Positions 1-64,000 of a DNA stretch of 64,000 bases are shown piece by piece. The notes beneath the pieces are model-generated. The model was not told the DNA's origin and ran no database searches. It saw only the letters and a program-made list of their open reading frames with translations. Within the stretch, counting starts at the first letter, position 1; each line of letters begins with the position of its first letter. The stretch lies in the IMG/VR virus record IMGVR_UViG_3300025109_000006, one strand, 5' to 3'. The stretch is from an uncultured virus (IMG/VR IMGVR_UViG_3300025109_000006). Its lineage: Duplodnaviria; Heunggongvirae; Uroviricota; Caudoviricetes. The translations under genes and the position numbers were made by a program.

Positions 1-704
1 CTTCTCTGTCATGAAACCCGCCCGCAGCCCCAAGCATGAAACATGCTTGCCCTTTGAAGGAGTGACGAATGCCCTCCGCCGGAGGCATTCCTCACCTGTG
101 TTTCTGGGGACAATCCCCCTCATCCGAAGTCAGATCACCCCTCTTTCGATCTTCGATCGATTGGTGCCCCAACCAGAGGGACAAGGCCAGACGCGAGGTA
201 GACGGGGCCTCGCACGCGAGGCTCAGTTTACAAACTCATTCCCACTATTCAATGTCCAGCCCTCTTAACACCGAGCCCTTCAAGCGCTTTAGTGCCGAAC
301 GCGTTGTTATTCTCTGAAGCCTAAAGCCCTTCCGGGTCAGTTTAAGGATGTTCGGCACAGTATAAAGACGCTTGAGTACTTACGGCAATGTCCGCGTCTG
401 CCTGATCTGACTTCTCTGCTCCTCCTTTGTCCCTATGGTGTATTTAATACTTATGACGGGCATTGACTACACGCCTACACATGGTTGAGTCAATCAGTAT
501 TATTTACATAAGCATTAAATACACACTCTATCTATCTATACAATAATACAAACCATGTCATCACTCCCAAAGCATCCCCATTCGAATGAGGACGCTATGG
601 AAGCAATGACCTTTAATATTAAATGTTTTAGTTTGTTGATTTTCTATATGTCTTCAACTCATGGTGAGAATGTTCTCACTAAAACAACCCACAAGGAAAG
701 TGAA

Positions 705-1649
705 ATGTCCACAACAAAGACAACCAAGTCCGCTAAACGTCCAACCAAAGCCGCCACCAAAGCCAAGGCGAAAGCTGCTGCTACTACCCGCGCTTCAGCC
801 AAGCACTCGCGGCCTCCTGCGGAGAAGAAGCTTAGCCCCATACGCCGGCGATTTCAAGCTGCCATCGCTGCTAATCAGGCGATCGTCATTGATAGGCTGA
901 AGCTTCTTCAGGGAGAACCGGGCCGCATCCTGGTTCCTGACAATGCGAACCGCGCACTGGTGGAGACTTACATCAAGGGATGTGCGTTTACGTACGGCCC
1001 TCAGCTTAAGCAGACGGGGCTCACGGAGTTCATGTTTGACTTCGCTCGTTTGATGTATCATCCGCAGGCTGACATCCTCGACGGCCTTGACCTGGACGCG
1101 TTCTTCGCGCAGGGCGAGACCTACAACGGCGAGACTCATCTCCACGTCAACGTACCTTACACGACGTTTCTCCAAATCGTCGGACGAGGTCTTCGCGGCC
1201 AGGGGCGTAACGGAGTTGAGCCTACCGAGTCTTCCCTCCTGCACACCACCCGCGTCCTCGCCAGGATGCTGCGTCATGTCGAGACCCTGTCTTGCTGGCA
1301 GGGCGTAGGTATGGGCATAGACTTCGAAACTGGTCAGCCAGCGGAGTTTTTGTTCAAGTGGCCGAAGGAGGTCGCTATCATCAACGAGACTTACTTCCCC
1401 TTCGAGGCCAACGAGCGTCCTTACGACGAGGAGGACTACCAGGCTCGCGGAACTGGCTGGAAGAAACGGCCTGCGAGTGAAGACTCCAGGCCCACCGTTG
1501 AAGATGAGCGTTTCTTCAACGACAACACGGGGCGTTGGGAAGCAACCCAAGTGGAGGACTACAATGCGACTAACGAGCAAGACGCGTCGAATGAACTCAC
1601 TCGGGCGCACAACAAGAACCAGCGTCTCCTCAAGAGCCTGCGCGACTAA
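705..1649 (+). CDS. Hypothetical protein with Lys/Ala/Thr-rich basic N-terminus
   Basis: Long ORF; start moved to ATG 705 behind AAGGAAAG; followed by an intrinsic terminator. Confidence 0.8.
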   Translation: MSTTKTTKSAKRPTKAATKAKAKAAATTRASAKHSRPPAEKKLSPIRRRFQAAIAANQAIVIDRLKLLQGEPGRILVPDNANRALVETYIKGCAFTYGPQLKQTGLTEFMFDFARLMYHPQADILDGLDLDAFFAQGETYNGETHLHVNVPYTTFLQIVGRGLRGQGRNGVEPTESSLLHTTRVLARMLRHVETLSCWQGVGMGIDFETGQPAEFLFKWPKEVAIINETYFPFEANERPYDEEDYQARGTGWKKRPASEDSRPTVEDERFFNDNTGRWEATQVEDYNATNEQDASNELTRAHNKNQRLLKSLRD

Positions 1650-1663
1650 GCGGGCTTACCTTC

Positions 1664-1699
1664 AGCCTCGGGGTGTTAACGCACTCCGGGGCTTTTTTT
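1664..1699 (+). terminator. Rho-independent terminator
   Basis: AGCCTCGGGGTGT-TAAC-GCACTCCGGGGCT 13-bp stem (with G-U pairs) followed by a T run. Confidence 0.85.
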
Positions 1700-1900
1700 C
1701 TGCAGAGACAGGGGGCTTGGAAAGGAAATGTCTGCCGACATTACACTCTTTTCTTATTGGACACACCCCACCTCTCCACCACTTCTCGGCCCTCATCTCC
1801 GAACCTCTCTACCAATGCCGACAGCCAACGGCAGGGGAGTTCACAATCGGTCAACTGGTTTTTTTAAAGTCTAAACCACTTTTCATTTATACTCTACTCC

Positions 1901-2184
1901 GGTTACCCAGTAACCACAAGCGTTACCACAAGTGGGTTACACCATATGGTAGGTACATACTTACATTTAAAAGAGTGTAACCACTGTAACCACATAAATG
2001 AATACATAGATTTTCTGAGTGAATCTTCTTTAAGTTCTTTACTTATACCCTTTTATTGCCCAAGTACAGAGCTACTCAGCCTACCCATCCATACCCTCGA
2101 ACGTGTGGTTACGTGGTTACACCTCGATAGTCCAGGTTGTTCCTGGGTTATCCCGTTACCACCTGTATATAGGTGGTTACACTC
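1901..2184. repeat. Cluster of GTGGTTAC/GTAACCAC direct and inverted repeats around an AT-rich core; candidate replication origin
   Basis: About 10 copies or variants (1901, 1910, 1922, 1935, 1977, 1986, 2105, 2113, 2155, 2173); GAGTGTAACCAC 1973-1984 is the reverse complement of 2173-2184. Confidence 0.7.
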
Positions 2185-2220
2185 ACCCGACACGCTACCC
2201 GTAGTGTCTCCAAGGTAGAT

Positions 2221-2379
2221 ATGATTGGATATATATACACAGGAACTACCAACTTTGTGTGCGGCATCAACCCGTACACATACTGCGTGGAAGGTGACGA
2301 CGATTTTGTATTGATGGTCTGCCTTCAGTATGAAGCATGGGGACACCGCGTAGTCCTCATCGATAGGGAAACAGTTTGA
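2221..2379 (+). CDS. Small hypothetical protein
   Basis: AAGGT RBS-like sequence before ATG 2221; first gene of the + strand early block. Confidence 0.5.
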   Translation: MIGYIYTGTTNFVCGINPYTYCVEGDDDFVLMVCLQYEAWGHRVVLIDRETV

Positions 2380-2605
2380 AGGGAAGCCTTGATAGTCTAA
2401 GGATGTATCGTGCGTAACAAGCACAAAAGCGATGCATCAAGTTGTATGTCCAACTGCAGCTATCAAGCCAGGTTCTCAATGCCTGACCAAAGATTGATCG
2501 CCAATGACATTCGGTGCCCCATGTCGTTGAAGAAAACATATAGGGGCACCATCATCCCAGGCTTTTGACAGTAGTAAGAGGCCAACCCAGAGACAGGAGT
2601 GACCC

Positions 2606-3412
2606 ATGCCAGGACCCGACTACGTCTTGATACCAGCAAGCAACCCTCTGTGCCAAGAGCTACAGCGAGGACACGACAACTGTTCAGCCGGAGCATTACT
2701 TAGTAGTGTCCGACATCATAGAGATCGTACTGGTGAATGGTTGGTCGGTCCAATACCTGACGCACCCAATCCCGATGAGCCTTATGCCAACGTGCTTCCA
2801 GGTGACAACGTAGCTGCCTTACCCGATCAACATAAGAGGAAGAACATATACTTCATCCGCTTCTGGACTCGCGACTGTAAGCAATGTGGCAAAGCAATCA
2901 CGTACAAAGACAACTGGAACGATGGAAAATGGTGCGACACATGTGCAGCCATCGACCCATCATCCCCACCATTATCCCCAGATCAAATGGGCATTGCCCG
3001 CAACACCATAGACATTCTCACCAACGACGCACGTAGGATCATGAGTGAAGCTCGAGCACAAGCCAAGGCCAGTCTCGAAGACACGCGTACCCTTGAACAA
3101 TTGATCACATTCGAACTCACCAAGTTTGGGATCACCACCAACGATATCTCTGTTCGTTACGAAAACGACTACGACATGGGTGCATGGTATTTGACCGGTA
3201 GCTTCGAGATCCCACCAGACCTCGACGATCTTGAAGCAATCGAGGCTTTCGAAACCGCCCTCCCACAATGGTGTTCCATTATTTCTCCCGGTCAATGTAA
3301 AAGTAGTCACAGCAGCCACGAAATATACAGCCGTCACGAGTCGCGCATGTGGGTTTACGGCCCATGCTCAACTGCGATCCGACTCGAAACCGCTTTCACC
3401 AGCATCTACTAA
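2606..3412 (+). CDS. Hypothetical protein with CxxC...CxxC zinc finger
   Basis: AGGAG RBS; CKQC and CDTC motifs. Confidence 0.75.
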   Translation: MPGPDYVLIPASNPLCQELQRGHDNCSAGALLSSVRHHRDRTGEWLVGPIPDAPNPDEPYANVLPGDNVAALPDQHKRKNIYFIRFWTRDCKQCGKAITYKDNWNDGKWCDTCAAIDPSSPPLSPDQMGIARNTIDILTNDARRIMSEARAQAKASLEDTRTLEQLITFELTKFGITTNDISVRYENDYDMGAWYLTGSFEIPPDLDDLEAIEAFETALPQWCSIISPGQCKSSHSSHEIYSRHESRMWVYGPCSTAIRLETAFTSIY

Positions 3413-3431
3413 AGGAGACTAAGCTTTAGAA

Positions 3432-3635
3432 TTACGCGTCGTTTGAAGCGAATTGACCCGAGCATATTCAACGGGTCATATCTCTATACAGTTAATGGAA
3501 AGCCAATATGCTGGTTGCAGGTTCGGCTCCTGCTGGAGTGCTCAGTATGCTCCAATGAACTCTATATAGAGAGCGCGTAAGAGGAGGTGGGACTAGCGTT
3601 GATTACGATCAGCGGCCCACCTCCTCACTTCTTTT
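3432..3635 (+). ncRNA. Candidate structured non-coding RNA with a tRNA-like T-arm
   Basis: Intergenic; nested stems TTACGCG/CGCGTAA, TGACCCG/CGGGTCA, TCTCTATA/TATAGAGA, GCAGG-TTCGGCT-CCTGC; terminal 11-bp hairpin plus T-rich tail. Confidence 0.55.
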
Positions 3636-3658
3636 CCCCTACCCAACTAGGTTTCATC

Positions 3659-3907
3659 ATGATTCTATTCGAGATACGCAGGGCCAATGATCGAGGATCA
3701 ATGTGGGTAAACCCTAATCACATTATCTCCATATTCGAAAAGGAATTCTCATTAACGGTTCCGACCGAGACCGACGGTATTCGAACGGTGACCGAGGATA
3801 GTTTTCTCGGTACAGCCGTTAGTGTTCACAGCTATGAATGGGACCTTGAAACCAAAGAACCCATTGCCTCTATCCTTGCACGACTCCATCACCTTGAAGG
3901 GAAATAA
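3659..3907 (+). CDS. Small hypothetical protein (weak FlbD-like WVNPNHIISI motif)
   Basis: Start moved to ATG 3659, downstream of the structured RNA. Confidence 0.6.
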   Translation: MILFEIRRANDRGSMWVNPNHIISIFEKEFSLTVPTETDGIRTVTEDSFLGTAVSVHSYEWDLETKEPIASILARLHHLEGK

Positions 3908-3910
3908 CTC

Positions 3911-4465
3911 ATGCGTACCCGTACGAACATCACCCCAGACATGACCCGGTTCATTGTGGGCTGCGTCAACCAGGAATGTCCAGCACTTCAAATGGATTGC
4001 GACGAACTCGATGACTGGCTCACACAGCATGGGCGCATGAGGTTCTACATACCCGAGCACAACCCAGACTCATACAGCAAAGTGACTGACGTGTACGGGA
4101 CATTCGAGAAAGGTGAGTACGAGTACTACCACATGGAGACTATCTGTTGCTCGCTCTGTGATGCTGGCGTTGAAGTCTTTGACCACACACCACCACGAAA
4201 GAGATTCCTTGTTGGTCCTCCTAACCCCGACAATTGGATTGAACCCTTTGAGTGCTACCAGGTGAAGGTAACGAACGTACGAAAAGCAGACCTCGGCACT
4301 ATCTTTTGGGACCCACGCACTAAACATATACCCACCGGACGACCACCGACCATTTGTGACATCGAATGTCCCTGCGGCATGCAGGTATCGGTAACGCATG
4401 ACCAATGGATTGAGTTGGTATGCGGAAACTGCAACGCAGAATTGTACCGGATCAACCCAGCATGA
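3911..4465 (+). CDS. Cys-rich hypothetical protein (zinc ribbons)
   Basis: Several CxxC-type pairs; tight operon packing. Confidence 0.7.
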   Translation: MRTRTNITPDMTRFIVGCVNQECPALQMDCDELDDWLTQHGRMRFYIPEHNPDSYSKVTDVYGTFEKGEYEYYHMETICCSLCDAGVEVFDHTPPRKRFLVGPPNPDNWIEPFECYQVKVTNVRKADLGTIFWDPRTKHIPTGRPPTICDIECPCGMQVSVTHDQWIELVCGNCNAELYRINPA

Positions 4466-4698
4466 CACACCCAGTCCCATTCAAAGACCGGTCACCAGAA
4501 GAACAGGCCAAGATGCGCGATGCTCTGGACCGAATCGAAACTCTCGGCCACCAAATGTGGGAACTCGATCGCGAGATCCGACGCCTCACAGAGAAACGAA
4601 ACGCCATCAAGATTGGTTGGCACGCAGCCCGTGACGAATTCTACACCTCCATTGGCAAACCAAATCCGTACCCCGGAAAAGGAAAATCAATACCATGA
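4462..4698 (+). CDS. Hypothetical coiled-coil protein
   Basis: ATGA overlaps with both neighbours. Confidence 0.7.
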   Translation: MTHPVPFKDRSPEEQAKMRDALDRIETLGHQMWELDREIRRLTEKRNAIKIGWHAARDEFYTSIGKPNPYPGKGKSIP

Positions 4699-4958
4699 TT
4701 CTAACTCTTCACCTATCTGATATTGAGGCTGAACTGCTTCGCATTATTCTCAACGTGAATGTTTCATCGCTCACCGAATTGTTCGAGGACGGCGTTGATC
4801 CACTCCCGGTTGAAACTAAAAAGGCAATCGCACTTTGTGAGCGTGTGTCTGAAATGATTGAGATCAAGCAGGCTTTCGCCGCCATCGATGCAATTTACGA
4901 CGGGACCGCCACCCATATTTGTGCCAACGGTCTCCTCGATCCATCCACCAAAAGCTAA
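4695..4958 (+). CDS. Hypothetical protein
   Basis: ATGA overlap with the upstream gene. Confidence 0.7.
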   Translation: MILTLHLSDIEAELLRIILNVNVSSLTELFEDGVDPLPVETKKAIALCERVSEMIEIKQAFAAIDAIYDGTATHICANGLLDPSTKS

Positions 4959-5164
4959 TCCTTCCCACCATTATCAAAGGGGTTGAACCATCATGTCCCT
5001 TAAGCAAGAACATCAACAAGCTGATCAACTATTGCAGCAACAGCACGATCAACATTGGATCGATAGAGAACACGATGATCACACACGTCGCACTCATTGC
5101 CCTACTCACTCTCTACTTCACGATGACGTTCACCATCTTCATCAACTTGTATTAGGAGGTTCCG

Positions 5165-5614
5165 ATGGTCTCACTAAATAAGCCTACACCAACCAAGTCC
5201 CCCAACTGTGAGGTGTATTGCTTCCCTGAATGGCAAGGTACTGCGATGGACCTGATTGTTCTCGTCGGTGTCCTGTTAGGTAAGGGGCTTATTCATTCTG
5301 CTCATATTGTCTATATGGATTACCTTTATCTCGGGTACAACACCAAGCTTGAAATCATACCGGGCACGGGCCTTCAACTCTCCAAGCTTCACCCATCCGA
5401 TCACTGGTTCCCTGACCTAGCCCAAGCCATAGCAAATGAAATCACCTCCGTCATTTCCGACGACCATCGTCCCAATATTTCTTTCGACAAATATGATGAA
5501 GAAAAGGAATGGTGGATTCGCAACAACCTTCGATCCCAGAAGCATAATGACATGCCTCTCAACCATCCATTAAGGATGACCCCCAACAATCCGCAAGGAG
5601 ACAATCATGAATAG
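5165..5614 (+). CDS. Hypothetical protein
   Basis: AGGAGG RBS. Confidence 0.7.
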   Translation: MVSLNKPTPTKSPNCEVYCFPEWQGTAMDLIVLVGVLLGKGLIHSAHIVYMDYLYLGYNTKLEIIPGTGLQLSKLHPSDHWFPDLAQAIANEITSVISDDHRPNISFDKYDEEKEWWIRNNLRSQKHNDMPLNHPLRMTPNNPQGDNHE

Positions 5615-5990
5615 AGTTATCATTACCGGCAACCTCGGAGCAGACCCAACGCTCCGCCAAACAGCAGGCGGCACAGCCGTAGCTAACCTCAGCGTAGCTA
5701 CCAACGAACGTGTCAAGTCTGGCACCGAGTGGGTCGATCATACCGAGTGGCACAACATTGTAGTCTTCGGTGGACAAGCTACTAGCTGCGCCAAGTTCCT
5801 CGCCAAAGGTTCCAAGGTAGCAGTGGAAGGCAAGCTTCGTACTCGTGCATTCACTGACCGCAATGGCCAGGAGCGCAAGAGCACTGAGGTTCTGGCAGAC
5901 CGGGTCGAGTTTATGAGTAAGGCTAAGTCCTCCTCTGCTCCCCCACCAACTACCAGTACTGCCAACAACATGGATGAAATCCCCTTTTAA
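5607..5990 (+). CDS. ssb: Single-stranded DNA-binding protein
   Basis: NRVIITGNLGADP, TEWHNIVVFG, KGSKVAVEGKLRTR and C-terminal DEIPF tail. Confidence 0.97.
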   Translation: MNRVIITGNLGADPTLRQTAGGTAVANLSVATNERVKSGTEWVDHTEWHNIVVFGGQATSCAKFLAKGSKVAVEGKLRTRAFTDRNGQERKSTEVLADRVEFMSKAKSSSAPPPTTSTANNMDEIPF

Positions 5991-6004
5991 TATAGGAGGG
6001 GCTT

Positions 6005-6331
6005 ATGTCCGACGACAAAAAGGGGAAGGGCCGTACACCACCGGCTCCACCCCGCTTACTTTCCAAACGTTCCACCACTCAAACCCCACGCGACCGGTAT
6101 GTTGCGTGGCTCAATCAACTTCAACAACCCAATACTACAATCCTCAAGAAGGGTACAACCCAGCCAACCTCAGGTCTCCCACTGTTACCTGCCAAGGCTG
6201 CGCTGTTGTTAGCTGTATACGACGGACTCATACCAGCTTCACCGGAACACAAACTAAACATTGTGTTTCATGAGCTACTGCGCCACCCGCGCAAAGGTAA
6301 AATCCCCGTATGGCCAATTTCAGATGCCTGA
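6005..6331 (+). CDS. Hypothetical protein
   Basis: AGGAGG RBS. Confidence 0.65.
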   Translation: MSDDKKGKGRTPPAPPRLLSKRSTTQTPRDRYVAWLNQLQQPNTTILKKGTTQPTSGLPLLPAKAALLLAVYDGLIPASPEHKLNIVFHELLRHPRKGKIPVWPISDA

Positions 6332-6570
6332 ATAGAGACTCCGAAGAATGGCATAATGCCTGGGCAATAGTGTTCAATACCCCATTCGCTGAACGCAAAC
6401 GTGGCGCCGTTAAAAGCTACGAGCGTTGGCAGTATATGGGTAGCCATCAGAAACCTGATGACCCTACTTGGTATCACCACTTTCGCCATCGTTACCACCC
6501 CCAGACTGGTCAGTGTGAGCATATTGAAATCCCATGCGCTGACACTACCGCACTCTACACCCCCAACTAA
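6310..6570 (+). CDS. Hypothetical phage protein (WQYMGS...HHFRHRYHP motif)
   Basis: ORF in operon; motif resembles small conserved phage/plasmid proteins. Confidence 0.65.
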   Translation: MANFRCLNRDSEEWHNAWAIVFNTPFAERKRGAVKSYERWQYMGSHQKPDDPTWYHHFRHRYHPQTGQCEHIEIPCADTTALYTPN

Positions 6571-6579
6571 AGGTCCATC

Positions 6580-7509
6580 ATGGAATCATTTAACTCCACC
6601 CCAATCGATGCACTGCGCTTGAATAACGAGATACCTCGGGCTCGAGTCGCACCGCTACCTGAACTCAGGTCCCAGCAAATCATGACAGTCGGAGCACCTG
6701 AAGCTTACCGCACTGACTACCGCACAGTATGTGAAGTGCTGGTACCCGACACTGAGTACCATCCCAAGTCAGGCAACGCCAGCTATCAGCCAGTACCCTA
6801 CGCATCGTTCATCAACGGCGCACGGGATGCAATGGCCAACCAGCTAAACGCTGAACCAGTGTTCGAGACATACGCCTTGAACAAATCAGGTCAGCAGTTG
6901 TTCGGCATGATTGGCTTTGGCTCTGGCCTCACTGGTCAGGCAATCACTGTGGCCCTTCGGTCCAGCTATGACAAGTCCATCGCCAACCAGGTAGCAATCG
7001 GTAGTGCGCCATTCATCTGTGCCAACGGGTGCTTCTCCGGTGAGCATATGATTAGTGCCAAGCACACAACCAATGTCTTCGAGACACTTGGTCGCATGCT
7101 CACGGAAATCACTGACACAGCCGTTGCGCCAGTCATCGAACGCATTCGAATGATTGATGGTTGGAAAGGCATTCCAGTGCACAACGACTTGTTCGGAGCC
7201 TACATGGGTGTCTTGTTCTCTCGTGGACTCATCAAGCCCAACTCGTTCAACGCTGCCTTCCGCTACTGGAACGATTGCCACAACGGTGACCTCCATGAGG
7301 AGCATGGCATGAACGACTTGTTCTCGGCTTACCAGGCTGTCACAGCAGCCGGTCAGCGTAGCCCACCCAACCAGGCCTTCCGCCACTTCGCCGGTATCGA
7401 CCACGCAACCAAGGCTATCGCCGAGGCTGGTGGTGCAGTCACCGACGCACGCATCCCGAGCTTCGACCTTCGGGTTCGTGAGTACGTGGACGTTGGCGAG
7501 GCCAAGTAG
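6580..7509 (+). CDS. DUF932/DUF945-like phage protein
   Basis: YQPVPY, LRSSYDKS, FICANG and KHT motifs typical of the family. Confidence 0.75.
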   Translation: MESFNSTPIDALRLNNEIPRARVAPLPELRSQQIMTVGAPEAYRTDYRTVCEVLVPDTEYHPKSGNASYQPVPYASFINGARDAMANQLNAEPVFETYALNKSGQQLFGMIGFGSGLTGQAITVALRSSYDKSIANQVAIGSAPFICANGCFSGEHMISAKHTTNVFETLGRMLTEITDTAVAPVIERIRMIDGWKGIPVHNDLFGAYMGVLFSRGLIKPNSFNAAFRYWNDCHNGDLHEEHGMNDLFSAYQAVTAAGQRSPPNQAFRHFAGIDHATKAIAEAGGAVTDARIPSFDLRVREYVDVGEAK

Positions 7510-7511
7510 TC

Positions 7512-7715
7512 ATGAATCCAACACTACACACTGACCAAGTATTCAACATGCAAATCACCACGTCCGATGCAGCCCTGCTGTACCGGGCCCTCGGGTTTGC
7601 CGAGAGTGAAACAAATATAGCAAACGTTGTTTCGACCAAATCATACCAACGCCTTCGGGCGCTCAAACATCAGCTTGAAAACCTCGCAACAACACTCGTG
7701 ACATACACCGAGTAG
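7512..7715 (+). CDS. Small hypothetical protein
   Basis: Tightly packed after the DUF932-like gene. Confidence 0.6.
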   Translation: MNPTLHTDQVFNMQITTSDAALLYRALGFAESETNIANVVSTKSYQRLRALKHQLENLATTLVTYTE

Positions 7716-7729
7716 ATCCTTTGTGGTTC

Positions 7730-7833
7730 GCCGGGTCATCCAGATGCTCCAAAACCCGGCATCTTTCCATGCCAGTCCTCGACTCACCAGACCAATCCTT
7801 AGCTCACCGGACCGTACCGATCCAAGCCATTCT
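7730..7833. repeat. Pentamer-periodic unit 0 (hairpin + 13 x NN-DCC; GGH-NN on - strand); candidate guide RNA
   Basis: GCCGGGT/ACCCGGC hairpin 7730-7760, then tttcc atgcc agtcc tcgac tcacc agacc aatcc ttagc tcacc ggacc gtacc gatcc aagcc (7764-7828). Confidence 0.85.
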
Positions 7834-7857
7834 TTCTCACCAACAACAGGAGTACAT

Positions 7858-8409
7858 ATGTACACAACCCAACAGGTAAAGGAAGCTGCCGAACAAGCAG
7901 CAGAAAAAACAGCAGCCACAATCGCAGGCGATCCCACCTTCCGCTTCGTAACAATGGAAGACCTCATCGCAATGTCAGGGCTCACGCCACCTGATGAAAA
8001 CGAACCCAGCCAGATCGTAACGAAACAATGGGGCTTCAACCTTATGCAGTTGCGAGAGAACTGGAGACACCTCGTCCTCGACCAGGTCGGTCGTTGGCCA
8101 AAGACAGTCCGAGGCGTAGGCTTCGAGATCCTTGACCCGCCCAAGAACATCCAGCACGCAGACACAAAGGTGCTGCATGATGTCGTTCGGGCAATCGCCA
8201 AGGGCAAGCGAATCATTCGCAAGACCAGGAACTCCGACCTCACCCAGCAAGAGCAGCGCCGCAAGATCAACAGTGACCTTCGGTTCAGCGCTCTCCAGTC
8301 AGCCGCACTCAGCGCAGAGGCCCAGGCCGAACGCGAACGCATGTGGCGAGACGAACCGTCCACCCCTCAATCAACCACACCTCTCACCCAACCACAGGAT
8401 GACTCATGA
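7858..8409 (+). CDS. Partner protein of the RAMP-like gene (unknown function)
   Basis: AGGAG RBS before ATG 7858; ATGA-coupled to the RAMP-like gene; KTVRGVGFEI resembles a winged-helix wing. Confidence 0.8.
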   Translation: MYTTQQVKEAAEQAAEKTAATIAGDPTFRFVTMEDLIAMSGLTPPDENEPSQIVTKQWGFNLMQLRENWRHLVLDQVGRWPKTVRGVGFEILDPPKNIQHADTKVLHDVVRAIAKGKRIIRKTRNSDLTQQEQRRKINSDLRFSALQSAALSAEAQAERERMWRDEPSTPQSTTPLTQPQDDS

Positions 8410-9035
8410 AAACCGTTAAGTTCCGCCTATCCGGCGACTGTCTGATGCTGCAGAACGGCCAGACCGCCAACCCCCGAAACAAATACGCCAAGCGACTCAA
8501 GGAGTTGAACAAGGACAAGAAGCGCAAGGGCGCAGATGTCGACGCCATCCTCGACAAGATGGCTGATGTCGAGGTCGAGTCCTGCCTATACTGGAACGAT
8601 CACCTCGGCCTACACATGCCATCCGAGAACATACGTGCGGCCTTCATCGATGGAGCCAAGCTCAGTCGAGGCGGAGCAAACGTCAAACGTTACTGCTTCG
8701 TCATGGGCCCAGCCAAGCTCATCTACGACGGCCCCCAGGACATAGAGGGAATCGTAGCTGACAAGAACTTCCATTACGAAGCCATCGTAAAGGTAGGCAT
8801 GGTCAAGGTACCCAAGTCCAGAGCCGTGGTTCACGACTGGTCATGCGAGATCGAAATAGGTCTCATGCCTGGAGATGTCATCGATGAGAGGGATGTCATC
8901 AAGTACATGACTGATGCTGGTTTGTATTGTGGAATCGGAGCAAGCCGCACTTACGGCTTCGGAAGGTTCACCGCAGTAGCAGCCGACGCCAAGGGCAAGT
9001 ACCCCAAGGCTAAGCTCGCAGCCGCAGCCAAGTAA
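8406..9035 (+). CDS. Stand-alone RAMP / Cas7-like RNA-binding protein
   Basis: N-terminal strand VKFRLSG..LML, MPSENIRAAFIDGA helix, SRAVVHDWSCEIEI strand, C-terminal G-rich loop AGLYCGIGASRTYGFGRF. Confidence 0.85.
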   Translation: MKTVKFRLSGDCLMLQNGQTANPRNKYAKRLKELNKDKKRKGADVDAILDKMADVEVESCLYWNDHLGLHMPSENIRAAFIDGAKLSRGGANVKRYCFVMGPAKLIYDGPQDIEGIVADKNFHYEAIVKVGMVKVPKSRAVVHDWSCEIEIGLMPGDVIDERDVIKYMTDAGLYCGIGASRTYGFGRFTAVAADAKGKYPKAKLAAAAK

Positions 9036-9049
9036 TCTATACGAGCAGG

Positions 9050-9311
9050 GAGGCATGTCGTTCCAATAGATGCCTCATCATTCCAGCCCCTACCTATCCC
9101 CACCTGGGCGTACCCGAACCCACCACTCCCCACCAGACCATGTCCTGCTTCCCTTTGATTTACCCACGCCCGGTCGAACCAAGCCTATCCGATCCGAGCC
9201 TGACCTGACCCGACCTAGCCACGCCTTGCTTCCCTTTAGTTTACTCCCGCCCCACCCCGACATCCCGTACCTAGTCAGACCAGTCCTTGCCTTACCCAAC
9301 CAAGCCCTCAC
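9050..9311. repeat. Array of three pentamer-periodic units (81-nt spacing) with conserved linkers; candidate guide RNA array
   Basis: GAGGCAT/ATGCCTC hairpin 9050-9076; NN-DCC runs at 9080-9144, 9166-9225 and 9247-9306; linker TGCTTCCCTTTRRTTTAC at 9146 and 9227. Confidence 0.9.
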
Positions 9312-9320
9312 CGGAGATGA

Positions 9321-9551
9321 ATGATGGCCCATATCTACAACGTGATTCGAGAATGGTCACAAGACAACGGCACTCAGGTCAACGTACTTGCAGTGTTCAC
9401 ACTCCTTAGTGACGCCCAGGATGCCGCAAATGCAGCGGCCACGTACGGCGGAGACGACGAAGACCGTGGCCATGTGGACATTATGAAGTACGCAGTAAAC
9501 CCTGAACATGTCGGCTGGATGAATGATGCAGGCACACGGATAGGGAGGTGA
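9321..9551 (+). CDS. Small hypothetical protein
   Basis: GGAG RBS at the end of the array. Confidence 0.7.
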   Translation: MMAHIYNVIREWSQDNGTQVNVLAVFTLLSDAQDAANAAATYGGDDEDRGHVDIMKYAVNPEHVGWMNDAGTRIGR

Positions 9552-9773
9552 ATGATGGAAGACAAAGAACGCCATCCATTAGAGTGTGAGTATGACCCAG
9601 GCAAAGTCCACCGCTTCACAAGCATGTGGGACAAGCACTGCTGGGGGGACGCTGCCTCAAGACGAGGCATGTCACTGGAAGAATATGTCAGAGACGCTCT
9701 TGAAGAAGAACGAATCGGTGCTGCCGAGGCAGGCCAATGGCGACGGGACAATGATCCCGACTGGAGGTATTGA
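9552..9773 (+). CDS. Small hypothetical protein (possible ribbon-helix-helix-like segment)
   Basis: GGAGG RBS; AASRRGMSLEEYVRDALEE. Confidence 0.65.
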   Translation: MMEDKERHPLECEYDPGKVHRFTSMWDKHCWGDAASRRGMSLEEYVRDALEEERIGAAEAGQWRRDNDPDWRY

Positions 9774-10162
9774 TGCCATACACAAGCGTATACTCCTCAC
9801 CAGAGGAAGCCTTCGAGATTCGCATCCAGTGTACCGAAGAAGAGATTCAGGCCCACTGTGACGCCGCACCAGAGAACGACCGCCGCGACTTCGACAACAA
9901 GGGTGGCCTGACAGTGCCCGTCTACCACGTCTACAAGAACGGTGAACTCAGCAATCGCATGACCTATTGGTACACGCTGGACGAGGAAGAGAACGACGAG
10001 TTCGAGTTCGACATCCGTATGCTACCCAACTTCAAAGAGATCTACGACCACGGAGTTGTCCACGACTTCGTAGACAAGGCGGGTGACCTCCTTCAATACG
10101 CACTTGACCACAAGCTCGTGAGCTTCTGCAATAGCATCCTAACCAAACCACCCAAGGATTAA
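9770..10162 (+). CDS. Acidic hypothetical protein
   Basis: GGAGG RBS; operon packing. Confidence 0.7.
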   Translation: MMPYTSVYSSPEEAFEIRIQCTEEEIQAHCDAAPENDRRDFDNKGGLTVPVYHVYKNGELSNRMTYWYTLDEEENDEFEFDIRMLPNFKEIYDHGVVHDFVDKAGDLLQYALDHKLVSFCNSILTKPPKD

Positions 10163-10164
10163 TC

Positions 10165-10371
10165 ATGAGTAATCTACTTGAATACATGAAAACCGTAGAG
10201 GGAACCCACCAGTTCCGTACTCCTACCGTAGAGGATGACAACATCTTGGCGCTTCGCGTCACCGAGGAAGGAATCATCATCGACATTGAGGATGAGTCTG
10301 GTGAGGTGATTCATTCCTCCTACCAGTTCTGGTCTGACCTAGAGGACATAGCAACAGGTGGTGAGTCATGA
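10165..10371 (+). CDS. Small acidic hypothetical protein
   Basis: AAGGA RBS; operon packing. Confidence 0.7.
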   Translation: MSNLLEYMKTVEGTHQFRTPTVEDDNILALRVTEEGIIIDIEDESGEVIHSSYQFWSDLEDIATGGES

Positions 10372-10631
10372 GGCGCGTAGGTACATCACACACAATACAA
10401 CTCATCCGTACGATTGAGATCGAAGTGGATATCACAGTATACCCTGAGTATGGCGAGATTGAACTCCAAACCGCCATCAATTGTTCGACAGGCAACTCCA
10501 TCGACCTCACTGACGATGAGATTGACCACATCAACGAGACCGCATTGTCTGAGTTCGTACAAGGCTTGGCAGATGCAGAAGCTGACGCCAAAGAAGATGA
10601 ACGTAAGCTTGATGAATATGATGAACGATAA
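10368..10631 (+). CDS. Small acidic hypothetical protein
   Basis: ATGA overlap. Confidence 0.7.
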   Translation: MRRVGTSHTIQLIRTIEIEVDITVYPEYGEIELQTAINCSTGNSIDLTDDEIDHINETALSEFVQGLADAEADAKEDERKLDEYDER

Positions 10632-10642
10632 GGAGGTACATC

Positions 10643-10918
10643 ATGACAGGCCGCATCACAGCAGGACAGATCACCCTCCATCTCGCCCCTGACGAGGAGC
10701 CCTACAATGAGTACGCCAAGGTGGGGATTGTCGCGAGAGCCGTGATCAACGGCTACCTCATACAGTCAACGGGTGTGTGGGGCATCGAATGTCCTGATCT
10801 CGTAGCTGGGTGTCCAATCCCCGAAGATAGCTGGGTGATTGGCGACTACGGAAACGACCAGATCAGCGAACTCCAAGCCATAATCGACGTTCTTATCAAC
10901 ACAGGAGACCAATCATGA
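10643..10918 (+). CDS. Hypothetical protein
   Basis: AAGGAGG RBS. Confidence 0.7.
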   Translation: MTGRITAGQITLHLAPDEEPYNEYAKVGIVARAVINGYLIQSTGVWGIECPDLVAGCPIPEDSWVIGDYGNDQISELQAIIDVLINTGDQS

Positions 10919-11166
10919 GCGACCCAACTGAAACAATACGACGAGCACTTGTTGCTGAGATCAACCGCGACCCGAACGGACGCGAGGCTCTCGAAGCCAG
11001 GCACGGCCAGGTCTGGGACACAGGTGAGATGACCACAGACTTCTCAGTCTCACACTTCTTTGCCCCATTCATCTTTGTCACCCGCAGGTCAGACCGAGCC
11101 ACGGGTTCGCTAACATTCCAGCACCACCCACGGTTCTACTTCTCCTTCCAACCCGACGAGGCATAG
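10915..11166 (+). CDS. Conserved-type hypothetical protein
   Basis: AGGAG RBS; GQVWDT...GSLTFQHHPRFYF motif. Confidence 0.75.
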   Translation: MSDPTETIRRALVAEINRDPNGREALEARHGQVWDTGEMTTDFSVSHFFAPFIFVTRRSDRATGSLTFQHHPRFYFSFQPDEA

Positions 11167-11167
11167 T

Positions 11168-11359
11168 ATGGAAAACACACAAGCAAATCGAAAACTGATC
11201 GCTCGTATGACGATGGATACCTTCACCCCTCAAGAGATGGACGAGGCATTGTTATATGAATTGTGCGAACGATACAAACGCGAGCCGCGCCTATTCGAGT
11301 CCGCCGTTTTTGCACATGAACGTTTAGCCAGCGCCCAGGCCGACGAGGTTTCACCATGA
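11168..11359 (+). CDS. Small hypothetical protein
   Basis: GAGG RBS; operon packing. Confidence 0.6.
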   Translation: MENTQANRKLIARMTMDTFTPQEMDEALLYELCERYKREPRLFESAVFAHERLASAQADEVSP

Positions 11360-11607
11360 ATGATGCCCTATACGAACACGTCCGAATGCTTCTTCATACA
11401 GTCGACTGGGATGAGGACGCTAGCGACACAGAAATAATGAACGCCATTGACTGGCGGGGTTTACGCGCAGCCTTTGCTAGGGCGACGGTAAACCCAGATA
11501 CCTACTGCCCCGACTGCAACGGCACAGGGGAACCACTACCAGATGGCGCAGACCACGAGGAATACTCAAGGTGTGGAAACTGCAAAGGCTGGACACACGA
11601 AGGATGA
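11356..11607 (+). CDS. Small protein with DnaJ-type CxxCxGxG zinc finger
   Basis: CPDCNGTG and CGNCKG. Confidence 0.7.
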   Translation: MNDALYEHVRMLLHTVDWDEDASDTEIMNAIDWRGLRAAFARATVNPDTYCPDCNGTGEPLPDGADHEEYSRCGNCKGWTHEG

Positions 11608-11621
11608 AGGAAACAAACACT

Positions 11622-11909
11622 ATGTCTGACTCAACTACTCATGCGCTTAAGAACCTGGAGCGGTACAGCGAGCTTGACTCTCGTACTGCCTACATCATCA
11701 AGATTCTCATCCAAGCGGAGCTTCCGTGCCGGGAGTATGACTCTGCGGATTATCTGGATAAGCTGGCCGATGCGGTTCACAACCTGTGGAACCACTTGTG
11801 CCAACTCGACACGTACAACCTTGCAGCGTGGGACATCGGAGTATGGGAGCTTGCCTCTCTGTACGGTGCTGCCAAGAATGCTCGCACATTCCCCCGTGAA
11901 GAGAAATGA
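11622..11909 (+). CDS. Hypothetical protein
   Basis: AAGGA upstream; operon packing. Confidence 0.65.
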   Translation: MSDSTTHALKNLERYSELDSRTAYIIKILIQAELPCREYDSADYLDKLADAVHNLWNHLCQLDTYNLAAWDIGVWELASLYGAAKNARTFPREEK

Positions 11910-12310
11910 TGCGAGTTGAAGTCTATTGGAATCTCCACAAGAAGTGCTGGAGCGTTCGACACAAGGGAAAGGTGATCGCCCATGAACGCCTGGTCGACCT
12001 CATCGATGTCACATGGGTAGTGCAGCCGGCAGGCAACGCCCGAGTGCGTAGAGAGAAGCGCAAGAACGTCCACGCATTCGCACGAGGAACGTTGGCCGAG
12101 GACGGCATCCTCTACTATTGCTCTGACCTCTGTGGTCCGAACAGAGCCCGGTACGACCCATACGAGCACACAACATTCATGCGTGGATTCGACGGGGAAA
12201 CACTCACGACGAGCAACTACGCCCGCCTCACCACATTGACCAACTACATGACAGACGAAAAGAAGCCACGGGCTTACGCCATCGGAGCTTCTGACCCCAC
12301 CCTCCTCTAA
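11906..12310 (+). CDS. Conserved phage hypothetical protein
   Basis: VYWNLHKKCWSVR...RVRREKRKNVHAF...YDPY motif seen in many phage early genes. Confidence 0.8.
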   Translation: MMRVEVYWNLHKKCWSVRHKGKVIAHERLVDLIDVTWVVQPAGNARVRREKRKNVHAFARGTLAEDGILYYCSDLCGPNRARYDPYEHTTFMRGFDGETLTTSNYARLTTLTNYMTDEKKPRAYAIGASDPTLL

Positions 12311-12337
12311 CCCAACCCCAAAGCCTGGAGACCCCAC

Positions 12338-12787
12338 ATGACCCTCGACGCCGTAACCGCACTCGCCCTCGCGAAGTTCGCACAGAATAAAAACGCCACC
12401 CACTTCAAGGCTCACCTTGCCGAAGGCACTTACCCAGTAGACATCACAGTGTCCCTACTTGGTACCCTTACCCGTGGTGCCCCAGGCGTAACGACCCGAC
12501 GAAACGATAGCGGTAGTCGACACATCGTACGCTACCTACTCGACCGCCTGAACGATGTAGAGTTCTCCGTACTGCACAGAGACCTTGCTGACATCCGCAA
12601 AGGCAACTTCGAGGTCAAGTTCCAGCACCAGTATGACGACCGTCTAAACAAGATCATGCCGTACCGAGACATCCCTCGCCAGGGCAGTACTCGCTTCGAC
12701 GGTGAACTCATTGTCGAGAATGTACCGGAAGAACCTACCGCATACTCCGATGTCCTTATGGGTCTCAACATCGTACACAACCAATAG
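12338..12787 (+). CDS. Hypothetical protein
   Basis: GGAG RBS. Confidence 0.75.
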   Translation: MTLDAVTALALAKFAQNKNATHFKAHLAEGTYPVDITVSLLGTLTRGAPGVTTRRNDSGSRHIVRYLLDRLNDVEFSVLHRDLADIRKGNFEVKFQHQYDDRLNKIMPYRDIPRQGSTRFDGELIVENVPEEPTAYSDVLMGLNIVHNQ

Positions 12788-12798
12788 CAGGTACCATC

Positions 12799-13047
12799 AT
12801 GCAAACCTATTCCCTTTACTGGACTGACATCTCCGGTACAGATCATACTGAGTTTCGTTTCGAACCAATGCCACGAGTCAAGGAGGCATTGTCCCGCTTG
12901 CTCACCGGCCCAGGTCGTATGGTCGTGAAGGAAATCAAAGTAGTCGACGCACTCGACTGCCTCTGTTTCCATTCCATCGACGGCGTACCTATTGGTCCCG
13001 ACGGAAACCCAATGCCACCCCAGGAGAAAACTAATGCCAACCTTTGA
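12799..13047 (+). CDS. Small hypothetical protein
   Basis: AGGT RBS; operon packing. Confidence 0.6.
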   Translation: MQTYSLYWTDISGTDHTEFRFEPMPRVKEALSRLLTGPGRMVVKEIKVVDALDCLCFHSIDGVPIGPDGNPMPPQEKTNANL

Positions 13048-13249
13048 AGTCTGTTGCGTAGCAACAATAGAGATAATGGCCACGTTCGAGGCCCCCAACC
13101 GCGAGGCCGCCGACTCATTAGCAAGCGACATCACCGTCGTGAACTATGCCAACAACACTATCGGTGCCGAAACATATGAAGGCGAAGTCAACCAAGTGGT
13201 TGGCCACGAGATTCATGAGGTCCATTCCGTGACGGAGGTTGAGTCATGA
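13034..13249 (+). CDS. Small hypothetical protein
   Basis: AGGAG RBS before ATG 13034. Confidence 0.65.
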   Translation: MPTFEVCCVATIEIMATFEAPNREAADSLASDITVVNYANNTIGAETYEGEVNQVVGHEIHEVHSVTEVES

Positions 13250-13497
13250 AGAACGAAGACATCACAATCCACGGAGGCCCAGGAGCTTTCGCGCCAGGTC
13301 TCATGGACTGGTGCATGGGTTGCACCAAAACAACATTCGATAACGAGGCTCGCGACATAGCTGCACGGATGTTCGCATTGGCCGGATTCATGCCCGAGAT
13401 ACCCGCCGGTCTCCTTAGACGAATCGCTGACCGCGAGGTGACCTACACAGTCGACGAAGAAGCCAACACCATAACCCTACACAGGAGTGCCTCATGA
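13246..13497 (+). CDS. Small hypothetical protein
   Basis: GGAGG RBS; ATGA overlap. Confidence 0.65.
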   Translation: MKNEDITIHGGPGAFAPGLMDWCMGCTKTTFDNEARDIAARMFALAGFMPEIPAGLLRRIADREVTYTVDEEANTITLHRSAS

Positions 13498-13697
13498 CCA
13501 ACCAAACCCCACCCTTAAAGGAATTACTAACCATAAAAAAATGGATGGAGTTTATGTCTCAACCTGGCCCCAAGGCTGAGATCAACGGCGAACCACAACC
13601 CTACCCAGAACAGGGCCGCAAAACAGCCAAGGCAAATTTGGTGAAGGTCAATGAACTGATTGCCAAGCTTTACCCCGAACACGATGCAAAGGAGTAA
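13494..13697 (+). CDS. Small hypothetical protein
   Basis: AGGAG RBS; ATGA overlap. Confidence 0.65.
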   Translation: MTNQTPPLKELLTIKKWMEFMSQPGPKAEINGEPQPYPEQGRKTAKANLVKVNELIAKLYPEHDAKE

Positions 13698-13700
13698 CCC

Positions 13701-14006
13701 GTGTTCCACATGATCACAGACAACATCGAGGCCTATCGACGGGCCGTACAAGACACGACCATCGCATCGAACGCAGACATCACATCTGCCGGAAACGGCT
13801 TCAGAGACCCTGACCTGTACCAGAACCTATGCGACTGCAAAGAAGAGGAACGCATTCGCTACGAAGGATTGATTTCTGTGATCATGATGGAGATCAAAGC
13901 AGCTGCAGCCGAACAGCCCCACAACCCATTCAGTATCAACGACGATGTCAACCAACCCGACCAACCCCCCATTCGAACTGGCCCACCACCAAGGAGAGAA
14001 AAATGA
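13701..14006 (+). CDS. Hypothetical protein
   Basis: AAGGAG RBS; GTG start. Confidence 0.65.
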   Translation: MFHMITDNIEAYRRAVQDTTIASNADITSAGNGFRDPDLYQNLCDCKEEERIRYEGLISVIMMEIKAAAAEQPHNPFSINDDVNQPDQPPIRTGPPPRREK

Positions 14007-14287
14007 CTTTCGCAAGCCACCAACTCGAGGTCGCCCCCGTGACCAAGACCATTCGGTTCACGCCACCGTTGGCTGAACTCATAGCTAAGGTCATTGACCA
14101 CGCCCTCACCTCCGAGGCCTCTATCGACCTCACAACAGAAGAAGGTGATGTCTTAGCGCAACTGTCTAAGGTACTCATGGATGATGGACGTGGTCCTGGT
14201 AGCTCTGATCCATACACTCAGGAACAGGACGACCACATCACATCCGGGGAAGTGGAGATCATCAATGATAATTTATGTACTGGATGA
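14003..14287 (+). CDS. Hypothetical protein
   Basis: AAGGAG RBS before ATG 14003. Confidence 0.6.
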   Translation: MTFASHQLEVAPVTKTIRFTPPLAELIAKVIDHALTSEASIDLTTEEGDVLAQLSKVLMDDGRGPGSSDPYTQEQDDHITSGEVEIINDNLCTG

Positions 14288-14507
14288 CGGTGAGACTTGG
14301 ACCCTCAGTGAGCCAACACCCGTCGCCGTGACCCCAGAACAACTCACCCGGATTGAGGGTGGGGAGAAGGTCTACAACGTGTTCCCAGACTGGGACAAGC
14401 TCCACCCCCCATGCAACTGCGTGACGTGCACGAAAGAGCGCCAACAAAACTACCTTATCATCAAGGCCCAGAAGGAGGCCGCATTCTCCGAGGAGACACC
14501 TGAATGA
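14265..14507 (+). CDS. Hypothetical protein
   Basis: GGAG RBS before ATG 14265. Confidence 0.6.
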   Translation: MIIYVLDDGETWTLSEPTPVAVTPEQLTRIEGGEKVYNVFPDWDKLHPPCNCVTCTKERQQNYLIIKAQKEAAFSEETPE

Positions 14508-15202
14508 AAATGCTTTGGAGACCCACATCGGGAAACAAAAAGACCGGCAACATCCCCCAAGGATACGTCGGCGAAACTAAAGAACAAACAGAAGCGTCGT
14601 GCGCTGGGTGCAGTTGGCGCCGTAAGGACCCGGAGACCGGGACAGGAGGTGGATGCTATTATTGGCAGGGCCAAACGCAGGGTGCCCATCAGTCAATGCG
14701 TGTACGTGAACGTCAGCACCCTGACGAGTACACGCTCGACTACGTAATGCAGAACGCACGCCGAGCCGCTCACTACGCCAGGGCCGCAGTCGGCGGTGAC
14801 CCAAACGTCTTTCATCAAGACGAGGTACAGGAATGGCACGACCGCATCCGTTTCTACTACGGACTCAAGGGCCTCCTCATCTACACACACTTCTTCAAGA
14901 CAAAGGGCGCCCACCTCAAAGGACTCGCCATGGCATCATGCGACACGCTCGCAGAGGCCGACGAGGCAGTCGACGCAGGCTGGAGGGCCGCAGTCACCAT
15001 CACTTCCCACAAAGCACCAGGCGCCAACAAACCACAGATCCGAAAGATGCAGGAGTGGGACGGCCAACAATACACCACCCCCAAGGGGCGTCCGGTAGTC
15101 TTATGCCCTGCCCAGGTCGGCAAACGCGACTGCAACACATGTGGATTGTGCAACCCCAAGTCCCATGAACGGGTACCCATCATCGGATTCCTGCAGCATT
15201 AG
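14504..15202 (+). CDS. Cys-rich phage protein (gp88/DUF7227-like, putative Fe-S or Zn binding)
   Basis: SGNKKTG, SCAGC...GCY, GD, YTH, CPAQ...CNTCGLC and terminal IGFLQH motifs. Confidence 0.7.
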   Translation: MKMLWRPTSGNKKTGNIPQGYVGETKEQTEASCAGCSWRRKDPETGTGGGCYYWQGQTQGAHQSMRVRERQHPDEYTLDYVMQNARRAAHYARAAVGGDPNVFHQDEVQEWHDRIRFYYGLKGLLIYTHFFKTKGAHLKGLAMASCDTLAEADEAVDAGWRAAVTITSHKAPGANKPQIRKMQEWDGQQYTTPKGRPVVLCPAQVGKRDCNTCGLCNPKSHERVPIIGFLQH

Positions 15203-15211
15203 CCACAACAT

Positions 15212-15240
15212 TTGACACCGTGATCCTCTCACGGTATCTA
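15212..15240 (+). promoter_or_regulatory. Sigma70-type promoter
   Basis: TTGACA-N17-TATCTA; spacer is an inverted repeat (ACCGTGA/TCACGGT). Confidence 0.6.
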
Positions 15241-15246
15241 TATCGG

Positions 15247-15340
15247 GACCATTAATTTTGGTCAGTCCGAAACATCTGGGGCTTGCCCCACTACGCCCGT
15301 CTGGTCTTTTTCACTTCCGCCAGTCGGGCGTTTTCTTTTT
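15247..15340 (+). ncRNA. Candidate ~95-nt small RNA
   Basis: Lies between a promoter and a terminator-like hairpin; internal hairpins GACCA/TGGTC and TGGGGC/GCCCCA; no credible ORF. Confidence 0.4.
15293..15340 (+). terminator. Intrinsic terminator at the end of the early block
   Basis: ACGCCCG.CTGG / CCAG.CGGGCGT stem followed by TTTCTTTTT. Confidence 0.6.
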
Positions 15341-15716
15341 ACTTCAGCTCTCGCCGTTTCCCAATCGCCTCCCCACAACCATGGCCCATCTCTATTTGCG
15401 CCTCTCCATCATCCTTCTCCCCACCATTGGCTTTCTTCAAATCGGTCAACTCGCCGCCCATTTCCTCGGCAACTGCCAAAAGCTGTTCTGCAAATGCCTC
15501 TTGGTTTTCAGCCCCCTCTGCAATTTGCTTCGCCATCTCCCTCAACTTCTCTGCAGGTGATCCCCCATCGGTCAACTGCGCTTCGGGTTTGTCGGAATGC
15601 CCGAGAATCATCTCTTTACGCACGGCGCCGAACCCAGGCCCTGAGAAGTCTGGCATCTCTTCCCCTGCTGCCTCACGACGTGCGATGATTAAAAGCTGTG
15701 GTTGTGAACTGTGCAT
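15339..15716 (-). CDS. Acidic hypothetical protein
   Basis: GAGGGAG RBS; Glu-rich helical sequence. Confidence 0.65.
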   Translation of the reverse strand: MHSSQPQLLIIARREAAGEEMPDFSGPGFGAVRKEMILGHSDKPEAQLTDGGSPAEKLREMAKQIAEGAENQEAFAEQLLAVAEEMGGELTDLKKANGGEKDDGEAQIEMGHGCGEAIGKRRELK

Positions 15717-15762
15717 GGCGGATCTCCCTCGATTTACCCTAACACATTTTTACCCGCTAGTT

Positions 15763-16320
15763 TTAGCTCTCGCTTTTCACTACTCCGCCAGCAACTATAC
15801 GGGCAAGCCGTTCGTCGAAGTCTATATCAACTGTCAGACCAACCGCTGCATTGTTCCCGCCAGTCGCAGGAGTAATGCCACACCGATCAAGGATTGCTTC
15901 TGAAGCTTTAACCCTGTCTCTCGGCTGTGCTCCAACATCATTGGCCACATCCAACAGCGTTCCTAATGCTTGTTCTGCGGCTTCTTCTAACCCTTGCCCG
16001 AGCACGTTGCGTCGATGCTCTGCCCCTGCCGCAATCGCCTGGGAAACCATGGGCTCCTTCGACCAGGACCAGACGGTGGAGGATCTCAATCCTAACCGTC
16101 GCGCAGTATCCTTTACTGTGTACCCAGAGTTAAGCAGTCGAGTAGCTACGGCTTTCATCTCAGGCTCATCATTGAACCGTGCTTGCTCTGCCAGCATAGC
16201 CGCAACCTCTTGTTCACCTGCAGGAACAACTGACGTTGGCACTAGATGTAGTGGTTGGTTCGCTGGGGCAGCACTACCCGTAGTGTCAGGAGGAAGATCA
16301 TCAATCGTTTCGTCGCTCAT
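15763..16320 (-). CDS. HTH protein, putative terminase small subunit
   Basis: HTH VKDTARRLGLRSSTVWSW plus RVKASEAILDRCG motif common in TerS-like proteins. Confidence 0.6.
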   Translation of the reverse strand: MSDETIDDLPPDTTGSAAPANQPLHLVPTSVVPAGEQEVAAMLAEQARFNDEPEMKAVATRLLNSGYTVKDTARRLGLRSSTVWSWSKEPMVSQAIAAGAEHRRNVLGQGLEEAAEQALGTLLDVANDVGAQPRDRVKASEAILDRCGITPATGGNNAAVGLTVDIDFDERLARIVAGGVVKSES

Positions 16321-16381
16321 ATTGGAAGTCTACCTGGTTTGCTCAGAGGGTACCACAGCGCAACTACAATGTCGTTAACGC

Positions 16382-16410
16382 TTGACACATACATACCACT
16401 GCGGTATCTT
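16382..16410 (+). promoter_or_regulatory. Sigma70-type promoter
   Basis: TTGACA-N17-TATCTT upstream of the gene at 16426. Confidence 0.65.
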
Positions 16411-16425
16411 TTATTGAGGTGACCT

Positions 16426-16644
16426 ATGGCTCGTAACACATTCAATCCTGCGCCCCTACCTGAACCAGTCTTAACTGAGTTGGGTCGATTTAAAGCTTAT
16501 AATATAACCAGAACTGCCATTGGCTATCGCCCACTTGCTGAAGTCTCATGTGCTTCATGCGGTAAGTGGCACGGCCCAACCTGGCCAACGGTTGAGAACC
16601 TACGCAAGTTATGTAACCGTGGCCATTGCTGGGGTTGCTTCTAA
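16426..16644 (+). CDS. Small zinc-finger protein
   Basis: GAGGTG RBS; CASC...H...C...HCWGC. Confidence 0.65.
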   Translation: MARNTFNPAPLPEPVLTELGRFKAYNITRTAIGYRPLAEVSCASCGKWHGPTWPTVENLRKLCNRGHCWGCF

Positions 16645-18761
16645 GATCCTAGCGCGAAGTTTGATGCTTCTCGTTCGATACAGTAGCAACGTGTAGGTGC
16701 GCCATCAACACGAACGACCCGGCTACGGTGTCGACCGTTACCTGTGTTCAACCACCCTCGTGCAGTCCATCGCTGGATTATCTCGTCAGGGTCATGACCG
16801 ATCTCTCTGAGGACTTCTTTGAACGTCAACACAGAGATTGCCACGTACTCCCAGTCATCCCCACTGCCCCAACTACCTGCCCATCCTTTCGTTGGTGGAC
16901 GAGGCTGACCGTGGAAGTCCGTATCCGCACGACCCCAGAAACGAGTCTGGTGTGTTGCGCACCACGAAAGAAGATCCTGCAGCGCTGCTAGTGGACGATC
17001 AGCTTCTAGCCCTGCCATTTCCTGTGACTCAATGAGGTAACCGAATGGGTCAACATCAGGTTGAGGTACACCAAGGATGTGGGTGATTGCTGCGATCACT
17101 TCAAGAACTGCGATGTGTCCCGCATGTCTACGAGCAACAGCAGTCTTCGCAATCCCCGCGTACTTCTCACGGGCACGCTGGAATATCTGCCTGATGTCAT
17201 CGTGGCTCGATCGATTAGCCACCAGGTACTGAGCTATCCGTCGACCAAGGTGCCCGTAGTTATCAGCTAAAATGATTTGAGCTTCTTCGCTTACACGAGA
17301 ACCGATGTCCACATCCGACCCCAGTGGCTTACCCTTGAGGCTCAGAACACGAGCACGGGTGCCTGCGTCTTGAGAGAACGATGTAGCGGCACCTTCACCG
17401 CTGCTGATAAGAATCGAACGCCAGGACTCAGTGTGCCTTGTGCCCTCCACCGAGCCGCGTCCCCTACCTTGCCCCTGGCAGAAGTCATAGATCACATCAC
17501 GCACGATCCTCGGGTGCCGCGCACGCTTAGTTTCATCCAAGATGAGAGGGAGATTATGGAGGAATCCTGCAGTGCGCTCAATCCATACCTTGGTAGCATC
17601 CCAGGAATACATGGCTGTTGGATAGGATTCAGCGGGACGGCCCCAGACTGACGCCGAGAAGCGGAGGGCAGTGGTCTTGCCTCCACTTGTCTCACCGCTG
17701 AAGTCAACGACGAAGCCAGGTATCTTCAGGATTGAAAGCAGAGGTGCTGCCGCCCCTGCGTACATGGCGATGTACATGTAGGGGAATGATGAGACAAGCT
17801 CCATAGCACCTACCCACTCTTCCCAGGTGCCAGCAGTAGTCCATCCTGTCGCGAGGGTTTCAAGGCCGCTTGGCGGAGTGAGGGCAAAGTTGGAACTTGC
17901 CTCATCATTCGGAGCGTAGAACACATCAGGCAGTAGGAAGCCACCATCAGGTTGCCAACCCATGCGGGCAGCAGATCGGATGACAGGAAACCTGTGGTTG
18001 TTCTCTGCCTCAAAGTCAGCGAGGTAAGCAACCATCTGGGCTGAGGTGTTGGAATTGATAGGGGCTTCAAGGTTCACCAACGAGATGATCTTTGACGAGT
18101 CAAGGATCGTGCGTCGTTCGATTACCCGAGAGCACCACCCACTTGGCCCGCGCCAGATCACCTGCCGCTTTGCCTCACCCGAATAGACATCTACGGTACG
18201 CCCACCGATGAAGATCGGCGCGGAAGCGATTCGGGTACGGTTAATCACGCCATCCATCGTAGCGGACAATCGGTATACTCCCATCAGGTCGATGTCGTAT
18301 CCGCGAGGGACGTGTAGGTTCTCAAGCGTCGGGTACTCCACGACCGATGGTGGTGGTGCTCCAGTAGAGAACCGCTGGGCCAAGGTCTGTGCCTCCCCCA
18401 GTTGTTCTTCTAATTGATCGACAAGAGCCTCGGCGTCACGCCGACTACGTTCCTCTGCAAGTCGCCTTACAGCCGAACGAAATGTTCTTGCCCGTTGTAC
18501 CTGACCAGGTATGGTCTCGAGTATGGAGATCACTGAACTGAGTGTGCTCTCCGATTGTCGCCACCCATCCGCTAACGTAGCCATGATGTCAGGGTCTTGG
18601 ATAGCCATCCAAGCCGCTCGTTGTTCATCACGGTTACCGTCACGGATAGAATTCAATAGCCGCGTCAGAATCTCTTCCGCTGCGTCACTTGCCGATAGAC
18701 TGGGCTCAGCCTGTCCAACACTGCGAGGTTCTTCTACCGTCGCTGAGCCATCACTTTCCAT
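16641..18761 (-). CDS. DUF927-domain replicative helicase-like ATPase
   Basis: RMGWQ, Walker A GETSGGKTT, SVWG, PLILDE, GQGRGR, W..ILISSGE; AGGAGG RBS before ATG 18761. Confidence 0.85.
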   Translation of the reverse strand: MESDGSATVEEPRSVGQAEPSLSASDAAEEILTRLLNSIRDGNRDEQRAAWMAIQDPDIMATLADGWRQSESTLSSVISILETIPGQVQRARTFRSAVRRLAEERSRRDAEALVDQLEEQLGEAQTLAQRFSTGAPPPSVVEYPTLENLHVPRGYDIDLMGVYRLSATMDGVINRTRIASAPIFIGGRTVDVYSGEAKRQVIWRGPSGWCSRVIERRTILDSSKIISLVNLEAPINSNTSAQMVAYLADFEAENNHRFPVIRSAARMGWQPDGGFLLPDVFYAPNDEASSNFALTPPSGLETLATGWTTAGTWEEWVGAMELVSSFPYMYIAMYAGAAAPLLSILKIPGFVVDFSGETSGGKTTALRFSASVWGRPAESYPTAMYSWDATKVWIERTAGFLHNLPLILDETKRARHPRIVRDVIYDFCQGQGRGRGSVEGTRHTESWRSILISSGEGAATSFSQDAGTRARVLSLKGKPLGSDVDIGSRVSEEAQIILADNYGHLGRRIAQYLVANRSSHDDIRQIFQRAREKYAGIAKTAVARRHAGHIAVLEVIAAITHILGVPQPDVDPFGYLIESQEMAGLEADRPLAALQDLLSWCATHQTRFWGRADTDFHGQPRPPTKGWAGSWGSGDDWEYVAISVLTFKEVLREIGHDPDEIIQRWTARGWLNTGNGRHRSRVVRVDGAPTRCYCIEREASNFALGS

Positions 18762-18968
18762 TCTCACCTCCTAATTTTAAAGTCCGAAAGTCCGCACACA
18801 GGAACGCATCGCCTGGACCGAATGGCCCAGACGACACAACCCAAAGCCTGCATCATTTCCTGGGGGTCATGAGTCAGACACAGAAACTCTATCGGTACGG
18901 GACCACCCGTGTCAAACCATTGATCGCAATATCCTGTTATACTTTTCAACGAGGTACCAGGAGGACCA

Positions 18969-19301
18969 ATGCCGACACCAAAAAAGGCTGCACCGAAGAA
19001 AACAAAGACGAAAGCCGCACCGAAGAAACCGGCTGCACCGAAGAAAGTCGCACCTAAGAAGGCGAGCGCGGCCCCGGCACCACCTGCCGTGAAGCACAGG
19101 CAGATAGAACTCAGTACAAACACGGGTATATATACGCTAAGCTTCACAGATGACGCCACGTTTGAAGCGGCGATGGCCGTAGTGAACTCCGCGCCAAGTG
19201 CTCCGACTGGAGCAAGGTCGCCTGTACTCTATACGATTAATGCGCCGGACAAAACGTGTTCGTTCCACACGATAAGTCGGTACGTGGTTCATGAGTCGTA
19301 G
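18969..19301 (+). CDS. Protein with histone H1-like K/A/P-rich N-terminus
   Basis: AGGAGG RBS; repeated AAPKK; extended -10 TGTTATACT at 18935-18943. Confidence 0.75.
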   Translation: MPTPKKAAPKKTKTKAAPKKPAAPKKVAPKKASAAPAPPAVKHRQIELSTNTGIYTLSFTDDATFEAAMAVVNSAPSAPTGARSPVLYTINAPDKTCSFHTISRYVVHES

Positions 19302-19519
19302 CTCTTAGGAGCCCAACCGCTCTCGAGATCAGAAACAAGTATCTCAACGGTCAGGACTACCGACGTACACACACAGCACTTGCGCCTCCTGGCAACCCAG
19401 TCTTGGGTGTACCAGGAAACGCTTTCCTTTATCTGTCTTTGTCCACCAAACGAAGCGATTGAATCAGCCTTACGTGAATCAATAACCTGCGTCTTACTAC
19501 CACACTGAGCGCACAACAT
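19289..19519 (-). CDS. NrdR-like zinc-ribbon protein (no ATP cone)
   Basis: CAQCGSKTQVIDSR...RRRKCCVC...TVE. Confidence 0.75.
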   Translation of the reverse strand: MLCAQCGSKTQVIDSRKADSIASFGGQRQIKESVSWYTQDWVARRRKCCVCTSVVLTVEILVSDLESGWAPKSYDS

Positions 19520-19521
19520 AG

Positions 19522-21519
19522 CTATGCCTTGGGTGCTGGTGGCATTGGAAGTACGTTCGAGCTTCGAACTATGTGGTACCCACCGTCCTCATTAATGTGG
19601 ACATTCGTAGGCGATAGACCGTCGCGTATAATCGAGGCGACGGTATCTCGTGACATCATCTGGATATCATCTGATGCAAACCCAGAGTCCTCAAGGATAA
19701 GCGAGCTACGGGATGTCACACGAAACCCACCATTTGCGTGGTTGATACTCGTCTTACTGACCACAACTTCTTCGACGGGCAGTTCTTCTTCGTCTACCGA
19801 ATCAACGGTACACCAAGATTTACTGACCTGATCCATGTCAATCACAGTCCAACCCTTCGGCGGTCGACCCGTTGGCCGAATCGTGCTGGCCATGATGACC
19901 TGGCCCTCGAAGTTTGAGAAGCTACGCAGGACAGCGCTTAGAGTCTTACCGTCCCACGCACGGTCTTCGGGAATCAGGATGGCGGGGGCGCTCTCATGTA
20001 GTCCCTCAGAAACGGCCATGGCTATCGATGTCACGATCGATGTCCACTCCGCTCCTGATAGTGCCGCATGAAGCTTGCCGTCCCGAAAGATCCCCATTCG
20101 GAAGACCTCTTTATTCCCATCCATAAGCTCAATCTTGAAGGTCCAATGCGGCGGCAGGTACTTCTGCACCCGCGCTGAAAAGTCCTTGGCCCTTTCTCCC
20201 AACAACACACCGACAGCAGACTCACATGCCAGCTTCAGCGTTCTGTATGACTCCACCTCAGCCTTCATAGTCAGCGCACGATTTCTCGCATTCGCTAAGT
20301 TTTCCCACTGTGCTTGCGTGTTCTCCATCTTACCCAACACACTCATAGCGGTCTCAAGACGGGATTGTGCGTCACTCACAGGGATTGCCCGACCGTCTTT
20401 GGCGTTGGTCGAGGTACTTTGAACCCGTCCAATATGAGCATTAACCTCTCGAAGATTTTGATTCGACGACTCAATTGAAGCGTCAATTGAAGCAATCACT
20501 TCGAGGATCGATTTAGATTTTTCTTCCCAGGTGTTCACCTGTTGTTCATAGAATGCTTGACACTGCTTCAAGTGGTCGAGTCCTACGTGGCTACTACACA
20601 CAGGACACTGCTCAAGATCCTGATCGATAGCTACGCCCACGATCCCGATAGCATAGTCAACGTTCTCTCCTTTGTGGGGAAGCTGAGCAAGCAGATCGCG
20701 CTTTTGTATTTCATAGGTTTGGGTATTTTTCTCCCATACATTTCGTTGTTCCAGCGCAAGCTTAAGTTCTGTGTCCTTTTCTTCTTGAGTCATACCTGAG
20801 TTGGCTGCGCGGATAGAGGCGTCAAGGATCTCTCGAGCCCCGGCTACAGCGAACCGCATCTTATTCATGTCCTCATCTGACGGTCGAGTATCAACAGTGT
20901 CACCGAGACTCTCTAGGATAATCTCCGCACCCTTAGACTCTTTGGCTGCTTCGCGTTGACGTTGCCCCGCGTAAACTACAACCTCTATTAGCGTCTCAAC
21001 TGCGGTTCGATTGCGACCTTTGTTGTCAGCTACGGCTCGATACCGCTCATGTAGGTCAGTGGGTAGGTTCTCCACAATGTCATCCAACGTAATCCCGTCA
21101 CCAGACCACGATAGAAATGCCTTCCTAGCTGAGGCTGGTGACCCTGATAGCGCAGATGTTACGGCCCGGTGGACCAAAGTGTTTGCTCCTGGCCCAGTAT
21201 GTTGCGGTCGCTTGACTGTTCCCCCCTCCCGCCGAACGTTGAAGGAGGTTGTGTTACCATCCGATAGTTGAGTTGAGATACCCAGTTCATCGCCAGGTGC
21301 CAACGTAAGAAGAAGTGCTGCGTCAGACACAGCGCTTCGACCAAAGATGTCATCTGCAGACCCTGCAACGGATAGCTCTACCGATTGAATGATGCTGCTT
21401 TTGTGGCTCGTGTTTGTACCGACAAGCAGTGTGTGCTGCCCAAGTTCAATCTCCCACGGCTCGCCGCCATCTCGGGGCGATTTTAGATTGCTGTAAATAG
21501 TTTTGACAAAGGGTCGCAT
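19522..21519 (-). CDS. Rad50/SbcC-like SMC ATPase
   Basis: N-terminal GTNTSHKSS (Walker A-like), coiled coils with CPVC zinc hook, LSGAE signature, ILIPED Walker B-like. Confidence 0.8.
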   Translation of the reverse strand: MRPFVKTIYSNLKSPRDGGEPWEIELGQHTLLVGTNTSHKSSIIQSVELSVAGSADDIFGRSAVSDAALLLTLAPGDELGISTQLSDGNTTSFNVRREGGTVKRPQHTGPGANTLVHRAVTSALSGSPASARKAFLSWSGDGITLDDIVENLPTDLHERYRAVADNKGRNRTAVETLIEVVVYAGQRQREAAKESKGAEIILESLGDTVDTRPSDEDMNKMRFAVAGAREILDASIRAANSGMTQEEKDTELKLALEQRNVWEKNTQTYEIQKRDLLAQLPHKGENVDYAIGIVGVAIDQDLEQCPVCSSHVGLDHLKQCQAFYEQQVNTWEEKSKSILEVIASIDASIESSNQNLREVNAHIGRVQSTSTNAKDGRAIPVSDAQSRLETAMSVLGKMENTQAQWENLANARNRALTMKAEVESYRTLKLACESAVGVLLGERAKDFSARVQKYLPPHWTFKIELMDGNKEVFRMGIFRDGKLHAALSGAEWTSIVTSIAMAVSEGLHESAPAILIPEDRAWDGKTLSAVLRSFSNFEGQVIMASTIRPTGRPPKGWTVIDMDQVSKSWCTVDSVDEEELPVEEVVVSKTSINHANGGFRVTSRSSLILEDSGFASDDIQMMSRDTVASIIRDGLSPTNVHINEDGGYHIVRSSNVLPMPPAPKA

Positions 21520-21554
21520 AGATCCTCCAGGATGTGTGCTTTGGGTTGGTTAAG

Positions 21555-21583
21555 AAACTATCTGATAAATACCGCAGTGTCAA
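21555..21583 (-). promoter_or_regulatory. Sigma70-type promoter
   Basis: TTGACA-N17-TAGTTT on the - strand ahead of the Rad50-like gene. Confidence 0.55.
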
Positions 21584-22011
21584 GAGTCGAACTCTAACCG
21601 CGCCCATGCAGTCCAGTTATCTTCAGGTGATTGGGTTACTTTAGTTACCTGCCTGAAAGTATGCGCATGAGGGCACCAAGCGTAGACATGCTTCGATTCG
21701 GAGAGAAACCCTTCGAGTATTTGTGCCGTAGCTTTACCTACTGTTGGTGATTCTTCCAAGGAGTCTACAGGAACAATGACACCGTGGTACATAGGGGCGC
21801 CAGTGTAGTCGATCCCGCAGGGCACATCACGGCACCAAGCTTTCCAGCCGCCGAGGGCAGCAGCGCGATTCTCATAGTCATCCCGACCAGAGATTACGGT
21901 TGCATTCCACTCATCACCGCTAAGTGCTGTGGATATTTCTAAGCACCAAACATCAATTTCAGTTGGCTCGTCTTGTTTTGAGTGGGCCAAGAACCACTGT
22001 GACTGACTCAT
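21580..22011 (-). CDS. Hypothetical protein, possible TIR / nucleoside deoxyribosyltransferase-like fold
   Basis: WFLAHSKQD start; VGKATAQILEGFLSESKHVY segment. Confidence 0.6.
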   Translation of the reverse strand: MSQSQWFLAHSKQDEPTEIDVWCLEISTALSGDEWNATVISGRDDYENRAAALGGWKAWCRDVPCGIDYTGAPMYHGVIVPVDSLEESPTVGKATAQILEGFLSESKHVYAWCPHAHTFRQVTKVTQSPEDNWTAWARLEFDS

Positions 22012-22019
22012 TGTGTCTC

Positions 22020-24800
22020 CTAAATATCTTTTAAGCTTCGACCAACATCGGCCTCAGCAGTCATCGTTACGTCCCACCCAGGGATATTGACAGTCATACA
22101 TTCCTCGACTGTTCGCCGCGCAGCTTCAATCTTGGGTGGTAAGTCTTCACCGGCAACAGGTTCCCAGTTGGCGGGTAGCCCCTCAGGTAGAGGCATCTCA
22201 ACTGCAATCGAATCGTGGCATTGATGGATCATTCCTGTACCTGTACCTGCGTAATCAAATGGAAACGCGTTGATGATCTCTTGTTCAGCCAAGCGCATGA
22301 TCGATGATTCTGCTGCAAGGATGGGGAAGTTAACAACCTCGTTCTTCTTTCCATCAGAGAGTGGGCCTGAACGTCGATTGAGGATTGGTTCAACCATGTA
22401 CCTTTGGTGGTCGTAAACCTGCATCATTTGCTTCCACGCCATCTCCCACTCAGGCTCAGCCTCGAGCCATTTATTATGAAAGTGGCGCACCTCTCGCACC
22501 TCAAACTTTAGATACGGCATACGCCCATCATCGGTCTCAGTGCTGGTGAGTACCTGCCAAACAGTTGTGGGGTCAGCCCAGTAGATAGACGCGTAACGAA
22601 ACGTCTTCATCACATCACGCATCGCCTTTGCCTCACCACCTGCAGGCTTTCGGTTGAGGCTGAATCCGTCAGGTCCCCACCCACTTGCGTTCTTAAAGTC
22701 ACGCCCAAAAATATCGTACGCCAAGAGGTTGTGCGGATCTTTCCCTGTGTCGAAGCATTCAAGTAACCGGGGTATTTTCCAGTAGCATGCTGTGATTCTC
22801 AGGTGAGCTTGATCTAAGTCTGCCCCCACGAGTATCCGACCTGGAGGGGCAGCAAAGATTTTCTTCAGCCGACCTTGTCCTTTACGGTTACCGATATTCT
22901 GTAGGTTTGGTCCACTACTTGATAGCCGACCGACACTTGTCACATGTGCATTCCAGGTAGAGCGTACCCGCCCATCTTCATGCACCAACCCCTTCTTTGG
23001 GTCTTGGTCTCTCCGCCTTAGCGGAACCAAGACTGTACCCAGAATTTTATTCTTCTCTCTACGATACAACCTGAGTTCTTTCAAAAATGATTCTTGATCT
23101 TGGCCCAACCTGCCCGACGCAAGATGAGCGCGAAGTACGGCATCGCCCGTACCAGGCGCCCCCGTCTCGGTGTAAAACTCCCGCGCATCCATCGAAGCAG
23201 GAATGCCCAGACCCCAATGTTCGTACAATAGATTACGAATTTGATCAGCACTGCCAGGATTCAAATCGTCAACTGAAGCGGAATCAAGATGCTTAATGCC
23301 GATGCTTTGTGCCAATGACTGCAGATTCTTGTAGCGCTTCTTCACTGATATCTCGTACTCAAGCTCAAGCTCACCACGAAGTTTCTGGTCAACCCATACG
23401 CCTGATTTGTGCATACCAACACACATCTCTTGTGTTGCATGGTCAACCTCATTGAGGTTCCACGGCTTATCTGTCGGCCAACCCCTGGGCTTAAGCCCCG
23501 GATTTGATGGCTCAAACACACCAACGAGAGACGAGGCATCAATCAAAGGCACAACGATTCGAGCGTTCACCGTTGAGTCAATGATGTTGTATCGAAGAAG
23601 CTCCGTGTCATCTTGGCTACCTGTCGATATCTTTGTACCTTTCTCTGTTGTCTCCCACCGCTCTACATCTGTGAGCACTGAGCCAATAGTCTTCAGCCCC
23701 TTGGGAAGATCAGGTGCGCGGAACCGCGCATGAAACAGTGTGTCGACCAAGGGCTTCGGAGTCACGCCAAGCTGAGTCTCAATAACCATGCGGTCGTAGT
23801 ACCCAGCGTTATGACCCACCCATACACGCCCATCAGTAAAGACACGACGGAAGATGTCTTTGATCTCCTTCTCTTGTTCGGGCGGATAAAGCCGTGTCAC
23901 TCCATCCGTCGATAACAATCCGACACCAACCGCACGAGCGTTTTGATTTATGAGGTTTCGTGCGGCATTACCTCGACGGTCAATGTCAGGTATGGCAACT
24001 GCGATAGTTCGAAGATTACACTCTAAGGGCTCAATACCGTCGGTCTCCACATCGTAGGCCCAGAACGGCGCGGATTGCTCAAACCAGGCCTCTAACTCTT
24101 TCGGCGTTGGATTGATTAAGGAATCGGGGGGAGTCCATCGAAGGCAGTCATTAAACCATCGAAAGGCTTTTGATATGTCTGACTGGAGGACATGCCGCCA
24201 ACTTGGAGCCCGCAGGATAAACGAGGGGTGCAGTGTTGGGAGTAGCTTACGCGCACCGTTTTCAGGCACCCAAACCCAATCACGATTGACATACATAGGT
24301 CCGCCACGCGTCGATTGAATGCTACTTGTTTGACCCGTCAAGGCTGACGTTGCGGTCTTACCTAAAGTGATCACATTCTGGTACCTCGACGCTACCTGGA
24401 GTAGTCGAGGTCGACAACATGTCGATGGGTGTGGGTATGGTTCCTCACCCTTCTTTATACGCGCACGGTTCAATCGATCTAAAGCCTTGCTCATTCGTCG
24501 CCAAGCGCCTGAGTCTTGCCCGCCAGGACGACATGAGATGACGTGGTCAAGATCAATGTCGACCCGTCGTTTCCCACTCGCGGTCAAGGCATTCATCCAC
24601 TCACTCCCGGCCCGACCTACAAGCGGTCGACCATGCTGAACTTCATCAGCGCCAGGAGCTTCGGCAATTGCAATGACAGAAGCCCCCCGGTGAAACTCTC
24701 CACCGACGGGCTTCCATTCATCTTTACGTAGTGGTCCTTCTGGCCCTAAAGGACAGATGTCGCATTGAGCGCCACAACTTTTAGGGTCAAAAGACGCCAC
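22020..24800 (-). CDS. Family A DNA polymerase with N-terminal uracil-DNA-glycosylase-like domain and 3'-5' exonuclease
   Basis: UDG4-like AEAPG...CRP...LHPS; ExoI DVETDG; GRLSSSGPNLQNI; motif A DLDQAHLR, motif B KTFRYASIY, motif C HDS. Confidence 0.95.
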   Translation of the reverse strand: MASFDPKSCGAQCDICPLGPEGPLRKDEWKPVGGEFHRGASVIAIAEAPGADEVQHGRPLVGRAGSEWMNALTASGKRRVDIDLDHVISCRPGGQDSGAWRRMSKALDRLNRARIKKGEEPYPHPSTCCRPRLLQVASRYQNVITLGKTATSALTGQTSSIQSTRGGPMYVNRDWVWVPENGARKLLPTLHPSFILRAPSWRHVLQSDISKAFRWFNDCLRWTPPDSLINPTPKELEAWFEQSAPFWAYDVETDGIEPLECNLRTIAVAIPDIDRRGNAARNLINQNARAVGVGLLSTDGVTRLYPPEQEKEIKDIFRRVFTDGRVWVGHNAGYYDRMVIETQLGVTPKPLVDTLFHARFRAPDLPKGLKTIGSVLTDVERWETTEKGTKISTGSQDDTELLRYNIIDSTVNARIVVPLIDASSLVGVFEPSNPGLKPRGWPTDKPWNLNEVDHATQEMCVGMHKSGVWVDQKLRGELELEYEISVKKRYKNLQSLAQSIGIKHLDSASVDDLNPGSADQIRNLLYEHWGLGIPASMDAREFYTETGAPGTGDAVLRAHLASGRLGQDQESFLKELRLYRREKNKILGTVLVPLRRRDQDPKKGLVHEDGRVRSTWNAHVTSVGRLSSSGPNLQNIGNRKGQGRLKKIFAAPPGRILVGADLDQAHLRITACYWKIPRLLECFDTGKDPHNLLAYDIFGRDFKNASGWGPDGFSLNRKPAGGEAKAMRDVMKTFRYASIYWADPTTVWQVLTSTETDDGRMPYLKFEVREVRHFHNKWLEAEPEWEMAWKQMMQVYDHQRYMVEPILNRRSGPLSDGKKNEVVNFPILAAESSIMRLAEQEIINAFPFDYAGTGTGMIHQCHDSIAVEMPLPEGLPANWEPVAGEDLPPKIEAARRTVEECMTVNIPGWDVTMTAEADVGRSLKDI

Positions 24801-24803
24801 TAA

Positions 24804-25394
24804 TTAACTCACGATACCTTGTGCAGCACTTGCAAGGGGCGGCAACGCAACACCAGCAGAAGGCACAGGGGCACCATTTGCTGGAGCCGCTGAAGCGGTA
24901 GCTGTTGGTTGAGCAACAACAGTAGCTTCACCCGCTGCCTTACGAGCATCGTACTGCGCTTTGGTGAGGAACTTGTTGATCTCGTTGTACGATCCCTGCA
25001 CACCCTTCTGACCAGGCACGAAGTCTACGTAAGCAAGTCGACCATCGTTCAACGCGGACAAAAACCACGAGTCGTTAATCTCTGCTGCAGTCTCGATGTT
25101 CTCTTTGGTGTAACCAAGAGACTCAAGAAGGGTGCGAATCGCAGCCATACGACCACGGATTTGCTTGTCCGTCAGACCTGGGAGTGCATTCCCATTGTCA
25201 TCGAAAGGCAGGCTAAAGAAGGTAAACATCTTAAAGCCGTTCTCGAATTGAAGGTGGAAGCGACGTGTACCAGGCTTATCGTTTGCACCAGTTTCGATGT
25301 TTACGATTGAGACAGGGTAAAGACCCGCCTCTGGTACAGAAGAACCAAGTGAACTAATGCCTTGAAAGGCGCTACCGGAAAGTTTAATGGCCAT
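24804..25394 (-). CDS. Putative phage ssDNA-binding protein (DUF669-like)
   Basis: VPEAGLYPVSIV N-terminus, YNEINKF, low-complexity tail; lies between the AAA and polymerase genes. Confidence 0.55.
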   Translation of the reverse strand: MAIKLSGSAFQGISSLGSSVPEAGLYPVSIVNIETGANDKPGTRRFHLQFENGFKMFTFFSLPFDDNGNALPGLTDKQIRGRMAAIRTLLESLGYTKENIETAAEINDSWFLSALNDGRLAYVDFVPGQKGVQGSYNEINKFLTKAQYDARKAAGEATVVAQPTATASAAPANGAPVPSAGVALPPLASAAQGIVS

Positions 25395-25447
25395 GATAGG
25401 CTCCATTTTTGGGGTTGTTGGTCAAGTTGACCGGGGGTTGAATCGTC

Positions 25448-26428
25448 TCAAGAGTTTGGTGGCGGTGGTGGAAGCGTCGGCGAGTTTGCTTTTGCGGCCT
25501 CTACCGCATCAAAATTAAACAGTGACCTACGTGATTGCTGCATAAGAACACCACGGGCAATGCCATCTTGGCAGGCCCAGCGAAGGTGTAATGGGTTGTC
25601 AGTCCGACCTGACACCGCCGACTGGATTGAATCCTGAACGGTGGCTCCAGATAACATACCTTGTGCTACGAGATCGGCAACCTCATCTTGCCAATCTAAA
25701 TCAGTTAGGCGATTAAGCCTGTAATTACTTTGACTTGCACGTAGAATTTCCCTCAGGTTTCCTGGCGTTTTCTTCGAACACACACCGGTACGGTCACCAG
25801 TTACCCATTCAGGATTCGTTGGGTCGCAGTAGTAGATGCTTGGAAACCATGGGTCAGGATAGTTCGGGTCGACCATCGCACGAACGTTCACATCACACCA
25901 GGCAGGAAGCGTCTCTACCTGGTTACGTGAAGGTACGTCTGGGCCACCAGGACAAAAGCGACCATCGGCATTGGTACCCGGCATGCGCTCATGAAAGGTC
26001 ATCAAGAGGTGTACACCAAGGTGCCGAGACAAATGCGCAATCTCGAGCAAGTAGTGGTTTAGTTGTTGGTAGGGAAAGAAACGATCCTTCTTACCGCTGC
26101 GACCTGTTGGCGCTTCCTCTCCCCATTCAAGCATCGAGCGTTGGCAGAGATGACTCAAGTCATCCACGACAACAGCACCGTATTTAATCGCCTCACCTGT
26201 ATCTGCTAAGCGGCGAAGAAAGGCCACCAGATCAGGCAGATTCTTGGGTGATTCAGGATGCACCGATGGAGTGAATCCCAATTCATTTTGCGCCACGAGA
26301 GTTATTGCAGAAGGCACACCGAGGAATAAAGCCGACGGAAAGGTGGCTAATGCGTCACTCGTTTTCTTCTGTTTTGGTTTGCCGTAAACCGTAATCATAA
26401 CGGTCGGAAGCACACTATCTGATTCCAT
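25448..26428 (-). CDS. AAA_24 / Sak4-like ATPase
   Basis: ITVYGKPKQKKT (Walker A-like), AVVVDDLS Walker B, LLMTFHE. Confidence 0.7.
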   Translation of the reverse strand: MESDSVLPTVMITVYGKPKQKKTSDALATFPSALFLGVPSAITLVAQNELGFTPSVHPESPKNLPDLVAFLRRLADTGEAIKYGAVVVDDLSHLCQRSMLEWGEEAPTGRSGKKDRFFPYQQLNHYLLEIAHLSRHLGVHLLMTFHERMPGTNADGRFCPGGPDVPSRNQVETLPAWCDVNVRAMVDPNYPDPWFPSIYYCDPTNPEWVTGDRTGVCSKKTPGNLREILRASQSNYRLNRLTDLDWQDEVADLVAQGMLSGATVQDSIQSAVSGRTDNPLHLRWACQDGIARGVLMQQSRRSLFNFDAVEAAKANSPTLPPPPPNS

Positions 26429-26493
26429 GATTTCTCCAGGTTGATTTAGCTTTGGGGGGGATAAAGACTAACAGATCCGACGAAACAGTCGGG

Positions 26494-27480
26494 TCAAATT
26501 GTGACCGCTTCACCGTAGAAACACATCTTGATCGCGGGGCATGCACCATAACGACCGACACAAGAAGTCTCGTGCTGTACCTTCGGCCAGTCCCAGTAAG
26601 TGGGTAGCTCCAAGTCAAGACGAGCAAGTGAGTGTTCGGCACGCCACAACATGTCAGCGAAGTGCATGTCTCTGTGGGGCGTAGCAGGAACCATAGGGCG
26701 GGCAACCTTCCAGGGCTCTTGAGTTTGAATGAGATTCAATGCGACCCCGCCGAAGTCCTTGCCATAGAGTTGCTTGCCCATGATTCGGAACGCAGCAAAC
26801 CCACCGTCAACAGCGTAGCCGTCGACACTTTTGTTGGGCGAGACGCGAGCCTGGTGCTTGTGGTCCCAGATAAATACCTTACCGGCACGGTCGCGAATCA
26901 CAAGGTCGAGTCGGCGAGTCAAGACAACTGCCGCGCCAGAGTCAGGGTGACCGGGACAATTAAGCGGTGATGGTATGATCTTGGAACCATCCCACGCCTT
27001 TACTGAGGCCGCCCTACGATTAAAGTGTTGTTCTTCGTGATGAACTACCCACATGCCCCACTCATTATCTTTCGTACCTAAGACTGCTGTGACTGGGTAC
27101 TCAACCGCAACGACATCACCTGGGCACTCTGGGTGCGTATCCATGTACCGATGAAACGTTTCAACCATACGATCGATATACTCATGCCCACCATTGGTAT
27201 CGCACCAAACCTGTACGGCTTCTTCAGGCGCGAGAAAGACGCTGGGGTCATCGTACCGTGTCTCGTCGACCCACACGCCTTGGGGGGATTTCGCTCCCCA
27301 GATTGCGTGCTGATGCGCCTGGATGACGTGGCCCATGCTGCCACGGGTAAGCGCACTGGCGGGGATTAGGCTCATGTCCAATCGGTTCTGATACGCAAAC
27401 AACTGAGGGCAGCGAAAGAAGGAACCAATACGTGACCATCCACGAGAGGATCTACCGGCATCAATAAGAATCTTCTTCAC
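26494..27480 (-). CDS. PD-(D/E)XK (Cas4/RecB-like) exonuclease
   Basis: S...FFRCP, GSMGH, RLDLVIRD...IWDHK and C-terminal Cys cluster. Confidence 0.85.
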   Translation of the reverse strand: MKKILIDAGRSSRGWSRIGSFFRCPQLFAYQNRLDMSLIPASALTRGSMGHVIQAHQHAIWGAKSPQGVWVDETRYDDPSVFLAPEEAVQVWCDTNGGHEYIDRMVETFHRYMDTHPECPGDVVAVEYPVTAVLGTKDNEWGMWVVHHEEQHFNRRAASVKAWDGSKIIPSPLNCPGHPDSGAAVVLTRRLDLVIRDRAGKVFIWDHKHQARVSPNKSVDGYAVDGGFAAFRIMGKQLYGKDFGGVALNLIQTQEPWKVARPMVPATPHRDMHFADMLWRAEHSLARLDLELPTYWDWPKVQHETSCVGRYGACPAIKMCFYGEAVTI

Positions 27481-27669
27481 TTACGCGCCCTCGACAAAAC
27501 CGTTGATTTCAATCTGAAGCTGCTCAACGACACCTTCGCGGAACTCGTTTCGAAGTCCCTCACTCCATACGTCATTCCGAATCAGACCATCAAAGTAAGG
27601 CTCATGAGAATCAATCATGTCCTCGTAAACCCGATGTACCAGTCGACACATACGTTCAAACTCATTCAT
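27481..27669 (-). CDS. Small hypothetical protein
   Basis: GGAGG RBS; coupled between the helicase and nuclease genes. Confidence 0.65.
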   Translation of the reverse strand: MNEFERMCRLVHRVYEDMIDSHEPYFDGLIRNDVWSEGLRNEFREGVVEQLQIEINGFVEGA

Positions 27670-29588
27670 GCTACCTCCAGCTTGCTGATAATACTGCTTA
27701 CAAGTGCTTCTTCGTCTTCCATTCCCAGGAGCTTATCTCCCAACCCCTCAAGCTCGTCTGCCTTTAGGAAGGATTCAATAGGACCGAACTTGTCTACAAG
27801 GATCTGAACCACACGCTCGTCATAGGTACCTTGGGCGACAACTACTTTAAGTAGTGTGGCGCTACCACCAAGGCGGTCGAACCGACCCTTCCACTGAACG
27901 AAGTCACCAGGCTTCCAGGGGAGCATGGCGAAAATGGCGAGGTCCGCAGTCTGCATGCCGTCGACACCAACGCCGACACTTTGTCCTGTTGCAATCAAGC
28001 AACATGGTCCCGTTGACTCTCGAAATGTGTCAACCATCATGTCTCGGTCAGATTCGGGAACACCCCCGTGTACCATCCAAACTGGAACCTCGCCTAAGGC
28101 TTCGTCTCCCCGCTTCAAAGCTTTCCGCAGATCATATTCCCATAGTTCTGTTTCTCGCCTACGAGCAGTAAAGATTACAACCTTACCCCCACCTTTCAAT
28201 CCTTCAATAGCTTCACCTACCACGTATTTCCGTTTCCGCGTACAAGCCTCAGCTAACCGGGCCTCAACGACCCGCTCTTTAGCCATACTATTTGTACGCG
28301 CTTCTTTGACCAAACCGCGCATCGCTTGACCAAATGTCTGGTTATCACTCCACCGGTCAGCCCGATTGAGTTCTGTTGCACTGAGATACGCGACTTGTAC
28401 CCGCGTATCAGGCAAGGCTGAGTGGGACTCTGAGTAGGGAACCTCGTGAACAAAGAACGAGCACCGAGCCTTAAGCTCTTGGAGATTGCTCGCACCGCCA
28501 TCATCTAAGCCGCCAAACTGACCTGGTCGCGCATTACAATACCGTCGCGCAAAGTTTGAGTAGCTGTGCGAAAACCCGCCAGGAGCCAGTAAATCAAGCT
28601 GAGACCACAACCTACGAGGCCGACCATCATCAAGCGGCGTGGCTGTTAGGCCAATGCGTAGCTCAACGCAGGCGAGCCTACTCAAGTCCATCATAGCAAC
28701 GGCACGATTCTCTCGGTCAACCGCAGAGTTTGCGCGATTGCTGGCTGCAGTCTTGCGCCTTTCGAACGACACGCTGCCATCGGCCTCTTGAATAGCAGTC
28801 CAACGCTTGCGACTTCCGTGAGTGTGTATCTCGTCGAGAACAATGGTTTTCGGTAATAGTTTTCTCGCTATGCCGATGTTGTCTGCCAGCGCTTCTGCAC
28901 CCATGATTACGAAGGGCCGCTTTTTTTCGCTGGCGCACTCTGAAAGGTAGTCATCAAACGTTTGATCTTTCTTACGTACGTCAGATGAGGGGCGAACACG
29001 AAATGGTTTTAGGTTCGTGTATTCTTGAACCTGGCTCCACCAGACATGGCGTGCTTTTGCGGGGCAGACAATAAGAACAGGACCAGGCCGACTTAGCGAC
29101 GACATAATAGCCCCGAGAGTTTTACCCGAGCCGCAAGCCCACACATTCATGGTCCAAGGACGAGAACTTGCCCATTCGATACCCATAAATTGATACGGGG
29201 TTGCCAGGTCAAGTACATGAGCCCTTAATTCCCCTCGCGCAACCGACCTTTCGGCTCGCTCTCTGCCTGTAGTCTCTATCCGTTGCCGTTGCTCAGGCTC
29301 ATCAGACCAACCAGTAATGTTACCAATGTCTGTTGCTGAAAATGTGTATGCGATTGAATTGTGAGCAAGTGATCCCTCGACCAACCAAGCCGCGTGCAAA
29401 GGCGCGTAGATTTCACCTGAAACCATCGCGTCTTTCTGCTCAGGTGACGCGTTTTTTAGTCTCAGTCGACGACCATATGACCTACGCCCATAGACAAGTG
29501 TCCCCGGAATGGTGGACTCGAGACTCTCTAAGAACGCAAGCGAGTCTCGTGAGTTCACACGATAGGTGAGGTGAGGTTGTCGTTGCAT
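27666..29588 (-). CDS. SNF2-family (SF2) helicase
   Basis: CGSGKT, LDEIH, LTATP, GVGVDGMQ, QWKGRFDRLG. Confidence 0.92.
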   Translation of the reverse strand: MQRQPHLTYRVNSRDSLAFLESLESTIPGTLVYGRRSYGRRLRLKNASPEQKDAMVSGEIYAPLHAAWLVEGSLAHNSIAYTFSATDIGNITGWSDEPEQRQRIETTGRERAERSVARGELRAHVLDLATPYQFMGIEWASSRPWTMNVWACGSGKTLGAIMSSLSRPGPVLIVCPAKARHVWWSQVQEYTNLKPFRVRPSSDVRKKDQTFDDYLSECASEKKRPFVIMGAEALADNIGIARKLLPKTIVLDEIHTHGSRKRWTAIQEADGSVSFERRKTAASNRANSAVDRENRAVAMMDLSRLACVELRIGLTATPLDDGRPRRLWSQLDLLAPGGFSHSYSNFARRYCNARPGQFGGLDDGGASNLQELKARCSFFVHEVPYSESHSALPDTRVQVAYLSATELNRADRWSDNQTFGQAMRGLVKEARTNSMAKERVVEARLAEACTRKRKYVVGEAIEGLKGGGKVVIFTARRRETELWEYDLRKALKRGDEALGEVPVWMVHGGVPESDRDMMVDTFRESTGPCCLIATGQSVGVGVDGMQTADLAIFAMLPWKPGDFVQWKGRFDRLGGSATLLKVVVAQGTYDERVVQILVDKFGPIESFLKADELEGLGDKLLGMEDEEALVSSIISKLEVA

Positions 29589-29594
29589 GCAGGG

Positions 29595-29661
29595 ACTTTA
29601 TTCTAGTCATGACAGGGTGTCAAGGTATAAAGTTGACGTGGGTGGCTTTTTGGGCTACCGT
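29595..29661. promoter_or_regulatory. Back-to-back sigma70-type promoters
   Basis: - strand TTGACA(29623)-N17-TAAAGT; + strand TTGACG(29633)-N17-TACCGT. Confidence 0.6.
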
Positions 29662-29682
29662 AACGGTGATCTGGAGTTTCTA

Positions 29683-29982
29683 ATGGTATTAAGTTCATTT
29701 TCTCGTGCGATGCGTATGTACCGGGAGACAAGAAAGTGGTCTCTCGCAGACCTAGCTCGCTCATCTGGTTTGAGTCAGTCCGAAGTGAGCCGTATTGAGT
29801 CAGGTTCACGACTACCAACGATGCGCCACGTTAAAGGATTAGCTGAAGCATTCTCGTCGTCACCGAAAACCGGCGATAACGAGCCTGTTCGATACGAAAG
29901 TTGGGTAGCTCACCTCGTTGATCTTGGTGAACGTGCGAGAATTGACGCTAGAAGTGGTCCAGGTAGGTGGTCAAAGAGATGA
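29683..29982 (+). CDS. XRE-family HTH transcriptional regulator
   Basis: WSLADLARSSGLSQSEVSRIESGSRLP; GGAG RBS before ATG 29683. Confidence 0.9.
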   Translation: MVLSSFSRAMRMYRETRKWSLADLARSSGLSQSEVSRIESGSRLPTMRHVKGLAEAFSSSPKTGDNEPVRYESWVAHLVDLGERARIDARSGPGRWSKR

Positions 29983-30239
29983 GTTACATCGGGTTCATGA
30001 GCACGACAGAAAGTCTAGCCACTTTGGCACTTGCATCCCTAAACTCGACTCAATTAATCGAAGCTCTCGAAGACATGGGGTACGATGAGGTCGAGGTGTT
30101 GCCTCTCGATGAGGGATATGTCTTAACTATCGGCGGGACACAAATAGCGATGGGCGTAGGTGAGGACGCTTTAGACGCGTCCGAGAACCTTCTAGATCGC
30201 GCTGCCGACCTGTTTTATCATCGTACACCCGAAGCGTAG
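29979..30239 (+). CDS. Small acidic hypothetical protein
   Basis: ATGA overlap with the XRE gene. Confidence 0.65.
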   Translation: MSYIGFMSTTESLATLALASLNSTQLIEALEDMGYDEVEVLPLDEGYVLTIGGTQIAMGVGEDALDASENLLDRAADLFYHRTPEA

Positions 30240-30246
30240 AGAAGGA

Positions 30247-30819
30247 TTACAGTGGCTCATCAATGAGGGTGTAGCTAAAAGAATTGCCCCACTTTGCCCT
30301 GGCCGCATAGCAAATAGACATAAACTCATCGAAGTCTGCGCTATGGCTAAACACCTGGCACCCAGCAGACCAACGATCTACTTGCGTTGAGTCCGCCCCG
30401 GCTTTGTGGATATTGATCCCGTAATAGCCTTCAGTAATAGACTGTACGTCAAGATCAATAATGTCATCTTTATTGTCGTCACGATAAGTTTTGACCGTGC
30501 CGCTCCTTTGGCAGAGTGCGTCATACTTTCCCTGGTGCTTGTCGATTTTCCATACAGATCGGTATTGTCCAGGTACAAGGATAGCAGTCCCACGTACGTT
30601 GGTGGGGCGCTCAAGCCAGTACTTACCGGGCTCAGTGGTACATTCCCAGGTGCGCGTAACCCATCCCTGCTCATCCCTGAAGACAACGCACATGCGGTCA
30701 TCGAAGCTATTGGGCTTGTGGTCCCTGCTTCGAATACCGATGATGTTCAGGTTGTACTGGCCCTGCTCAAATACAGCGTGCCCAAGAGAGGCCACATAGT
30801 CCAGCAGTACGGGCCTCAT
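30247..30819 (-). CDS. Putative endolysin, L,D-transpeptidase (YkuD)-like catalytic motif
   Basis: TTEPG, LVPGQY, GINIH...WSAGCQV; next to small membrane-protein genes. Confidence 0.7.
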   Translation of the reverse strand: MRPVLLDYVASLGHAVFEQGQYNLNIIGIRSRDHKPNSFDDRMCVVFRDEQGWVTRTWECTTEPGKYWLERPTNVRGTAILVPGQYRSVWKIDKHQGKYDALCQRSGTVKTYRDDNKDDIIDLDVQSITEGYYGINIHKAGADSTQVDRWSAGCQVFSHSADFDEFMSICYAARAKWGNSFSYTLIDEPL

Positions 30820-31106
30820 TAGTCACAGTCAGTATTTACGGCAGTGCAAATCTTGGCCTGGTTGATTGCCTGCTGCTGCTGTATCTCAACCATCTTGGCC
30901 ATCAGGTCTTCCATCTTATCAAGGCGCTTCTCTATACCCTCGATCTTCAGATCAACCACCTCTTGCTTGCCCGACTTGGACTCAAGGACAACGACGCGCT
31001 TACTGAGGTCTTCAGTGTCCTGGGCAGCAGATTCAAGTGATGCAAACGAGATGCCCGCCGCAAAGACGAGAGTGACACCGGGAACTAACCAATCTTTCAT
31101 ATTCAT
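30819..31106 (-). CDS. Membrane-anchored coiled-coil protein (holin/spanin-like)
   Basis: N-terminal hydrophobic helix plus coiled coil; in lysis cluster. Confidence 0.55.
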   Translation of the reverse strand: MNMKDWLVPGVTLVFAAGISFASLESAAQDTEDLSKRVVVLESKSGKQEVVDLKIEGIEKRLDKMEDLMAKMVEIQQQQAINQAKICTAVNTDCD

Positions 31107-31107
31107 A

Positions 31108-31545
31108 TTATAATCCTGCACCATACTGATATGTTGCCCCTAACCCAATACTAACCACGCCGACAATGAGTACCGTTTCTATTCTACCAAACCAGCGCTG
31201 AGTTGCAGGCCTTTCCATCCAAGGCTTCGGCTGTGTTTCCTCGTCGAGTTTGGATTTGTACCAGTCAACCTCCATTTGCAGCATTGAAGTTTCTATCTTG
31301 TACTGGGACTGAATAGCCCCAGCCCACTGCTCTGTTTGTAACAAATCGGAAAACTGAGACAGCGGAACGGCCACTGCGGAGCATTTAGCCACTCCTGGTG
31401 GCTCTATAATGACCTGAGGCAGCGCTTTACCTTTGTTTATAGGAAGCACTTTGTAGCATTCACCGTCCACAGGATTGGGAGTTGCAGGCCTCTCAATCGG
31501 GTCCGAGGCCAAAGCCATACCAAGGAAAAGGAGGATCGTCGTCAT
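31108..31545 (-). CDS. Secreted/membrane protein (spanin-like)
   Basis: Signal peptide and C-terminal transmembrane helix. Confidence 0.55.
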   Translation of the reverse strand: MTTILLFLGMALASDPIERPATPNPVDGECYKVLPINKGKALPQVIIEPPGVAKCSAVAVPLSQFSDLLQTEQWAGAIQSQYKIETSMLQMEVDWYKSKLDEETQPKPWMERPATQRWFGRIETVLIVGVVSIGLGATYQYGAGL

Positions 31546-31799
31546 CGTCGTTTTCTCGCATTACCAAGATCAGCAAGATCGTCAGCAGGAGAATCGCCAT
31601 CAGTAGCAGCTTTGATTCGATCTAGTTCTTCTTCGAGGTTCTCTTGAACATTATCAATTGCTGCCTCAGAGGTCGTGTTCTTTGGCGGCTTTAACTGTGT
31701 CGCAGCCGACTTCTTTTTAATCCCACCACGCCTAAAAAACGCGGCAGCAACAGCTAAAACACTAATCAGAATAAGTATAAATGAATCGGTCATTACCAT
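31542..31799 (-). CDS. Membrane-anchored protein (i-spanin-like)
   Basis: N-terminal TM FILILISVLAVAAAFF then a charged helical region. Confidence 0.55.
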   Translation of the reverse strand: MVMTDSFILILISVLAVAAAFFRRGGIKKKSAATQLKPPKNTTSEAAIDNVQENLEEELDRIKAATDGDSPADDLADLGNARKRR

Positions 31800-31800
31800 C

Positions 31801-32190
31801 TCACGAGGCAATAAGCCGAACAATTACAGCATCTGCAGGTGATGTTGAGTTGTCCACAGCATTACCGCTTGTACACCACAGAGTTAACCCCGTACCATAT
31901 GGTTGACCGTCGGGGAATGTGTAGGAAGCTTTTGACCCTGGTGCTGCTACGAACATCCAAGTCGGAACAAGCGTACCCGCAGCCCCTGCAGATTGAGCGT
32001 CCTTTATTCTTAGGTAAGCTGAGGTTGTGGCATTTGCGGTGTTATCGACTTCTACTAAGTACAAGACGCCCGATTTTGATGGCTCGAAAGTATCCGAGGT
32101 AACATGACCTTCAACAGATGAATCTGCGTCAAAATCAATAATGAGATTACCACCTAAGGCAGTAATCGATGTTGTTTTTGTGACTCCCAT
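31801..32190 (-). CDS. Small beta-rich virion protein, paralog 1
   Basis: GVLYLVEVDN...YTFPDG motif shared with neighbours. Confidence 0.7.
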   Translation of the reverse strand: MGVTKTTSITALGGNLIIDFDADSSVEGHVTSDTFEPSKSGVLYLVEVDNTANATTSAYLRIKDAQSAGAAGTLVPTWMFVAAPGSKASYTFPDGQPYGTGLTLWCTSGNAVDNSTSPADAVIVRLIAS

Positions 32191-32198
32191 TCTTCACC

Positions 32199-32558
32199 TC
32201 ACGAACAGAGCAAAGAAATATCAACTGAACCAGCGAAACCGGTTGTATCATCTTCGGCGCTACTATCACTGACCCAAAAGTTCAACATCTCAAACGCAAA
32301 GCCTGTCGGAATCTGAGCCGTCTTTACGGATGATGCGACACCCCTGAAAGCAATCTGAGTCACGGTCTCTGTCTTACCATCAAGAATGTGCAGAGACACA
32401 TCGTCTGAGCTATTTGTAGAGTCGATGACAATGCTGTAGAGCGTGCCTGCACTCCCAGTAGCATTAACGATTACAGTAGCGTCCTCTATGGTAGTGCAGC
32501 GCACAACCTTGTAGTCGACGGAATCGTGAAATCCAGTAATGCTCAGGGATGCGGCCAT
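32199..32558 (-). CDS. Small beta-rich virion protein, paralog 2
   Basis: TGSAGTLYSIVID...IPTG. Confidence 0.7.
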   Translation of the reverse strand: MAASLSITGFHDSVDYKVVRCTTIEDATVIVNATGSAGTLYSIVIDSTNSSDDVSLHILDGKTETVTQIAFRGVASSVKTAQIPTGFAFEMLNFWVSDSSAEDDTTGFAGSVDISLLCS

Positions 32559-32561
32559 TGA

Positions 32562-32762
32562 TTAGCTACTTTTTCCGAGGCCAATAGCACCCATAGCTTT
32601 CTCAGCACTGTCACCAGCGATGTAGGCAAGGCCAAGGTAAAGCCACTGAGTTGAATCGAGCATGCCTGCGATGAGTAGGCCTGTGCCAAGGGAGAGGACG
32701 GCAAGTCGACGCCAAGAGACACGTTTCTGAGAGCAGAAAAGTTTATCGATGAAAGCTTTCAT
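32562..32762 (-). CDS. Putative holin (two TM helices)
   Basis: GGAGG RBS before ATG 32762; two hydrophobic helices. Confidence 0.6.
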   Translation of the reverse strand: MKAFIDKLFCSQKRVSWRRLAVLSLGTGLLIAGMLDSTQWLYLGLAYIAGDSAEKAMGAIGLGKSS

Positions 32763-32763
32763 A

Positions 32764-33153
32764 TCAAGTTCCTCCAAGAACTGTAACGATGACTGATTTT
32801 GCGGGGTCGGTTTGTGACGCATTAGCGCTATCAGCCGTTGACGTAGCAATAAAACTAATGCCATTGCTGAATGCCTGACCGTCAGGAAAGACATAAGTAA
32901 CGAGACTATTCGCGGGGGCGTAAAAACGCCAGTCTGGGTCGTTGGCTAAAGTATACGATGTCTCAGCCTGTACTTTGACGTACGTAACGGCATTCACTTT
33001 AGAGTTATCTATCTTCCAGCAGTAAAACTTATCGGCTTTTGTTACACCGGTAAAAACATCATTGCCGGAACCTACCCCGGTTGTATCTGAGTCGGTATCA
33101 ATGACGAGCGTTTCTGCTAGTCGGGCGGGGACATCGGTGACTTTGATTGCCAT
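32764..33153 (-). CDS. Small beta-rich virion protein, paralog 3
   Basis: KIDN...YVKV...YVFPDG. Confidence 0.7.
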   Translation of the reverse strand: MAIKVTDVPARLAETLVIDTDSDTTGVGSGNDVFTGVTKADKFYCWKIDNSKVNAVTYVKVQAETSYTLANDPDWRFYAPANSLVTYVFPDGQAFSNGISFIATSTADSANASQTDPAKSVIVTVLGGT

Positions 33154-33161
33154 AACAACTC

Positions 33162-33551
33162 CTAAGAAGTGACCATCGTGACTTTAATCGTACCTGAATT
33201 GCCTGCAGTCGTGTGGGTTGAACTGTCATTTTCTCCATCAGCATTATTGTCAACAATTACCACACTTAAGGCACTAAAGGGTAGCCCGCCTGGTAGTTGG
33301 ATAACTAAATCCTGCGCAGCAGCCACTTTGAACATTGCCTCTGGGTTAGATGTCCCCAAAGTAAATGACGCGGTAGAAAGCCACAGCTTCACATAATACG
33401 CATTAGCAGATAGCGTATTATCCAGGTTGATCGAATACAATGTCCCCGCACTACCGGTAATATCGACAATTGGTGTCGAACCAAATGATGGGTCGTATAC
33501 AATTTTGTACGGTAAAACCGTCGATGGGAACTCTGCGATTTGTACAGCCAT
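33162..33551 (-). CDS. Small beta-rich virion protein, paralog 4
   Basis: TGSAGTLYSINLDN...YVKL...LPGG. Confidence 0.7.
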   Translation of the reverse strand: MAVQIAEFPSTVLPYKIVYDPSFGSTPIVDITGSAGTLYSINLDNTLSANAYYVKLWLSTASFTLGTSNPEAMFKVAAAQDLVIQLPGGLPFSALSVVIVDNNADGENDSSTHTTAGNSGTIKVTMVTS

Positions 33552-33560
33552 GATTTCTCC

Positions 33561-34745
33561 TTAGACTGGTAAGAATACGTTAGCGCGGATCGCTTCAAAC
33601 TTGCGGTCACCATTGAAGCTGTAGTCGTCAAGCACTTGCGTCCAGGTAGCGCCGTTGTCGAGGCTTTCCGCGACATCACCACCGGTCACAGGGTCACTGC
33701 TTCCATTAGACCCTACGAGCCAAACACCATTTCCATCGGTCGCAATAGTATTGATGTGTCCACCTATGGTGTCGTTGTGCCCGACCCCCACCCTGCCCGA
33801 TGCTCTGACCGATATTGTGGCGCCGTTTACATCGAAGGCCATGGTGTGGCGTGTGTTCGAGATAATCACCACACCATTTCCACAGGCTATAGTGGCTCGT
33901 TTAGAGCCAGAATCTGAAGTCTCGATGGTGTTCACATTATCGTCTGCCTCTTGAGCGCCCCATGTTGCATCGCTACCACCACCCATTTCTGTAGCAAACG
34001 CAGCCGCGCCAACGGTATTGATCTGACCGGGATTGCCAGCATCAAGAACGACCCATGTATTGTTCGTAAATCCGACATCGAGCACCGGCCCACCTGTCCC
34101 GGCATTATACGAATCCATTTCAGCCCAAGTTGCGGCATCGTCGGTGCTGGCGAAAATGCGAGGGCCTTGGCCGAACATCCAGTTCCCAACGCCATCAGTT
34201 GCAAGTCCAAAAACGGTGACCGTGTTCTGGATATTGGGGATGCCTGATAAATCGATGTTCGCCCATGTATCAGCATCGGCGCTGCGGGTGAGAATCTTCT
34301 CATCGCTGGACATATGACCGATGCCGACCCATATATTGTTGCCCCATGCCAGCGTGCGGCACTTCTTAGCCCTGCCTTCCGAGACCCATGTGCTGCCATC
34401 CGTGACATCGTTGTTGTCATCGCGAGCAATCTCCATCGACCCTGAGTTGTTAGCTGTTGCCCATATAGGATTTCCACTTCCGTCCTTACCGTATGCAAGC
34501 CAGTACGTGTCGGGTGTCGCAGATTGTACAATTGTACCCGTCCAGTCTGTACGGTCACTGTGTGGAGCATAGCTGATGTAGAATTTGGTCCCGTCCCCAT
34601 CGTGAGATGCTACCCAGCGTGTCGCTGTTTGACCAGATGCAGGTATGCCAACACCATTAACTGTCGCTATATTTGCCTTAGCAACAGCATTGACCGATGC
34701 TATATCAGCAGCAGCTACAGCGTTTAATGTTTCAATATCAGGCAT
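33561..34745 (-). CDS. Beta-propeller (BNR/Asp-box) receptor-binding-like protein
   Basis: SADADTW, STDDAATW, SLDNGATW repeats; ATDG.G.W blades. Confidence 0.7.
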   Translation of the reverse strand: MPDIETLNAVAAADIASVNAVAKANIATVNGVGIPASGQTATRWVASHDGDGTKFYISYAPHSDRTDWTGTIVQSATPDTYWLAYGKDGSGNPIWATANNSGSMEIARDDNNDVTDGSTWVSEGRAKKCRTLAWGNNIWVGIGHMSSDEKILTRSADADTWANIDLSGIPNIQNTVTVFGLATDGVGNWMFGQGPRIFASTDDAATWAEMDSYNAGTGGPVLDVGFTNNTWVVLDAGNPGQINTVGAAAFATEMGGGSDATWGAQEADDNVNTIETSDSGSKRATIACGNGVVIISNTRHTMAFDVNGATISVRASGRVGVGHNDTIGGHINTIATDGNGVWLVGSNGSSDPVTGGDVAESLDNGATWTQVLDDYSFNGDRKFEAIRANVFLPV

Positions 34746-35755
34746 TAAGCAACCTCAATAATGTCCATACTTGGGTTGAAGAAGACCATGTCTGATGTGA
34801 TCGCCCACCCCAGGACTTGAACTAAGTCACCGGAATCAGATGGTGCCGCATTCTGCGGTGCGCCCTCTGCCTCTGGCCCATAAATAGGCTCACCGATTGT
34901 GAAGGTTGGGAAGTTGCCCTCGAACCTTGCAAATCCCTGCAGCAAGAACTTGCCCACATCTTCTGCGCTGACATCAAAAGTTTCTACTGCCATCGCGACT
35001 ATCAACTTTTTATGCTGACCGGTAGCGTGGTTTGCTTTATACATCTTACCGTCAGTGTCGAAGAAGCACACATCACCAGCGGTCATGTCCTCACCAGCAG
35101 TAAAGACTGCTGTAATACCAGAAACCTTCTCGTCTGCAATATCAGAGTTGATACCGATTCCACCATACACTTCAATGTCTGTGTTGGAGTCAATGGTAAG
35201 TGCAGGTGTAGTATCGTGTGCAGCACCTACACCAATCTCTAGTCCATCTGTTCCATCATTCAGGCCAATGCGGTAATCCTGTGCGTTACCGTCGAAGACA
35301 ATCATTGTGTCTTCTTCGCCAGCATCACCGATGGTTAGTTTCGGAGTCGTGCCTGTAATGGCTACATTACCAGCGACATCGAGCGTAGTTGATGGAGCAT
35401 CGGTTCCGATTCCAACTTTACCATCCCCCTGTATTTCCAAATATGTCGCACTATTCGCCTGGTTTTTGACCGCAAAAGCAAGATCAGACGCATTTGTACC
35501 AGCAACTATCTGTAGTCCGTAACTTTGACCAGATGTTGAATGGGTATTCTTGATCCTAGCTACCCAGTCTTGAACCATTGGCCCTTCAACGTGGAAAAGT
35601 TGTGTCGGATTCGATAGGCCAATACCCACACGGTTGTTGTCAGCATCAATGGTTAGCGTTGTGCCATCGACATCTAAGTCATCAGCAGTGATTGATGTTG
35701 CCGTGACTGAACCTGCGACAACGTTTCGACTCCAAATGCTTCCAGAAGCAGCCAT
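34745..35755 (-). CDS. Tail fibre-like protein
   Basis: RVGIGLSNP and KVGIGTDAPSTTLDVAG fibre repeats. Confidence 0.75.
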   Translation of the reverse strand: MAASGSIWSRNVVAGSVTATSITADDLDVDGTTLTIDADNNRVGIGLSNPTQLFHVEGPMVQDWVARIKNTHSTSGQSYGLQIVAGTNASDLAFAVKNQANSATYLEIQGDGKVGIGTDAPSTTLDVAGNVAITGTTPKLTIGDAGEEDTMIVFDGNAQDYRIGLNDGTDGLEIGVGAAHDTTPALTIDSNTDIEVYGGIGINSDIADEKVSGITAVFTAGEDMTAGDVCFFDTDGKMYKANHATGQHKKLIVAMAVETFDVSAEDVGKFLLQGFARFEGNFPTFTIGEPIYGPEAEGAPQNAAPSDSGDLVQVLGWAITSDMVFFNPSMDIIEVA

Positions 35756-36246
35756 TATGACCTCCAATAAACGCGAATGTTACCTACCGCATTTGTACCA
35801 CCAGCTTGTTTGGCGATAACGTACAGTGTTCCCCTCGAAGTATTCGTGATCGCCGTCTCAACTGCAGGATCAACTGATGTGTCACGAGTTCCTGCGTCAA
35901 AATGGTAGTCAACCGCACTAGTAAAGGCCACACCACCCTTCGTTGCCGTCGTCATTCCATTGGTGATAGTCTCCGATGACGGGTTCGTAATTGGAATATC
36001 ACCAGCCGAATCGCGGGCAAGGTACATCGTTATTGAAGTCGCACTATCTCGAGCGGTAAGCTCAAACTCAATGACTTGAATATTACAGTCATTGGGGAAA
36101 GAGGCAGACGTACACGAATTTGCCTGATCAAGCGTAACAGGGAACGCTTGGTACGCGGTAGTGATTGACGTAGGCGCCCCCGTGGTACCGTCAGAAGCTT
36201 TGACGGAGCAGACAGAATAACCGTACTTAGTGAATGAATTAATCAT
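35755..36246 (-). CDS. Putative virion protein
   Basis: Thr/Ser-rich, beta-type composition; GGAG RBS. Confidence 0.65.
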   Translation of the reverse strand: MINSFTKYGYSVCSVKASDGTTGAPTSITTAYQAFPVTLDQANSCTSASFPNDCNIQVIEFELTARDSATSITMYLARDSAGDIPITNPSSETITNGMTTATKGGVAFTSAVDYHFDAGTRDTSVDPAVETAITNTSRGTLYVIAKQAGGTNAVGNIRVYWRS

Positions 36247-36327
36247 TAAAGGTCTCCAAACATGATGACAAGGCTATTGTAACACTAAATTTTTATTGCG
36301 CGGTAACAGGTGAGAATAGAATCGGGA

Positions 36328-39300
36328 TCATTTCAACTTGGCTTTCTTCATCATCTTTTTCTGAGTAAGCTTGCTCGTCTCTTTCTTTGCCTTCCAAACC
36401 TCACCCGAAGCTACTCGACTTCGAGAGATGTCTCTCATATCCAAGCCAGTCCAGAAGCGGATTTGTCGCTGAAGCTCGCCTCGAATTTTCGCAGATTTTT
36501 CTGCGTCTGTTTTCTCGGCGCGAAGAAGAATGTCGTTCAACTCACCAAGAGGTGAATTAGTGAATGATGCCTGACCAATACCCGGCATCAAGTAATAGAC
36601 TTTATTGCTACGAGTAGTGGTGGGCTCCAAGAGACCTTTATCCCCCGTTCGCTCCAGGAAGGGCAAGTCCTCCGTAGGCTCACCCGCCTCAACCGCTGCT
36701 TTATGGGCCATGACTACTTTAAATGGGTCGTCTCTCTCGTCCAATTCTAAGATATCGATATTCGAAATATCGACCCAACCTGCAACTGTTCTCGACACCC
36801 GTTTTGGATATTGCGCCCCACCTACCCCAAGAGAGGCGGCTACGTCAGAAACAATCGGCGTACGCTCCGCGTGCAATAACGCGTTTATCGGTGCGTATGG
36901 GCTAATGGCGTCACTTCCATCGTCTTCATCCGTGAACCACTTGTCCCCTAAGTTCTCTATCTCACCCAAGGTAAGTATCATGGCGGATGTTATATGCGTA
37001 AAGTGATTCCAGGCAGCTACATAAGTAGGTTCAGGTAAAAACAGAGACATATACGGTGCATCTGGACGACGTGTTCTATACGCATCCATCCAGGTTTTCA
37101 TCGTGTCCTTGAATTCAGCCGGAATATCTGGGTCAGCATACGTGTCAAGCACGTCATCAGGTGTGTATGGGAACCGAAGTGCAATACGGTTGCGGTAGTG
37201 CGTAGGAAGACTCGAGCGATCTGTTCTCGGAATGTAGAACGCCGCCAACGCCCGACGGTCAACTACAAGTCGATTACCGTCTTCATCGGTAAGCCTGTGC
37301 GAGATAGACTCGATTTCTTCTTGCAGCATTGTTCCCTGCAAAACTTGACCGTCTTTGTAGGCGATCGATGAGCCAGAAACAAACAACCGAAGCTCCTCTC
37401 GAACGATGGCGGGGACATGACCATCAACTTCATAGCGGTCATAAACATCTGCTTTGAGGGCAAAATATGTGTCCCGCAACTCGGGAGGTAGTGCGGAAGT
37501 ATCAATGCCATTTTCGTCAACCGAGGCCGCGTAAACTAACTGACTCAAGTAATCAGAGCCTTTGTCGTAGGTTCGGCGCATAACGCCAAGACGGTAGGCT
37601 CCTTGTGGGCTGAAGATAGCGTCGAAATACTGCCGGTTTGCGTTCTTCTGGAAAGCCCAGAACGGGAAGAAAAGGTTGACCAGGAAGTTTCTATCGCCTT
37701 TCGACATGCTGCCTGCATAGTCGTAGAGAACTTCAATCGTAAGCTTCGCCGCTGTGCGGGGGTCAATGCCTCCCTCCATCAACGTAATGGCGAGCCCAAC
37801 ACGCTCACGCTCAGCCCATGCCTCTGCGATATCCTCCGACGCACCCTTTATGTCGCCGAGAATATCTTTCCCCATCTTGGAAAGTCCCTTACTTTTGTTT
37901 GCCTCCTGCAAAAATAAGTTACCGACATTCTGAATCTTGGTACCCAATTGACTTGTATCAAAAGAAGCGAAGATGCCTGCTTCCAGGAACGTCTGACGTA
38001 GTTGGCTATTGGTGTAAGGCTTTCCACCCAACATAATGATCTCGTCGCCGCCCCGAATGACATCGTTGACATTGATGTGCCACTTCGAGCCACGGGTCAG
38101 CTTGCCCGCCCACTCAGCCGTGCGATCACCACCGGCTTGGAGGACCCGACGGAATTCCTCGACAGCCTCACCCTTACCTGCCCGACGTGCGGCAAATACA
38201 GCCGCTTGACCCAGCGGGTTCGAGAGAACATTCTGAGTAAACATTCGAGATGTTGAGATCAGTGCGGTACGGTAGCCCAAGCCCTGAGCGGTTTGGTTGA
38301 AGTGGTCGAATGTGTTCATCCAAAAGTAACGAGACTTAAGAACAAAGTGACCACGGACCATCCGCGTCTTTATGTATCGGTATATCAGGGCCGCAGATAG
38401 GGCCGCGTTAGAGTTGGTTCCAGCCGAAACAATGTCCTCCGCCGCAGTAAAGAAGTCACCATTTATCGCTTTCACAATGGCTGGGTCTTGAGCTTGCGCA
38501 AGTGCCATAGCTAAACGCTCACGTGCCACTTGAGGGAGGTACATTTTAACGCCCGCCAAGTCGAATCCATCAACGATCTGAGGACGATAGCCCAAATTGC
38601 TGACGAAATCCCTTACGGCAACGAGATCGGCAGGATCACTTATACGCTCACCCGTAAGATACAGTTTAACCGCCGAGGCAAGTTTCGCGTCGGCAGCGAT
38701 ACCCATCTTGACCCACTCCATCTTGGCGGCGTTTGCCATCCCATGACCCGCGATCAAAATTGCGATACGGTTCGCAACTCGTTGTTCTTCTGGGAATAGC
38801 TCTGAAATCTCTTGATACATTCGAGTAAACGTAGTCTCAGATACAACTCTGATATCCGACTCAGCCATCATTGTTTTATACAGCTTTGGTTTCCCGTCAG
38901 CCGGATCTACTTTAGCCGTACGATTTGCATAGTACAAAAATGTCTCAAGCAGGCCGCGAATGTTGTCGCCTTCTGCCTGTACAAAGTATTTGGGCTCCAG
39001 ACGAGTACCTTTAAATCCTGCCGCTTGAAAGGCGTCAATAAGGAATCGGCTGGCGGTGTCACCATTTACGACATGGTTAAACGCGTCGACAACCTCTTTC
39101 TGTGTCGCATTGATACTTGATAAGTTGTGCATCGCTCTCGCGGATGTTTTCTCAGCTTGTACCAAGTGAATGAAGTCGATTACTCGGCTGAGTTGAACTT
39201 GGTCAACTGAATTAAAGTAACTTTCGAGACCATTCATCACCGTTGCAACAGAGTCATGCCCAGCACTAATCGCTGACCGACCACCTTTTTGGAACTGGAC

Positions 39301-42300
39301 CGTCTTGTCCCCCGTCAAGTACCGCGTCAGATTTGGTACATCACCTTCAACGACAAGCGTGACGGCGTCACCAACCGATTGCTGAACACGACGAACACCA
39401 GACATGATTGTATCGCGCACTGCTGGGGGCAAGGTGCGCATGTCTGCATAAGCATCGCCACCAAGAAACATGTTGCGGAACACGCGGCCCAATGACCCAC
39501 TGGTCTTCTCATTGTTCACGATGAATTGGTCGACCATTTCTGAGGCAGACCTTTCAACGATCGCACCCTTTGCACCGCCCAAAGGAAGCTTCGTCACGTC
39601 CTCCAGGTCCATAAGACGAGCATTCTCTAGCTTGGACTGAATCGTTATGAGTTCAGCCACTGTGTACTCACCCTTTCCAACGCCATATTGCCCACCAAAA
39701 GTCACAGGACCAGGCAACTGAATTACGGCATCCTCAGGCCTACCCGCGTTGTGCGCTTCAACGGCTCGTCTCCATTGAATGTCAAGATTTTCACGCGATA
39801 TCGGGTACCCAAGTCGGTGAGTCTCATCTACAATTTGATCCATGACAGCGACCTGAGTGCCGCCTACTTTCGGGGCAAACAGAGCCTCTTTAGTCATCTG
39901 AGCAATATTCGGTAGAACCTCACGATCAGATGGCTCACGAAGTAACTTATCAAACATCACTCTCAGGTTGTCGTCCATGTCGAGGCTCGCACCGCCAGCA
40001 GCCTCGGTACCTCGGAATGACGAATAGGTATCTTTGGTCCACTCAAGAACCCGCCTAATGGCGCCTTCAATCTCAGGCTTATCTGCCCGACCAGACTCCA
40101 GATAGGTTTGAAACGCACGAGCAAACTCAGCCTCTGCTTGCTGAACTACCGCAGCATCATCTGCAGTGAATACTGCACCCTCGTGACTAACCCTGATTCC
40201 CTTTGCTCCAAGCCAGGTAACCAGACCCGCCATGTCCTTCGGAGTAAGATCACGACGAGCAACCTTACCTAAGACACGAATGAAATCTTCCGCTGTGGCC
40301 GCGTCACTCATTGCTTTGATAACGGCACGACCGTCTTCTAGAAACTCTACAACAACCGGGTCAGAAGCAAAATCACTTACGTGCCGTGCGTACAAAACAT
40401 CATCAGCAGTATCAGATAGGCCCCGCACAAGAAACTCGTCTACGACATCTACGATTCCAGGATTTACTGACTCACGATTTCCCGCGACATTAAGGGTTTC
40501 GATGCCGTTTGATTCCAGCCAGGAACGAAACTCGCGTATGTCAGGCACAGGTTCGCCTTTTTTCCACGGAACAACAAATACAGGTTTACCCAACCTGTTA
40601 GCCTCATTAATTGTTAGTCGACTACCGGAACTATTTACGTTTCCAAGTACCAAGGTCCCATCGGAATCTTGAATATTCAGCGTTGTTCTTGGTTTATAGC
40701 TCGCAGAAGAATGCTCGATTAATCCAAGTGACCGCGCTACGCTAGGGCTAAATGGGTTTCTTTCTCGTCGAAACCCACGAGGCATAGTCCCGCCCGTTTC
40801 AAGGCCCAACCGAACAGCCGCACTTAACCCACCAGAATCTGCACCTGTTTGACCCCCTGAAATTATTCGAGTCACGCCCGTAGTTAAGGTTTGAGTGTCA
40901 CCTTTCGACAGAAACCGCTCAGTAAGAATTTCAGACAGTGCACGCGCTTGGTTATTTTGTGTCGAAGCAAATTGGTCCGTTAAAACTCGACCGCGACTTT
41001 TCTCCGCTAATTCAGCAAGCAATTCTGGATTCTCATCTGCCCACTGATTCCACAAGCCCTTATACGTCCCCCAATAATCAAAACTAGGGTCTAAAGCAGG
41101 CTTACCTTTCCCTGTACCCTTTGCAGCTTGGTACGCAGATTCAATCGTTCTACCATCTTGTAACTTGGCGTAGAGAGCAGAAAATCTTCGGTCGCCCTTA
41201 GATGAAACTTCATACCCATTTTCGGCGCGTCGTGCCCAGCCTGTCTTGGGGGCTCGAGCAAAGAGGGGTTCCTGTTGTGCAGACCGCTTAGAGTTCTGGC
41301 GAATGACATCATCGAAGTCGATCCTAGCTAAGTCACGAGCATCAATAAAGTACGTGTCGACTAGGTCACCGCCGACATCCTTCATTGGCTTCCGTGTGAA
41401 CTTTACGCCCAGGTCCTCCAAAGACTTATACACACGCAAAGCATCTGGACTGGGGTTCAAATCACTAAGAAATCCACGCTTAAGTTTCTGCGCATGGACC
41501 AAAGTTTGAATGTACAAATCAACGCCATGACCTTGCCCGCGCAAAGACTCAGGTACTTCAACCGAGCTAACCCGCAAAACCTCCGAATCAAATGCCGAGG
41601 TTTTCCGTACGACCATCCCACCACCACGACCCGCCCGATCCAAAAAGGTCGTCGTGATTTCAATCCCATCATCAGCGAAAGGGAAGCCCGCAGGCTTTAT
41701 CACCGGAGCTAAATCTGCCGCAGTCTTAACCGGAACAACGTCTTTCGCTGCAGCCCCAATAACCGCCTCACTCGCACGCAGCGCTTGGGATAGAGCGTTG
41801 GTTTCATCCGCGCTCTTAATGCCAAACATACCAGCGATGAGGCGCGTAAATTTATTCCACGCAGTTTGTTTCGGTGCAAGCTCAATCGTGCTTAGAAGCC
41901 GCTGAAACTCGGGGCTGGTCAAACTATAAGTGAGTAGTTCTCTTGGGTCAGAAAACCGCTCATCAATGAAGTCGTGCTGCTTACGGATAGCTTCTTCTGA
42001 GAGATTGTCACTATTAGCCAGCACCCGCCGACGAAGTGCCTCAGCAATTTCCGTGTTCAACGACAGATAAGATTTAACTGCTTTATGGTTCGGGTTGGCA
42101 GAGATAAACTTCGTAGTCGCCGCATGAAGCAACTCGTGGGTAAGAATTTCCTCCGTCAAACCGTGGCGGGCAAATTCAGGCCCCGCGATTGTAATTATGT
42201 TCGTGCTGGGGTGATATAGACCGGTAACACCGGGCTGAAACCCGCCAGAGAACTCACCGCTTTCAGACAAGATATGAAACTTCGGCGGGTCTTTCTTTAG

Positions 42301-45249
42301 TGTGGGCAGAATGCGGCGGATCAGCGCACGGGTTGAGTCCAATTCAGCGTGACGGAGCAAAAACTCAGCCACCTCAACACCATCTTCCACTGCATGAAGG
42401 TGATCAAAGATAACCTGACCGGATAACCCGACAGCTTCATCACCTGCTGTGGCTGGCTTGCCCCAAGAAACCGCATCGGACGGTGTTGACTTCAATTTCG
42501 GTAGAGGCTTTCTTTTCGGTGCATTCGCAACTGGACCCTCAAAAGCCCCTCTTACCCTGGGCGCTGCTGATGGCGGTGGCGTCGGAGATGGGGGCGCTGC
42601 CGACGGAGGTGGCGCTTGGGTTTGCCTGTCTTTTATTACTTTCGCAAACCTGGTCTCGTAATATTCGCGTACCGCACGATCATTCTTATTCGCCCACTTA
42701 CGGGCACGTTGGTCAAGCCACCTCACAATCTTCAGTGCTGGGTCACCCCTCAACAACGGAGCAGCTTCTTCGATCTGCTCCATAAAGTCGAGTGCTTGGG
42801 GTGACAGACGCTCACGTCCAATCGCCTTGTACTTCTCGGTCACAGGCACCAGGAGGGGCTCAACCTTACGTCCAGCTTGAGCAGCAACCTTCTCCCTGGT
42901 AAATGCCATCGATGCTGCCCGCGCCTCAAAATTAGCTTGGACTGCCTTCGCTGCCTTTGCCGTAGCTTCCGACGCCTGAGCTACAGTAATCTCTAATTTC
43001 AACGTCTTCTCAGCCGCCTTGACTGCCGCAACCGATGTCTTCATTTGCTTTGACAAAGCACGCAAAAACTTACTTCCTGCATCGATGTCTTCAGGGTCGA
43101 ATGGAAGTCTATTTGCGAGGGCTGTGACCCTCCGAACCCACTCTTGCGGGTCGTCGCGTAGCAATCGAGTAGAGCTTACTTTGATTAGAAACTGGTCAAA
43201 ATCAACAACTAGCTGACGCTCCTCACGCGTAAGTCGAGAACTAGTCATACTCACATCGGCGTCCGCCATAAGCAACCGTATTTGACCCGTAGCCTCGTTC
43301 GCTTCCTTGCGTGAATGAAGGAAAAACTGCGTACTAATGTCACCAGTTCTCAGCAGACGAATGCTATCTTGAAGACTTTCAAGTGTTTGACGCGCACCCA
43401 ACAGTTCATAAAACGGAACCAATTGATCTGGTGAGTCGCCGCGCAAAAATACACGCCGAACGGATGGGTGCAGGTTCTGCATTGTGGCGCCAAAGCCACC
43501 GGGAATAAACGCAGAAAGCCTACGCCCCTCTACACCAGTTGTTTCTGGTACCCGCTTACGGATAAAAAATTCGCCGATCTCTGAATCAGTCTCATCCACA
43601 ACAGAAGCAATGTTCCTGTCCAGGTTTCGTGTCGCTTTCATCGCGTCGTCAGACTTACCTGCTAAGGCTTTCGCTTCATCAATAAGGCTAATGGCCTCAT
43701 CATAATCGCCAGAACGAATCGCATTCGCGAGACCCTCACCTAAAACTTCTTCTGCCTTAGCGAGAGCTTCAGCGCCCTTACCAAGTTCTTCCTCCAACAA
43801 AGGCGCCAAGCGCCTAAACTTTGCGGCATCTGCAGCCGAATCAGCCACTTTCTTCGTTGCCCTCGCAACCCCAGCAGCACCCATAAGGAGATCGGGAAAC
43901 AACACTGCCGCACCAAGACCAATGAATCCCATAGACACTGAAGCCAAAGTACCAGAGTCCGATGTCTCAGTAGATAGCGCGGCTTTTAGGAAGTCCCTAC
44001 GATTCTCAATGCCTTCGAGGGAGCCCTCGCGAACAGCAGTCAAAAGACTCTCACTGTCAGGCCCGTAAGAAATGCGCTCAAGGGCACCAACGGTAGCAGC
44101 CTGCACGGTGTCCATCATCTCGAAAAGGTGCCATGTTGGGTGCGTTATGCGATAAACAGGTACGCCCTTAGGGTCGAGGCCGATAACCTCGATCCGTGCA
44201 TTCTTAGCTTTGTCCCATGCTTCTGTGATCCACAACGCATCTTTCGTGTCGTCAGGGTCACCCATAAGGTTTGCCGGATCAATCATGTCATACGAGATGA
44301 AGCCAGGATGATGAAACTTACCCACCGCCCGAAACAAGGTGGCTTCGTATAGAGCGTTCTTCCACGCCTTGGCCATCTGTTGTTGGTACGCCTTTGTACC
44401 TCTCTGAATACCTAAATCTGACGCGGCTTTATTCACATCGTACGTCGCTATGTTGGCGACCGCCTTTCGGAAACCAAACTCACCAATAGTACTACGCAAC
44501 ATTGCGCTCGTGCCGCGAGGCCCCATCTCGCGGAGCAAGTCAGAGATCATCTTTGCGCGTTCAGGATCTTTCGCTATCTTTGGATCGACCAGTGATTGTG
44601 CCCGCGCCTCCAGCGCATCAAACCCTGGTTGGCCACGACGAACAACGGCATTCTCAGCTTCGTCTCCGTCATCAAAAACTAGCGGGGGACGGTCCTTTGG
44701 GTCCAATGAGCCAATCAGTCGCTTCAATATTCTCGTGCGATTTTTTGGGTCAACCTTCTTGTCGCCCAGCGCCGTGCGATGAATGCCCTCCATCAAGATT
44801 TCTTCGCCCATCACTTTCACATCACGCTGCTTCTTCGACTTACTCCACAGAGCCTGTTGGGTCTTAAATTCGTCTAAGACCTCAGTTACCGGTCGATCTT
44901 TTTCCCCAATCTCACGAAACATATCGTCGAGCGGGACCCCCTGAAACTCTGCGGCCTTTCGATATTCGTCGGGCTCTAACCCCGTAAAATCTGAGGCCTG
45001 TTGAAGAACTTCGTTGTAATCAAAGGAAGGTTGATCCTCAGACCTCTTTTGCTTTACTGCCTCAGGGTCAAATCGAATCTCTGCGTCACGTCGGATCGCG
45101 ATCAAAAGACCGACCCGATCAACACTAAGCTCTTGGCTATATTTCGCCCGTTCAGCTTTTTCCTCCTCGGTAAACTCGTACGTCGGCGGAGCTTCTTCCT
45201 TTGGCGGGGCCTCAGTTTGAGGTTGATCTTCTGTCTCTTTTTCTGGCAC
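36328..45249 (-). CDS. Giant polyvalent internal virion protein (zincin HExxH, GNAT-like, unknown enzymatic and SLOG/MoCo-carrier-like domains)
   Basis: 2973-aa ORF; THELLHA, VPESLRGQGHG, YEVSSKGDRRFSA, IISGGQTGAD...LNVAGNRES; C-terminal YDY...FFPFWAF motif. Confidence 0.85.
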   Translation of the reverse strand: MPEKETEDQPQTEAPPKEEAPPTYEFTEEEKAERAKYSQELSVDRVGLLIAIRRDAEIRFDPEAVKQKRSEDQPSFDYNEVLQQASDFTGLEPDEYRKAAEFQGVPLDDMFREIGEKDRPVTEVLDEFKTQQALWSKSKKQRDVKVMGEEILMEGIHRTALGDKKVDPKNRTRILKRLIGSLDPKDRPPLVFDDGDEAENAVVRRGQPGFDALEARAQSLVDPKIAKDPERAKMISDLLREMGPRGTSAMLRSTIGEFGFRKAVANIATYDVNKAASDLGIQRGTKAYQQQMAKAWKNALYEATLFRAVGKFHHPGFISYDMIDPANLMGDPDDTKDALWITEAWDKAKNARIEVIGLDPKGVPVYRITHPTWHLFEMMDTVQAATVGALERISYGPDSESLLTAVREGSLEGIENRRDFLKAALSTETSDSGTLASVSMGFIGLGAAVLFPDLLMGAAGVARATKKVADSAADAAKFRRLAPLLEEELGKGAEALAKAEEVLGEGLANAIRSGDYDEAISLIDEAKALAGKSDDAMKATRNLDRNIASVVDETDSEIGEFFIRKRVPETTGVEGRRLSAFIPGGFGATMQNLHPSVRRVFLRGDSPDQLVPFYELLGARQTLESLQDSIRLLRTGDISTQFFLHSRKEANEATGQIRLLMADADVSMTSSRLTREERQLVVDFDQFLIKVSSTRLLRDDPQEWVRRVTALANRLPFDPEDIDAGSKFLRALSKQMKTSVAAVKAAEKTLKLEITVAQASEATAKAAKAVQANFEARAASMAFTREKVAAQAGRKVEPLLVPVTEKYKAIGRERLSPQALDFMEQIEEAAPLLRGDPALKIVRWLDQRARKWANKNDRAVREYYETRFAKVIKDRQTQAPPPSAAPPSPTPPPSAAPRVRGAFEGPVANAPKRKPLPKLKSTPSDAVSWGKPATAGDEAVGLSGQVIFDHLHAVEDGVEVAEFLLRHAELDSTRALIRRILPTLKKDPPKFHILSESGEFSGGFQPGVTGLYHPSTNIITIAGPEFARHGLTEEILTHELLHAATTKFISANPNHKAVKSYLSLNTEIAEALRRRVLANSDNLSEEAIRKQHDFIDERFSDPRELLTYSLTSPEFQRLLSTIELAPKQTAWNKFTRLIAGMFGIKSADETNALSQALRASEAVIGAAAKDVVPVKTAADLAPVIKPAGFPFADDGIEITTTFLDRAGRGGGMVVRKTSAFDSEVLRVSSVEVPESLRGQGHGVDLYIQTLVHAQKLKRGFLSDLNPSPDALRVYKSLEDLGVKFTRKPMKDVGGDLVDTYFIDARDLARIDFDDVIRQNSKRSAQQEPLFARAPKTGWARRAENGYEVSSKGDRRFSALYAKLQDGRTIESAYQAAKGTGKGKPALDPSFDYWGTYKGLWNQWADENPELLAELAEKSRGRVLTDQFASTQNNQARALSEILTERFLSKGDTQTLTTGVTRIISGGQTGADSGGLSAAVRLGLETGGTMPRGFRRERNPFSPSVARSLGLIEHSSASYKPRTTLNIQDSDGTLVLGNVNSSGSRLTINEANRLGKPVFVVPWKKGEPVPDIREFRSWLESNGIETLNVAGNRESVNPGIVDVVDEFLVRGLSDTADDVLYARHVSDFASDPVVVEFLEDGRAVIKAMSDAATAEDFIRVLGKVARRDLTPKDMAGLVTWLGAKGIRVSHEGAVFTADDAAVVQQAEAEFARAFQTYLESGRADKPEIEGAIRRVLEWTKDTYSSFRGTEAAGGASLDMDDNLRVMFDKLLREPSDREVLPNIAQMTKEALFAPKVGGTQVAVMDQIVDETHRLGYPISRENLDIQWRRAVEAHNAGRPEDAVIQLPGPVTFGGQYGVGKGEYTVAELITIQSKLENARLMDLEDVTKLPLGGAKGAIVERSASEMVDQFIVNNEKTSGSLGRVFRNMFLGGDAYADMRTLPPAVRDTIMSGVRRVQQSVGDAVTLVVEGDVPNLTRYLTGDKTVQFQKGGRSAISAGHDSVATVMNGLESYFNSVDQVQLSRVIDFIHLVQAEKTSARAMHNLSSINATQKEVVDAFNHVVNGDTASRFLIDAFQAAGFKGTRLEPKYFVQAEGDNIRGLLETFLYYANRTAKVDPADGKPKLYKTMMAESDIRVVSETTFTRMYQEISELFPEEQRVANRIAILIAGHGMANAAKMEWVKMGIAADAKLASAVKLYLTGERISDPADLVAVRDFVSNLGYRPQIVDGFDLAGVKMYLPQVARERLAMALAQAQDPAIVKAINGDFFTAAEDIVSAGTNSNAALSAALIYRYIKTRMVRGHFVLKSRYFWMNTFDHFNQTAQGLGYRTALISTSRMFTQNVLSNPLGQAAVFAARRAGKGEAVEEFRRVLQAGGDRTAEWAGKLTRGSKWHINVNDVIRGGDEIIMLGGKPYTNSQLRQTFLEAGIFASFDTSQLGTKIQNVGNLFLQEANKSKGLSKMGKDILGDIKGASEDIAEAWAERERVGLAITLMEGGIDPRTAAKLTIEVLYDYAGSMSKGDRNFLVNLFFPFWAFQKNANRQYFDAIFSPQGAYRLGVMRRTYDKGSDYLSQLVYAASVDENGIDTSALPPELRDTYFALKADVYDRYEVDGHVPAIVREELRLFVSGSSIAYKDGQVLQGTMLQEEIESISHRLTDEDGNRLVVDRRALAAFYIPRTDRSSLPTHYRNRIALRFPYTPDDVLDTYADPDIPAEFKDTMKTWMDAYRTRRPDAPYMSLFLPEPTYVAAWNHFTHITSAMILTLGEIENLGDKWFTDEDDGSDAISPYAPINALLHAERTPIVSDVAASLGVGGAQYPKRVSRTVAGWVDISNIDILELDERDDPFKVVMAHKAAVEAGEPTEDLPFLERTGDKGLLEPTTTRSNKVYYLMPGIGQASFTNSPLGELNDILLRAEKTDAEKSAKIRGELQRQIRFWTGLDMRDISRSRVASGEVWKAKKETSKLTQKKMMKKAKLK

Positions 45250-45261
45250 GAAACTCTCCGA

Positions 45262-46737
45262 CTAAAGCTGCGGGTAATATGCGGCCTTCAACGCCTCAAT
45301 TCTCTTACGTTTATCATCATCTATTATCGGGTCGCGGATTGATTCACCATAAGGATCGATACCTTCTCCCGCACCAGTCTTGGGGTCAGACGCGGGGTAA
45401 GCTACAAATCCTTGAGTGCTGTCGCGTTTATCGCGCTGTTCTTCGGTCAAAGGCAAAGACTCACCAACCCGTTCCGCCTTCTGCGCCGGTATTGTAACCC
45501 TTTGCACGCGCAGCAGTTGATCGAGCACCGCTTGCAACTGCTCAACTTTGTCTTTGCGTACCGCGATTTCAGCGTAGGTTCTACGGTCTGCCTCTGCCAG
45601 CCGTGGTGAACCCATCAACGTGGGCTCACCGACACGCTTTTGCAGTTCTTGGATTTGTACTAACTCGGCCAGATACACTTTGTGCCGGTCTTCGATTGCT
45701 TTCTGGACCTTCTCAGGGTCTGCATGGTACTTCTTCCAATCCCTTTTATCTCCATACGGGGCTTTCGCAATTCCACCCCTGTGAGGTTTATCGGTGAATA
45801 GATTCAGCCACCCTGGCCCAAAGAACCAGCCCGATACGGGCTCACCCGTTTCAGTATCAACGTAATTGTCGGGGAAAATGTCCCTCGGTGTCGGTAATAT
45901 TTTATACGACGGTAATTGCTCCTCGGTGGAACGGTCCCGTAGCGCACTTGTACCAATTTGGTACAGAGTACTCAAACCCTGCGCACCTAACCATGTCAGG
46001 TGTGCTCCAATATCGACCTGCATCTCACCATAGGCAGTATGAGGACGACGCCATCCTTCTGTCAGCCATCTTTCGGGGTGAGCCGTGTCGCCCTTAAGCC
46101 CCAACATCCGTCTCAAGTCATCGCGTTTACGGCTTGCTGCGTATAGACGTTCCTCTGGCTCACCTTCTACTTGTATTTTAGTTTTCGGACTTTCTTCTCC
46201 CCACCCAAATAACCACTCGTCAAGGATACCAGGATTCGCTCTCTCTGAGGTATACTCCCTCTTTTCGGCCTCTCTCAACTTTTCCTCTGCCTCGACAAAC
46301 CCACGTCCAGCGAACATAGGCGCACTTTTTTTCGTGAGTTCCTCTGTTTCATCTGCCCAAGGAGACTTAGCAAGAGTGCCCGCAGGGTCATCTGCATGCT
46401 TCTGCATGTCAACTATACCCTGAAGCGCCTCTGCCAGTTCTGCCCTCTTTCCCCATGCGATTTTTTGTTGTGGCGCACGCTCTAAAGCTTTTATATTCTG
46501 CTCTTCTTCTGTGACGCCCGTCAATACCGTCGTCGGTTTTTTCGTCTCAGCTTCCGCCGCAGCAAGCTCAGCCTTAATTCTCTCGGCTTTAGCTCGCAGT
46601 TCTTCTGCAGTCTCACCTGGTGGGGCTTCCGACGTGGGCGGCGATGTGGGTACTGCCGTAACTGGCGTTCCCGTGTCAGGCGGAACGACCACGGGTAGTG
46701 GTGCGGGTGTCGACTGTCTAGACTTTTTCCAGGACAC
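45262..46737 (-). CDS. Putative internal virion protein
   Basis: AGGAGG RBS; position in the ejected-protein cluster. Confidence 0.65.
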   Translation of the reverse strand: MSWKKSRQSTPAPLPVVVPPDTGTPVTAVPTSPPTSEAPPGETAEELRAKAERIKAELAAAEAETKKPTTVLTGVTEEEQNIKALERAPQQKIAWGKRAELAEALQGIVDMQKHADDPAGTLAKSPWADETEELTKKSAPMFAGRGFVEAEEKLREAEKREYTSERANPGILDEWLFGWGEESPKTKIQVEGEPEERLYAASRKRDDLRRMLGLKGDTAHPERWLTEGWRRPHTAYGEMQVDIGAHLTWLGAQGLSTLYQIGTSALRDRSTEEQLPSYKILPTPRDIFPDNYVDTETGEPVSGWFFGPGWLNLFTDKPHRGGIAKAPYGDKRDWKKYHADPEKVQKAIEDRHKVYLAELVQIQELQKRVGEPTLMGSPRLAEADRRTYAEIAVRKDKVEQLQAVLDQLLRVQRVTIPAQKAERVGESLPLTEEQRDKRDSTQGFVAYPASDPKTGAGEGIDPYGESIRDPIIDDDKRKRIEALKAAYYPQL

Positions 46738-46745
46738 AAGGCCTC

Positions 46746-47114
46746 CTAAGCACTCGACGAATTACTTGGATGTCGTGCAGCAAGTGCCTTAAAAATTCTT
46801 TCATTCGCTATATCAATGTCATCAGGCCCTTCTTGTCCAGAACTACCCGACGCTCCTTTTGCCTGCGCATCTGATCGCGCACGGGCACCAATAGCTTTGT
46901 AGCTCTTACTGTAGTCCTTCTTTGGGCCATATTTCTTCTTCGATTTAGCGGCACGAGATTCACTTGCTTTTTGTCGTTTCGGATCTTTCCACGAAACACT
47001 AGTAGGCGCTGCTGGTTGTTCTGCTTTGGCGGCACGAGCCTCCATTGCTGCTTGTCGTTTCGGGTCTTTAAACGAAACACTAAGAGGCTTCGCAGGGTCA
47101 AATTCTATGCTCAT
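46746..47114 (-). CDS. Basic protein with internal repeat
   Basis: SVSFKDPKRQ / SVSWKDPKRQ repeat. Confidence 0.65.
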   Translation of the reverse strand: MSIEFDPAKPLSVSFKDPKRQAAMEARAAKAEQPAAPTSVSWKDPKRQKASESRAAKSKKKYGPKKDYSKSYKAIGARARSDAQAKGASGSSGQEGPDDIDIANERIFKALAARHPSNSSSA

Positions 47115-50100
47115 TTTTCATTCCCCTTGTTTTTCGCGGCCTTTTCATCTTCCGTTTCTTTCGGCCAGTCAGATGGCCCTAGGCCCAGATCGCCCATGTC
47201 TTGACCGACCGTCGGTGTTTTCTTCTTCTTCTTTTTCGTGGCCTTTTCATCTTCCGTTTCTTTCGGCGTCTCATCGCCCACCACACCCTCTACACCGGGG
47301 ATTTGATTATTTTGTGTCATCGCATCGCTAACCGGGTCGGTACCTGTTGTGGGCTCACCTTTCTTGCTTTGACCGGGTGTTAATTCTTCCTCCAACTCCT
47401 TCTCACTCAGGTGAGATACGACACCACCATCCTCAGCAACCACTCCACCGGCCAAGTCATGTTTGCGATCTTTACGCCGTTTCTTTTTGTTCTTGGTGCG
47501 TCTATCAGCGAAAAGGTCCAAGAAACGATCGATCGGACCAGGCGCATCGCTCGTAGCTTCCTGAGTTGAACCCTCCACGCCCCTTTCAAGGCTCCTCGAT
47601 TCAGCGCGACTCGGCGTAGCTCCTGGCTTGGGTTTGACACGAGTATCGCTAGGAACTGGGGCCCACACCCCTCGCTCCCTCGCAGACTTACCTGCTACGG
47701 CTGCAGGCCCCTTATCCTGGCCTACTGGTGCTTCCTCTTTCTTCGCCGCTGCTGCTGCCGCTGCGTCTGCCTCTGTTGCTTTCTGGGCTAGATAGGCAGC
47801 CATTTCTTGTTCATCTGACAGTTCTCTTCCCGCCGTACTTGGAAGCGCACCCAACGGATTCGGCGAATCATCGGGACGCATCTCATCCGTGGCACCTACT
47901 ATGGTGATGCTTCTATCAGCTAATCGCTCAGGACCACCGATAGTGGCATCTATGTCCTCGTCTTGGGCACGCTCTACTTGGTTTACCGCGCTCTTAATCG
48001 CCTTATCGGAGAACTTATAATTCTGGCCCTCATCGATAGAAGTGAACCAGATTCCAGTAGAACCCTCACCACCCGTAAGAGACACACCCTCAAGATCCGA
48101 CGGCGGCTCAACCTCATCAACCATACCCAAAGCTTCGTTTGATGTCATAGCCGCATGAGCAGCGCCAAGTGCTTCTGATTGCTCTTTCTCTACATAACGG
48201 GGGATCTGCAAAACATCCGTGTTGAGTTTCCCTGCCTTAAGCGCTGCGTCTAAATCCTCACTTGTAAATTGACGCATCGACCCGTTTTCGTTCAAGACAA
48301 ACACATACTCTCGTTCCATCGGATTCTGCGCAACCAAAGGCACTGGCATGACTTCAGCATCGCTACGGGCCTTCTCTTCAGCCTCCGAGGAACCAAACTC
48401 TGTGTGTACACCCGGAGACGAACCACGAAGTATTTTCGACGCTTCTTCAGGTTTAAGCTCGATCAAATTATCCTTAGAGTCAACTTGAAACACACGACCG
48501 TCAGGAGCCGCAAGGTACTGCAGTAGATTACCACTCTCATCCGTTGTCTCAATATAATGGTGTCCCGTGGTGTTGAGTCGATCTTTCTTTGCTTGCTCTA
48601 AAGCATCCTGGGTGACGTACTTACCCGTCTCGGCGCTCTTTAGATACTGACCATCCTCGCCACGAACTAAATCAGCACGTACCATGTCATCGCCACGATC
48701 CATCGCGGCCAGAGTGAGTCGGTCGTACATACCCTTGTCACGATCGTAAATCTTCATCGCACGACGATCAATACGAGTAACATCTGGTGCGGGTCGCTTC
48801 AGATAAATCGCCTGACTCACTTCTCCCGGCTGAATAACGCGTGCGCCTTCGGCAGTAACAACTCGAATTGACCCCATAGGATCAGCAGCATGGCGACGAA
48901 GCCTTGCGCCTGTAACCACTGAGCCATCCTTCATCTCAACCCGAAGAATCTCACCGGAATCAATGCGCTTCAGACCGTAGTTACCCGGAGCACGAAGCGA
49001 TTGTTTGTCCCAAGCAACCAACGCAGCAATATCGTCGCCACCAGGCCTGTACCTTGAGTAGTCAGGCTTGCCATCCTCATCAATAGGGACATGACCAAGT
49101 GCGTCCCAACCATAATCAGCCGCCCAAGCACGAAAGTTAGCGTTCGCAATTCCTTTTGCGATCCCGTATTCGTCGCCTTTCTCGCCATACATTTTCTTGC
49201 TCAAGAAATCCGCGTACTCAATCGCTCGAGCATGTGACTCTTTCCGTGACCGCGCTTCAGCGATTCGGTTCTCTAAGTCCGTCCTCAACTCGCCTTCTGG
49301 CTGCATGTTGTGGTACAACTGAAAAGTCCCCGCCCGCACAAGCTCATGATCCTGGTGTTGCTGCAAAAGGCGCTTTGCTTCATCCTCATCCCCAGCACTG
49401 CCTGCTTTCATAGCTGCGGCCAAAAGAGCCTCCGACTTTTGATAGTCTTCTGCTCTGCGATGTGAATGCTCAGCATGCCGCCGATTGGCAGCATTGTAAT
49501 ACTCCAAGTGATACTTAATGTTTTCCCACTCAGGGGCACCTGTTTTACGGTTTTTAACGCCACGTAGATTATTTTCTGTTGCTTGAATATCAACTTCGCG
49601 TGTGTCACGACCGTCTTTGCCCTTCACAAAGATAAAGAGGTCCTTTTGATTTTTGTCATTAATCTGCGTTATCATGTCCCCGATAGTTTCCCTATACCGA
49701 GGATCATCCGTCGCGATTTTTGCCGTCTTGCCGTAACCAGGCGTCAATTCAACCGGTTTGATTAATTCAAAGACGGAGACGACTGGGTCAGCTTGCCCCA
49801 CGCTAGTATTCAGAACTCGCGTCACTTCTGTCGATAGTTTAGCGTCTGCAGAGCTAACTTTCTCGTTGTACTTAGAATCACTCGCGAGTCGTTGCTTCAG
49901 AATCGTTGTGTGGCTAGCTATTCTTGCGCGATAATCCTGCCCCGCAATATTAGCCATTGCCACTGCATAATCTCTGTTGGCTTTGTAGTACCCAAGGGTT
50001 TCCTTACCAATGGCAATCGAACGCTTGTCGGCCTCAGTCGCTACACCACGCTCCAGTTTTTCTATGAGCCCAAGAACTTTGTAGTACGTGGTCGCAATAT

Positions 50101-50191
50101 CCTTCGTCTCCCACCCATCGGCGGATTTTGCTGCGTCACGCCTACCTGCTAGTCCAAGTATCGCTGCCCGTTCTGTTGCGTATTCTGCCAT
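47111..50191 (-). CDS. Large putative internal virion (ejection) protein
   Basis: 1026-aa charged helical ORF within the virion module. Confidence 0.7.
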   Translation of the reverse strand: MAEYATERAAILGLAGRRDAAKSADGWETKDIATTYYKVLGLIEKLERGVATEADKRSIAIGKETLGYYKANRDYAVAMANIAGQDYRARIASHTTILKQRLASDSKYNEKVSSADAKLSTEVTRVLNTSVGQADPVVSVFELIKPVELTPGYGKTAKIATDDPRYRETIGDMITQINDKNQKDLFIFVKGKDGRDTREVDIQATENNLRGVKNRKTGAPEWENIKYHLEYYNAANRRHAEHSHRRAEDYQKSEALLAAAMKAGSAGDEDEAKRLLQQHQDHELVRAGTFQLYHNMQPEGELRTDLENRIAEARSRKESHARAIEYADFLSKKMYGEKGDEYGIAKGIANANFRAWAADYGWDALGHVPIDEDGKPDYSRYRPGGDDIAALVAWDKQSLRAPGNYGLKRIDSGEILRVEMKDGSVVTGARLRRHAADPMGSIRVVTAEGARVIQPGEVSQAIYLKRPAPDVTRIDRRAMKIYDRDKGMYDRLTLAAMDRGDDMVRADLVRGEDGQYLKSAETGKYVTQDALEQAKKDRLNTTGHHYIETTDESGNLLQYLAAPDGRVFQVDSKDNLIELKPEEASKILRGSSPGVHTEFGSSEAEEKARSDAEVMPVPLVAQNPMEREYVFVLNENGSMRQFTSEDLDAALKAGKLNTDVLQIPRYVEKEQSEALGAAHAAMTSNEALGMVDEVEPPSDLEGVSLTGGEGSTGIWFTSIDEGQNYKFSDKAIKSAVNQVERAQDEDIDATIGGPERLADRSITIVGATDEMRPDDSPNPLGALPSTAGRELSDEQEMAAYLAQKATEADAAAAAAAKKEEAPVGQDKGPAAVAGKSARERGVWAPVPSDTRVKPKPGATPSRAESRSLERGVEGSTQEATSDAPGPIDRFLDLFADRRTKNKKKRRKDRKHDLAGGVVAEDGGVVSHLSEKELEEELTPGQSKKGEPTTGTDPVSDAMTQNNQIPGVEGVVGDETPKETEDEKATKKKKKKTPTVGQDMGDLGLGPSDWPKETEDEKAAKNKGNEK

Positions 50192-50203
50192 TTTAATCTC
50201 TTC

Positions 50204-50971
50204 CTAAAGTTGTGGGCCACCGGGTGGTACAGCGGTTCCTACGGTGGGGAACTTTTTGTACACACCCCCGGCTCTAGCCGCGTCACCACCCGAGAACGCG
50301 CCTGCAGAATGAAGATCGGCACCCATGCCAACACCCGCCATTACACCCTCGGCACCACCCTCCCACTGCGCTGTGGTAGCCGCAGCTTGACCTTGGAGCA
50401 TCGACATCTTCTGTGCCGCAGCATCACTGACTTTACCTTCAGCCGCAGCTATCTGTTGAGCCGCCTGTGCATCCGAGGCTCTCTCTATGTCTCCGCTCTG
50501 CTGACCTATAAAGCCTGCCCGCCTGTCTGCGAGTATCTTGAGGTTCTCTTGGCTGGTAGGACCACCAAAGGGATTCGCCGCTGCAGCCTGCTTAATATTC
50601 GCCTCAGTGCTTTTATTTGCCGCATCAAGTGTTTGAAGGCCTGCCAGTTTCGCTGCATTTTTTTCTGCCGTGGATTTACCAAACGCACCACGATCTAGGT
50701 CCTCACGAGCCTCCTCACCTATCTTGGCTTGTGCTTTACCCTCGGCGCTCGCCTTGTACTTTTTTAGCGCTCGGCTACTTTGCACACCCTTGATGATTTT
50801 TGGTAGCCCCTTCGCAGCAGCGTAAGTCGCACCAAGAATAGCTAAAGTAACTGGCTCAATTGCGTACGAAATATCAGGGGAAACTTCGCCACGAAAGATA
50901 AAGCAAACAACCAACGAAACGAGATACGCAGCTAATTGGAGGGGCGATAATTTCGGTACCAAAAGATTCAT
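50204..50971 (-). CDS. Ala/Gly/Gln-rich pilot/ejection-like protein
   Basis: Hydrophobic N-terminus and Ala/Gln-rich helices, as in podovirus ejection proteins. Confidence 0.6.
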   Translation of the reverse strand: MNLLVPKLSPLQLAAYLVSLVVCFIFRGEVSPDISYAIEPVTLAILGATYAAAKGLPKIIKGVQSSRALKKYKASAEGKAQAKIGEEAREDLDRGAFGKSTAEKNAAKLAGLQTLDAANKSTEANIKQAAAANPFGGPTSQENLKILADRRAGFIGQQSGDIERASDAQAAQQIAAAEGKVSDAAAQKMSMLQGQAAATTAQWEGGAEGVMAGVGMGADLHSAGAFSGGDAARAGGVYKKFPTVGTAVPPGGPQL

Positions 50972-51000
50972 TGATTTCTCCCGCTAAGTATAGCGCACCA

Positions 51001-51984
51001 CTATAGAAAAGACACCACACGGCTATTGCGAATACCGAGACAAAGTTTAGGCGTCAAATTGAAGTAACCTCTCGCCCGAACATTTTTCGCTCGTGAACGG
51101 TTACCCATATTCTGGACAAAAACTGGGGCCGTACCACTTGTATTAAGGAAATACGCCTCCAAAGATATCTCATGAAACCCCTTAGAAAGAGAGGTTAAAT
51201 GGTGCATACTAAACGGAACGGCTGAGTGTGCCTCACCCCATACATATTTCGGGTTGCCGCCTTTAGTTGGGTACTCAGTTTTTGTGTACGTGGGATATGC
51301 AGTCGCGCCATACCCATAAGTTCGAAGCCCTGGACCTTTATGCTCCTCATTGGGTTTCGCCCCTGGAGCTACTGGGTGAAACATATTCTCACCTAAATAA
51401 CGGCTTGAGTTATTGATAGGCTCGCCGTCAAGAACGCCGCGAATCGCCATGAAGGTCCGCTCAACATTTTCGGTTCTGAGGTCCCACTCTCGCCCGTCTT
51501 CGTCATTACTAACACCATGAGCCTTGCCATTACCGTCGACGAACCGACCCATCCAATTGTTATGACTCATAAAAACGCTCCACTCAAGAAGTGCGACCGT
51601 CGCGTCATAAGGCTGATACCAGCGAACTGACGTGCCTGCCAAATTGACCCACTTCGTGTCAGTCTCGTCACCTCTTAGTCCACCGACAGTCGAACCATAA
51701 ACTGCTCCTGTGTCTCGGACAGCGCCCATCCGCGCCAATGCAGCCTGCTCAGGCATGATATGACGCTGAGAAAATCGAAACGAGTAGTCACCAAGATTAA
51801 CCGCGTCTAACTGACCGTTAATCGTCGACATTATGCCACGAGGCGCACCTGAAAAAGTAATGCCCGACTGCTCCGGTTGATGGAGCCGCTTAGTGTAATT
51901 GTCGTTAATCGAGGTAAATTTACTCGATGAAAGCAACGGCTCCGCAGAACCAACCGACATCCCAGGTAAGGTAATGTATGGCAT
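51001..51984 (-). CDS. Putative tail protein
   Basis: AAGGTG RBS before ATG 51984; SKGFHEISLE resembles segments of the upstream gene product. Confidence 0.6.
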   Translation of the reverse strand: MPYITLPGMSVGSAEPLLSSSKFTSINDNYTKRLHQPEQSGITFSGAPRGIMSTINGQLDAVNLGDYSFRFSQRHIMPEQAALARMGAVRDTGAVYGSTVGGLRGDETDTKWVNLAGTSVRWYQPYDATVALLEWSVFMSHNNWMGRFVDGNGKAHGVSNDEDGREWDLRTENVERTFMAIRGVLDGEPINNSSRYLGENMFHPVAPGAKPNEEHKGPGLRTYGYGATAYPTYTKTEYPTKGGNPKYVWGEAHSAVPFSMHHLTSLSKGFHEISLEAYFLNTSGTAPVFVQNMGNRSRAKNVRARGYFNLTPKLCLGIRNSRVVSFL

Positions 51985-51985
51985 A

Positions 51986-54406
51986 TTACACCTTAAATTT
52001 AATAGCAGAAAGTCGTACGCGGCCAATGTGCGCAGACATACCATCGATAATACCACGGCCACCAACAGTGGATGCCCACTCGTACGCAACATCCTGCGAT
52101 GTGTCCTCATGACCACCAAACGTTTTAGGATGACGGGGTGGATCGCTAAGCCACTGCTTAGTCGCCTCTGCGTTATCCCACACACTCGGAAAGTTCGTGG
52201 AGCCAAATAGCGCGATCTCAGAAATCTCAACCGTGTCTTCAATCATCAAAGTCAGCGGAACATTAATACACAAATTAGACGTTAACGTATTACCGCCACG
52301 TCTATCGCGCTTACGTGCAGGTTTTTCAGTCGAACTCGTCGCAGTCCATTCGAATCCTCCATCAGTCGAGGTCGATTTAATCCTGTAGTTTACACCAACC
52401 TGAAACTCCGGGATGTAATGCTCCGTTCGGTTGTGCCAGTTGAAACTGTTAATTGCCGCAGGAGCAAACTTAGAATTGATAATCCAGTTGTCACTTGCAT
52501 CTGATCCAGTACGATAACCAATGTTAAAAAACGCGAAGAAATCTAAGTACTTATGTGGCTGACAAAAGGATCGATATGCCATAGTTTCATAGTTACCAGT
52601 ATGCGCAAGAACGTCATAATATATTTTCGCCAAATCAGGGTCGATATTAAGTAGCTCAATCTCTGCCATGACAAGCAGCTTTGTCTTACCCGACTCAATA
52701 TGCCACGTATCTGTAGTACTAACTATGCTACCTGAACCGTCAGCATCAACAATCTTATTCCACCCCGCGCCATTCCAAGCACTTGTGCCGGGTGAACTGC
52801 CGCTACCATCATAAGGTCGATTCCAACCACCGATAGTCACTTCGTTTCGATACGGAGCAACCTCTGACGCATTTCGATCACCAGGGTAAATCGCACGAAT
52901 TATACCGCCATCAGGAGAACCTAAAAACTGACCTGTGTATGAATCCCGCCTAGACGCATCACGTAGATCAAGTGACCGTGTCCCCCACGCAGCTATCTTA
53001 CTCGGTAAGTGTGTGTTCGGTATTGAATAGGGTTTGATATCGCGTGGAGACAACTCATTGCATCGAGTACGAAATTTCTCCAATGAGGATAAAATAAGAT
53101 TCGCATCGACCACACCCTCAGTTTGAAACTGTGGGGCCGAAACAGGAAGTTCGCCGCGTGGATGAACTGTAACAGTCTCGTCGCTATCCTTCGCCGTCAA
53201 CGGCAATGACATCGCATAAATACGACGACTAAATACACCGATAAAATCACCGGGGCTAAAGTTGTGTTTCTTTCTCTGGACTCGACGGGCCACAATCTCA
53301 ATTCTGTGCGTCCCAGGTAAAACAGGAACAACACAACCTAAGCGTACAGGCAACACTTCAGGGCCACAAGCAGCCGCCCGACTAGTGCGAATCTTACGTC
53401 CAGGTCGAGAATGCCTGCCCGTCCTATAGCTCATAGACTTCGCAGAACTACGCTGACCAAAGATAAAGTCCTCATCATCTGCGCCGTGCATCCTCGGGCT
53501 ATCAGCAATTTTTAGTCCGTGAGCCGATTCCTCGAAAGAATACTTTTTGCCTACAATACTTTCGTCAATGACTTTCCCATCAACACGAATCGCAAACTGG
53601 ACTAACGCCGGGTAAAACCCCTTGGATATATGATGATAGCCACCTATATTTGGGTGCCTTCGCTCATTTGTCGCACTAATCTCATTCAATGGATACGAGT
53701 AAGGTTCGTCTACCTCGCCGTAACCATCAACGGCTGCCGAGGATCTGTAAACTGTGCGGCCATCTTCCGGCCCCAGCTTATTGAGCATTCTATGCTCTTT
53801 CCAAGCAACGTCGAGGTCGTAGTGTGGGCCCCAACCACCATCGGTATGAACGTCACTACTCGTACCGAAGAATTGCCAGGGATTTCTATTCTCGAAAAAG
53901 CCCTGCCAACAATACTGAAGATAGCAATTGATCCATATATTTGCCCTACCTGTCGTAACAGAGACATTCAGTCCATCACTTAGGTCGACATTTTTAACCA
54001 CCGACCATTCACCTGTGTTTGGAATAATCGAAGGAACACCCTCAGTAATTTCGCCCGCAAGTGACGAGTCATAAATGTCTTGGTCCCGAAAGGTAATTCC
54101 ATCAGTTTTAACAAAATTCGGTGCGGTTCTTTCACGTAAAATCTCTGGATGCCGATTCATTCGGACCCAAGACTCCACCGAAGCAGTCTCAAATTGATAG
54201 TACGCCTCATCATCTACTGCAGGGTCATCTACCTCACCGTCATATTGACTCGCGTTTACATCTGACTTTAACTTTGTAGCGTTAAAATTCTGACCATCCA
54301 GCCGACCAGATAGAACCTCTTGTACCGGTTGGTAGTCTTGAGCCATTTCAAGCGGGTCAAGAATATCTCGCGTACGCAAAAACCGCTTAGGAAAGATAAA
54401 TGGCAT
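51986..54406 (-). CDS. Putative tail protein
   Basis: 806-aa ORF coupled to the nozzle-like gene. Confidence 0.65.
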   Translation of the reverse strand: MPFIFPKRFLRTRDILDPLEMAQDYQPVQEVLSGRLDGQNFNATKLKSDVNASQYDGEVDDPAVDDEAYYQFETASVESWVRMNRHPEILRERTAPNFVKTDGITFRDQDIYDSSLAGEITEGVPSIIPNTGEWSVVKNVDLSDGLNVSVTTGRANIWINCYLQYCWQGFFENRNPWQFFGTSSDVHTDGGWGPHYDLDVAWKEHRMLNKLGPEDGRTVYRSSAAVDGYGEVDEPYSYPLNEISATNERRHPNIGGYHHISKGFYPALVQFAIRVDGKVIDESIVGKKYSFEESAHGLKIADSPRMHGADDEDFIFGQRSSAKSMSYRTGRHSRPGRKIRTSRAAACGPEVLPVRLGCVVPVLPGTHRIEIVARRVQRKKHNFSPGDFIGVFSRRIYAMSLPLTAKDSDETVTVHPRGELPVSAPQFQTEGVVDANLILSSLEKFRTRCNELSPRDIKPYSIPNTHLPSKIAAWGTRSLDLRDASRRDSYTGQFLGSPDGGIIRAIYPGDRNASEVAPYRNEVTIGGWNRPYDGSGSSPGTSAWNGAGWNKIVDADGSGSIVSTTDTWHIESGKTKLLVMAEIELLNIDPDLAKIYYDVLAHTGNYETMAYRSFCQPHKYLDFFAFFNIGYRTGSDASDNWIINSKFAPAAINSFNWHNRTEHYIPEFQVGVNYRIKSTSTDGGFEWTATSSTEKPARKRDRRGGNTLTSNLCINVPLTLMIEDTVEISEIALFGSTNFPSVWDNAEATKQWLSDPPRHPKTFGGHEDTSQDVAYEWASTVGGRGIIDGMSAHIGRVRLSAIKFKV

Positions 54407-56877
54407 TACTGATCTTTCCTATCGGGTACTCGGCCCAGAGGTGAGCCTTGTGTTGCGATACTCGTATCAAACGCAAACGCGGCAATTCGTAGTCGACCTA
54501 ACTCATAATTATCCCGCGAGGAAAGAACACGATCTTTTGCCTCAGACGCTTCTACCGGATCATTGAAAAGACGCTTAAATTCTTTCAAGCTACGAAGGGC
54601 TAAGTTTGACCCTGTCGCAATGTCAGTATTATACGGATCGATTGAATCAAAGTTATCTATCCCACTCGCGCTACCAAAATTCGGGTCGAACTTAGTCTCT
54701 GTTGGGCCAGGAAACCCGATAAGCTCAATCTCAAAAGCCCAAGAACTAACGTTATGTAAGTCTACTGGTACCTGACGCCAAAAAAGTCTCGGAGCATGCA
54801 GCTTAGATTCACCAAACTTAGCCGACCCAGCCACATCCTTGACCATATCAGACCCGTCATCAACACCAACAAGACGGAGATCCTGCATCTCTTGCACAGG
54901 TTTCCACGAATTGTTTTTGAACACACGAACAGTTGCATAACCATCCCACGCATCCTTCAAACCAACATAAAGACTACGAACATTGAGAGGAACCAATCCC
55001 CCCTCCGCCGAAACCATCCAACCCGAACGGTACCGAATACGCCTTGCAGGAGCGAAGTAATCGGTCGTTTGCCGGTTTAAAAGAAACACACGACTAAGGC
55101 TAAAGCTATCCAAGTCACTCGGGGGTGCGCCAGAAAGCCCGTATTGAACCTCGATCCGTTGCTCTCTCGGATCAGCACCAATTGCATACGTATGACGACG
55201 CCAATCATTAGATGATGTCATATCCGCAATGTGAATACCTAATGTTTGCCGCCGCCAATATTTACCGTCAAAGCAAAACATCAACTCGTTATTCTCAGTT
55301 CCTGCGGGAGCTAAAGCACACCGATACTCACCCGAATCACTGTCGATTGAGGCAACCGCCATATTCGCACGAGACAAATTCACATCAAGCTTAAAGGCCG
55401 AATCAATCGGAGCGCTCATTCGTACAATGTCGCCCAGTTGCTTCATGCCGTAAAAGCCGTCACGACCCAACCAAAATAGTGTGCCGTCCGCCCGCGCAGC
55501 AATGGAGCGGGGCGCAATGCAACCAACACCGAGAGACAACGGTTGTGGTGATGAGAAGTCTTCAGCAATTGCATACGTGGCGCTTTTTGTGAAGGCTAAG
55601 AGAACACCGTTGTGAGAGACGAGTCCTGTGATTTCTGCGCCACCGGCATCGGGATAGATGAAGTCTTGCTTCGGGAATGTGCCAGGAAACCCAGGATCCG
55701 AGCGACGAACAATCCCAGGGTCTGCAGGAGTGTTGCCAATGATTAAGCGGCCCTGGTGACTACAAGCAGTCCGAAAAATGGGGACGGGCTCAATCTCAGA
55801 CCAAGTAGTGCCTAAGTCAGAGTCTGAGTTGTTGTCGTCGTAAATGAATGACTTTGAGCCAGGGATGCGGGACAAGAAGCGGGGAGTATTGTCGACATGA
55901 AGTGTGTCGGGTGTACGGAAAATTCGAACCGCCGCTGTGTGCTCGGGGGCGTCAACGTTTACCGACACCAGAAAGCGTCGTGTGAGATCGTCAATTTCAG
56001 TCCCGTCTTTTACCTGGACTCTTTTACCCTCACTTGCTTTGTCGACTGACCCATAGGTATGCTTGTCACCGTCAATCGATTCGAATGGTTGGGCCTGACT
56101 TGCTTTAATCGATGCCGGTTCACTCACGGTCGAGAACGCCGAAAGATTGCCGAACAAGTCTTCAAATTGAATGTGGTAGTACCACTGACCAGAAAGGAGT
56201 GACCCTAAACGGCCCGCATACAAGTCACCTGGAGTACCGATTCTACCGGGCCAAGAGTAGCCAAGAGCATTTGGGTAATATTGGGGTACGTCGTCAAAGT
56301 CGGGTTGAGTGGGGCCAGAGATTAGTGGCGTCGAAGGCGACTTATCAAACCCAAGGTTGAACACTGACCCATCATAATTAATGATCCGCGCCCGATCCTC
56401 GCCGTTAGTCCAAACGATTTTGTCGTTGATTACAACATACTGGTCAGGAAACTTGGGGTTTGCCTCAGATGTTAACCCAGTCGCCAATGTCTCGAATGGG
56501 CGATCTACCCCGCCAGTGAACCGATAAAGCCAACTACCTGCGCGGTAGAGCAACATATTGGCGGAACCATTGAGAAGTGACGCCGCGAAAATACTGTGTG
56601 GCCGACGAGCCACCCAACCAAACTGGGTGTACTCTTTCGGGATCGCCACCTTCGTGCTCTCTGAGGTCTCACCATCGTATTCAAATTTTGAATTAAGTAA
56701 CGATGCTGACTCACCAATGCGTAGAATTGAGGGTCCTACAACGCTCTTTAAGACATCCTCCGCCTCAGTCTCGAGATTCTCAATATACCAAGCAAGGGTC
56801 ACAGGAGAATAAAGCCTGCGACCCTCACCCGGAGGAATGATAATCGTATTTACTGTCTGCCGAGCCGGTCCTGACAC
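54406..56877 (-). CDS. Tail nozzle / stabilization protein-like (tubular B / P22 gp10-like)
   Basis: Beta-propeller-type motifs GVGCIAPRSI...LFWLGRDGFY; size and position. Confidence 0.65.
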   Translation of the reverse strand: MSGPARQTVNTIIIPPGEGRRLYSPVTLAWYIENLETEAEDVLKSVVGPSILRIGESASLLNSKFEYDGETSESTKVAIPKEYTQFGWVARRPHSIFAASLLNGSANMLLYRAGSWLYRFTGGVDRPFETLATGLTSEANPKFPDQYVVINDKIVWTNGEDRARIINYDGSVFNLGFDKSPSTPLISGPTQPDFDDVPQYYPNALGYSWPGRIGTPGDLYAGRLGSLLSGQWYYHIQFEDLFGNLSAFSTVSEPASIKASQAQPFESIDGDKHTYGSVDKASEGKRVQVKDGTEIDDLTRRFLVSVNVDAPEHTAAVRIFRTPDTLHVDNTPRFLSRIPGSKSFIYDDNNSDSDLGTTWSEIEPVPIFRTACSHQGRLIIGNTPADPGIVRRSDPGFPGTFPKQDFIYPDAGGAEITGLVSHNGVLLAFTKSATYAIAEDFSSPQPLSLGVGCIAPRSIAARADGTLFWLGRDGFYGMKQLGDIVRMSAPIDSAFKLDVNLSRANMAVASIDSDSGEYRCALAPAGTENNELMFCFDGKYWRRQTLGIHIADMTSSNDWRRHTYAIGADPREQRIEVQYGLSGAPPSDLDSFSLSRVFLLNRQTTDYFAPARRIRYRSGWMVSAEGGLVPLNVRSLYVGLKDAWDGYATVRVFKNNSWKPVQEMQDLRLVGVDDGSDMVKDVAGSAKFGESKLHAPRLFWRQVPVDLHNVSSWAFEIELIGFPGPTETKFDPNFGSASGIDNFDSIDPYNTDIATGSNLALRSLKEFKRLFNDPVEASEAKDRVLSSRDNYELGRLRIAAFAFDTSIATQGSPLGRVPDRKDQ

Positions 56878-56891
56878 GCTACACCCTCAAG

Positions 56892-57398
56892 CTACATTGT
56901 GATTTCGTAACTCTTTTGCTTCCATGACTTCGAAAGCTTTTCTTTCACTGCCGGATTGCCCTTCAGTGCGGGCATCGATTTTAGTACACGAGACTGCCAC
57001 GACATGAATCGCTCACCATCCCACGGGGTCGGCACGACAAACACGTTACTGGCGGCTTCAGCGGCTGCTTTAACAGGATCTTCAATCTTCGCGTTCTTCG
57101 AGTCATCGCGAAGCAAAGACTTCGGCGGAATCCAACCAGTCTGACCCTTGTCGTAGGTCCAACCAACAGGCATCCAATCATGAGTGGTACGATGCTCCAC
57201 ATAACCTGTGACGTACTCGACCCCGTTCTTGGTCATCAATGTACCTGACCAATCCTCAGAATCAACCGACGCACTTAGAATGCTCACAACCATCGCTTCC
57301 TCATACTGACCGATTAAGTTCGTGCGATACACACGATCACCTACGTTCAAGCGCGGGATTGCTGTGAGTGTGGAGTAAAATTTCTTGACTTCAGACAT
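56892..57398 (-). CDS. Hypothetical protein
   Basis: GAGGT RBS; within the virion operon. Confidence 0.7.
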   Translation of the reverse strand: MSEVKKFYSTLTAIPRLNVGDRVYRTNLIGQYEEAMVVSILSASVDSEDWSGTLMTKNGVEYVTGYVEHRTTHDWMPVGWTYDKGQTGWIPPKSLLRDDSKNAKIEDPVKAAAEAASNVFVVPTPWDGERFMSWQSRVLKSMPALKGNPAVKEKLSKSWKQKSYEITM

Positions 57399-57444
57399 AG
57401 ACTACCTCTGTTGTTGTTCCTCCCGGAATGGGAGCCAAACCAAA

Positions 57445-59340
57445 TTAATCGGTCGTATTACCGAATGTACCATAACGGTTATTAGAACGATAACCAGTAA
57501 ACGGTACGGGCTCGACAATACCACCAGGATTTGTGTACCGTTCGCGAAAGACGCGGACTAAATCTTGATAGCGGCCCAAATGAGCCGCCGCACTCGTCTG
57601 GTCATTACCGTCATCTAAACTAATATAATGAAGCGCCAACTCAAGTAGCGCGGGGACGGCATCACGTTGAATCGGTGCCGTATCTTGCGGGTCAACGTAC
57701 TTAGGTGGTAGGCGCAGCACACGAAAATCCAACTCATATCGAGCGTCTTGATGAGGGAATACTTTCCACGCATAGTAGCCAGTGCTGTGCTTCAACGGAC
57801 GGTGATAGTCATAAAGCTGGGCGCCATTCCACACAACACGAGCCGACTTAATCAAACCAGAGTCGGTCAAAATGCCGGGGGGTATCGTCTTACCGGCGTC
57901 CGAAAGAGCTTGGACATGATCGTAGGTAGGCTCAACCTCACAAAGAAGATAAAACTTTTCACCCGTCTCAACACCGTTAAACTCACCAACACCACGACTT
58001 TTCTTCGCTCGATGAGCCACATAGTATCGGATACGTAAACCAGATCGACCGAAACGCGCATACGTTGAGTCACCAAAACCCAACATAGCGTCAATGTTCG
58101 TCGCAGATAGAAGTAAGGCACCATCTGAACCATCAAGTGCCTTCTGGTTGATCACCGTCGACGGAGACGGCGCACTCTCCCATACCGGATCGTGAACACC
58201 TGTAGACACTGCAACATCTGATGGTTGAGTCGTCGCATCGTAGGCCCAGGTTAGATTAAAACTACCGTCATGATTTTGATCGCCGACCGGGGCGATTGAA
58301 GGTGACTGCTGCCATTCATCATCCCGGCGACCCCACACATAAGTGTATCGGATGGCCCAAGTACCCTCTCTCAGCGACTTTGAACTCGACCACTTAAAGT
58401 CGGCCTCATCCGGGGGCAAATCGGGAAGCGTGACACCAGATACAACCGTCGTTGTAAGCCCCATAGGTACGACGTTACCCTGATTGTCATACACATTCGG
58501 TTCGTTCGGGTCGTTCGGGTCGTTCCCCGGTTGAGGTGTTCCCCCAGAGGCTGAGGGCGGCTCAAGAGTAACCTCGTCCACACTCTCATCAGGAACAATC
58601 TTCGGTCTCTTTAGATTAACCTGAACAATCTCAGGAGCTTCTGTTGGTGCCGGTAGCTGAAAGTGACGGCCCCGCCAGCACCGATAAGGTCGGCCCTTTG
58701 ACTCGCCCTGGAAGTCCACCATGTCTTGACGGCTGGCACCTGCCGTGTCCATCTTCCACACCTGCTGGCGGCTACTATCATAGATTCTCGCTGGCTCGAG
58801 AACCTCCATGACATCGTCCATCAAGAAAAACTCAGGCTGATAGATACGAAACGTAGGTATGTCAGAGTCAGTGGGGATTAAGTCTGCCAATGGTCTGTCA
58901 AGCGTTACAAAGTAGTAAATTACACTGTCAATTGTCTTCTTAAACCACTCACGACTCTGTCGGCGACGAACACGACCATCCCCGTACGTGAACTCAAGGT
59001 GCATTACACCGTCCCACTCACCCGTAACCGTGGGCCGCCAAGTAGTCTTACTACTAGCAGCAATAGAAGTCGTTCCAGTTGAATCAGAAAAGTAGAGAAG
59101 TCGCTTGTCGTTGCCGTAACTAATTGCGGAGGCGTCTACCGCCGCGTCAGTACTCAGCACATCGGGAAACAATGCCACATGCTGCTCGTCAGGAATAAGC
59201 GCCTCAGGCACATCTCCTGCCAGTCGATCCAGGGCAAGGTTCAACCCAGCGCGGATTCGGCGATCAAGGGTCGGGCCAGTCGAATCCCACGACCGCAAAG
59301 CAAACAAGCGCGACATCAAAGAACCCAAAGAAACGTCCAC
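57445..59340 (-). CDS. Head-tail adaptor-like protein with large insertion
   Basis: N-terminal helices (IRAGLNLALDRL) and C-terminal KVFP...LLELAL...RYQ pattern of podovirus adaptors. Confidence 0.55.
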   Translation of the reverse strand: MDVSLGSLMSRLFALRSWDSTGPTLDRRIRAGLNLALDRLAGDVPEALIPDEQHVALFPDVLSTDAAVDASAISYGNDKRLLYFSDSTGTTSIAASSKTTWRPTVTGEWDGVMHLEFTYGDGRVRRRQSREWFKKTIDSVIYYFVTLDRPLADLIPTDSDIPTFRIYQPEFFLMDDVMEVLEPARIYDSSRQQVWKMDTAGASRQDMVDFQGESKGRPYRCWRGRHFQLPAPTEAPEIVQVNLKRPKIVPDESVDEVTLEPPSASGGTPQPGNDPNDPNEPNVYDNQGNVVPMGLTTTVVSGVTLPDLPPDEADFKWSSSKSLREGTWAIRYTYVWGRRDDEWQQSPSIAPVGDQNHDGSFNLTWAYDATTQPSDVAVSTGVHDPVWESAPSPSTVINQKALDGSDGALLLSATNIDAMLGFGDSTYARFGRSGLRIRYYVAHRAKKSRGVGEFNGVETGEKFYLLCEVEPTYDHVQALSDAGKTIPPGILTDSGLIKSARVVWNGAQLYDYHRPLKHSTGYYAWKVFPHQDARYELDFRVLRLPPKYVDPQDTAPIQRDAVPALLELALHYISLDDGNDQTSAAAHLGRYQDLVRVFRERYTNPGGIVEPVPFTGYRSNNRYGTFGNTTD

Positions 59341-59349
59341 AGGACCTCC

Positions 59350-59388
59350 AAAAGACGAAGGGGGCGGGACCCGAAAGCCACGCCCCCT
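59350..59388 (-). terminator. Terminator-like hairpin after the capsid genes
   Basis: AGGGGGCG/CGCCCCCT stem followed by TCGTCTTTT on the - strand. Confidence 0.65.
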
Positions 59389-59410
59389 AAGTGTATCACG
59401 TAGTGACTAA

Positions 59411-59926
59411 CTACCACACAGGCATCGAGATAACGGCTGTGATCTTATCGCCGGTAGAGCCGCTGTTGGCTTCAAGAGCCATACCAAAGACACACCCCAG
59501 GTTGTCGACAGTTGCGTCAGCATCGCGGGTGAGGGTCGTCGCATTCGCAGAGGCAGCAGACACCAAACGGTCGCCTTGAGCCACGGTAGAGACGGCACCC
59601 ACCTCACATACACCCTTCGCAACGATCCAACCATACTTACCGGCAGCAATTGCGTGGCCAGCCACCCCAAGAACACGGTGCACATGAAGTGTCGTGGTGG
59701 AGAGGATTGCATGGTAAGGAGCGTAATCACTGTCGAGGAACAACACGTCGCCCTCGGCAAGCGCAGTTGACTCTTCGTCGTTATAAACGAAGATCCATTC
59801 CCGGTCACCGTAGTGAGTCGAGTTGGCTGCAGTTACCTCGTCAGCAGGTTGCACATACCGCGTACCCAAAGGATATGCCTCAAAGTCGTAAGCGGTTGAA
59901 ATAGCGTCTGTTTTAACAGTTCCCAT
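59411..59926 (-). CDS. Capsid decoration/cement-like protein
   Basis: Directly after the MCP; GVAGHAIAAGKYGWIVAKG motif. Confidence 0.7.
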   Translation of the reverse strand: MGTVKTDAISTAYDFEAYPLGTRYVQPADEVTAANSTHYGDREWIFVYNDEESTALAEGDVLFLDSDYAPYHAILSTTTLHVHRVLGVAGHAIAAGKYGWIVAKGVCEVGAVSTVAQGDRLVSAASANATTLTRDADATVDNLGCVFGMALEANSGSTGDKITAVISMPVW

Positions 59927-59938
59927 GATGTACCCCCC

Positions 59939-61003
59939 TTATACCGCGCCGCCGGAAACACAACCCTGAGCCGGAAGCTTAGTGCAGATCATGTTGCCTT
60001 GCATTGCAAAGATTGCGGTCACCACGTCTTGATCGCCAACCCGTTCCTTGAATTCCGAGATGTTCGGGGCTTCAAGCATTGGGAACTCGATGTAGTCCGT
60101 GTTGAGCATGTAAGTAACTCCACCAGCAGGGTCAGTCGCTCCTGTGAAGGCCGACGTGTCTGTGCGGTCCAAGTCGATAGACGAGGTAACAGAAGCAAGT
60201 CCAAGGGAAAGACCCAAGGTGTTGCTCTTGTCAATCTTGTCATCAACGAGAGTTACGCGAACATTTGAGGCACGATCGTCCTCAAACTTGGTGTAGGTGT
60301 CGTCATCCATGATGATCAGATCAGGACCCTTACCTACGCCACCAGCATAATGCGAGCATTGACGATATGTCTTGCGCATTACCTGCATTCCGTCTGTCGC
60401 CCAAGTACCAATGTCGTTGTACTGGTTGAAGTGGAAGTAGCTGCTGCTCTTGTCCACACCCTGGACTTCCTGGGACTGAGAACCTGGTGCCACAAAGTCA
60501 AGAAGACCATGAGTCACACCGGCTCCAATACCGGATTCCTTTTGACCGTTGAGTGTCAACAAACCAAGAAGCTCAGACGTTTGAAAAGCAAGACCCCGAC
60601 TCACACCAGTGAGAAGAAACTTGTTCAAGTCTGCCTTAGCTGCTTCCATTGCAGTTTGAGGATATTCCTCAATAAGTCGAATAACCGCCAACTTACCACT
60701 GTTCTGGTTTAGCTCCCGCTTGGGAATGTTGATGGCCATAACCATACGATGAGGCTCAACAGAAAACTTCTTGATCTGTTGGCGCCGGGTCATGTTCAGT
60801 AGCTCGTCGCCGACGTAGACACCAACACCACGGGCAGGGGCACCACCGGAGAAGGAACGCTCAATCTTTGTTCCTCCCTCCATGGGCATCCGAGCCTTAG
60901 CGTTAAGTGCTTCGAACAACTCATTGCTACGAACAAACGAATTTACCAGAGGTCCACGGAGATCCGCGAACGTAGAGTTCAGTAGTTCAGTACTGATAGT
61001 CAT
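59939..61003 (-). CDS. Major capsid protein (HK97 fold)
   Basis: 354 aa; LVNSFVRSNELF, GGTKIE, PDLIIMD, TYMLNTDYI and GNMICT pattern of phage MCPs. Confidence 0.85.
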   Translation of the reverse strand: MTISTELLNSTFADLRGPLVNSFVRSNELFEALNAKARMPMEGGTKIERSFSGGAPARGVGVYVGDELLNMTRRQQIKKFSVEPHRMVMAINIPKRELNQNSGKLAVIRLIEEYPQTAMEAAKADLNKFLLTGVSRGLAFQTSELLGLLTLNGQKESGIGAGVTHGLLDFVAPGSQSQEVQGVDKSSSYFHFNQYNDIGTWATDGMQVMRKTYRQCSHYAGGVGKGPDLIIMDDDTYTKFEDDRASNVRVTLVDDKIDKSNTLGLSLGLASVTSSIDLDRTDTSAFTGATDPAGGVTYMLNTDYIEFPMLEAPNISEFKERVGDQDVVTAIFAMQGNMICTKLPAQGCVSGGAV

Positions 61004-61224
61004 TTTATTCTCGCTGTAATTGTATTAGAAAAAAACTTTTCGCCTGCCCGTGACGCACAATACTGGACCTATAAGGCTGCCCAGCACATCTTTTGGGTGC
61101 ATAATCTGTATACAACACATACTATAATTGCGCAAGTAAGAGACTTTCACATTGTCAATATTTATGACTTATTCCGGCACGTAATACAGTCACTTAGGCA
61201 GATAAGCGTCATCATGATACCATA

Positions 61225-62892
61225 GTGGCTATGACAGCAACCAACGCAAAAAAGCGTAAACGTAAAAGTGTAACTACTGGTGGCGCAGAATATGCCACCG
61301 CACCAGGCATCCATGATGGAAAGGTTCGAGCCCTGTTCGCAACCCCCGATGCCTTTGTGTCTATGTGCCAAATTGTGCGAGAGGACGAATCAACAGGGTA
61401 CATGGAACCCACACATACGCAGAGGAAACTACTGGAAGCTTACGACCAAAATCGTTGGCTTATGGTAAACAAGTTCCGTCAAGCGAAGATCACTACGATT
61501 TCAGTCATGTTGCTACTAAGAGATTGTATGTACCTCAGCGGCGTCAAGGGCCTGCTTATTGCAGAACGTCAAGACACGGCGGAAGACATCTTTGAACGCA
61601 TACTATTCGCATACAACAGGCTGCCTGCCGATGTCCGAATGCCGCTGACGCCAGGGAAAAAGGCGGGCGCCACACAGATGCAATTCTGTCACGGAGGGGG
61701 CATTAAAGTCTTGACGGCGGGCGGAAGGTCTCCAGCCATCGGTCGATCCATTGACCGTCTCGTAATCACAGAATTCGGTGAGGCTCAATGGCAACGCAAA
61801 GCCGCGATTAATATTTTCCCCACTGTAAACAAACGCCCCAACGCTAAAGTCATATTGGAATCAACACCAGGGCGAGCGGGCTCACACCATGAACAGATGT
61901 GGCGGTCGGCGCTAGAAGGTTCAAGTCGATTTCATCCGCTGTTCCTTGAGTGGTGGGAAGATGAAAGTTGTAGAGAGCCTGACGATAGCTTTCAGCCTTC
62001 AGCGCCTGAACTTGAATATATGAGTCGTCATGATGGAATGAGCATCCACAACTTAGCCTTTCGGCGCAAAGGACTAAATACAGAGTTCGTCGGAGACACA
62101 AGACTGTTCTCGTGTAAGTACCCGTCAGACTCTTACGATGGGTGGCTGGGTAGTACAAACCCCGTAATGCCCGCAGAAATCCTGAAGCCCCTACTCGAAA
62201 AGGCCACCGTTGAGCCACTACTCGGTGGTCACGCTTGCCATGAATTTGAACCACCTAAGCCTGGACATCAATACCTGGTCACCGCTGACCCCGCAGGCTT
62301 CGGTAGTACAGGTGATAAATCAGCGCTAACTGTTTGGGACGCCACCGAATGGAAAGAGATTGCCTTCTGGGAAGATCGAGAAACGCCTGACCGATTCGCA
62401 CAAAGACTAAAGGTTGTACAGAAAAGATACCTCGGCGCACTGCTCGCCGTTGAGTCCAACGCCACAGCATGTATCGCTATCTTGAAAGACCAAGAGACAC
62501 GAAACTTACTCTGGACCGATAGAAATCACCCAGGTTGGTACGCGACACAAAAACGGCTACAAGAGTCTGAAGCGCGACTCGTTCAAATGCTAAGGCAACA
62601 TGAACTAAATATACAAAGTCGCGGAATGCTCCACCAATTACTGAACTATGACGGCACACGAAAGAAACGCATTCGGGGCGAAGATGGTACAATTCACCAC
62701 TTCGACCGCGCTAGAACAGCGGTTATGGCTGCTGACATTCTGTCCCGGAGACATTTCTCGCACGAAGCAACTGAAGTACAATCGGAATACTTGCCGGGAC
62801 AAGTTACAATCAAACAACTAGATAGAATTAAGAGTCATAAAAGACGCGAAGCAAAATCACCCTTTAAACCTGCATCACAAATCTGGAAATAA
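61225..62892 (+). CDS. terL: Terminase large subunit
   Basis: KFRQAKITT (Walker A region), LVITEFG, ILESTP, RNase H-like VTADPAG, LAVESN, HFDRA. Confidence 0.9.
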   Translation: MAMTATNAKKRKRKSVTTGGAEYATAPGIHDGKVRALFATPDAFVSMCQIVREDESTGYMEPTHTQRKLLEAYDQNRWLMVNKFRQAKITTISVMLLLRDCMYLSGVKGLLIAERQDTAEDIFERILFAYNRLPADVRMPLTPGKKAGATQMQFCHGGGIKVLTAGGRSPAIGRSIDRLVITEFGEAQWQRKAAINIFPTVNKRPNAKVILESTPGRAGSHHEQMWRSALEGSSRFHPLFLEWWEDESCREPDDSFQPSAPELEYMSRHDGMSIHNLAFRRKGLNTEFVGDTRLFSCKYPSDSYDGWLGSTNPVMPAEILKPLLEKATVEPLLGGHACHEFEPPKPGHQYLVTADPAGFGSTGDKSALTVWDATEWKEIAFWEDRETPDRFAQRLKVVQKRYLGALLAVESNATACIAILKDQETRNLLWTDRNHPGWYATQKRLQESEARLVQMLRQHELNIQSRGMLHQLLNYDGTRKKRIRGEDGTIHHFDRARTAVMAADILSRRHFSHEATEVQSEYLPGQVTIKQLDRIKSHKRREAKSPFKPASQIWK

Positions 62893-62893
62893 A

Positions 62894-63088
62894 ATGGCCG
62901 ACTACAAGGCAAAAAAAGACGCAATGGCAAAGCAGGCAGCAATAGATGAAGCTGCCAGGAAGAAAAAAATCGAAGGCCAGTCCGACGAAGAAAACGCCAA
63001 ACAATTAAGTGAGACGAAAGAGATCACGCATGAAGAGATTGACGAGAAGACCGCTAATCTGGCCAAGTTCTTCAAGAAGAAAAAATAG
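62894..63088 (+). CDS. Small charged protein
   Basis: Coupled between TerL and portal. Confidence 0.6.
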   Translation: MADYKAKKDAMAKQAAIDEAARKKKIEGQSDEENAKQLSETKEITHEEIDEKTANLAKFFKKKK

Positions 63089-63094
63089 GTCACT

Positions 63095-64000
63095 ATGTCT
63101 AAGCTGTCAAAACTGATCGATCGGCATCTTAATTTCTATAAGCGAGCCGAAAAGAAAGACTTCGATAAAGCCCGTAGGTTCTATCGAGGTAACTTCTTTT
63201 CTGGCGGCGATAGCGACCTCCAAGGCCTTAGCGGGTCGTCCTATCTGTGCTCAAAGAACATTATCTATGCCATCGCAGATACGGCAGTCAGCGCCTTGTT
63301 GGGGCCAAACCCATCAGTAGGCGCCGTCGCAAGAACACCCGTGTCTCAAGATGCGTCCCCTGCGGTGACAGGCCTGGTCGAGTATGTGTTTGAAACAAAC
63401 AACTTTCGACGCAAAGCAGCTACGGCACTAATCGATGCCGTGCTCTGTAAACGTGGCATCTTTAAGACGGGGTGGGATGCGAAAAAAGACGTACCCATTA
63501 TTCGGGCAATCAACCCCTCTAGTATATTCTTCGACCTTACCGTGCGAGACTCAGACGATATCCGATACTGGATTGAAGCGACGGTTATCTCCTTCGATGA
63601 GTTTAAGGCGCGAGTAAAGTCTGGGCAGTACAAATCCGAATTGGTCAAAGAAGTTACTCCAGACCGATACCCAAAGTGGCTGCTCGACGAAAACCAGAAA
63701 AGCACCACAGATACTGTTCGTGACGCATTTCAATGGGTGACCGTCTACGAGTATTACGATCGCGAACGCGGCATTATGCAGCACTACATTAAGCAAGCTG
63801 ATGCCATCGTGTTCGAAGATAAGATCGACTACATCCCGTACAGCATGTTCACACTCAACCAATCAGGAATTGATTGCCTGGGCTTGAGTGAGGTACAGCT
63901 TGTTCTAAAACAACAAGAAACTATCAACGATCTGCTCACACACATGAAGCAAATCACGTACCTTCAAATTCCGAGAGTCATGTACGACTCCGGTCGAGTG
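63095..64000 (+). CDS. Portal protein (partial; runs off the window)
   Basis: ATG 63095; translation includes NIIYAIADTAVSALLGPNP, DAVLCKRGIFKTGW, INPSSIFFD as in podovirus-type portals. Confidence 0.85.
   Translation, partial: MSKLSKLIDRHLNFYKRAEKKDFDKARRFYRGNFFSGGDSDLQGLSGSSYLCSKNIIYAIADTAVSALLGPNPSVGAVARTPVSQDASPAVTGLVEYVFETNNFRRKAATALIDAVLCKRGIFKTGWDAKKDVPIIRAINPSSIFFDLTVRDSDDIRYWIEATVISFDEFKARVKSGQYKSELVKEVTPDRYPKWLLDENQKSTTDTVRDAFQWVTVYEYYDRERGIMQHYIKQADAIVFEDKIDYIPYSMFTLNQSGIDCLGLSEVQLVLKQQETINDLLTHMKQITYLQIPRVMYDSGRV

Follow-up and report, generated by a model that had tools for sequence, protein, structure and literature searches.

A phage VIPR locus whose period-5 guide units carry C-C on the vipr strand

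VIPR, a CRISPR-related RNA-guided DNA silencer, was first described in 2026 (bioRxiv 10.64898/2026.04.26.720920, April 2026). According to the text of that paper, the canonical repeat is GGY/NN, in which the protein grips GGY and the RNA displays NN; guides comprise 9-16 such pentamers, and the guide RNAs (vrRNAs) carry an invariable 3' tail. The text of the structural companion, which presents the solved SUSP1 complex (10.64898/2026.04.26.720927), assigns H17 and D177 to the reading of the first G (G1), W178 to stacking on the second (G2), R138 to partnering G2, and E71, C173 and R179 to the pyrimidine Y. Alternative repeats are also on record, as NNNGG, YNNNG and NNNNG are given in the Methods of the founding paper (10.64898/2026.04.26.720920), and GAC/NN, CAC/NN, WGT/NN and TGH/NN repeats, with 21 clusters, appear in the text of bioRxiv 10.64898/2026.10.21.760802. 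Neither a C-C constant part nor arrays antisense to vipr are mentioned in the text of 10.64898/2026.04.26.720920 and 10.64898/2026.10.21.760802, where 'antisense' concerns target strands only; figures or supplements may show the clade described below, and the founding authors may already class it under 'NNNGG'.

The DNA analyzed here (the window) is a stretch of 64,000 nucleotides from an uncultured tailed phage. It harbors a VIPR locus consisting of the accessory gene vap, the RAMP gene vipr and four guide units, an assignment that follows from the homology of Vipr and Vap (the match to 36pp_D, the fold and phrog_5926). The original prediction had pointed to a resemblance to phage VIPR systems, and this was correct: both proteins are homologous and the layout of one plus three units is that of SUSP1. 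The features of the locus are as follows.

7717..7763, + strand: leader element TCCTTTGTGGTTC, with the hairpin GCCGGGT (7730-7736) / ACCCGGC (7754-7760) and ATC; abuts the first tract
7764..7828, + strand: guide unit 0, 13 pentamers N-N-N-C-C, of which 11/13 end in CC and 13/13 in C
7829..7841, + strand: pyrimidine-rich extension ATTCTTTCTCACC after unit 0, followed by the ribosome-binding site (RBS) AGGAG (7848-7852) and the vap ATG (7858)
7858..8409, + strand: vap, 183-aa accessory protein, homologue of Vap from SUSP1-type (type II) VIPR loci
8406..9035, + strand: vipr, 209-aa RAMP protein with the G-loop GIGASR (A179, S180), where the canonical loop reads GDWR
9050..9079, + strand: head hairpin of the downstream array, GAGGCAT (9050-9056) / ATGCCTC (9070-9076), plus ATC
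9080..9144, + strand: guide unit 1, 13 pentamers, 10/13 ending in CC
9145..9165, + strand: invariable extension/spacer CTGCTTCCCTTTGATTTACCC
9166..9225, + strand: guide unit 2, 12 pentamers, 11/12 ending in CC
9226..9246, + strand: invariable extension/spacer TTGCTTCCCTTTAGTTTACTC
9247..9306, + strand: guide unit 3, 12 pentamers, 10/12 ending in CC
9307..9312, + strand: unit 3 tail CTCACC; immediately followed by the RBS GGAG and start codon (ATG 9321) of the following + strand gene

The locus resembles type II VIPR (Escherichia phage SUSP1, Pseudomonas fulva prophage) in its phage-borne two-gene module of homologous Vipr and Vap, in the conserved extension after each unit and in the code-like evolution of the two variable letters of its pentamers. 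As in SUSP1, one unit lies upstream and three lie downstream of the two overlapping genes. Unlike in type II VIPR, the gene order is vap-vipr instead of vipr-vap, the vipr strand has C-C instead of G-G as its constant letters, the G-loop is GASR with H17 replaced instead of GDWR, and only one letter is truly invariant in the branch of the window. With the alternative-repeat VIPRs, as far as these are described in the published text, it shares period-5 arrays with a non-GGY constant part beside a Vipr-like fold; the N-N-K-G-C tracts of the relative L007 fit 'YNNNG', and the minus strand of the window would fit 'NNNGG'. The RRM/RAMP fold and the glycine-rich loop are shared with the backbone RAMPs of class 1 CRISPR systems (Csm3/Cas7, type III, type VII), as is, according to the text on the published Vipr structures, fixed-step polymerization on the guide. 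Unlike those systems, the locus has no CRISPR array or cas operon, its step is 5 nt instead of 6 nt, and in sequence it resembles Cas proteins no more than noise would (E 0.05 or worse).

The 209-aa protein is Vipr, a homologue of the solved SUSP1 Vipr. When the Vipr family profile A1 was searched against the PDB with hmmsearch, 36pp_D ('SUSP1 Vipr protein') was matched over 1-196 with an E-value of 2.4e-41, and in BLASTP the window Vipr showed 30% identity to SUSP1 gp039 (E 4e-22). It also matched phrog_4652 (E 3e-33), and 27 close relatives with 46-96% identity were found. A RAMP-type G-rich loop had been described at the end of the protein and is present in the translated ORF, the C-terminal part of which contains GLYCGIGASRTYGFGRF. 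The AlphaFold (AF2) model (pLDDT 91.1) adopts a RAMP fold, as the original prediction had anticipated: in a Foldseek search against the PDB all top matches were Csm3/Cas7 RAMPs, including 9g9f_D, 8yhe_J and 6ifn_F (E 7e-5 to 1e-3, TM 0.40-0.49). The upstream gene belongs, by homology, to the Vap family of SUSP1-type loci. Its real start is the ATG at 7858, preceded by AGGAG, which gives 183 aa, and its stop overlaps the ATG of vipr (ATGA). The window Vap matched phrog_5926 (E 8e-8), which also matches the genes following vipr in wV8 (7e-76) and LESphi2 (4e-31), and BLASTP against the neighbor gene of SUSP1 gave an E-value of 4e-5.

To characterize the tracts, they were read in fives on the + strand, which yielded 13, 13, 12 and 12 pentamers. 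This size of 12-13 pentamers lies within the published VIPR range of 9-16; tracts of relatives contain 7-16 units. The last letter was C in 50/50 pentamers and the last two were CC in 42/50, and the letter preceding CC was A in 22, G in 16, T in 10 and C in 2 of the 50, in agreement with the D noted originally at this place. All 64 kb were then scored for CC at period 5 with a threshold of at least 9/12 steps. Only the same four tracts were matched on the + strand and none on the - strand; elsewhere the score never exceeded 8 and was mostly 0-2. Direct reading and period scan thus both confirmed the four originally described 5-nt-periodic units of 12-13 pentamers each, with the coordinates listed above.

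The composition and turnover of the pentamers were analyzed in close relatives, from which 42 distinct tracts with 495 pentamers were collected on the + strand. Positions 1-2 carried at most 0.08 bit and position 3 was free (0.09 bit), with C at position 4 in 85% and at position 5 in 99%. Of the near-constant triplet claimed originally, the periodicity therefore stands and the triplet does not, since two letters are constant and the third position is free. True invariance is confined to one letter. Across 16 homologous tract pairs from relatives, which are not independent of each other, the differences at positions 1 to 5 numbered 15, 26, 51, 30 and 0. Accordingly, the NN letters are conserved between homologous tracts, position 3 drifts without constraint and the C at position 5 is unchanged, which bears out the predicted role of the NN dinucleotide as the code. 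Unit 3 has homologues in L085, L087 and L088, again with conserved NN letters. Between relatives of 83-96% protein identity, units turn over in number and content but retain their frame, C letters and tails. In canonical tracts the two G's are kept about equally (93% and 92%): in broken canonical pentamers G1 alone was kept in 157 and G2 alone in 138, as opposed to 69/75 one-sided cases in this clade.

Conserved elements adjoin the tracts. The leader hairpin could be aligned in nine relatives, with the compensated stems GCCGGGT/ACCCGGC, GCAGGGT/ACCCTGC and GCCAGGT/ACCTGGC; a second copy at 16256 was dismissed as a chance match. The downstream hairpin is identical in L085-L091 and has the compensated stem GAGGCAC/GTGCCTC in L003 and L005. 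Internal tracts of relatives are followed by the consensus YTGCTTCCCTTT..TTTAC, and CTCACC likewise stands 3' of tracts in the L066 clade, a distant one. All tracts thus have a conserved extension (YTGCTTCCCTTT..TTTAC or CTCACC) behind them on the + strand, whereas on the minus strand a hairpin follows only 2/4 window units. The + strand extensions recall, by analogy, the invariable 3' tail of the published vrRNAs. No Rfam family was matched by the hairpins and tails of the window, and no SUSP1-like pseudoknot tail was seen at the locus. G-U asymmetry of the hairpins was considered as a strand test and rejected: the folding energy was lower on the minus strand in most of 14 hairpins of the window clade and lower on the plus strand in L007, so that in each case the G-rich strand folds better and the asymmetry reflects composition.

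The tract strand was subsequently compared with the type of G-loop. Period-5 arrays beside vipr, expected from the original prediction in the flanks of homologues, were found. In 18 distinct relatives with the G-loop GASR, GGSR or GTGR, a GG tract on the vipr strand was found in 0/18; this strand carried N-N-N-C-C in 17/18 and N-N-K-G-C in 1/18 (L007). At canonical loci, GG tracts were located on the vipr strand in 71/76 and CC tracts alone in 0/76; two of the 71 canonical GG loci also carry a minor CC tract. A survey of 82 loci gave GG only on the vipr strand in 69, CC only in 5, both in 2 and none in 6. GG lies on the vipr strand at all loci with the G-loop G[DE][WFY]R, and CC on the vipr strand is found at all GASR/GGSR loci (the window, L003-L006, L066, L085-L093 and L101-L106). 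In phage LittleE, the module is inverted relative to its neighbors and the tracts still lie on the vipr strand. A scan of the genome contigs yielded one canonical locus only. The association of G-loop type and strand may represent one evolutionary event. The free tree splits two GASR-like clades, yet the AU test does not reject that the GASR-like proteins together form one clade (p 0.515), and a convergent, independent origin of the GASR loop is therefore not claimed. L007 (56% identity) was placed as sister with a support of 100 in a quick tree and has the same hairpin-ATC-tract layout.

Residues were mapped by alignment with the Vipr of wV8, which has 9/10 of the residues singled out by the structural companion. 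In the window Vipr, Q16 and A179 stand in place of the G1 readers H17 and D177, and S180 in place of W178, which stacks on G2, so that the canonical G-reading set of the solved complex (H17, D177, W178) is absent. The pyrimidine-pocket residues E71, C173 and R179 are kept as E74, C175 and R181, and the G2 partner R138 is retained as R139. In the L066 clade, His is kept at the position of H17.

On balance, we favor sense-strand NCC/NN guides over antisense GGN/NN guides. We lean towards a switch of the gripped letters from G-G-Y to N-C-C in the GASR Vipr branch, in which case the vrRNAs would be sense (NN-NCC)n RNAs from operon leader and trailer and would constitute a second, orthogonal VIPR alphabet. 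We infer the transcribed strand, guide binding by Vipr, the targeting rule and the biological target as follows. Guides would be transcribed from the gene strand, as at every other VIPR locus examined, with unit 0 in the leader of the vap-vipr operon and units 1-3 forming an array behind vipr. Their repeat would be N-C-C/N-N instead of G-G-Y/N-N, with a free first letter, C at about 85% in the second and an invariant C in the third. By homology to SUSP1, Vipr protomers would polymerize along each guide RNA, one per five bases, burying the constant letters and leaving the variable pair in every pentamer exposed for gapped pairing to dsDNA. The complex of Vipr and guide would then silence a competing mobile element.

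Judged from the layout, sense RNA across the tracts must exist, since unit 0 lies in the vap leader, ending 30 nt before the vap ATG, and since three signals are found at relatives. A conserved -10-like box (TAGACT or TATACT) directly precedes the first tract in 5/6 distinct loci of the L066 clade; in at least four of these loci the upstream ORF start appears to run in the opposite direction, as read from the sequence, the ORF list covering L066 alone. L004 has a tRNA-Leu on the + strand that begins 10 nt past the last tract. The + strand sequences behind unit 0 of L086 and L088, CCCCCGTAAGGGGG and TTCTTTCT respectively, have the shape of an intrinsic terminator. The replaced G readers and the kept pyrimidine pocket would fit a free first, a changed second and an invariant C as third letter. 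L007, which matches the published 'YNNNG' class, would serve as a bridge form and gives a putative stepwise path from GGY via KGC to NCC along which the array need not have been turned round. Several points count against sense-strand guides: GG is the hallmark of every characterized vrRNA; R139 and, in the L066 clade, the His at the H17 position are retained; a consensus promoter scan yielded 0 promoter-like sites on either strand in 7300-9800; and no guide target was found under any of the 9 spacing rules tried, the function being a predicted one. Consensus promoter and terminator scans of 1-17000 gave counts at chance level. A search for sequencing runs containing 7716-9320 yielded five data sets, none of them RNA.

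The same VIPR system may also be read with guides antisense to vap and vipr, as G-G-N/N-N, a relaxed version of canonical GGY/NN belonging to the 'NNNGG' class, and with the hairpins 7730-7760 and 9050-9076 as 3' tails, which is possible and, in our judgement, the less likely of the two strand readings, although the original prediction had GGH on the minus strand as its default. GG is fixed in every characterized vrRNA, 'NNNGG' repeats are reported in the text of 10.64898/2026.04.26.720920, R139 is retained, and the third letter on the minus strand (T 22, C 16, A 10, G 2; n=50) is Y-biased like the canonical one. However, antisense guides would place a purine third in 34-45% of pentamers, which the kept pyrimidine pocket would have to take, and both G1 readers are replaced though 'G1' would be the invariant letter (99%); the residue pattern does not fit antisense guides. 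Nor does the one-sided loss of letters noted above (69/75) resemble the even loss of the canonical G's. On the minus strand, units 0 and 1 are followed by GATG and a hairpin, comparable to GGATG and a hairpin after the wV8 tract, and the conserved hairpins could be tails like the hairpin/pseudoknot tail of SUSP1-type vrRNAs. Against this, internal units would obtain only a 21-nt unstructured tail and units of the L066 clade no 3' tail at all. Antisense promoters would be needed where vap and the downstream gene begin, inside their starts, and in the L066 clade inside the RBS and start of vipr or vap for each tract, yet L088 and L089 share the array and differ in their downstream flanks. Antisense-only tracts occurred in 0/76 canonical loci.

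Two further explanations were weighed against sense-strand guides. It is improbable that the protein is a Vipr relative whose tracts are regulatory leaders, sites on DNA or RNA to which proteins bind, or a remnant in decay, at a locus that no longer targets. The tracts do lie in 5' leaders adjoining ribosome-binding sites, the canonical base-reading residues are lost, and searches of the window, of five related phage contigs and of a viral contig collection gave no target. However, both genes are intact and have the 27 close relatives at 46-96% identity, and units turn over among relatives of 83-96% identity with frame, C letters and tails maintained. Conserved NN letters next to a drifting neighbor letter are expected under selection on the code, unlike under decay. 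The target searches, moreover, were small and mostly exact-match and therefore had little power. In them, 42 guides against the window under 10 spacing rules, and 48 guides against the window and the related phage contigs G001-G005 under 9 spacing rules, gave no excess over shuffled guides; a lone 21/24 match under the period-5 rule was another guide tract and hence no target. Two full-length gapped guide patterns, searched exactly in the viral contig collection, gave 0 matches, as did a guide pattern with 3 mismatches in the five related contigs. The 99 viral-contig matches to an 8-dinucleotide core look like chance, as their flanks match 0-4 of 8 further letters. Least probable by far is an orphan Cas7/Csm3 of a CRISPR-Cas system with its array and other cas genes beyond the window. 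It would account for the Csm3/Cas7 top folds and for the weak Pfam matches to RAMPs and Cas6 (E about 0.05), but profile A1 matches SUSP1 Vipr much more strongly in the PDB (E 2.4e-41) than it does Csm4 and Cmr6 (0.05 or worse). The absence of a CRISPR array and cas operon, noted originally, held: there are no CRISPR-like direct repeats within the 64-kb window, and among the 26 window ORFs scanned with PHROGs were genes for phage replication and the phage head, with no cas gene. The gene is also a phage gene with a Vap partner and period-5 tracts, and the same small module is found in the complete relatives G002 and G005 (73-75 kb).

The VIPR system itself has already been published, and what is new here is the variant with C-C on the vipr strand. 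The rule that the protein grips GGY and the RNA shows NN comes from a single clade. Should this branch truly grip C-C, the constant part of the code would be evolvable, and the equivalents of H17, D177 and W178 would be three candidate specificity residues. An orthogonal protein-guide pair would in that case let two VIPR tools run in the same cell. Antisense guides, on the other hand, would make this branch the first among the VIPR loci compared here with arrays against the operon, which raises the question of their expression. In the window, the locus has small phage ORFs, an SSB gene and genes for replication as its neighbors.

On sequence grounds, the window locus belongs to VIPR, its Vap being type II-like, and is a genuine member of a kind already published. 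According to the text of the founding paper, VIPR loci are phage-borne and encode Vipr, which is a minimal RAMP, together with an accessory gene, vap, and guide vrRNAs, in which an invariable 3' tail comes after 9-16 YNNGG repeats; pairing to double-stranded DNA is through the NN letters, one target base being skipped per repeat, and in phage SUSP1 one vrRNA lies upstream of the genes and three downstream (10.64898/2026.04.26.720920). In the window, a tailed-phage genome encoding SSB, primase/helicase, DNA polymerase, a Sak4-like protein, a helicase, major head protein and large terminase, two + strand genes overlapping by ATGA are bracketed by tracts:

7764-7828, + strand: unit 0, 13 pentamers
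7858-8409, + strand: vap, 183 aa, ATG start with AGGAG ahead
8406-9035, + strand: vipr, 209 aa, C-terminus GLYCGIGASRTYGFGRF
9080-9144, + strand: unit 1, 13 pentamers
9166-9225, + strand: unit 2, 12 pentamers
9247-9306, + strand: unit 3, 12 pentamers

The four period-5 stretches were thus present as originally predicted, and CRISPR-like repeats were not found within the window, again as predicted. The identification follows from the matches of Vipr and the homology of vap. A profile of the window protein family matched the 'SUSP1 Vipr protein' (PDB chain 36pp_D) over its full length (E 2.4e-41), and the window Vipr aligned pairwise to the SUSP1 gene product with 30% identity (E 4e-22). A tblastn search with the window protein returned 127 phage records, including Felixounavirus, Pseudomonas and actinophage genomes, and SUSP1 itself was listed in a parallel search using the protein of L066, a locus from a distant high-GC clade with the same tract letters. 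The AlphaFold model of the window Vipr was confident (pLDDT 91.1, pTM 0.83) and each of the top PDB fold matches was a Csm3/Cas7 backbone subunit (E 7e-5 to 1e-3, TM 0.40-0.49), which bears out the RAMP/Cas7-like protein of the original prediction. The window vap matched phrog_5926 (E 8e-8), which is also the family of the gene adjoining vipr in phages wV8 (7e-76) and LESphi2 (4e-31), and aligned to the SUSP1 neighbour gene (E 4e-5). The attribution to VIPR in the original prediction was right; it holds on protein homology, on the partner gene, and on the size of the tracts and the layout of the locus.

Read on the + strand in fives, C ends all 50 window pentamers and CC ends 42 of them, the base preceding CC in the window pentamers being A in 22, G in 16, T in 10 and C in 2. 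When all 64 kb of the window were scanned for period-5 CC (at least 9 of 12 steps), only the four tracts came up, all on the + strand, and the - strand gave no match. Among relatives with 83-96% identical Vipr, downstream units numbered from two to more than six and differed in content; the units turn over quickly. When shared units were aligned in register (16 homologous tract pairs, not independent of each other, 172 pentamers), differences at pentamer positions 1-5 were 15, 26, 51, 30 and 0, so that positions 1-2 were held, position 3 drifted freely and the final C never changed. A held NN with a fixed last C matches the expectation for a two-letter code under selection together with an anchor gripped by the protein, and the idea of NN as the code was upheld in this respect. 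Guide targets were not found in the window, in five related phage contigs searched with nine spacing rules or, using gapped patterns matched exactly, in a viral contig collection, searches which were small or limited to exact matches and therefore of low power; the text of the founding paper reports no self-targets for VIPR (10.64898/2026.04.26.720920).

In wV8, LESphi2, SUSP1, four actinophages and one MAG the vipr strand carries GG tracts, whereas the window carries CC on that strand; the window gene order is vap-vipr, in contrast to vipr-vap in SUSP1-type loci. Among 82 loci, vipr-strand tracts were GG only in 69, CC only in 5, both in 2 and neither in 6. Tract orientation relative to vipr tracked the protein's G-loop type: every locus with a G[DE][WFY]R loop had GG on the vipr strand, and a GASR or GGSR loop accompanied CC on this strand in the window, L003-L006 and L066, with CC likewise in nine more close relatives from metagenomes (L085-L093) and six more high-GC members of the L066 clade (L101-L106). 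In canonical loci, those with a GDWR-type loop (211 tracts, 2,927 pentamers), G1 was found in 93%, G2 in 92% and Y3 in 86%, and broken pentamers held either G about equally (G1 only 157, G2 only 138). In the window clade (42 distinct tracts, 495 pentamers), positions 1-3 were free (at most 0.09 bit), position 4 was C in 85% and position 5 C in 99%; broken pentamers retained the second C in 69/75, and in 62/70 in the L066 clade. The window locus belongs to a branch, represented here by 18 distinct loci, that departs from the characterised code whichever strand is the guide: one letter is invariant and another is kept at 85%, the residues that read the bases are altered, and either the letters are new or the array is reversed. 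In the VIPR texts consulted, a C-C constant part and antisense arrays both go unmentioned; the figures or supplements of those papers may cover the clade. Separately, L039, L047 and L048 encode a canonical-type Vipr with Ser for Gly ahead of D-W/F-R in the G-loop (GLSDWR, GLSDFR), and their tracts are GGA/NN, not GGY/NN (45/49 and 25/30 pentamers), which hints once more that the constant letters depend on residues of the G-loop.

We lean, somewhat beyond an even call, towards guides from the vipr strand with the repeat N-C-C/N-N. Orientation to vipr is otherwise fixed, as 0/76 canonical loci had tracts solely on the opposite strand, and in phage LittleE the module is inverted relative to its neighbours, yet tract orientation to vipr is unchanged. 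Antisense guides with the repeat G-G-N/N-N are possible, if doubtful. They correspond to the GGH-on-minus reading of the original prediction, which ranks below N-C-C on the + strand. In their favour, the third letter on the minus strand is biased to pyrimidines (38/50 in the window), and they would preserve GG, the family hallmark; 'NNNGG' repeats occur in the text of the founding paper (10.64898/2026.04.26.720920), the two conserved hairpins would act as 3' tails as in wV8, and the link between G-loop and strand may go back to just one event (AU test p 0.515). However, an antisense promoter beyond the array would be needed, and in L088 and L089 the array is common but the DNA beyond differs. 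The end of unit 0 lies 30 nt upstream of the vap ATG, and from this layout a sense RNA across the tracts must exist. Also counted for it were a conserved box (GGGGTAGACTTCGCGGTAC or a near variant) immediately ahead of the first tract in 5/6 distinct L066-clade loci, a GC hairpin and T-run after unit 0 on the + strand in L086 and L088, and a tRNA-Leu(TAA) gene on the vipr (+) strand of L004 (3793-3879), 10 nt past the last guide tract and with the same sequence in L093; tRNA processing could define the 3' end of the last L004 guide. The ORF start upstream of the box appears oppositely directed in at least four of those five loci, as judged by eye from sequence, with ORFs listed for L066 only. 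A conserved extension follows every tract on the + strand, which favours guides from that strand, as published vrRNAs have a 3' tail.

In the text of the structure companion paper, G1 is read by H17 and D177, G2 is placed between R138 and W178, and the Y3 pocket (E71, M72, R179, C173, T175) excludes purines (10.64898/2026.04.26.720927); 9/10 of the residues named there are present in wV8 Vipr. In the window Vipr the G-reader positions are Q16, A179 and S180, and E74, C175, R181 and R139 are kept; the retained R139, like the His at position 17 in the L066 clade, speaks for antisense guides. With these, however, the kept pyrimidine pocket would face a purine in 34% (window clade) to 45% (L066 clade) of units, and the invariant 'G1' would lack both its readers. 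The residues fit guides from the vipr strand, with the first letter freed, the second changed and the third an invariant pyrimidine. Also in favour of this strand, L007, sister of the window clade (100* support, 56% identity), offers a path from GGY over KGC to NCC without turning the array: its vipr strand carries N-N-K-G-C tracts in the hairpin-ATC-tract layout of the window clade, a pattern fitting the 'YNNNG' class in the text of 10.64898/2026.04.26.720920.

A conserved hairpin opens each array, upstream TGGTTC-GCNGGGT...ACCCNGC-A with stems compensated in relatives, downstream GAGGCAT...ATGCCTC (GAGGCAC...GTGCCTC in L003 and L005); no Rfam family matched them. With guides from the vipr strand the hairpins would be 5' elements of each array, marking the start of processing or assembly; with antisense guides they would be 3' caps. 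In L090 the leader hairpin is kept and the vap RBS follows with no intervening tract, so unit 0 can be lost without the hairpin. Immediately ahead of the downstream hairpin, AGGGAGG (9057-9063) shows complementarity, one G-U pair included, to the CUUCCCU core shared by the two inter-unit spacers (9147-9155 and 9228-9236, same strand), a candidate long-range pairing that could form.

A 12-nt palindrome, GTACATATGTAC, lies across the vap start codon (7853-7864), and its GTAC..ATGTAC frame is also found at the vap start of L085, L086, L088, L090 and L092; it may be an operator or a mere reflection of a conserved Met-Tyr-Thr start. Elsewhere in the window, the early region's best sigma-70-like promoter match (16382-16410, +; TTGACA, 17 nt, TATCTT; 10/12) precedes a small ORF on the + strand, close to where the minus-strand gene block takes over, and a giant - strand ORF (36328-45249, 2,973 aa) has a single assigned part, residues 1462-1608, which form a circularly permuted YpsA SLOG domain (PF12694, E 1.3e-32).
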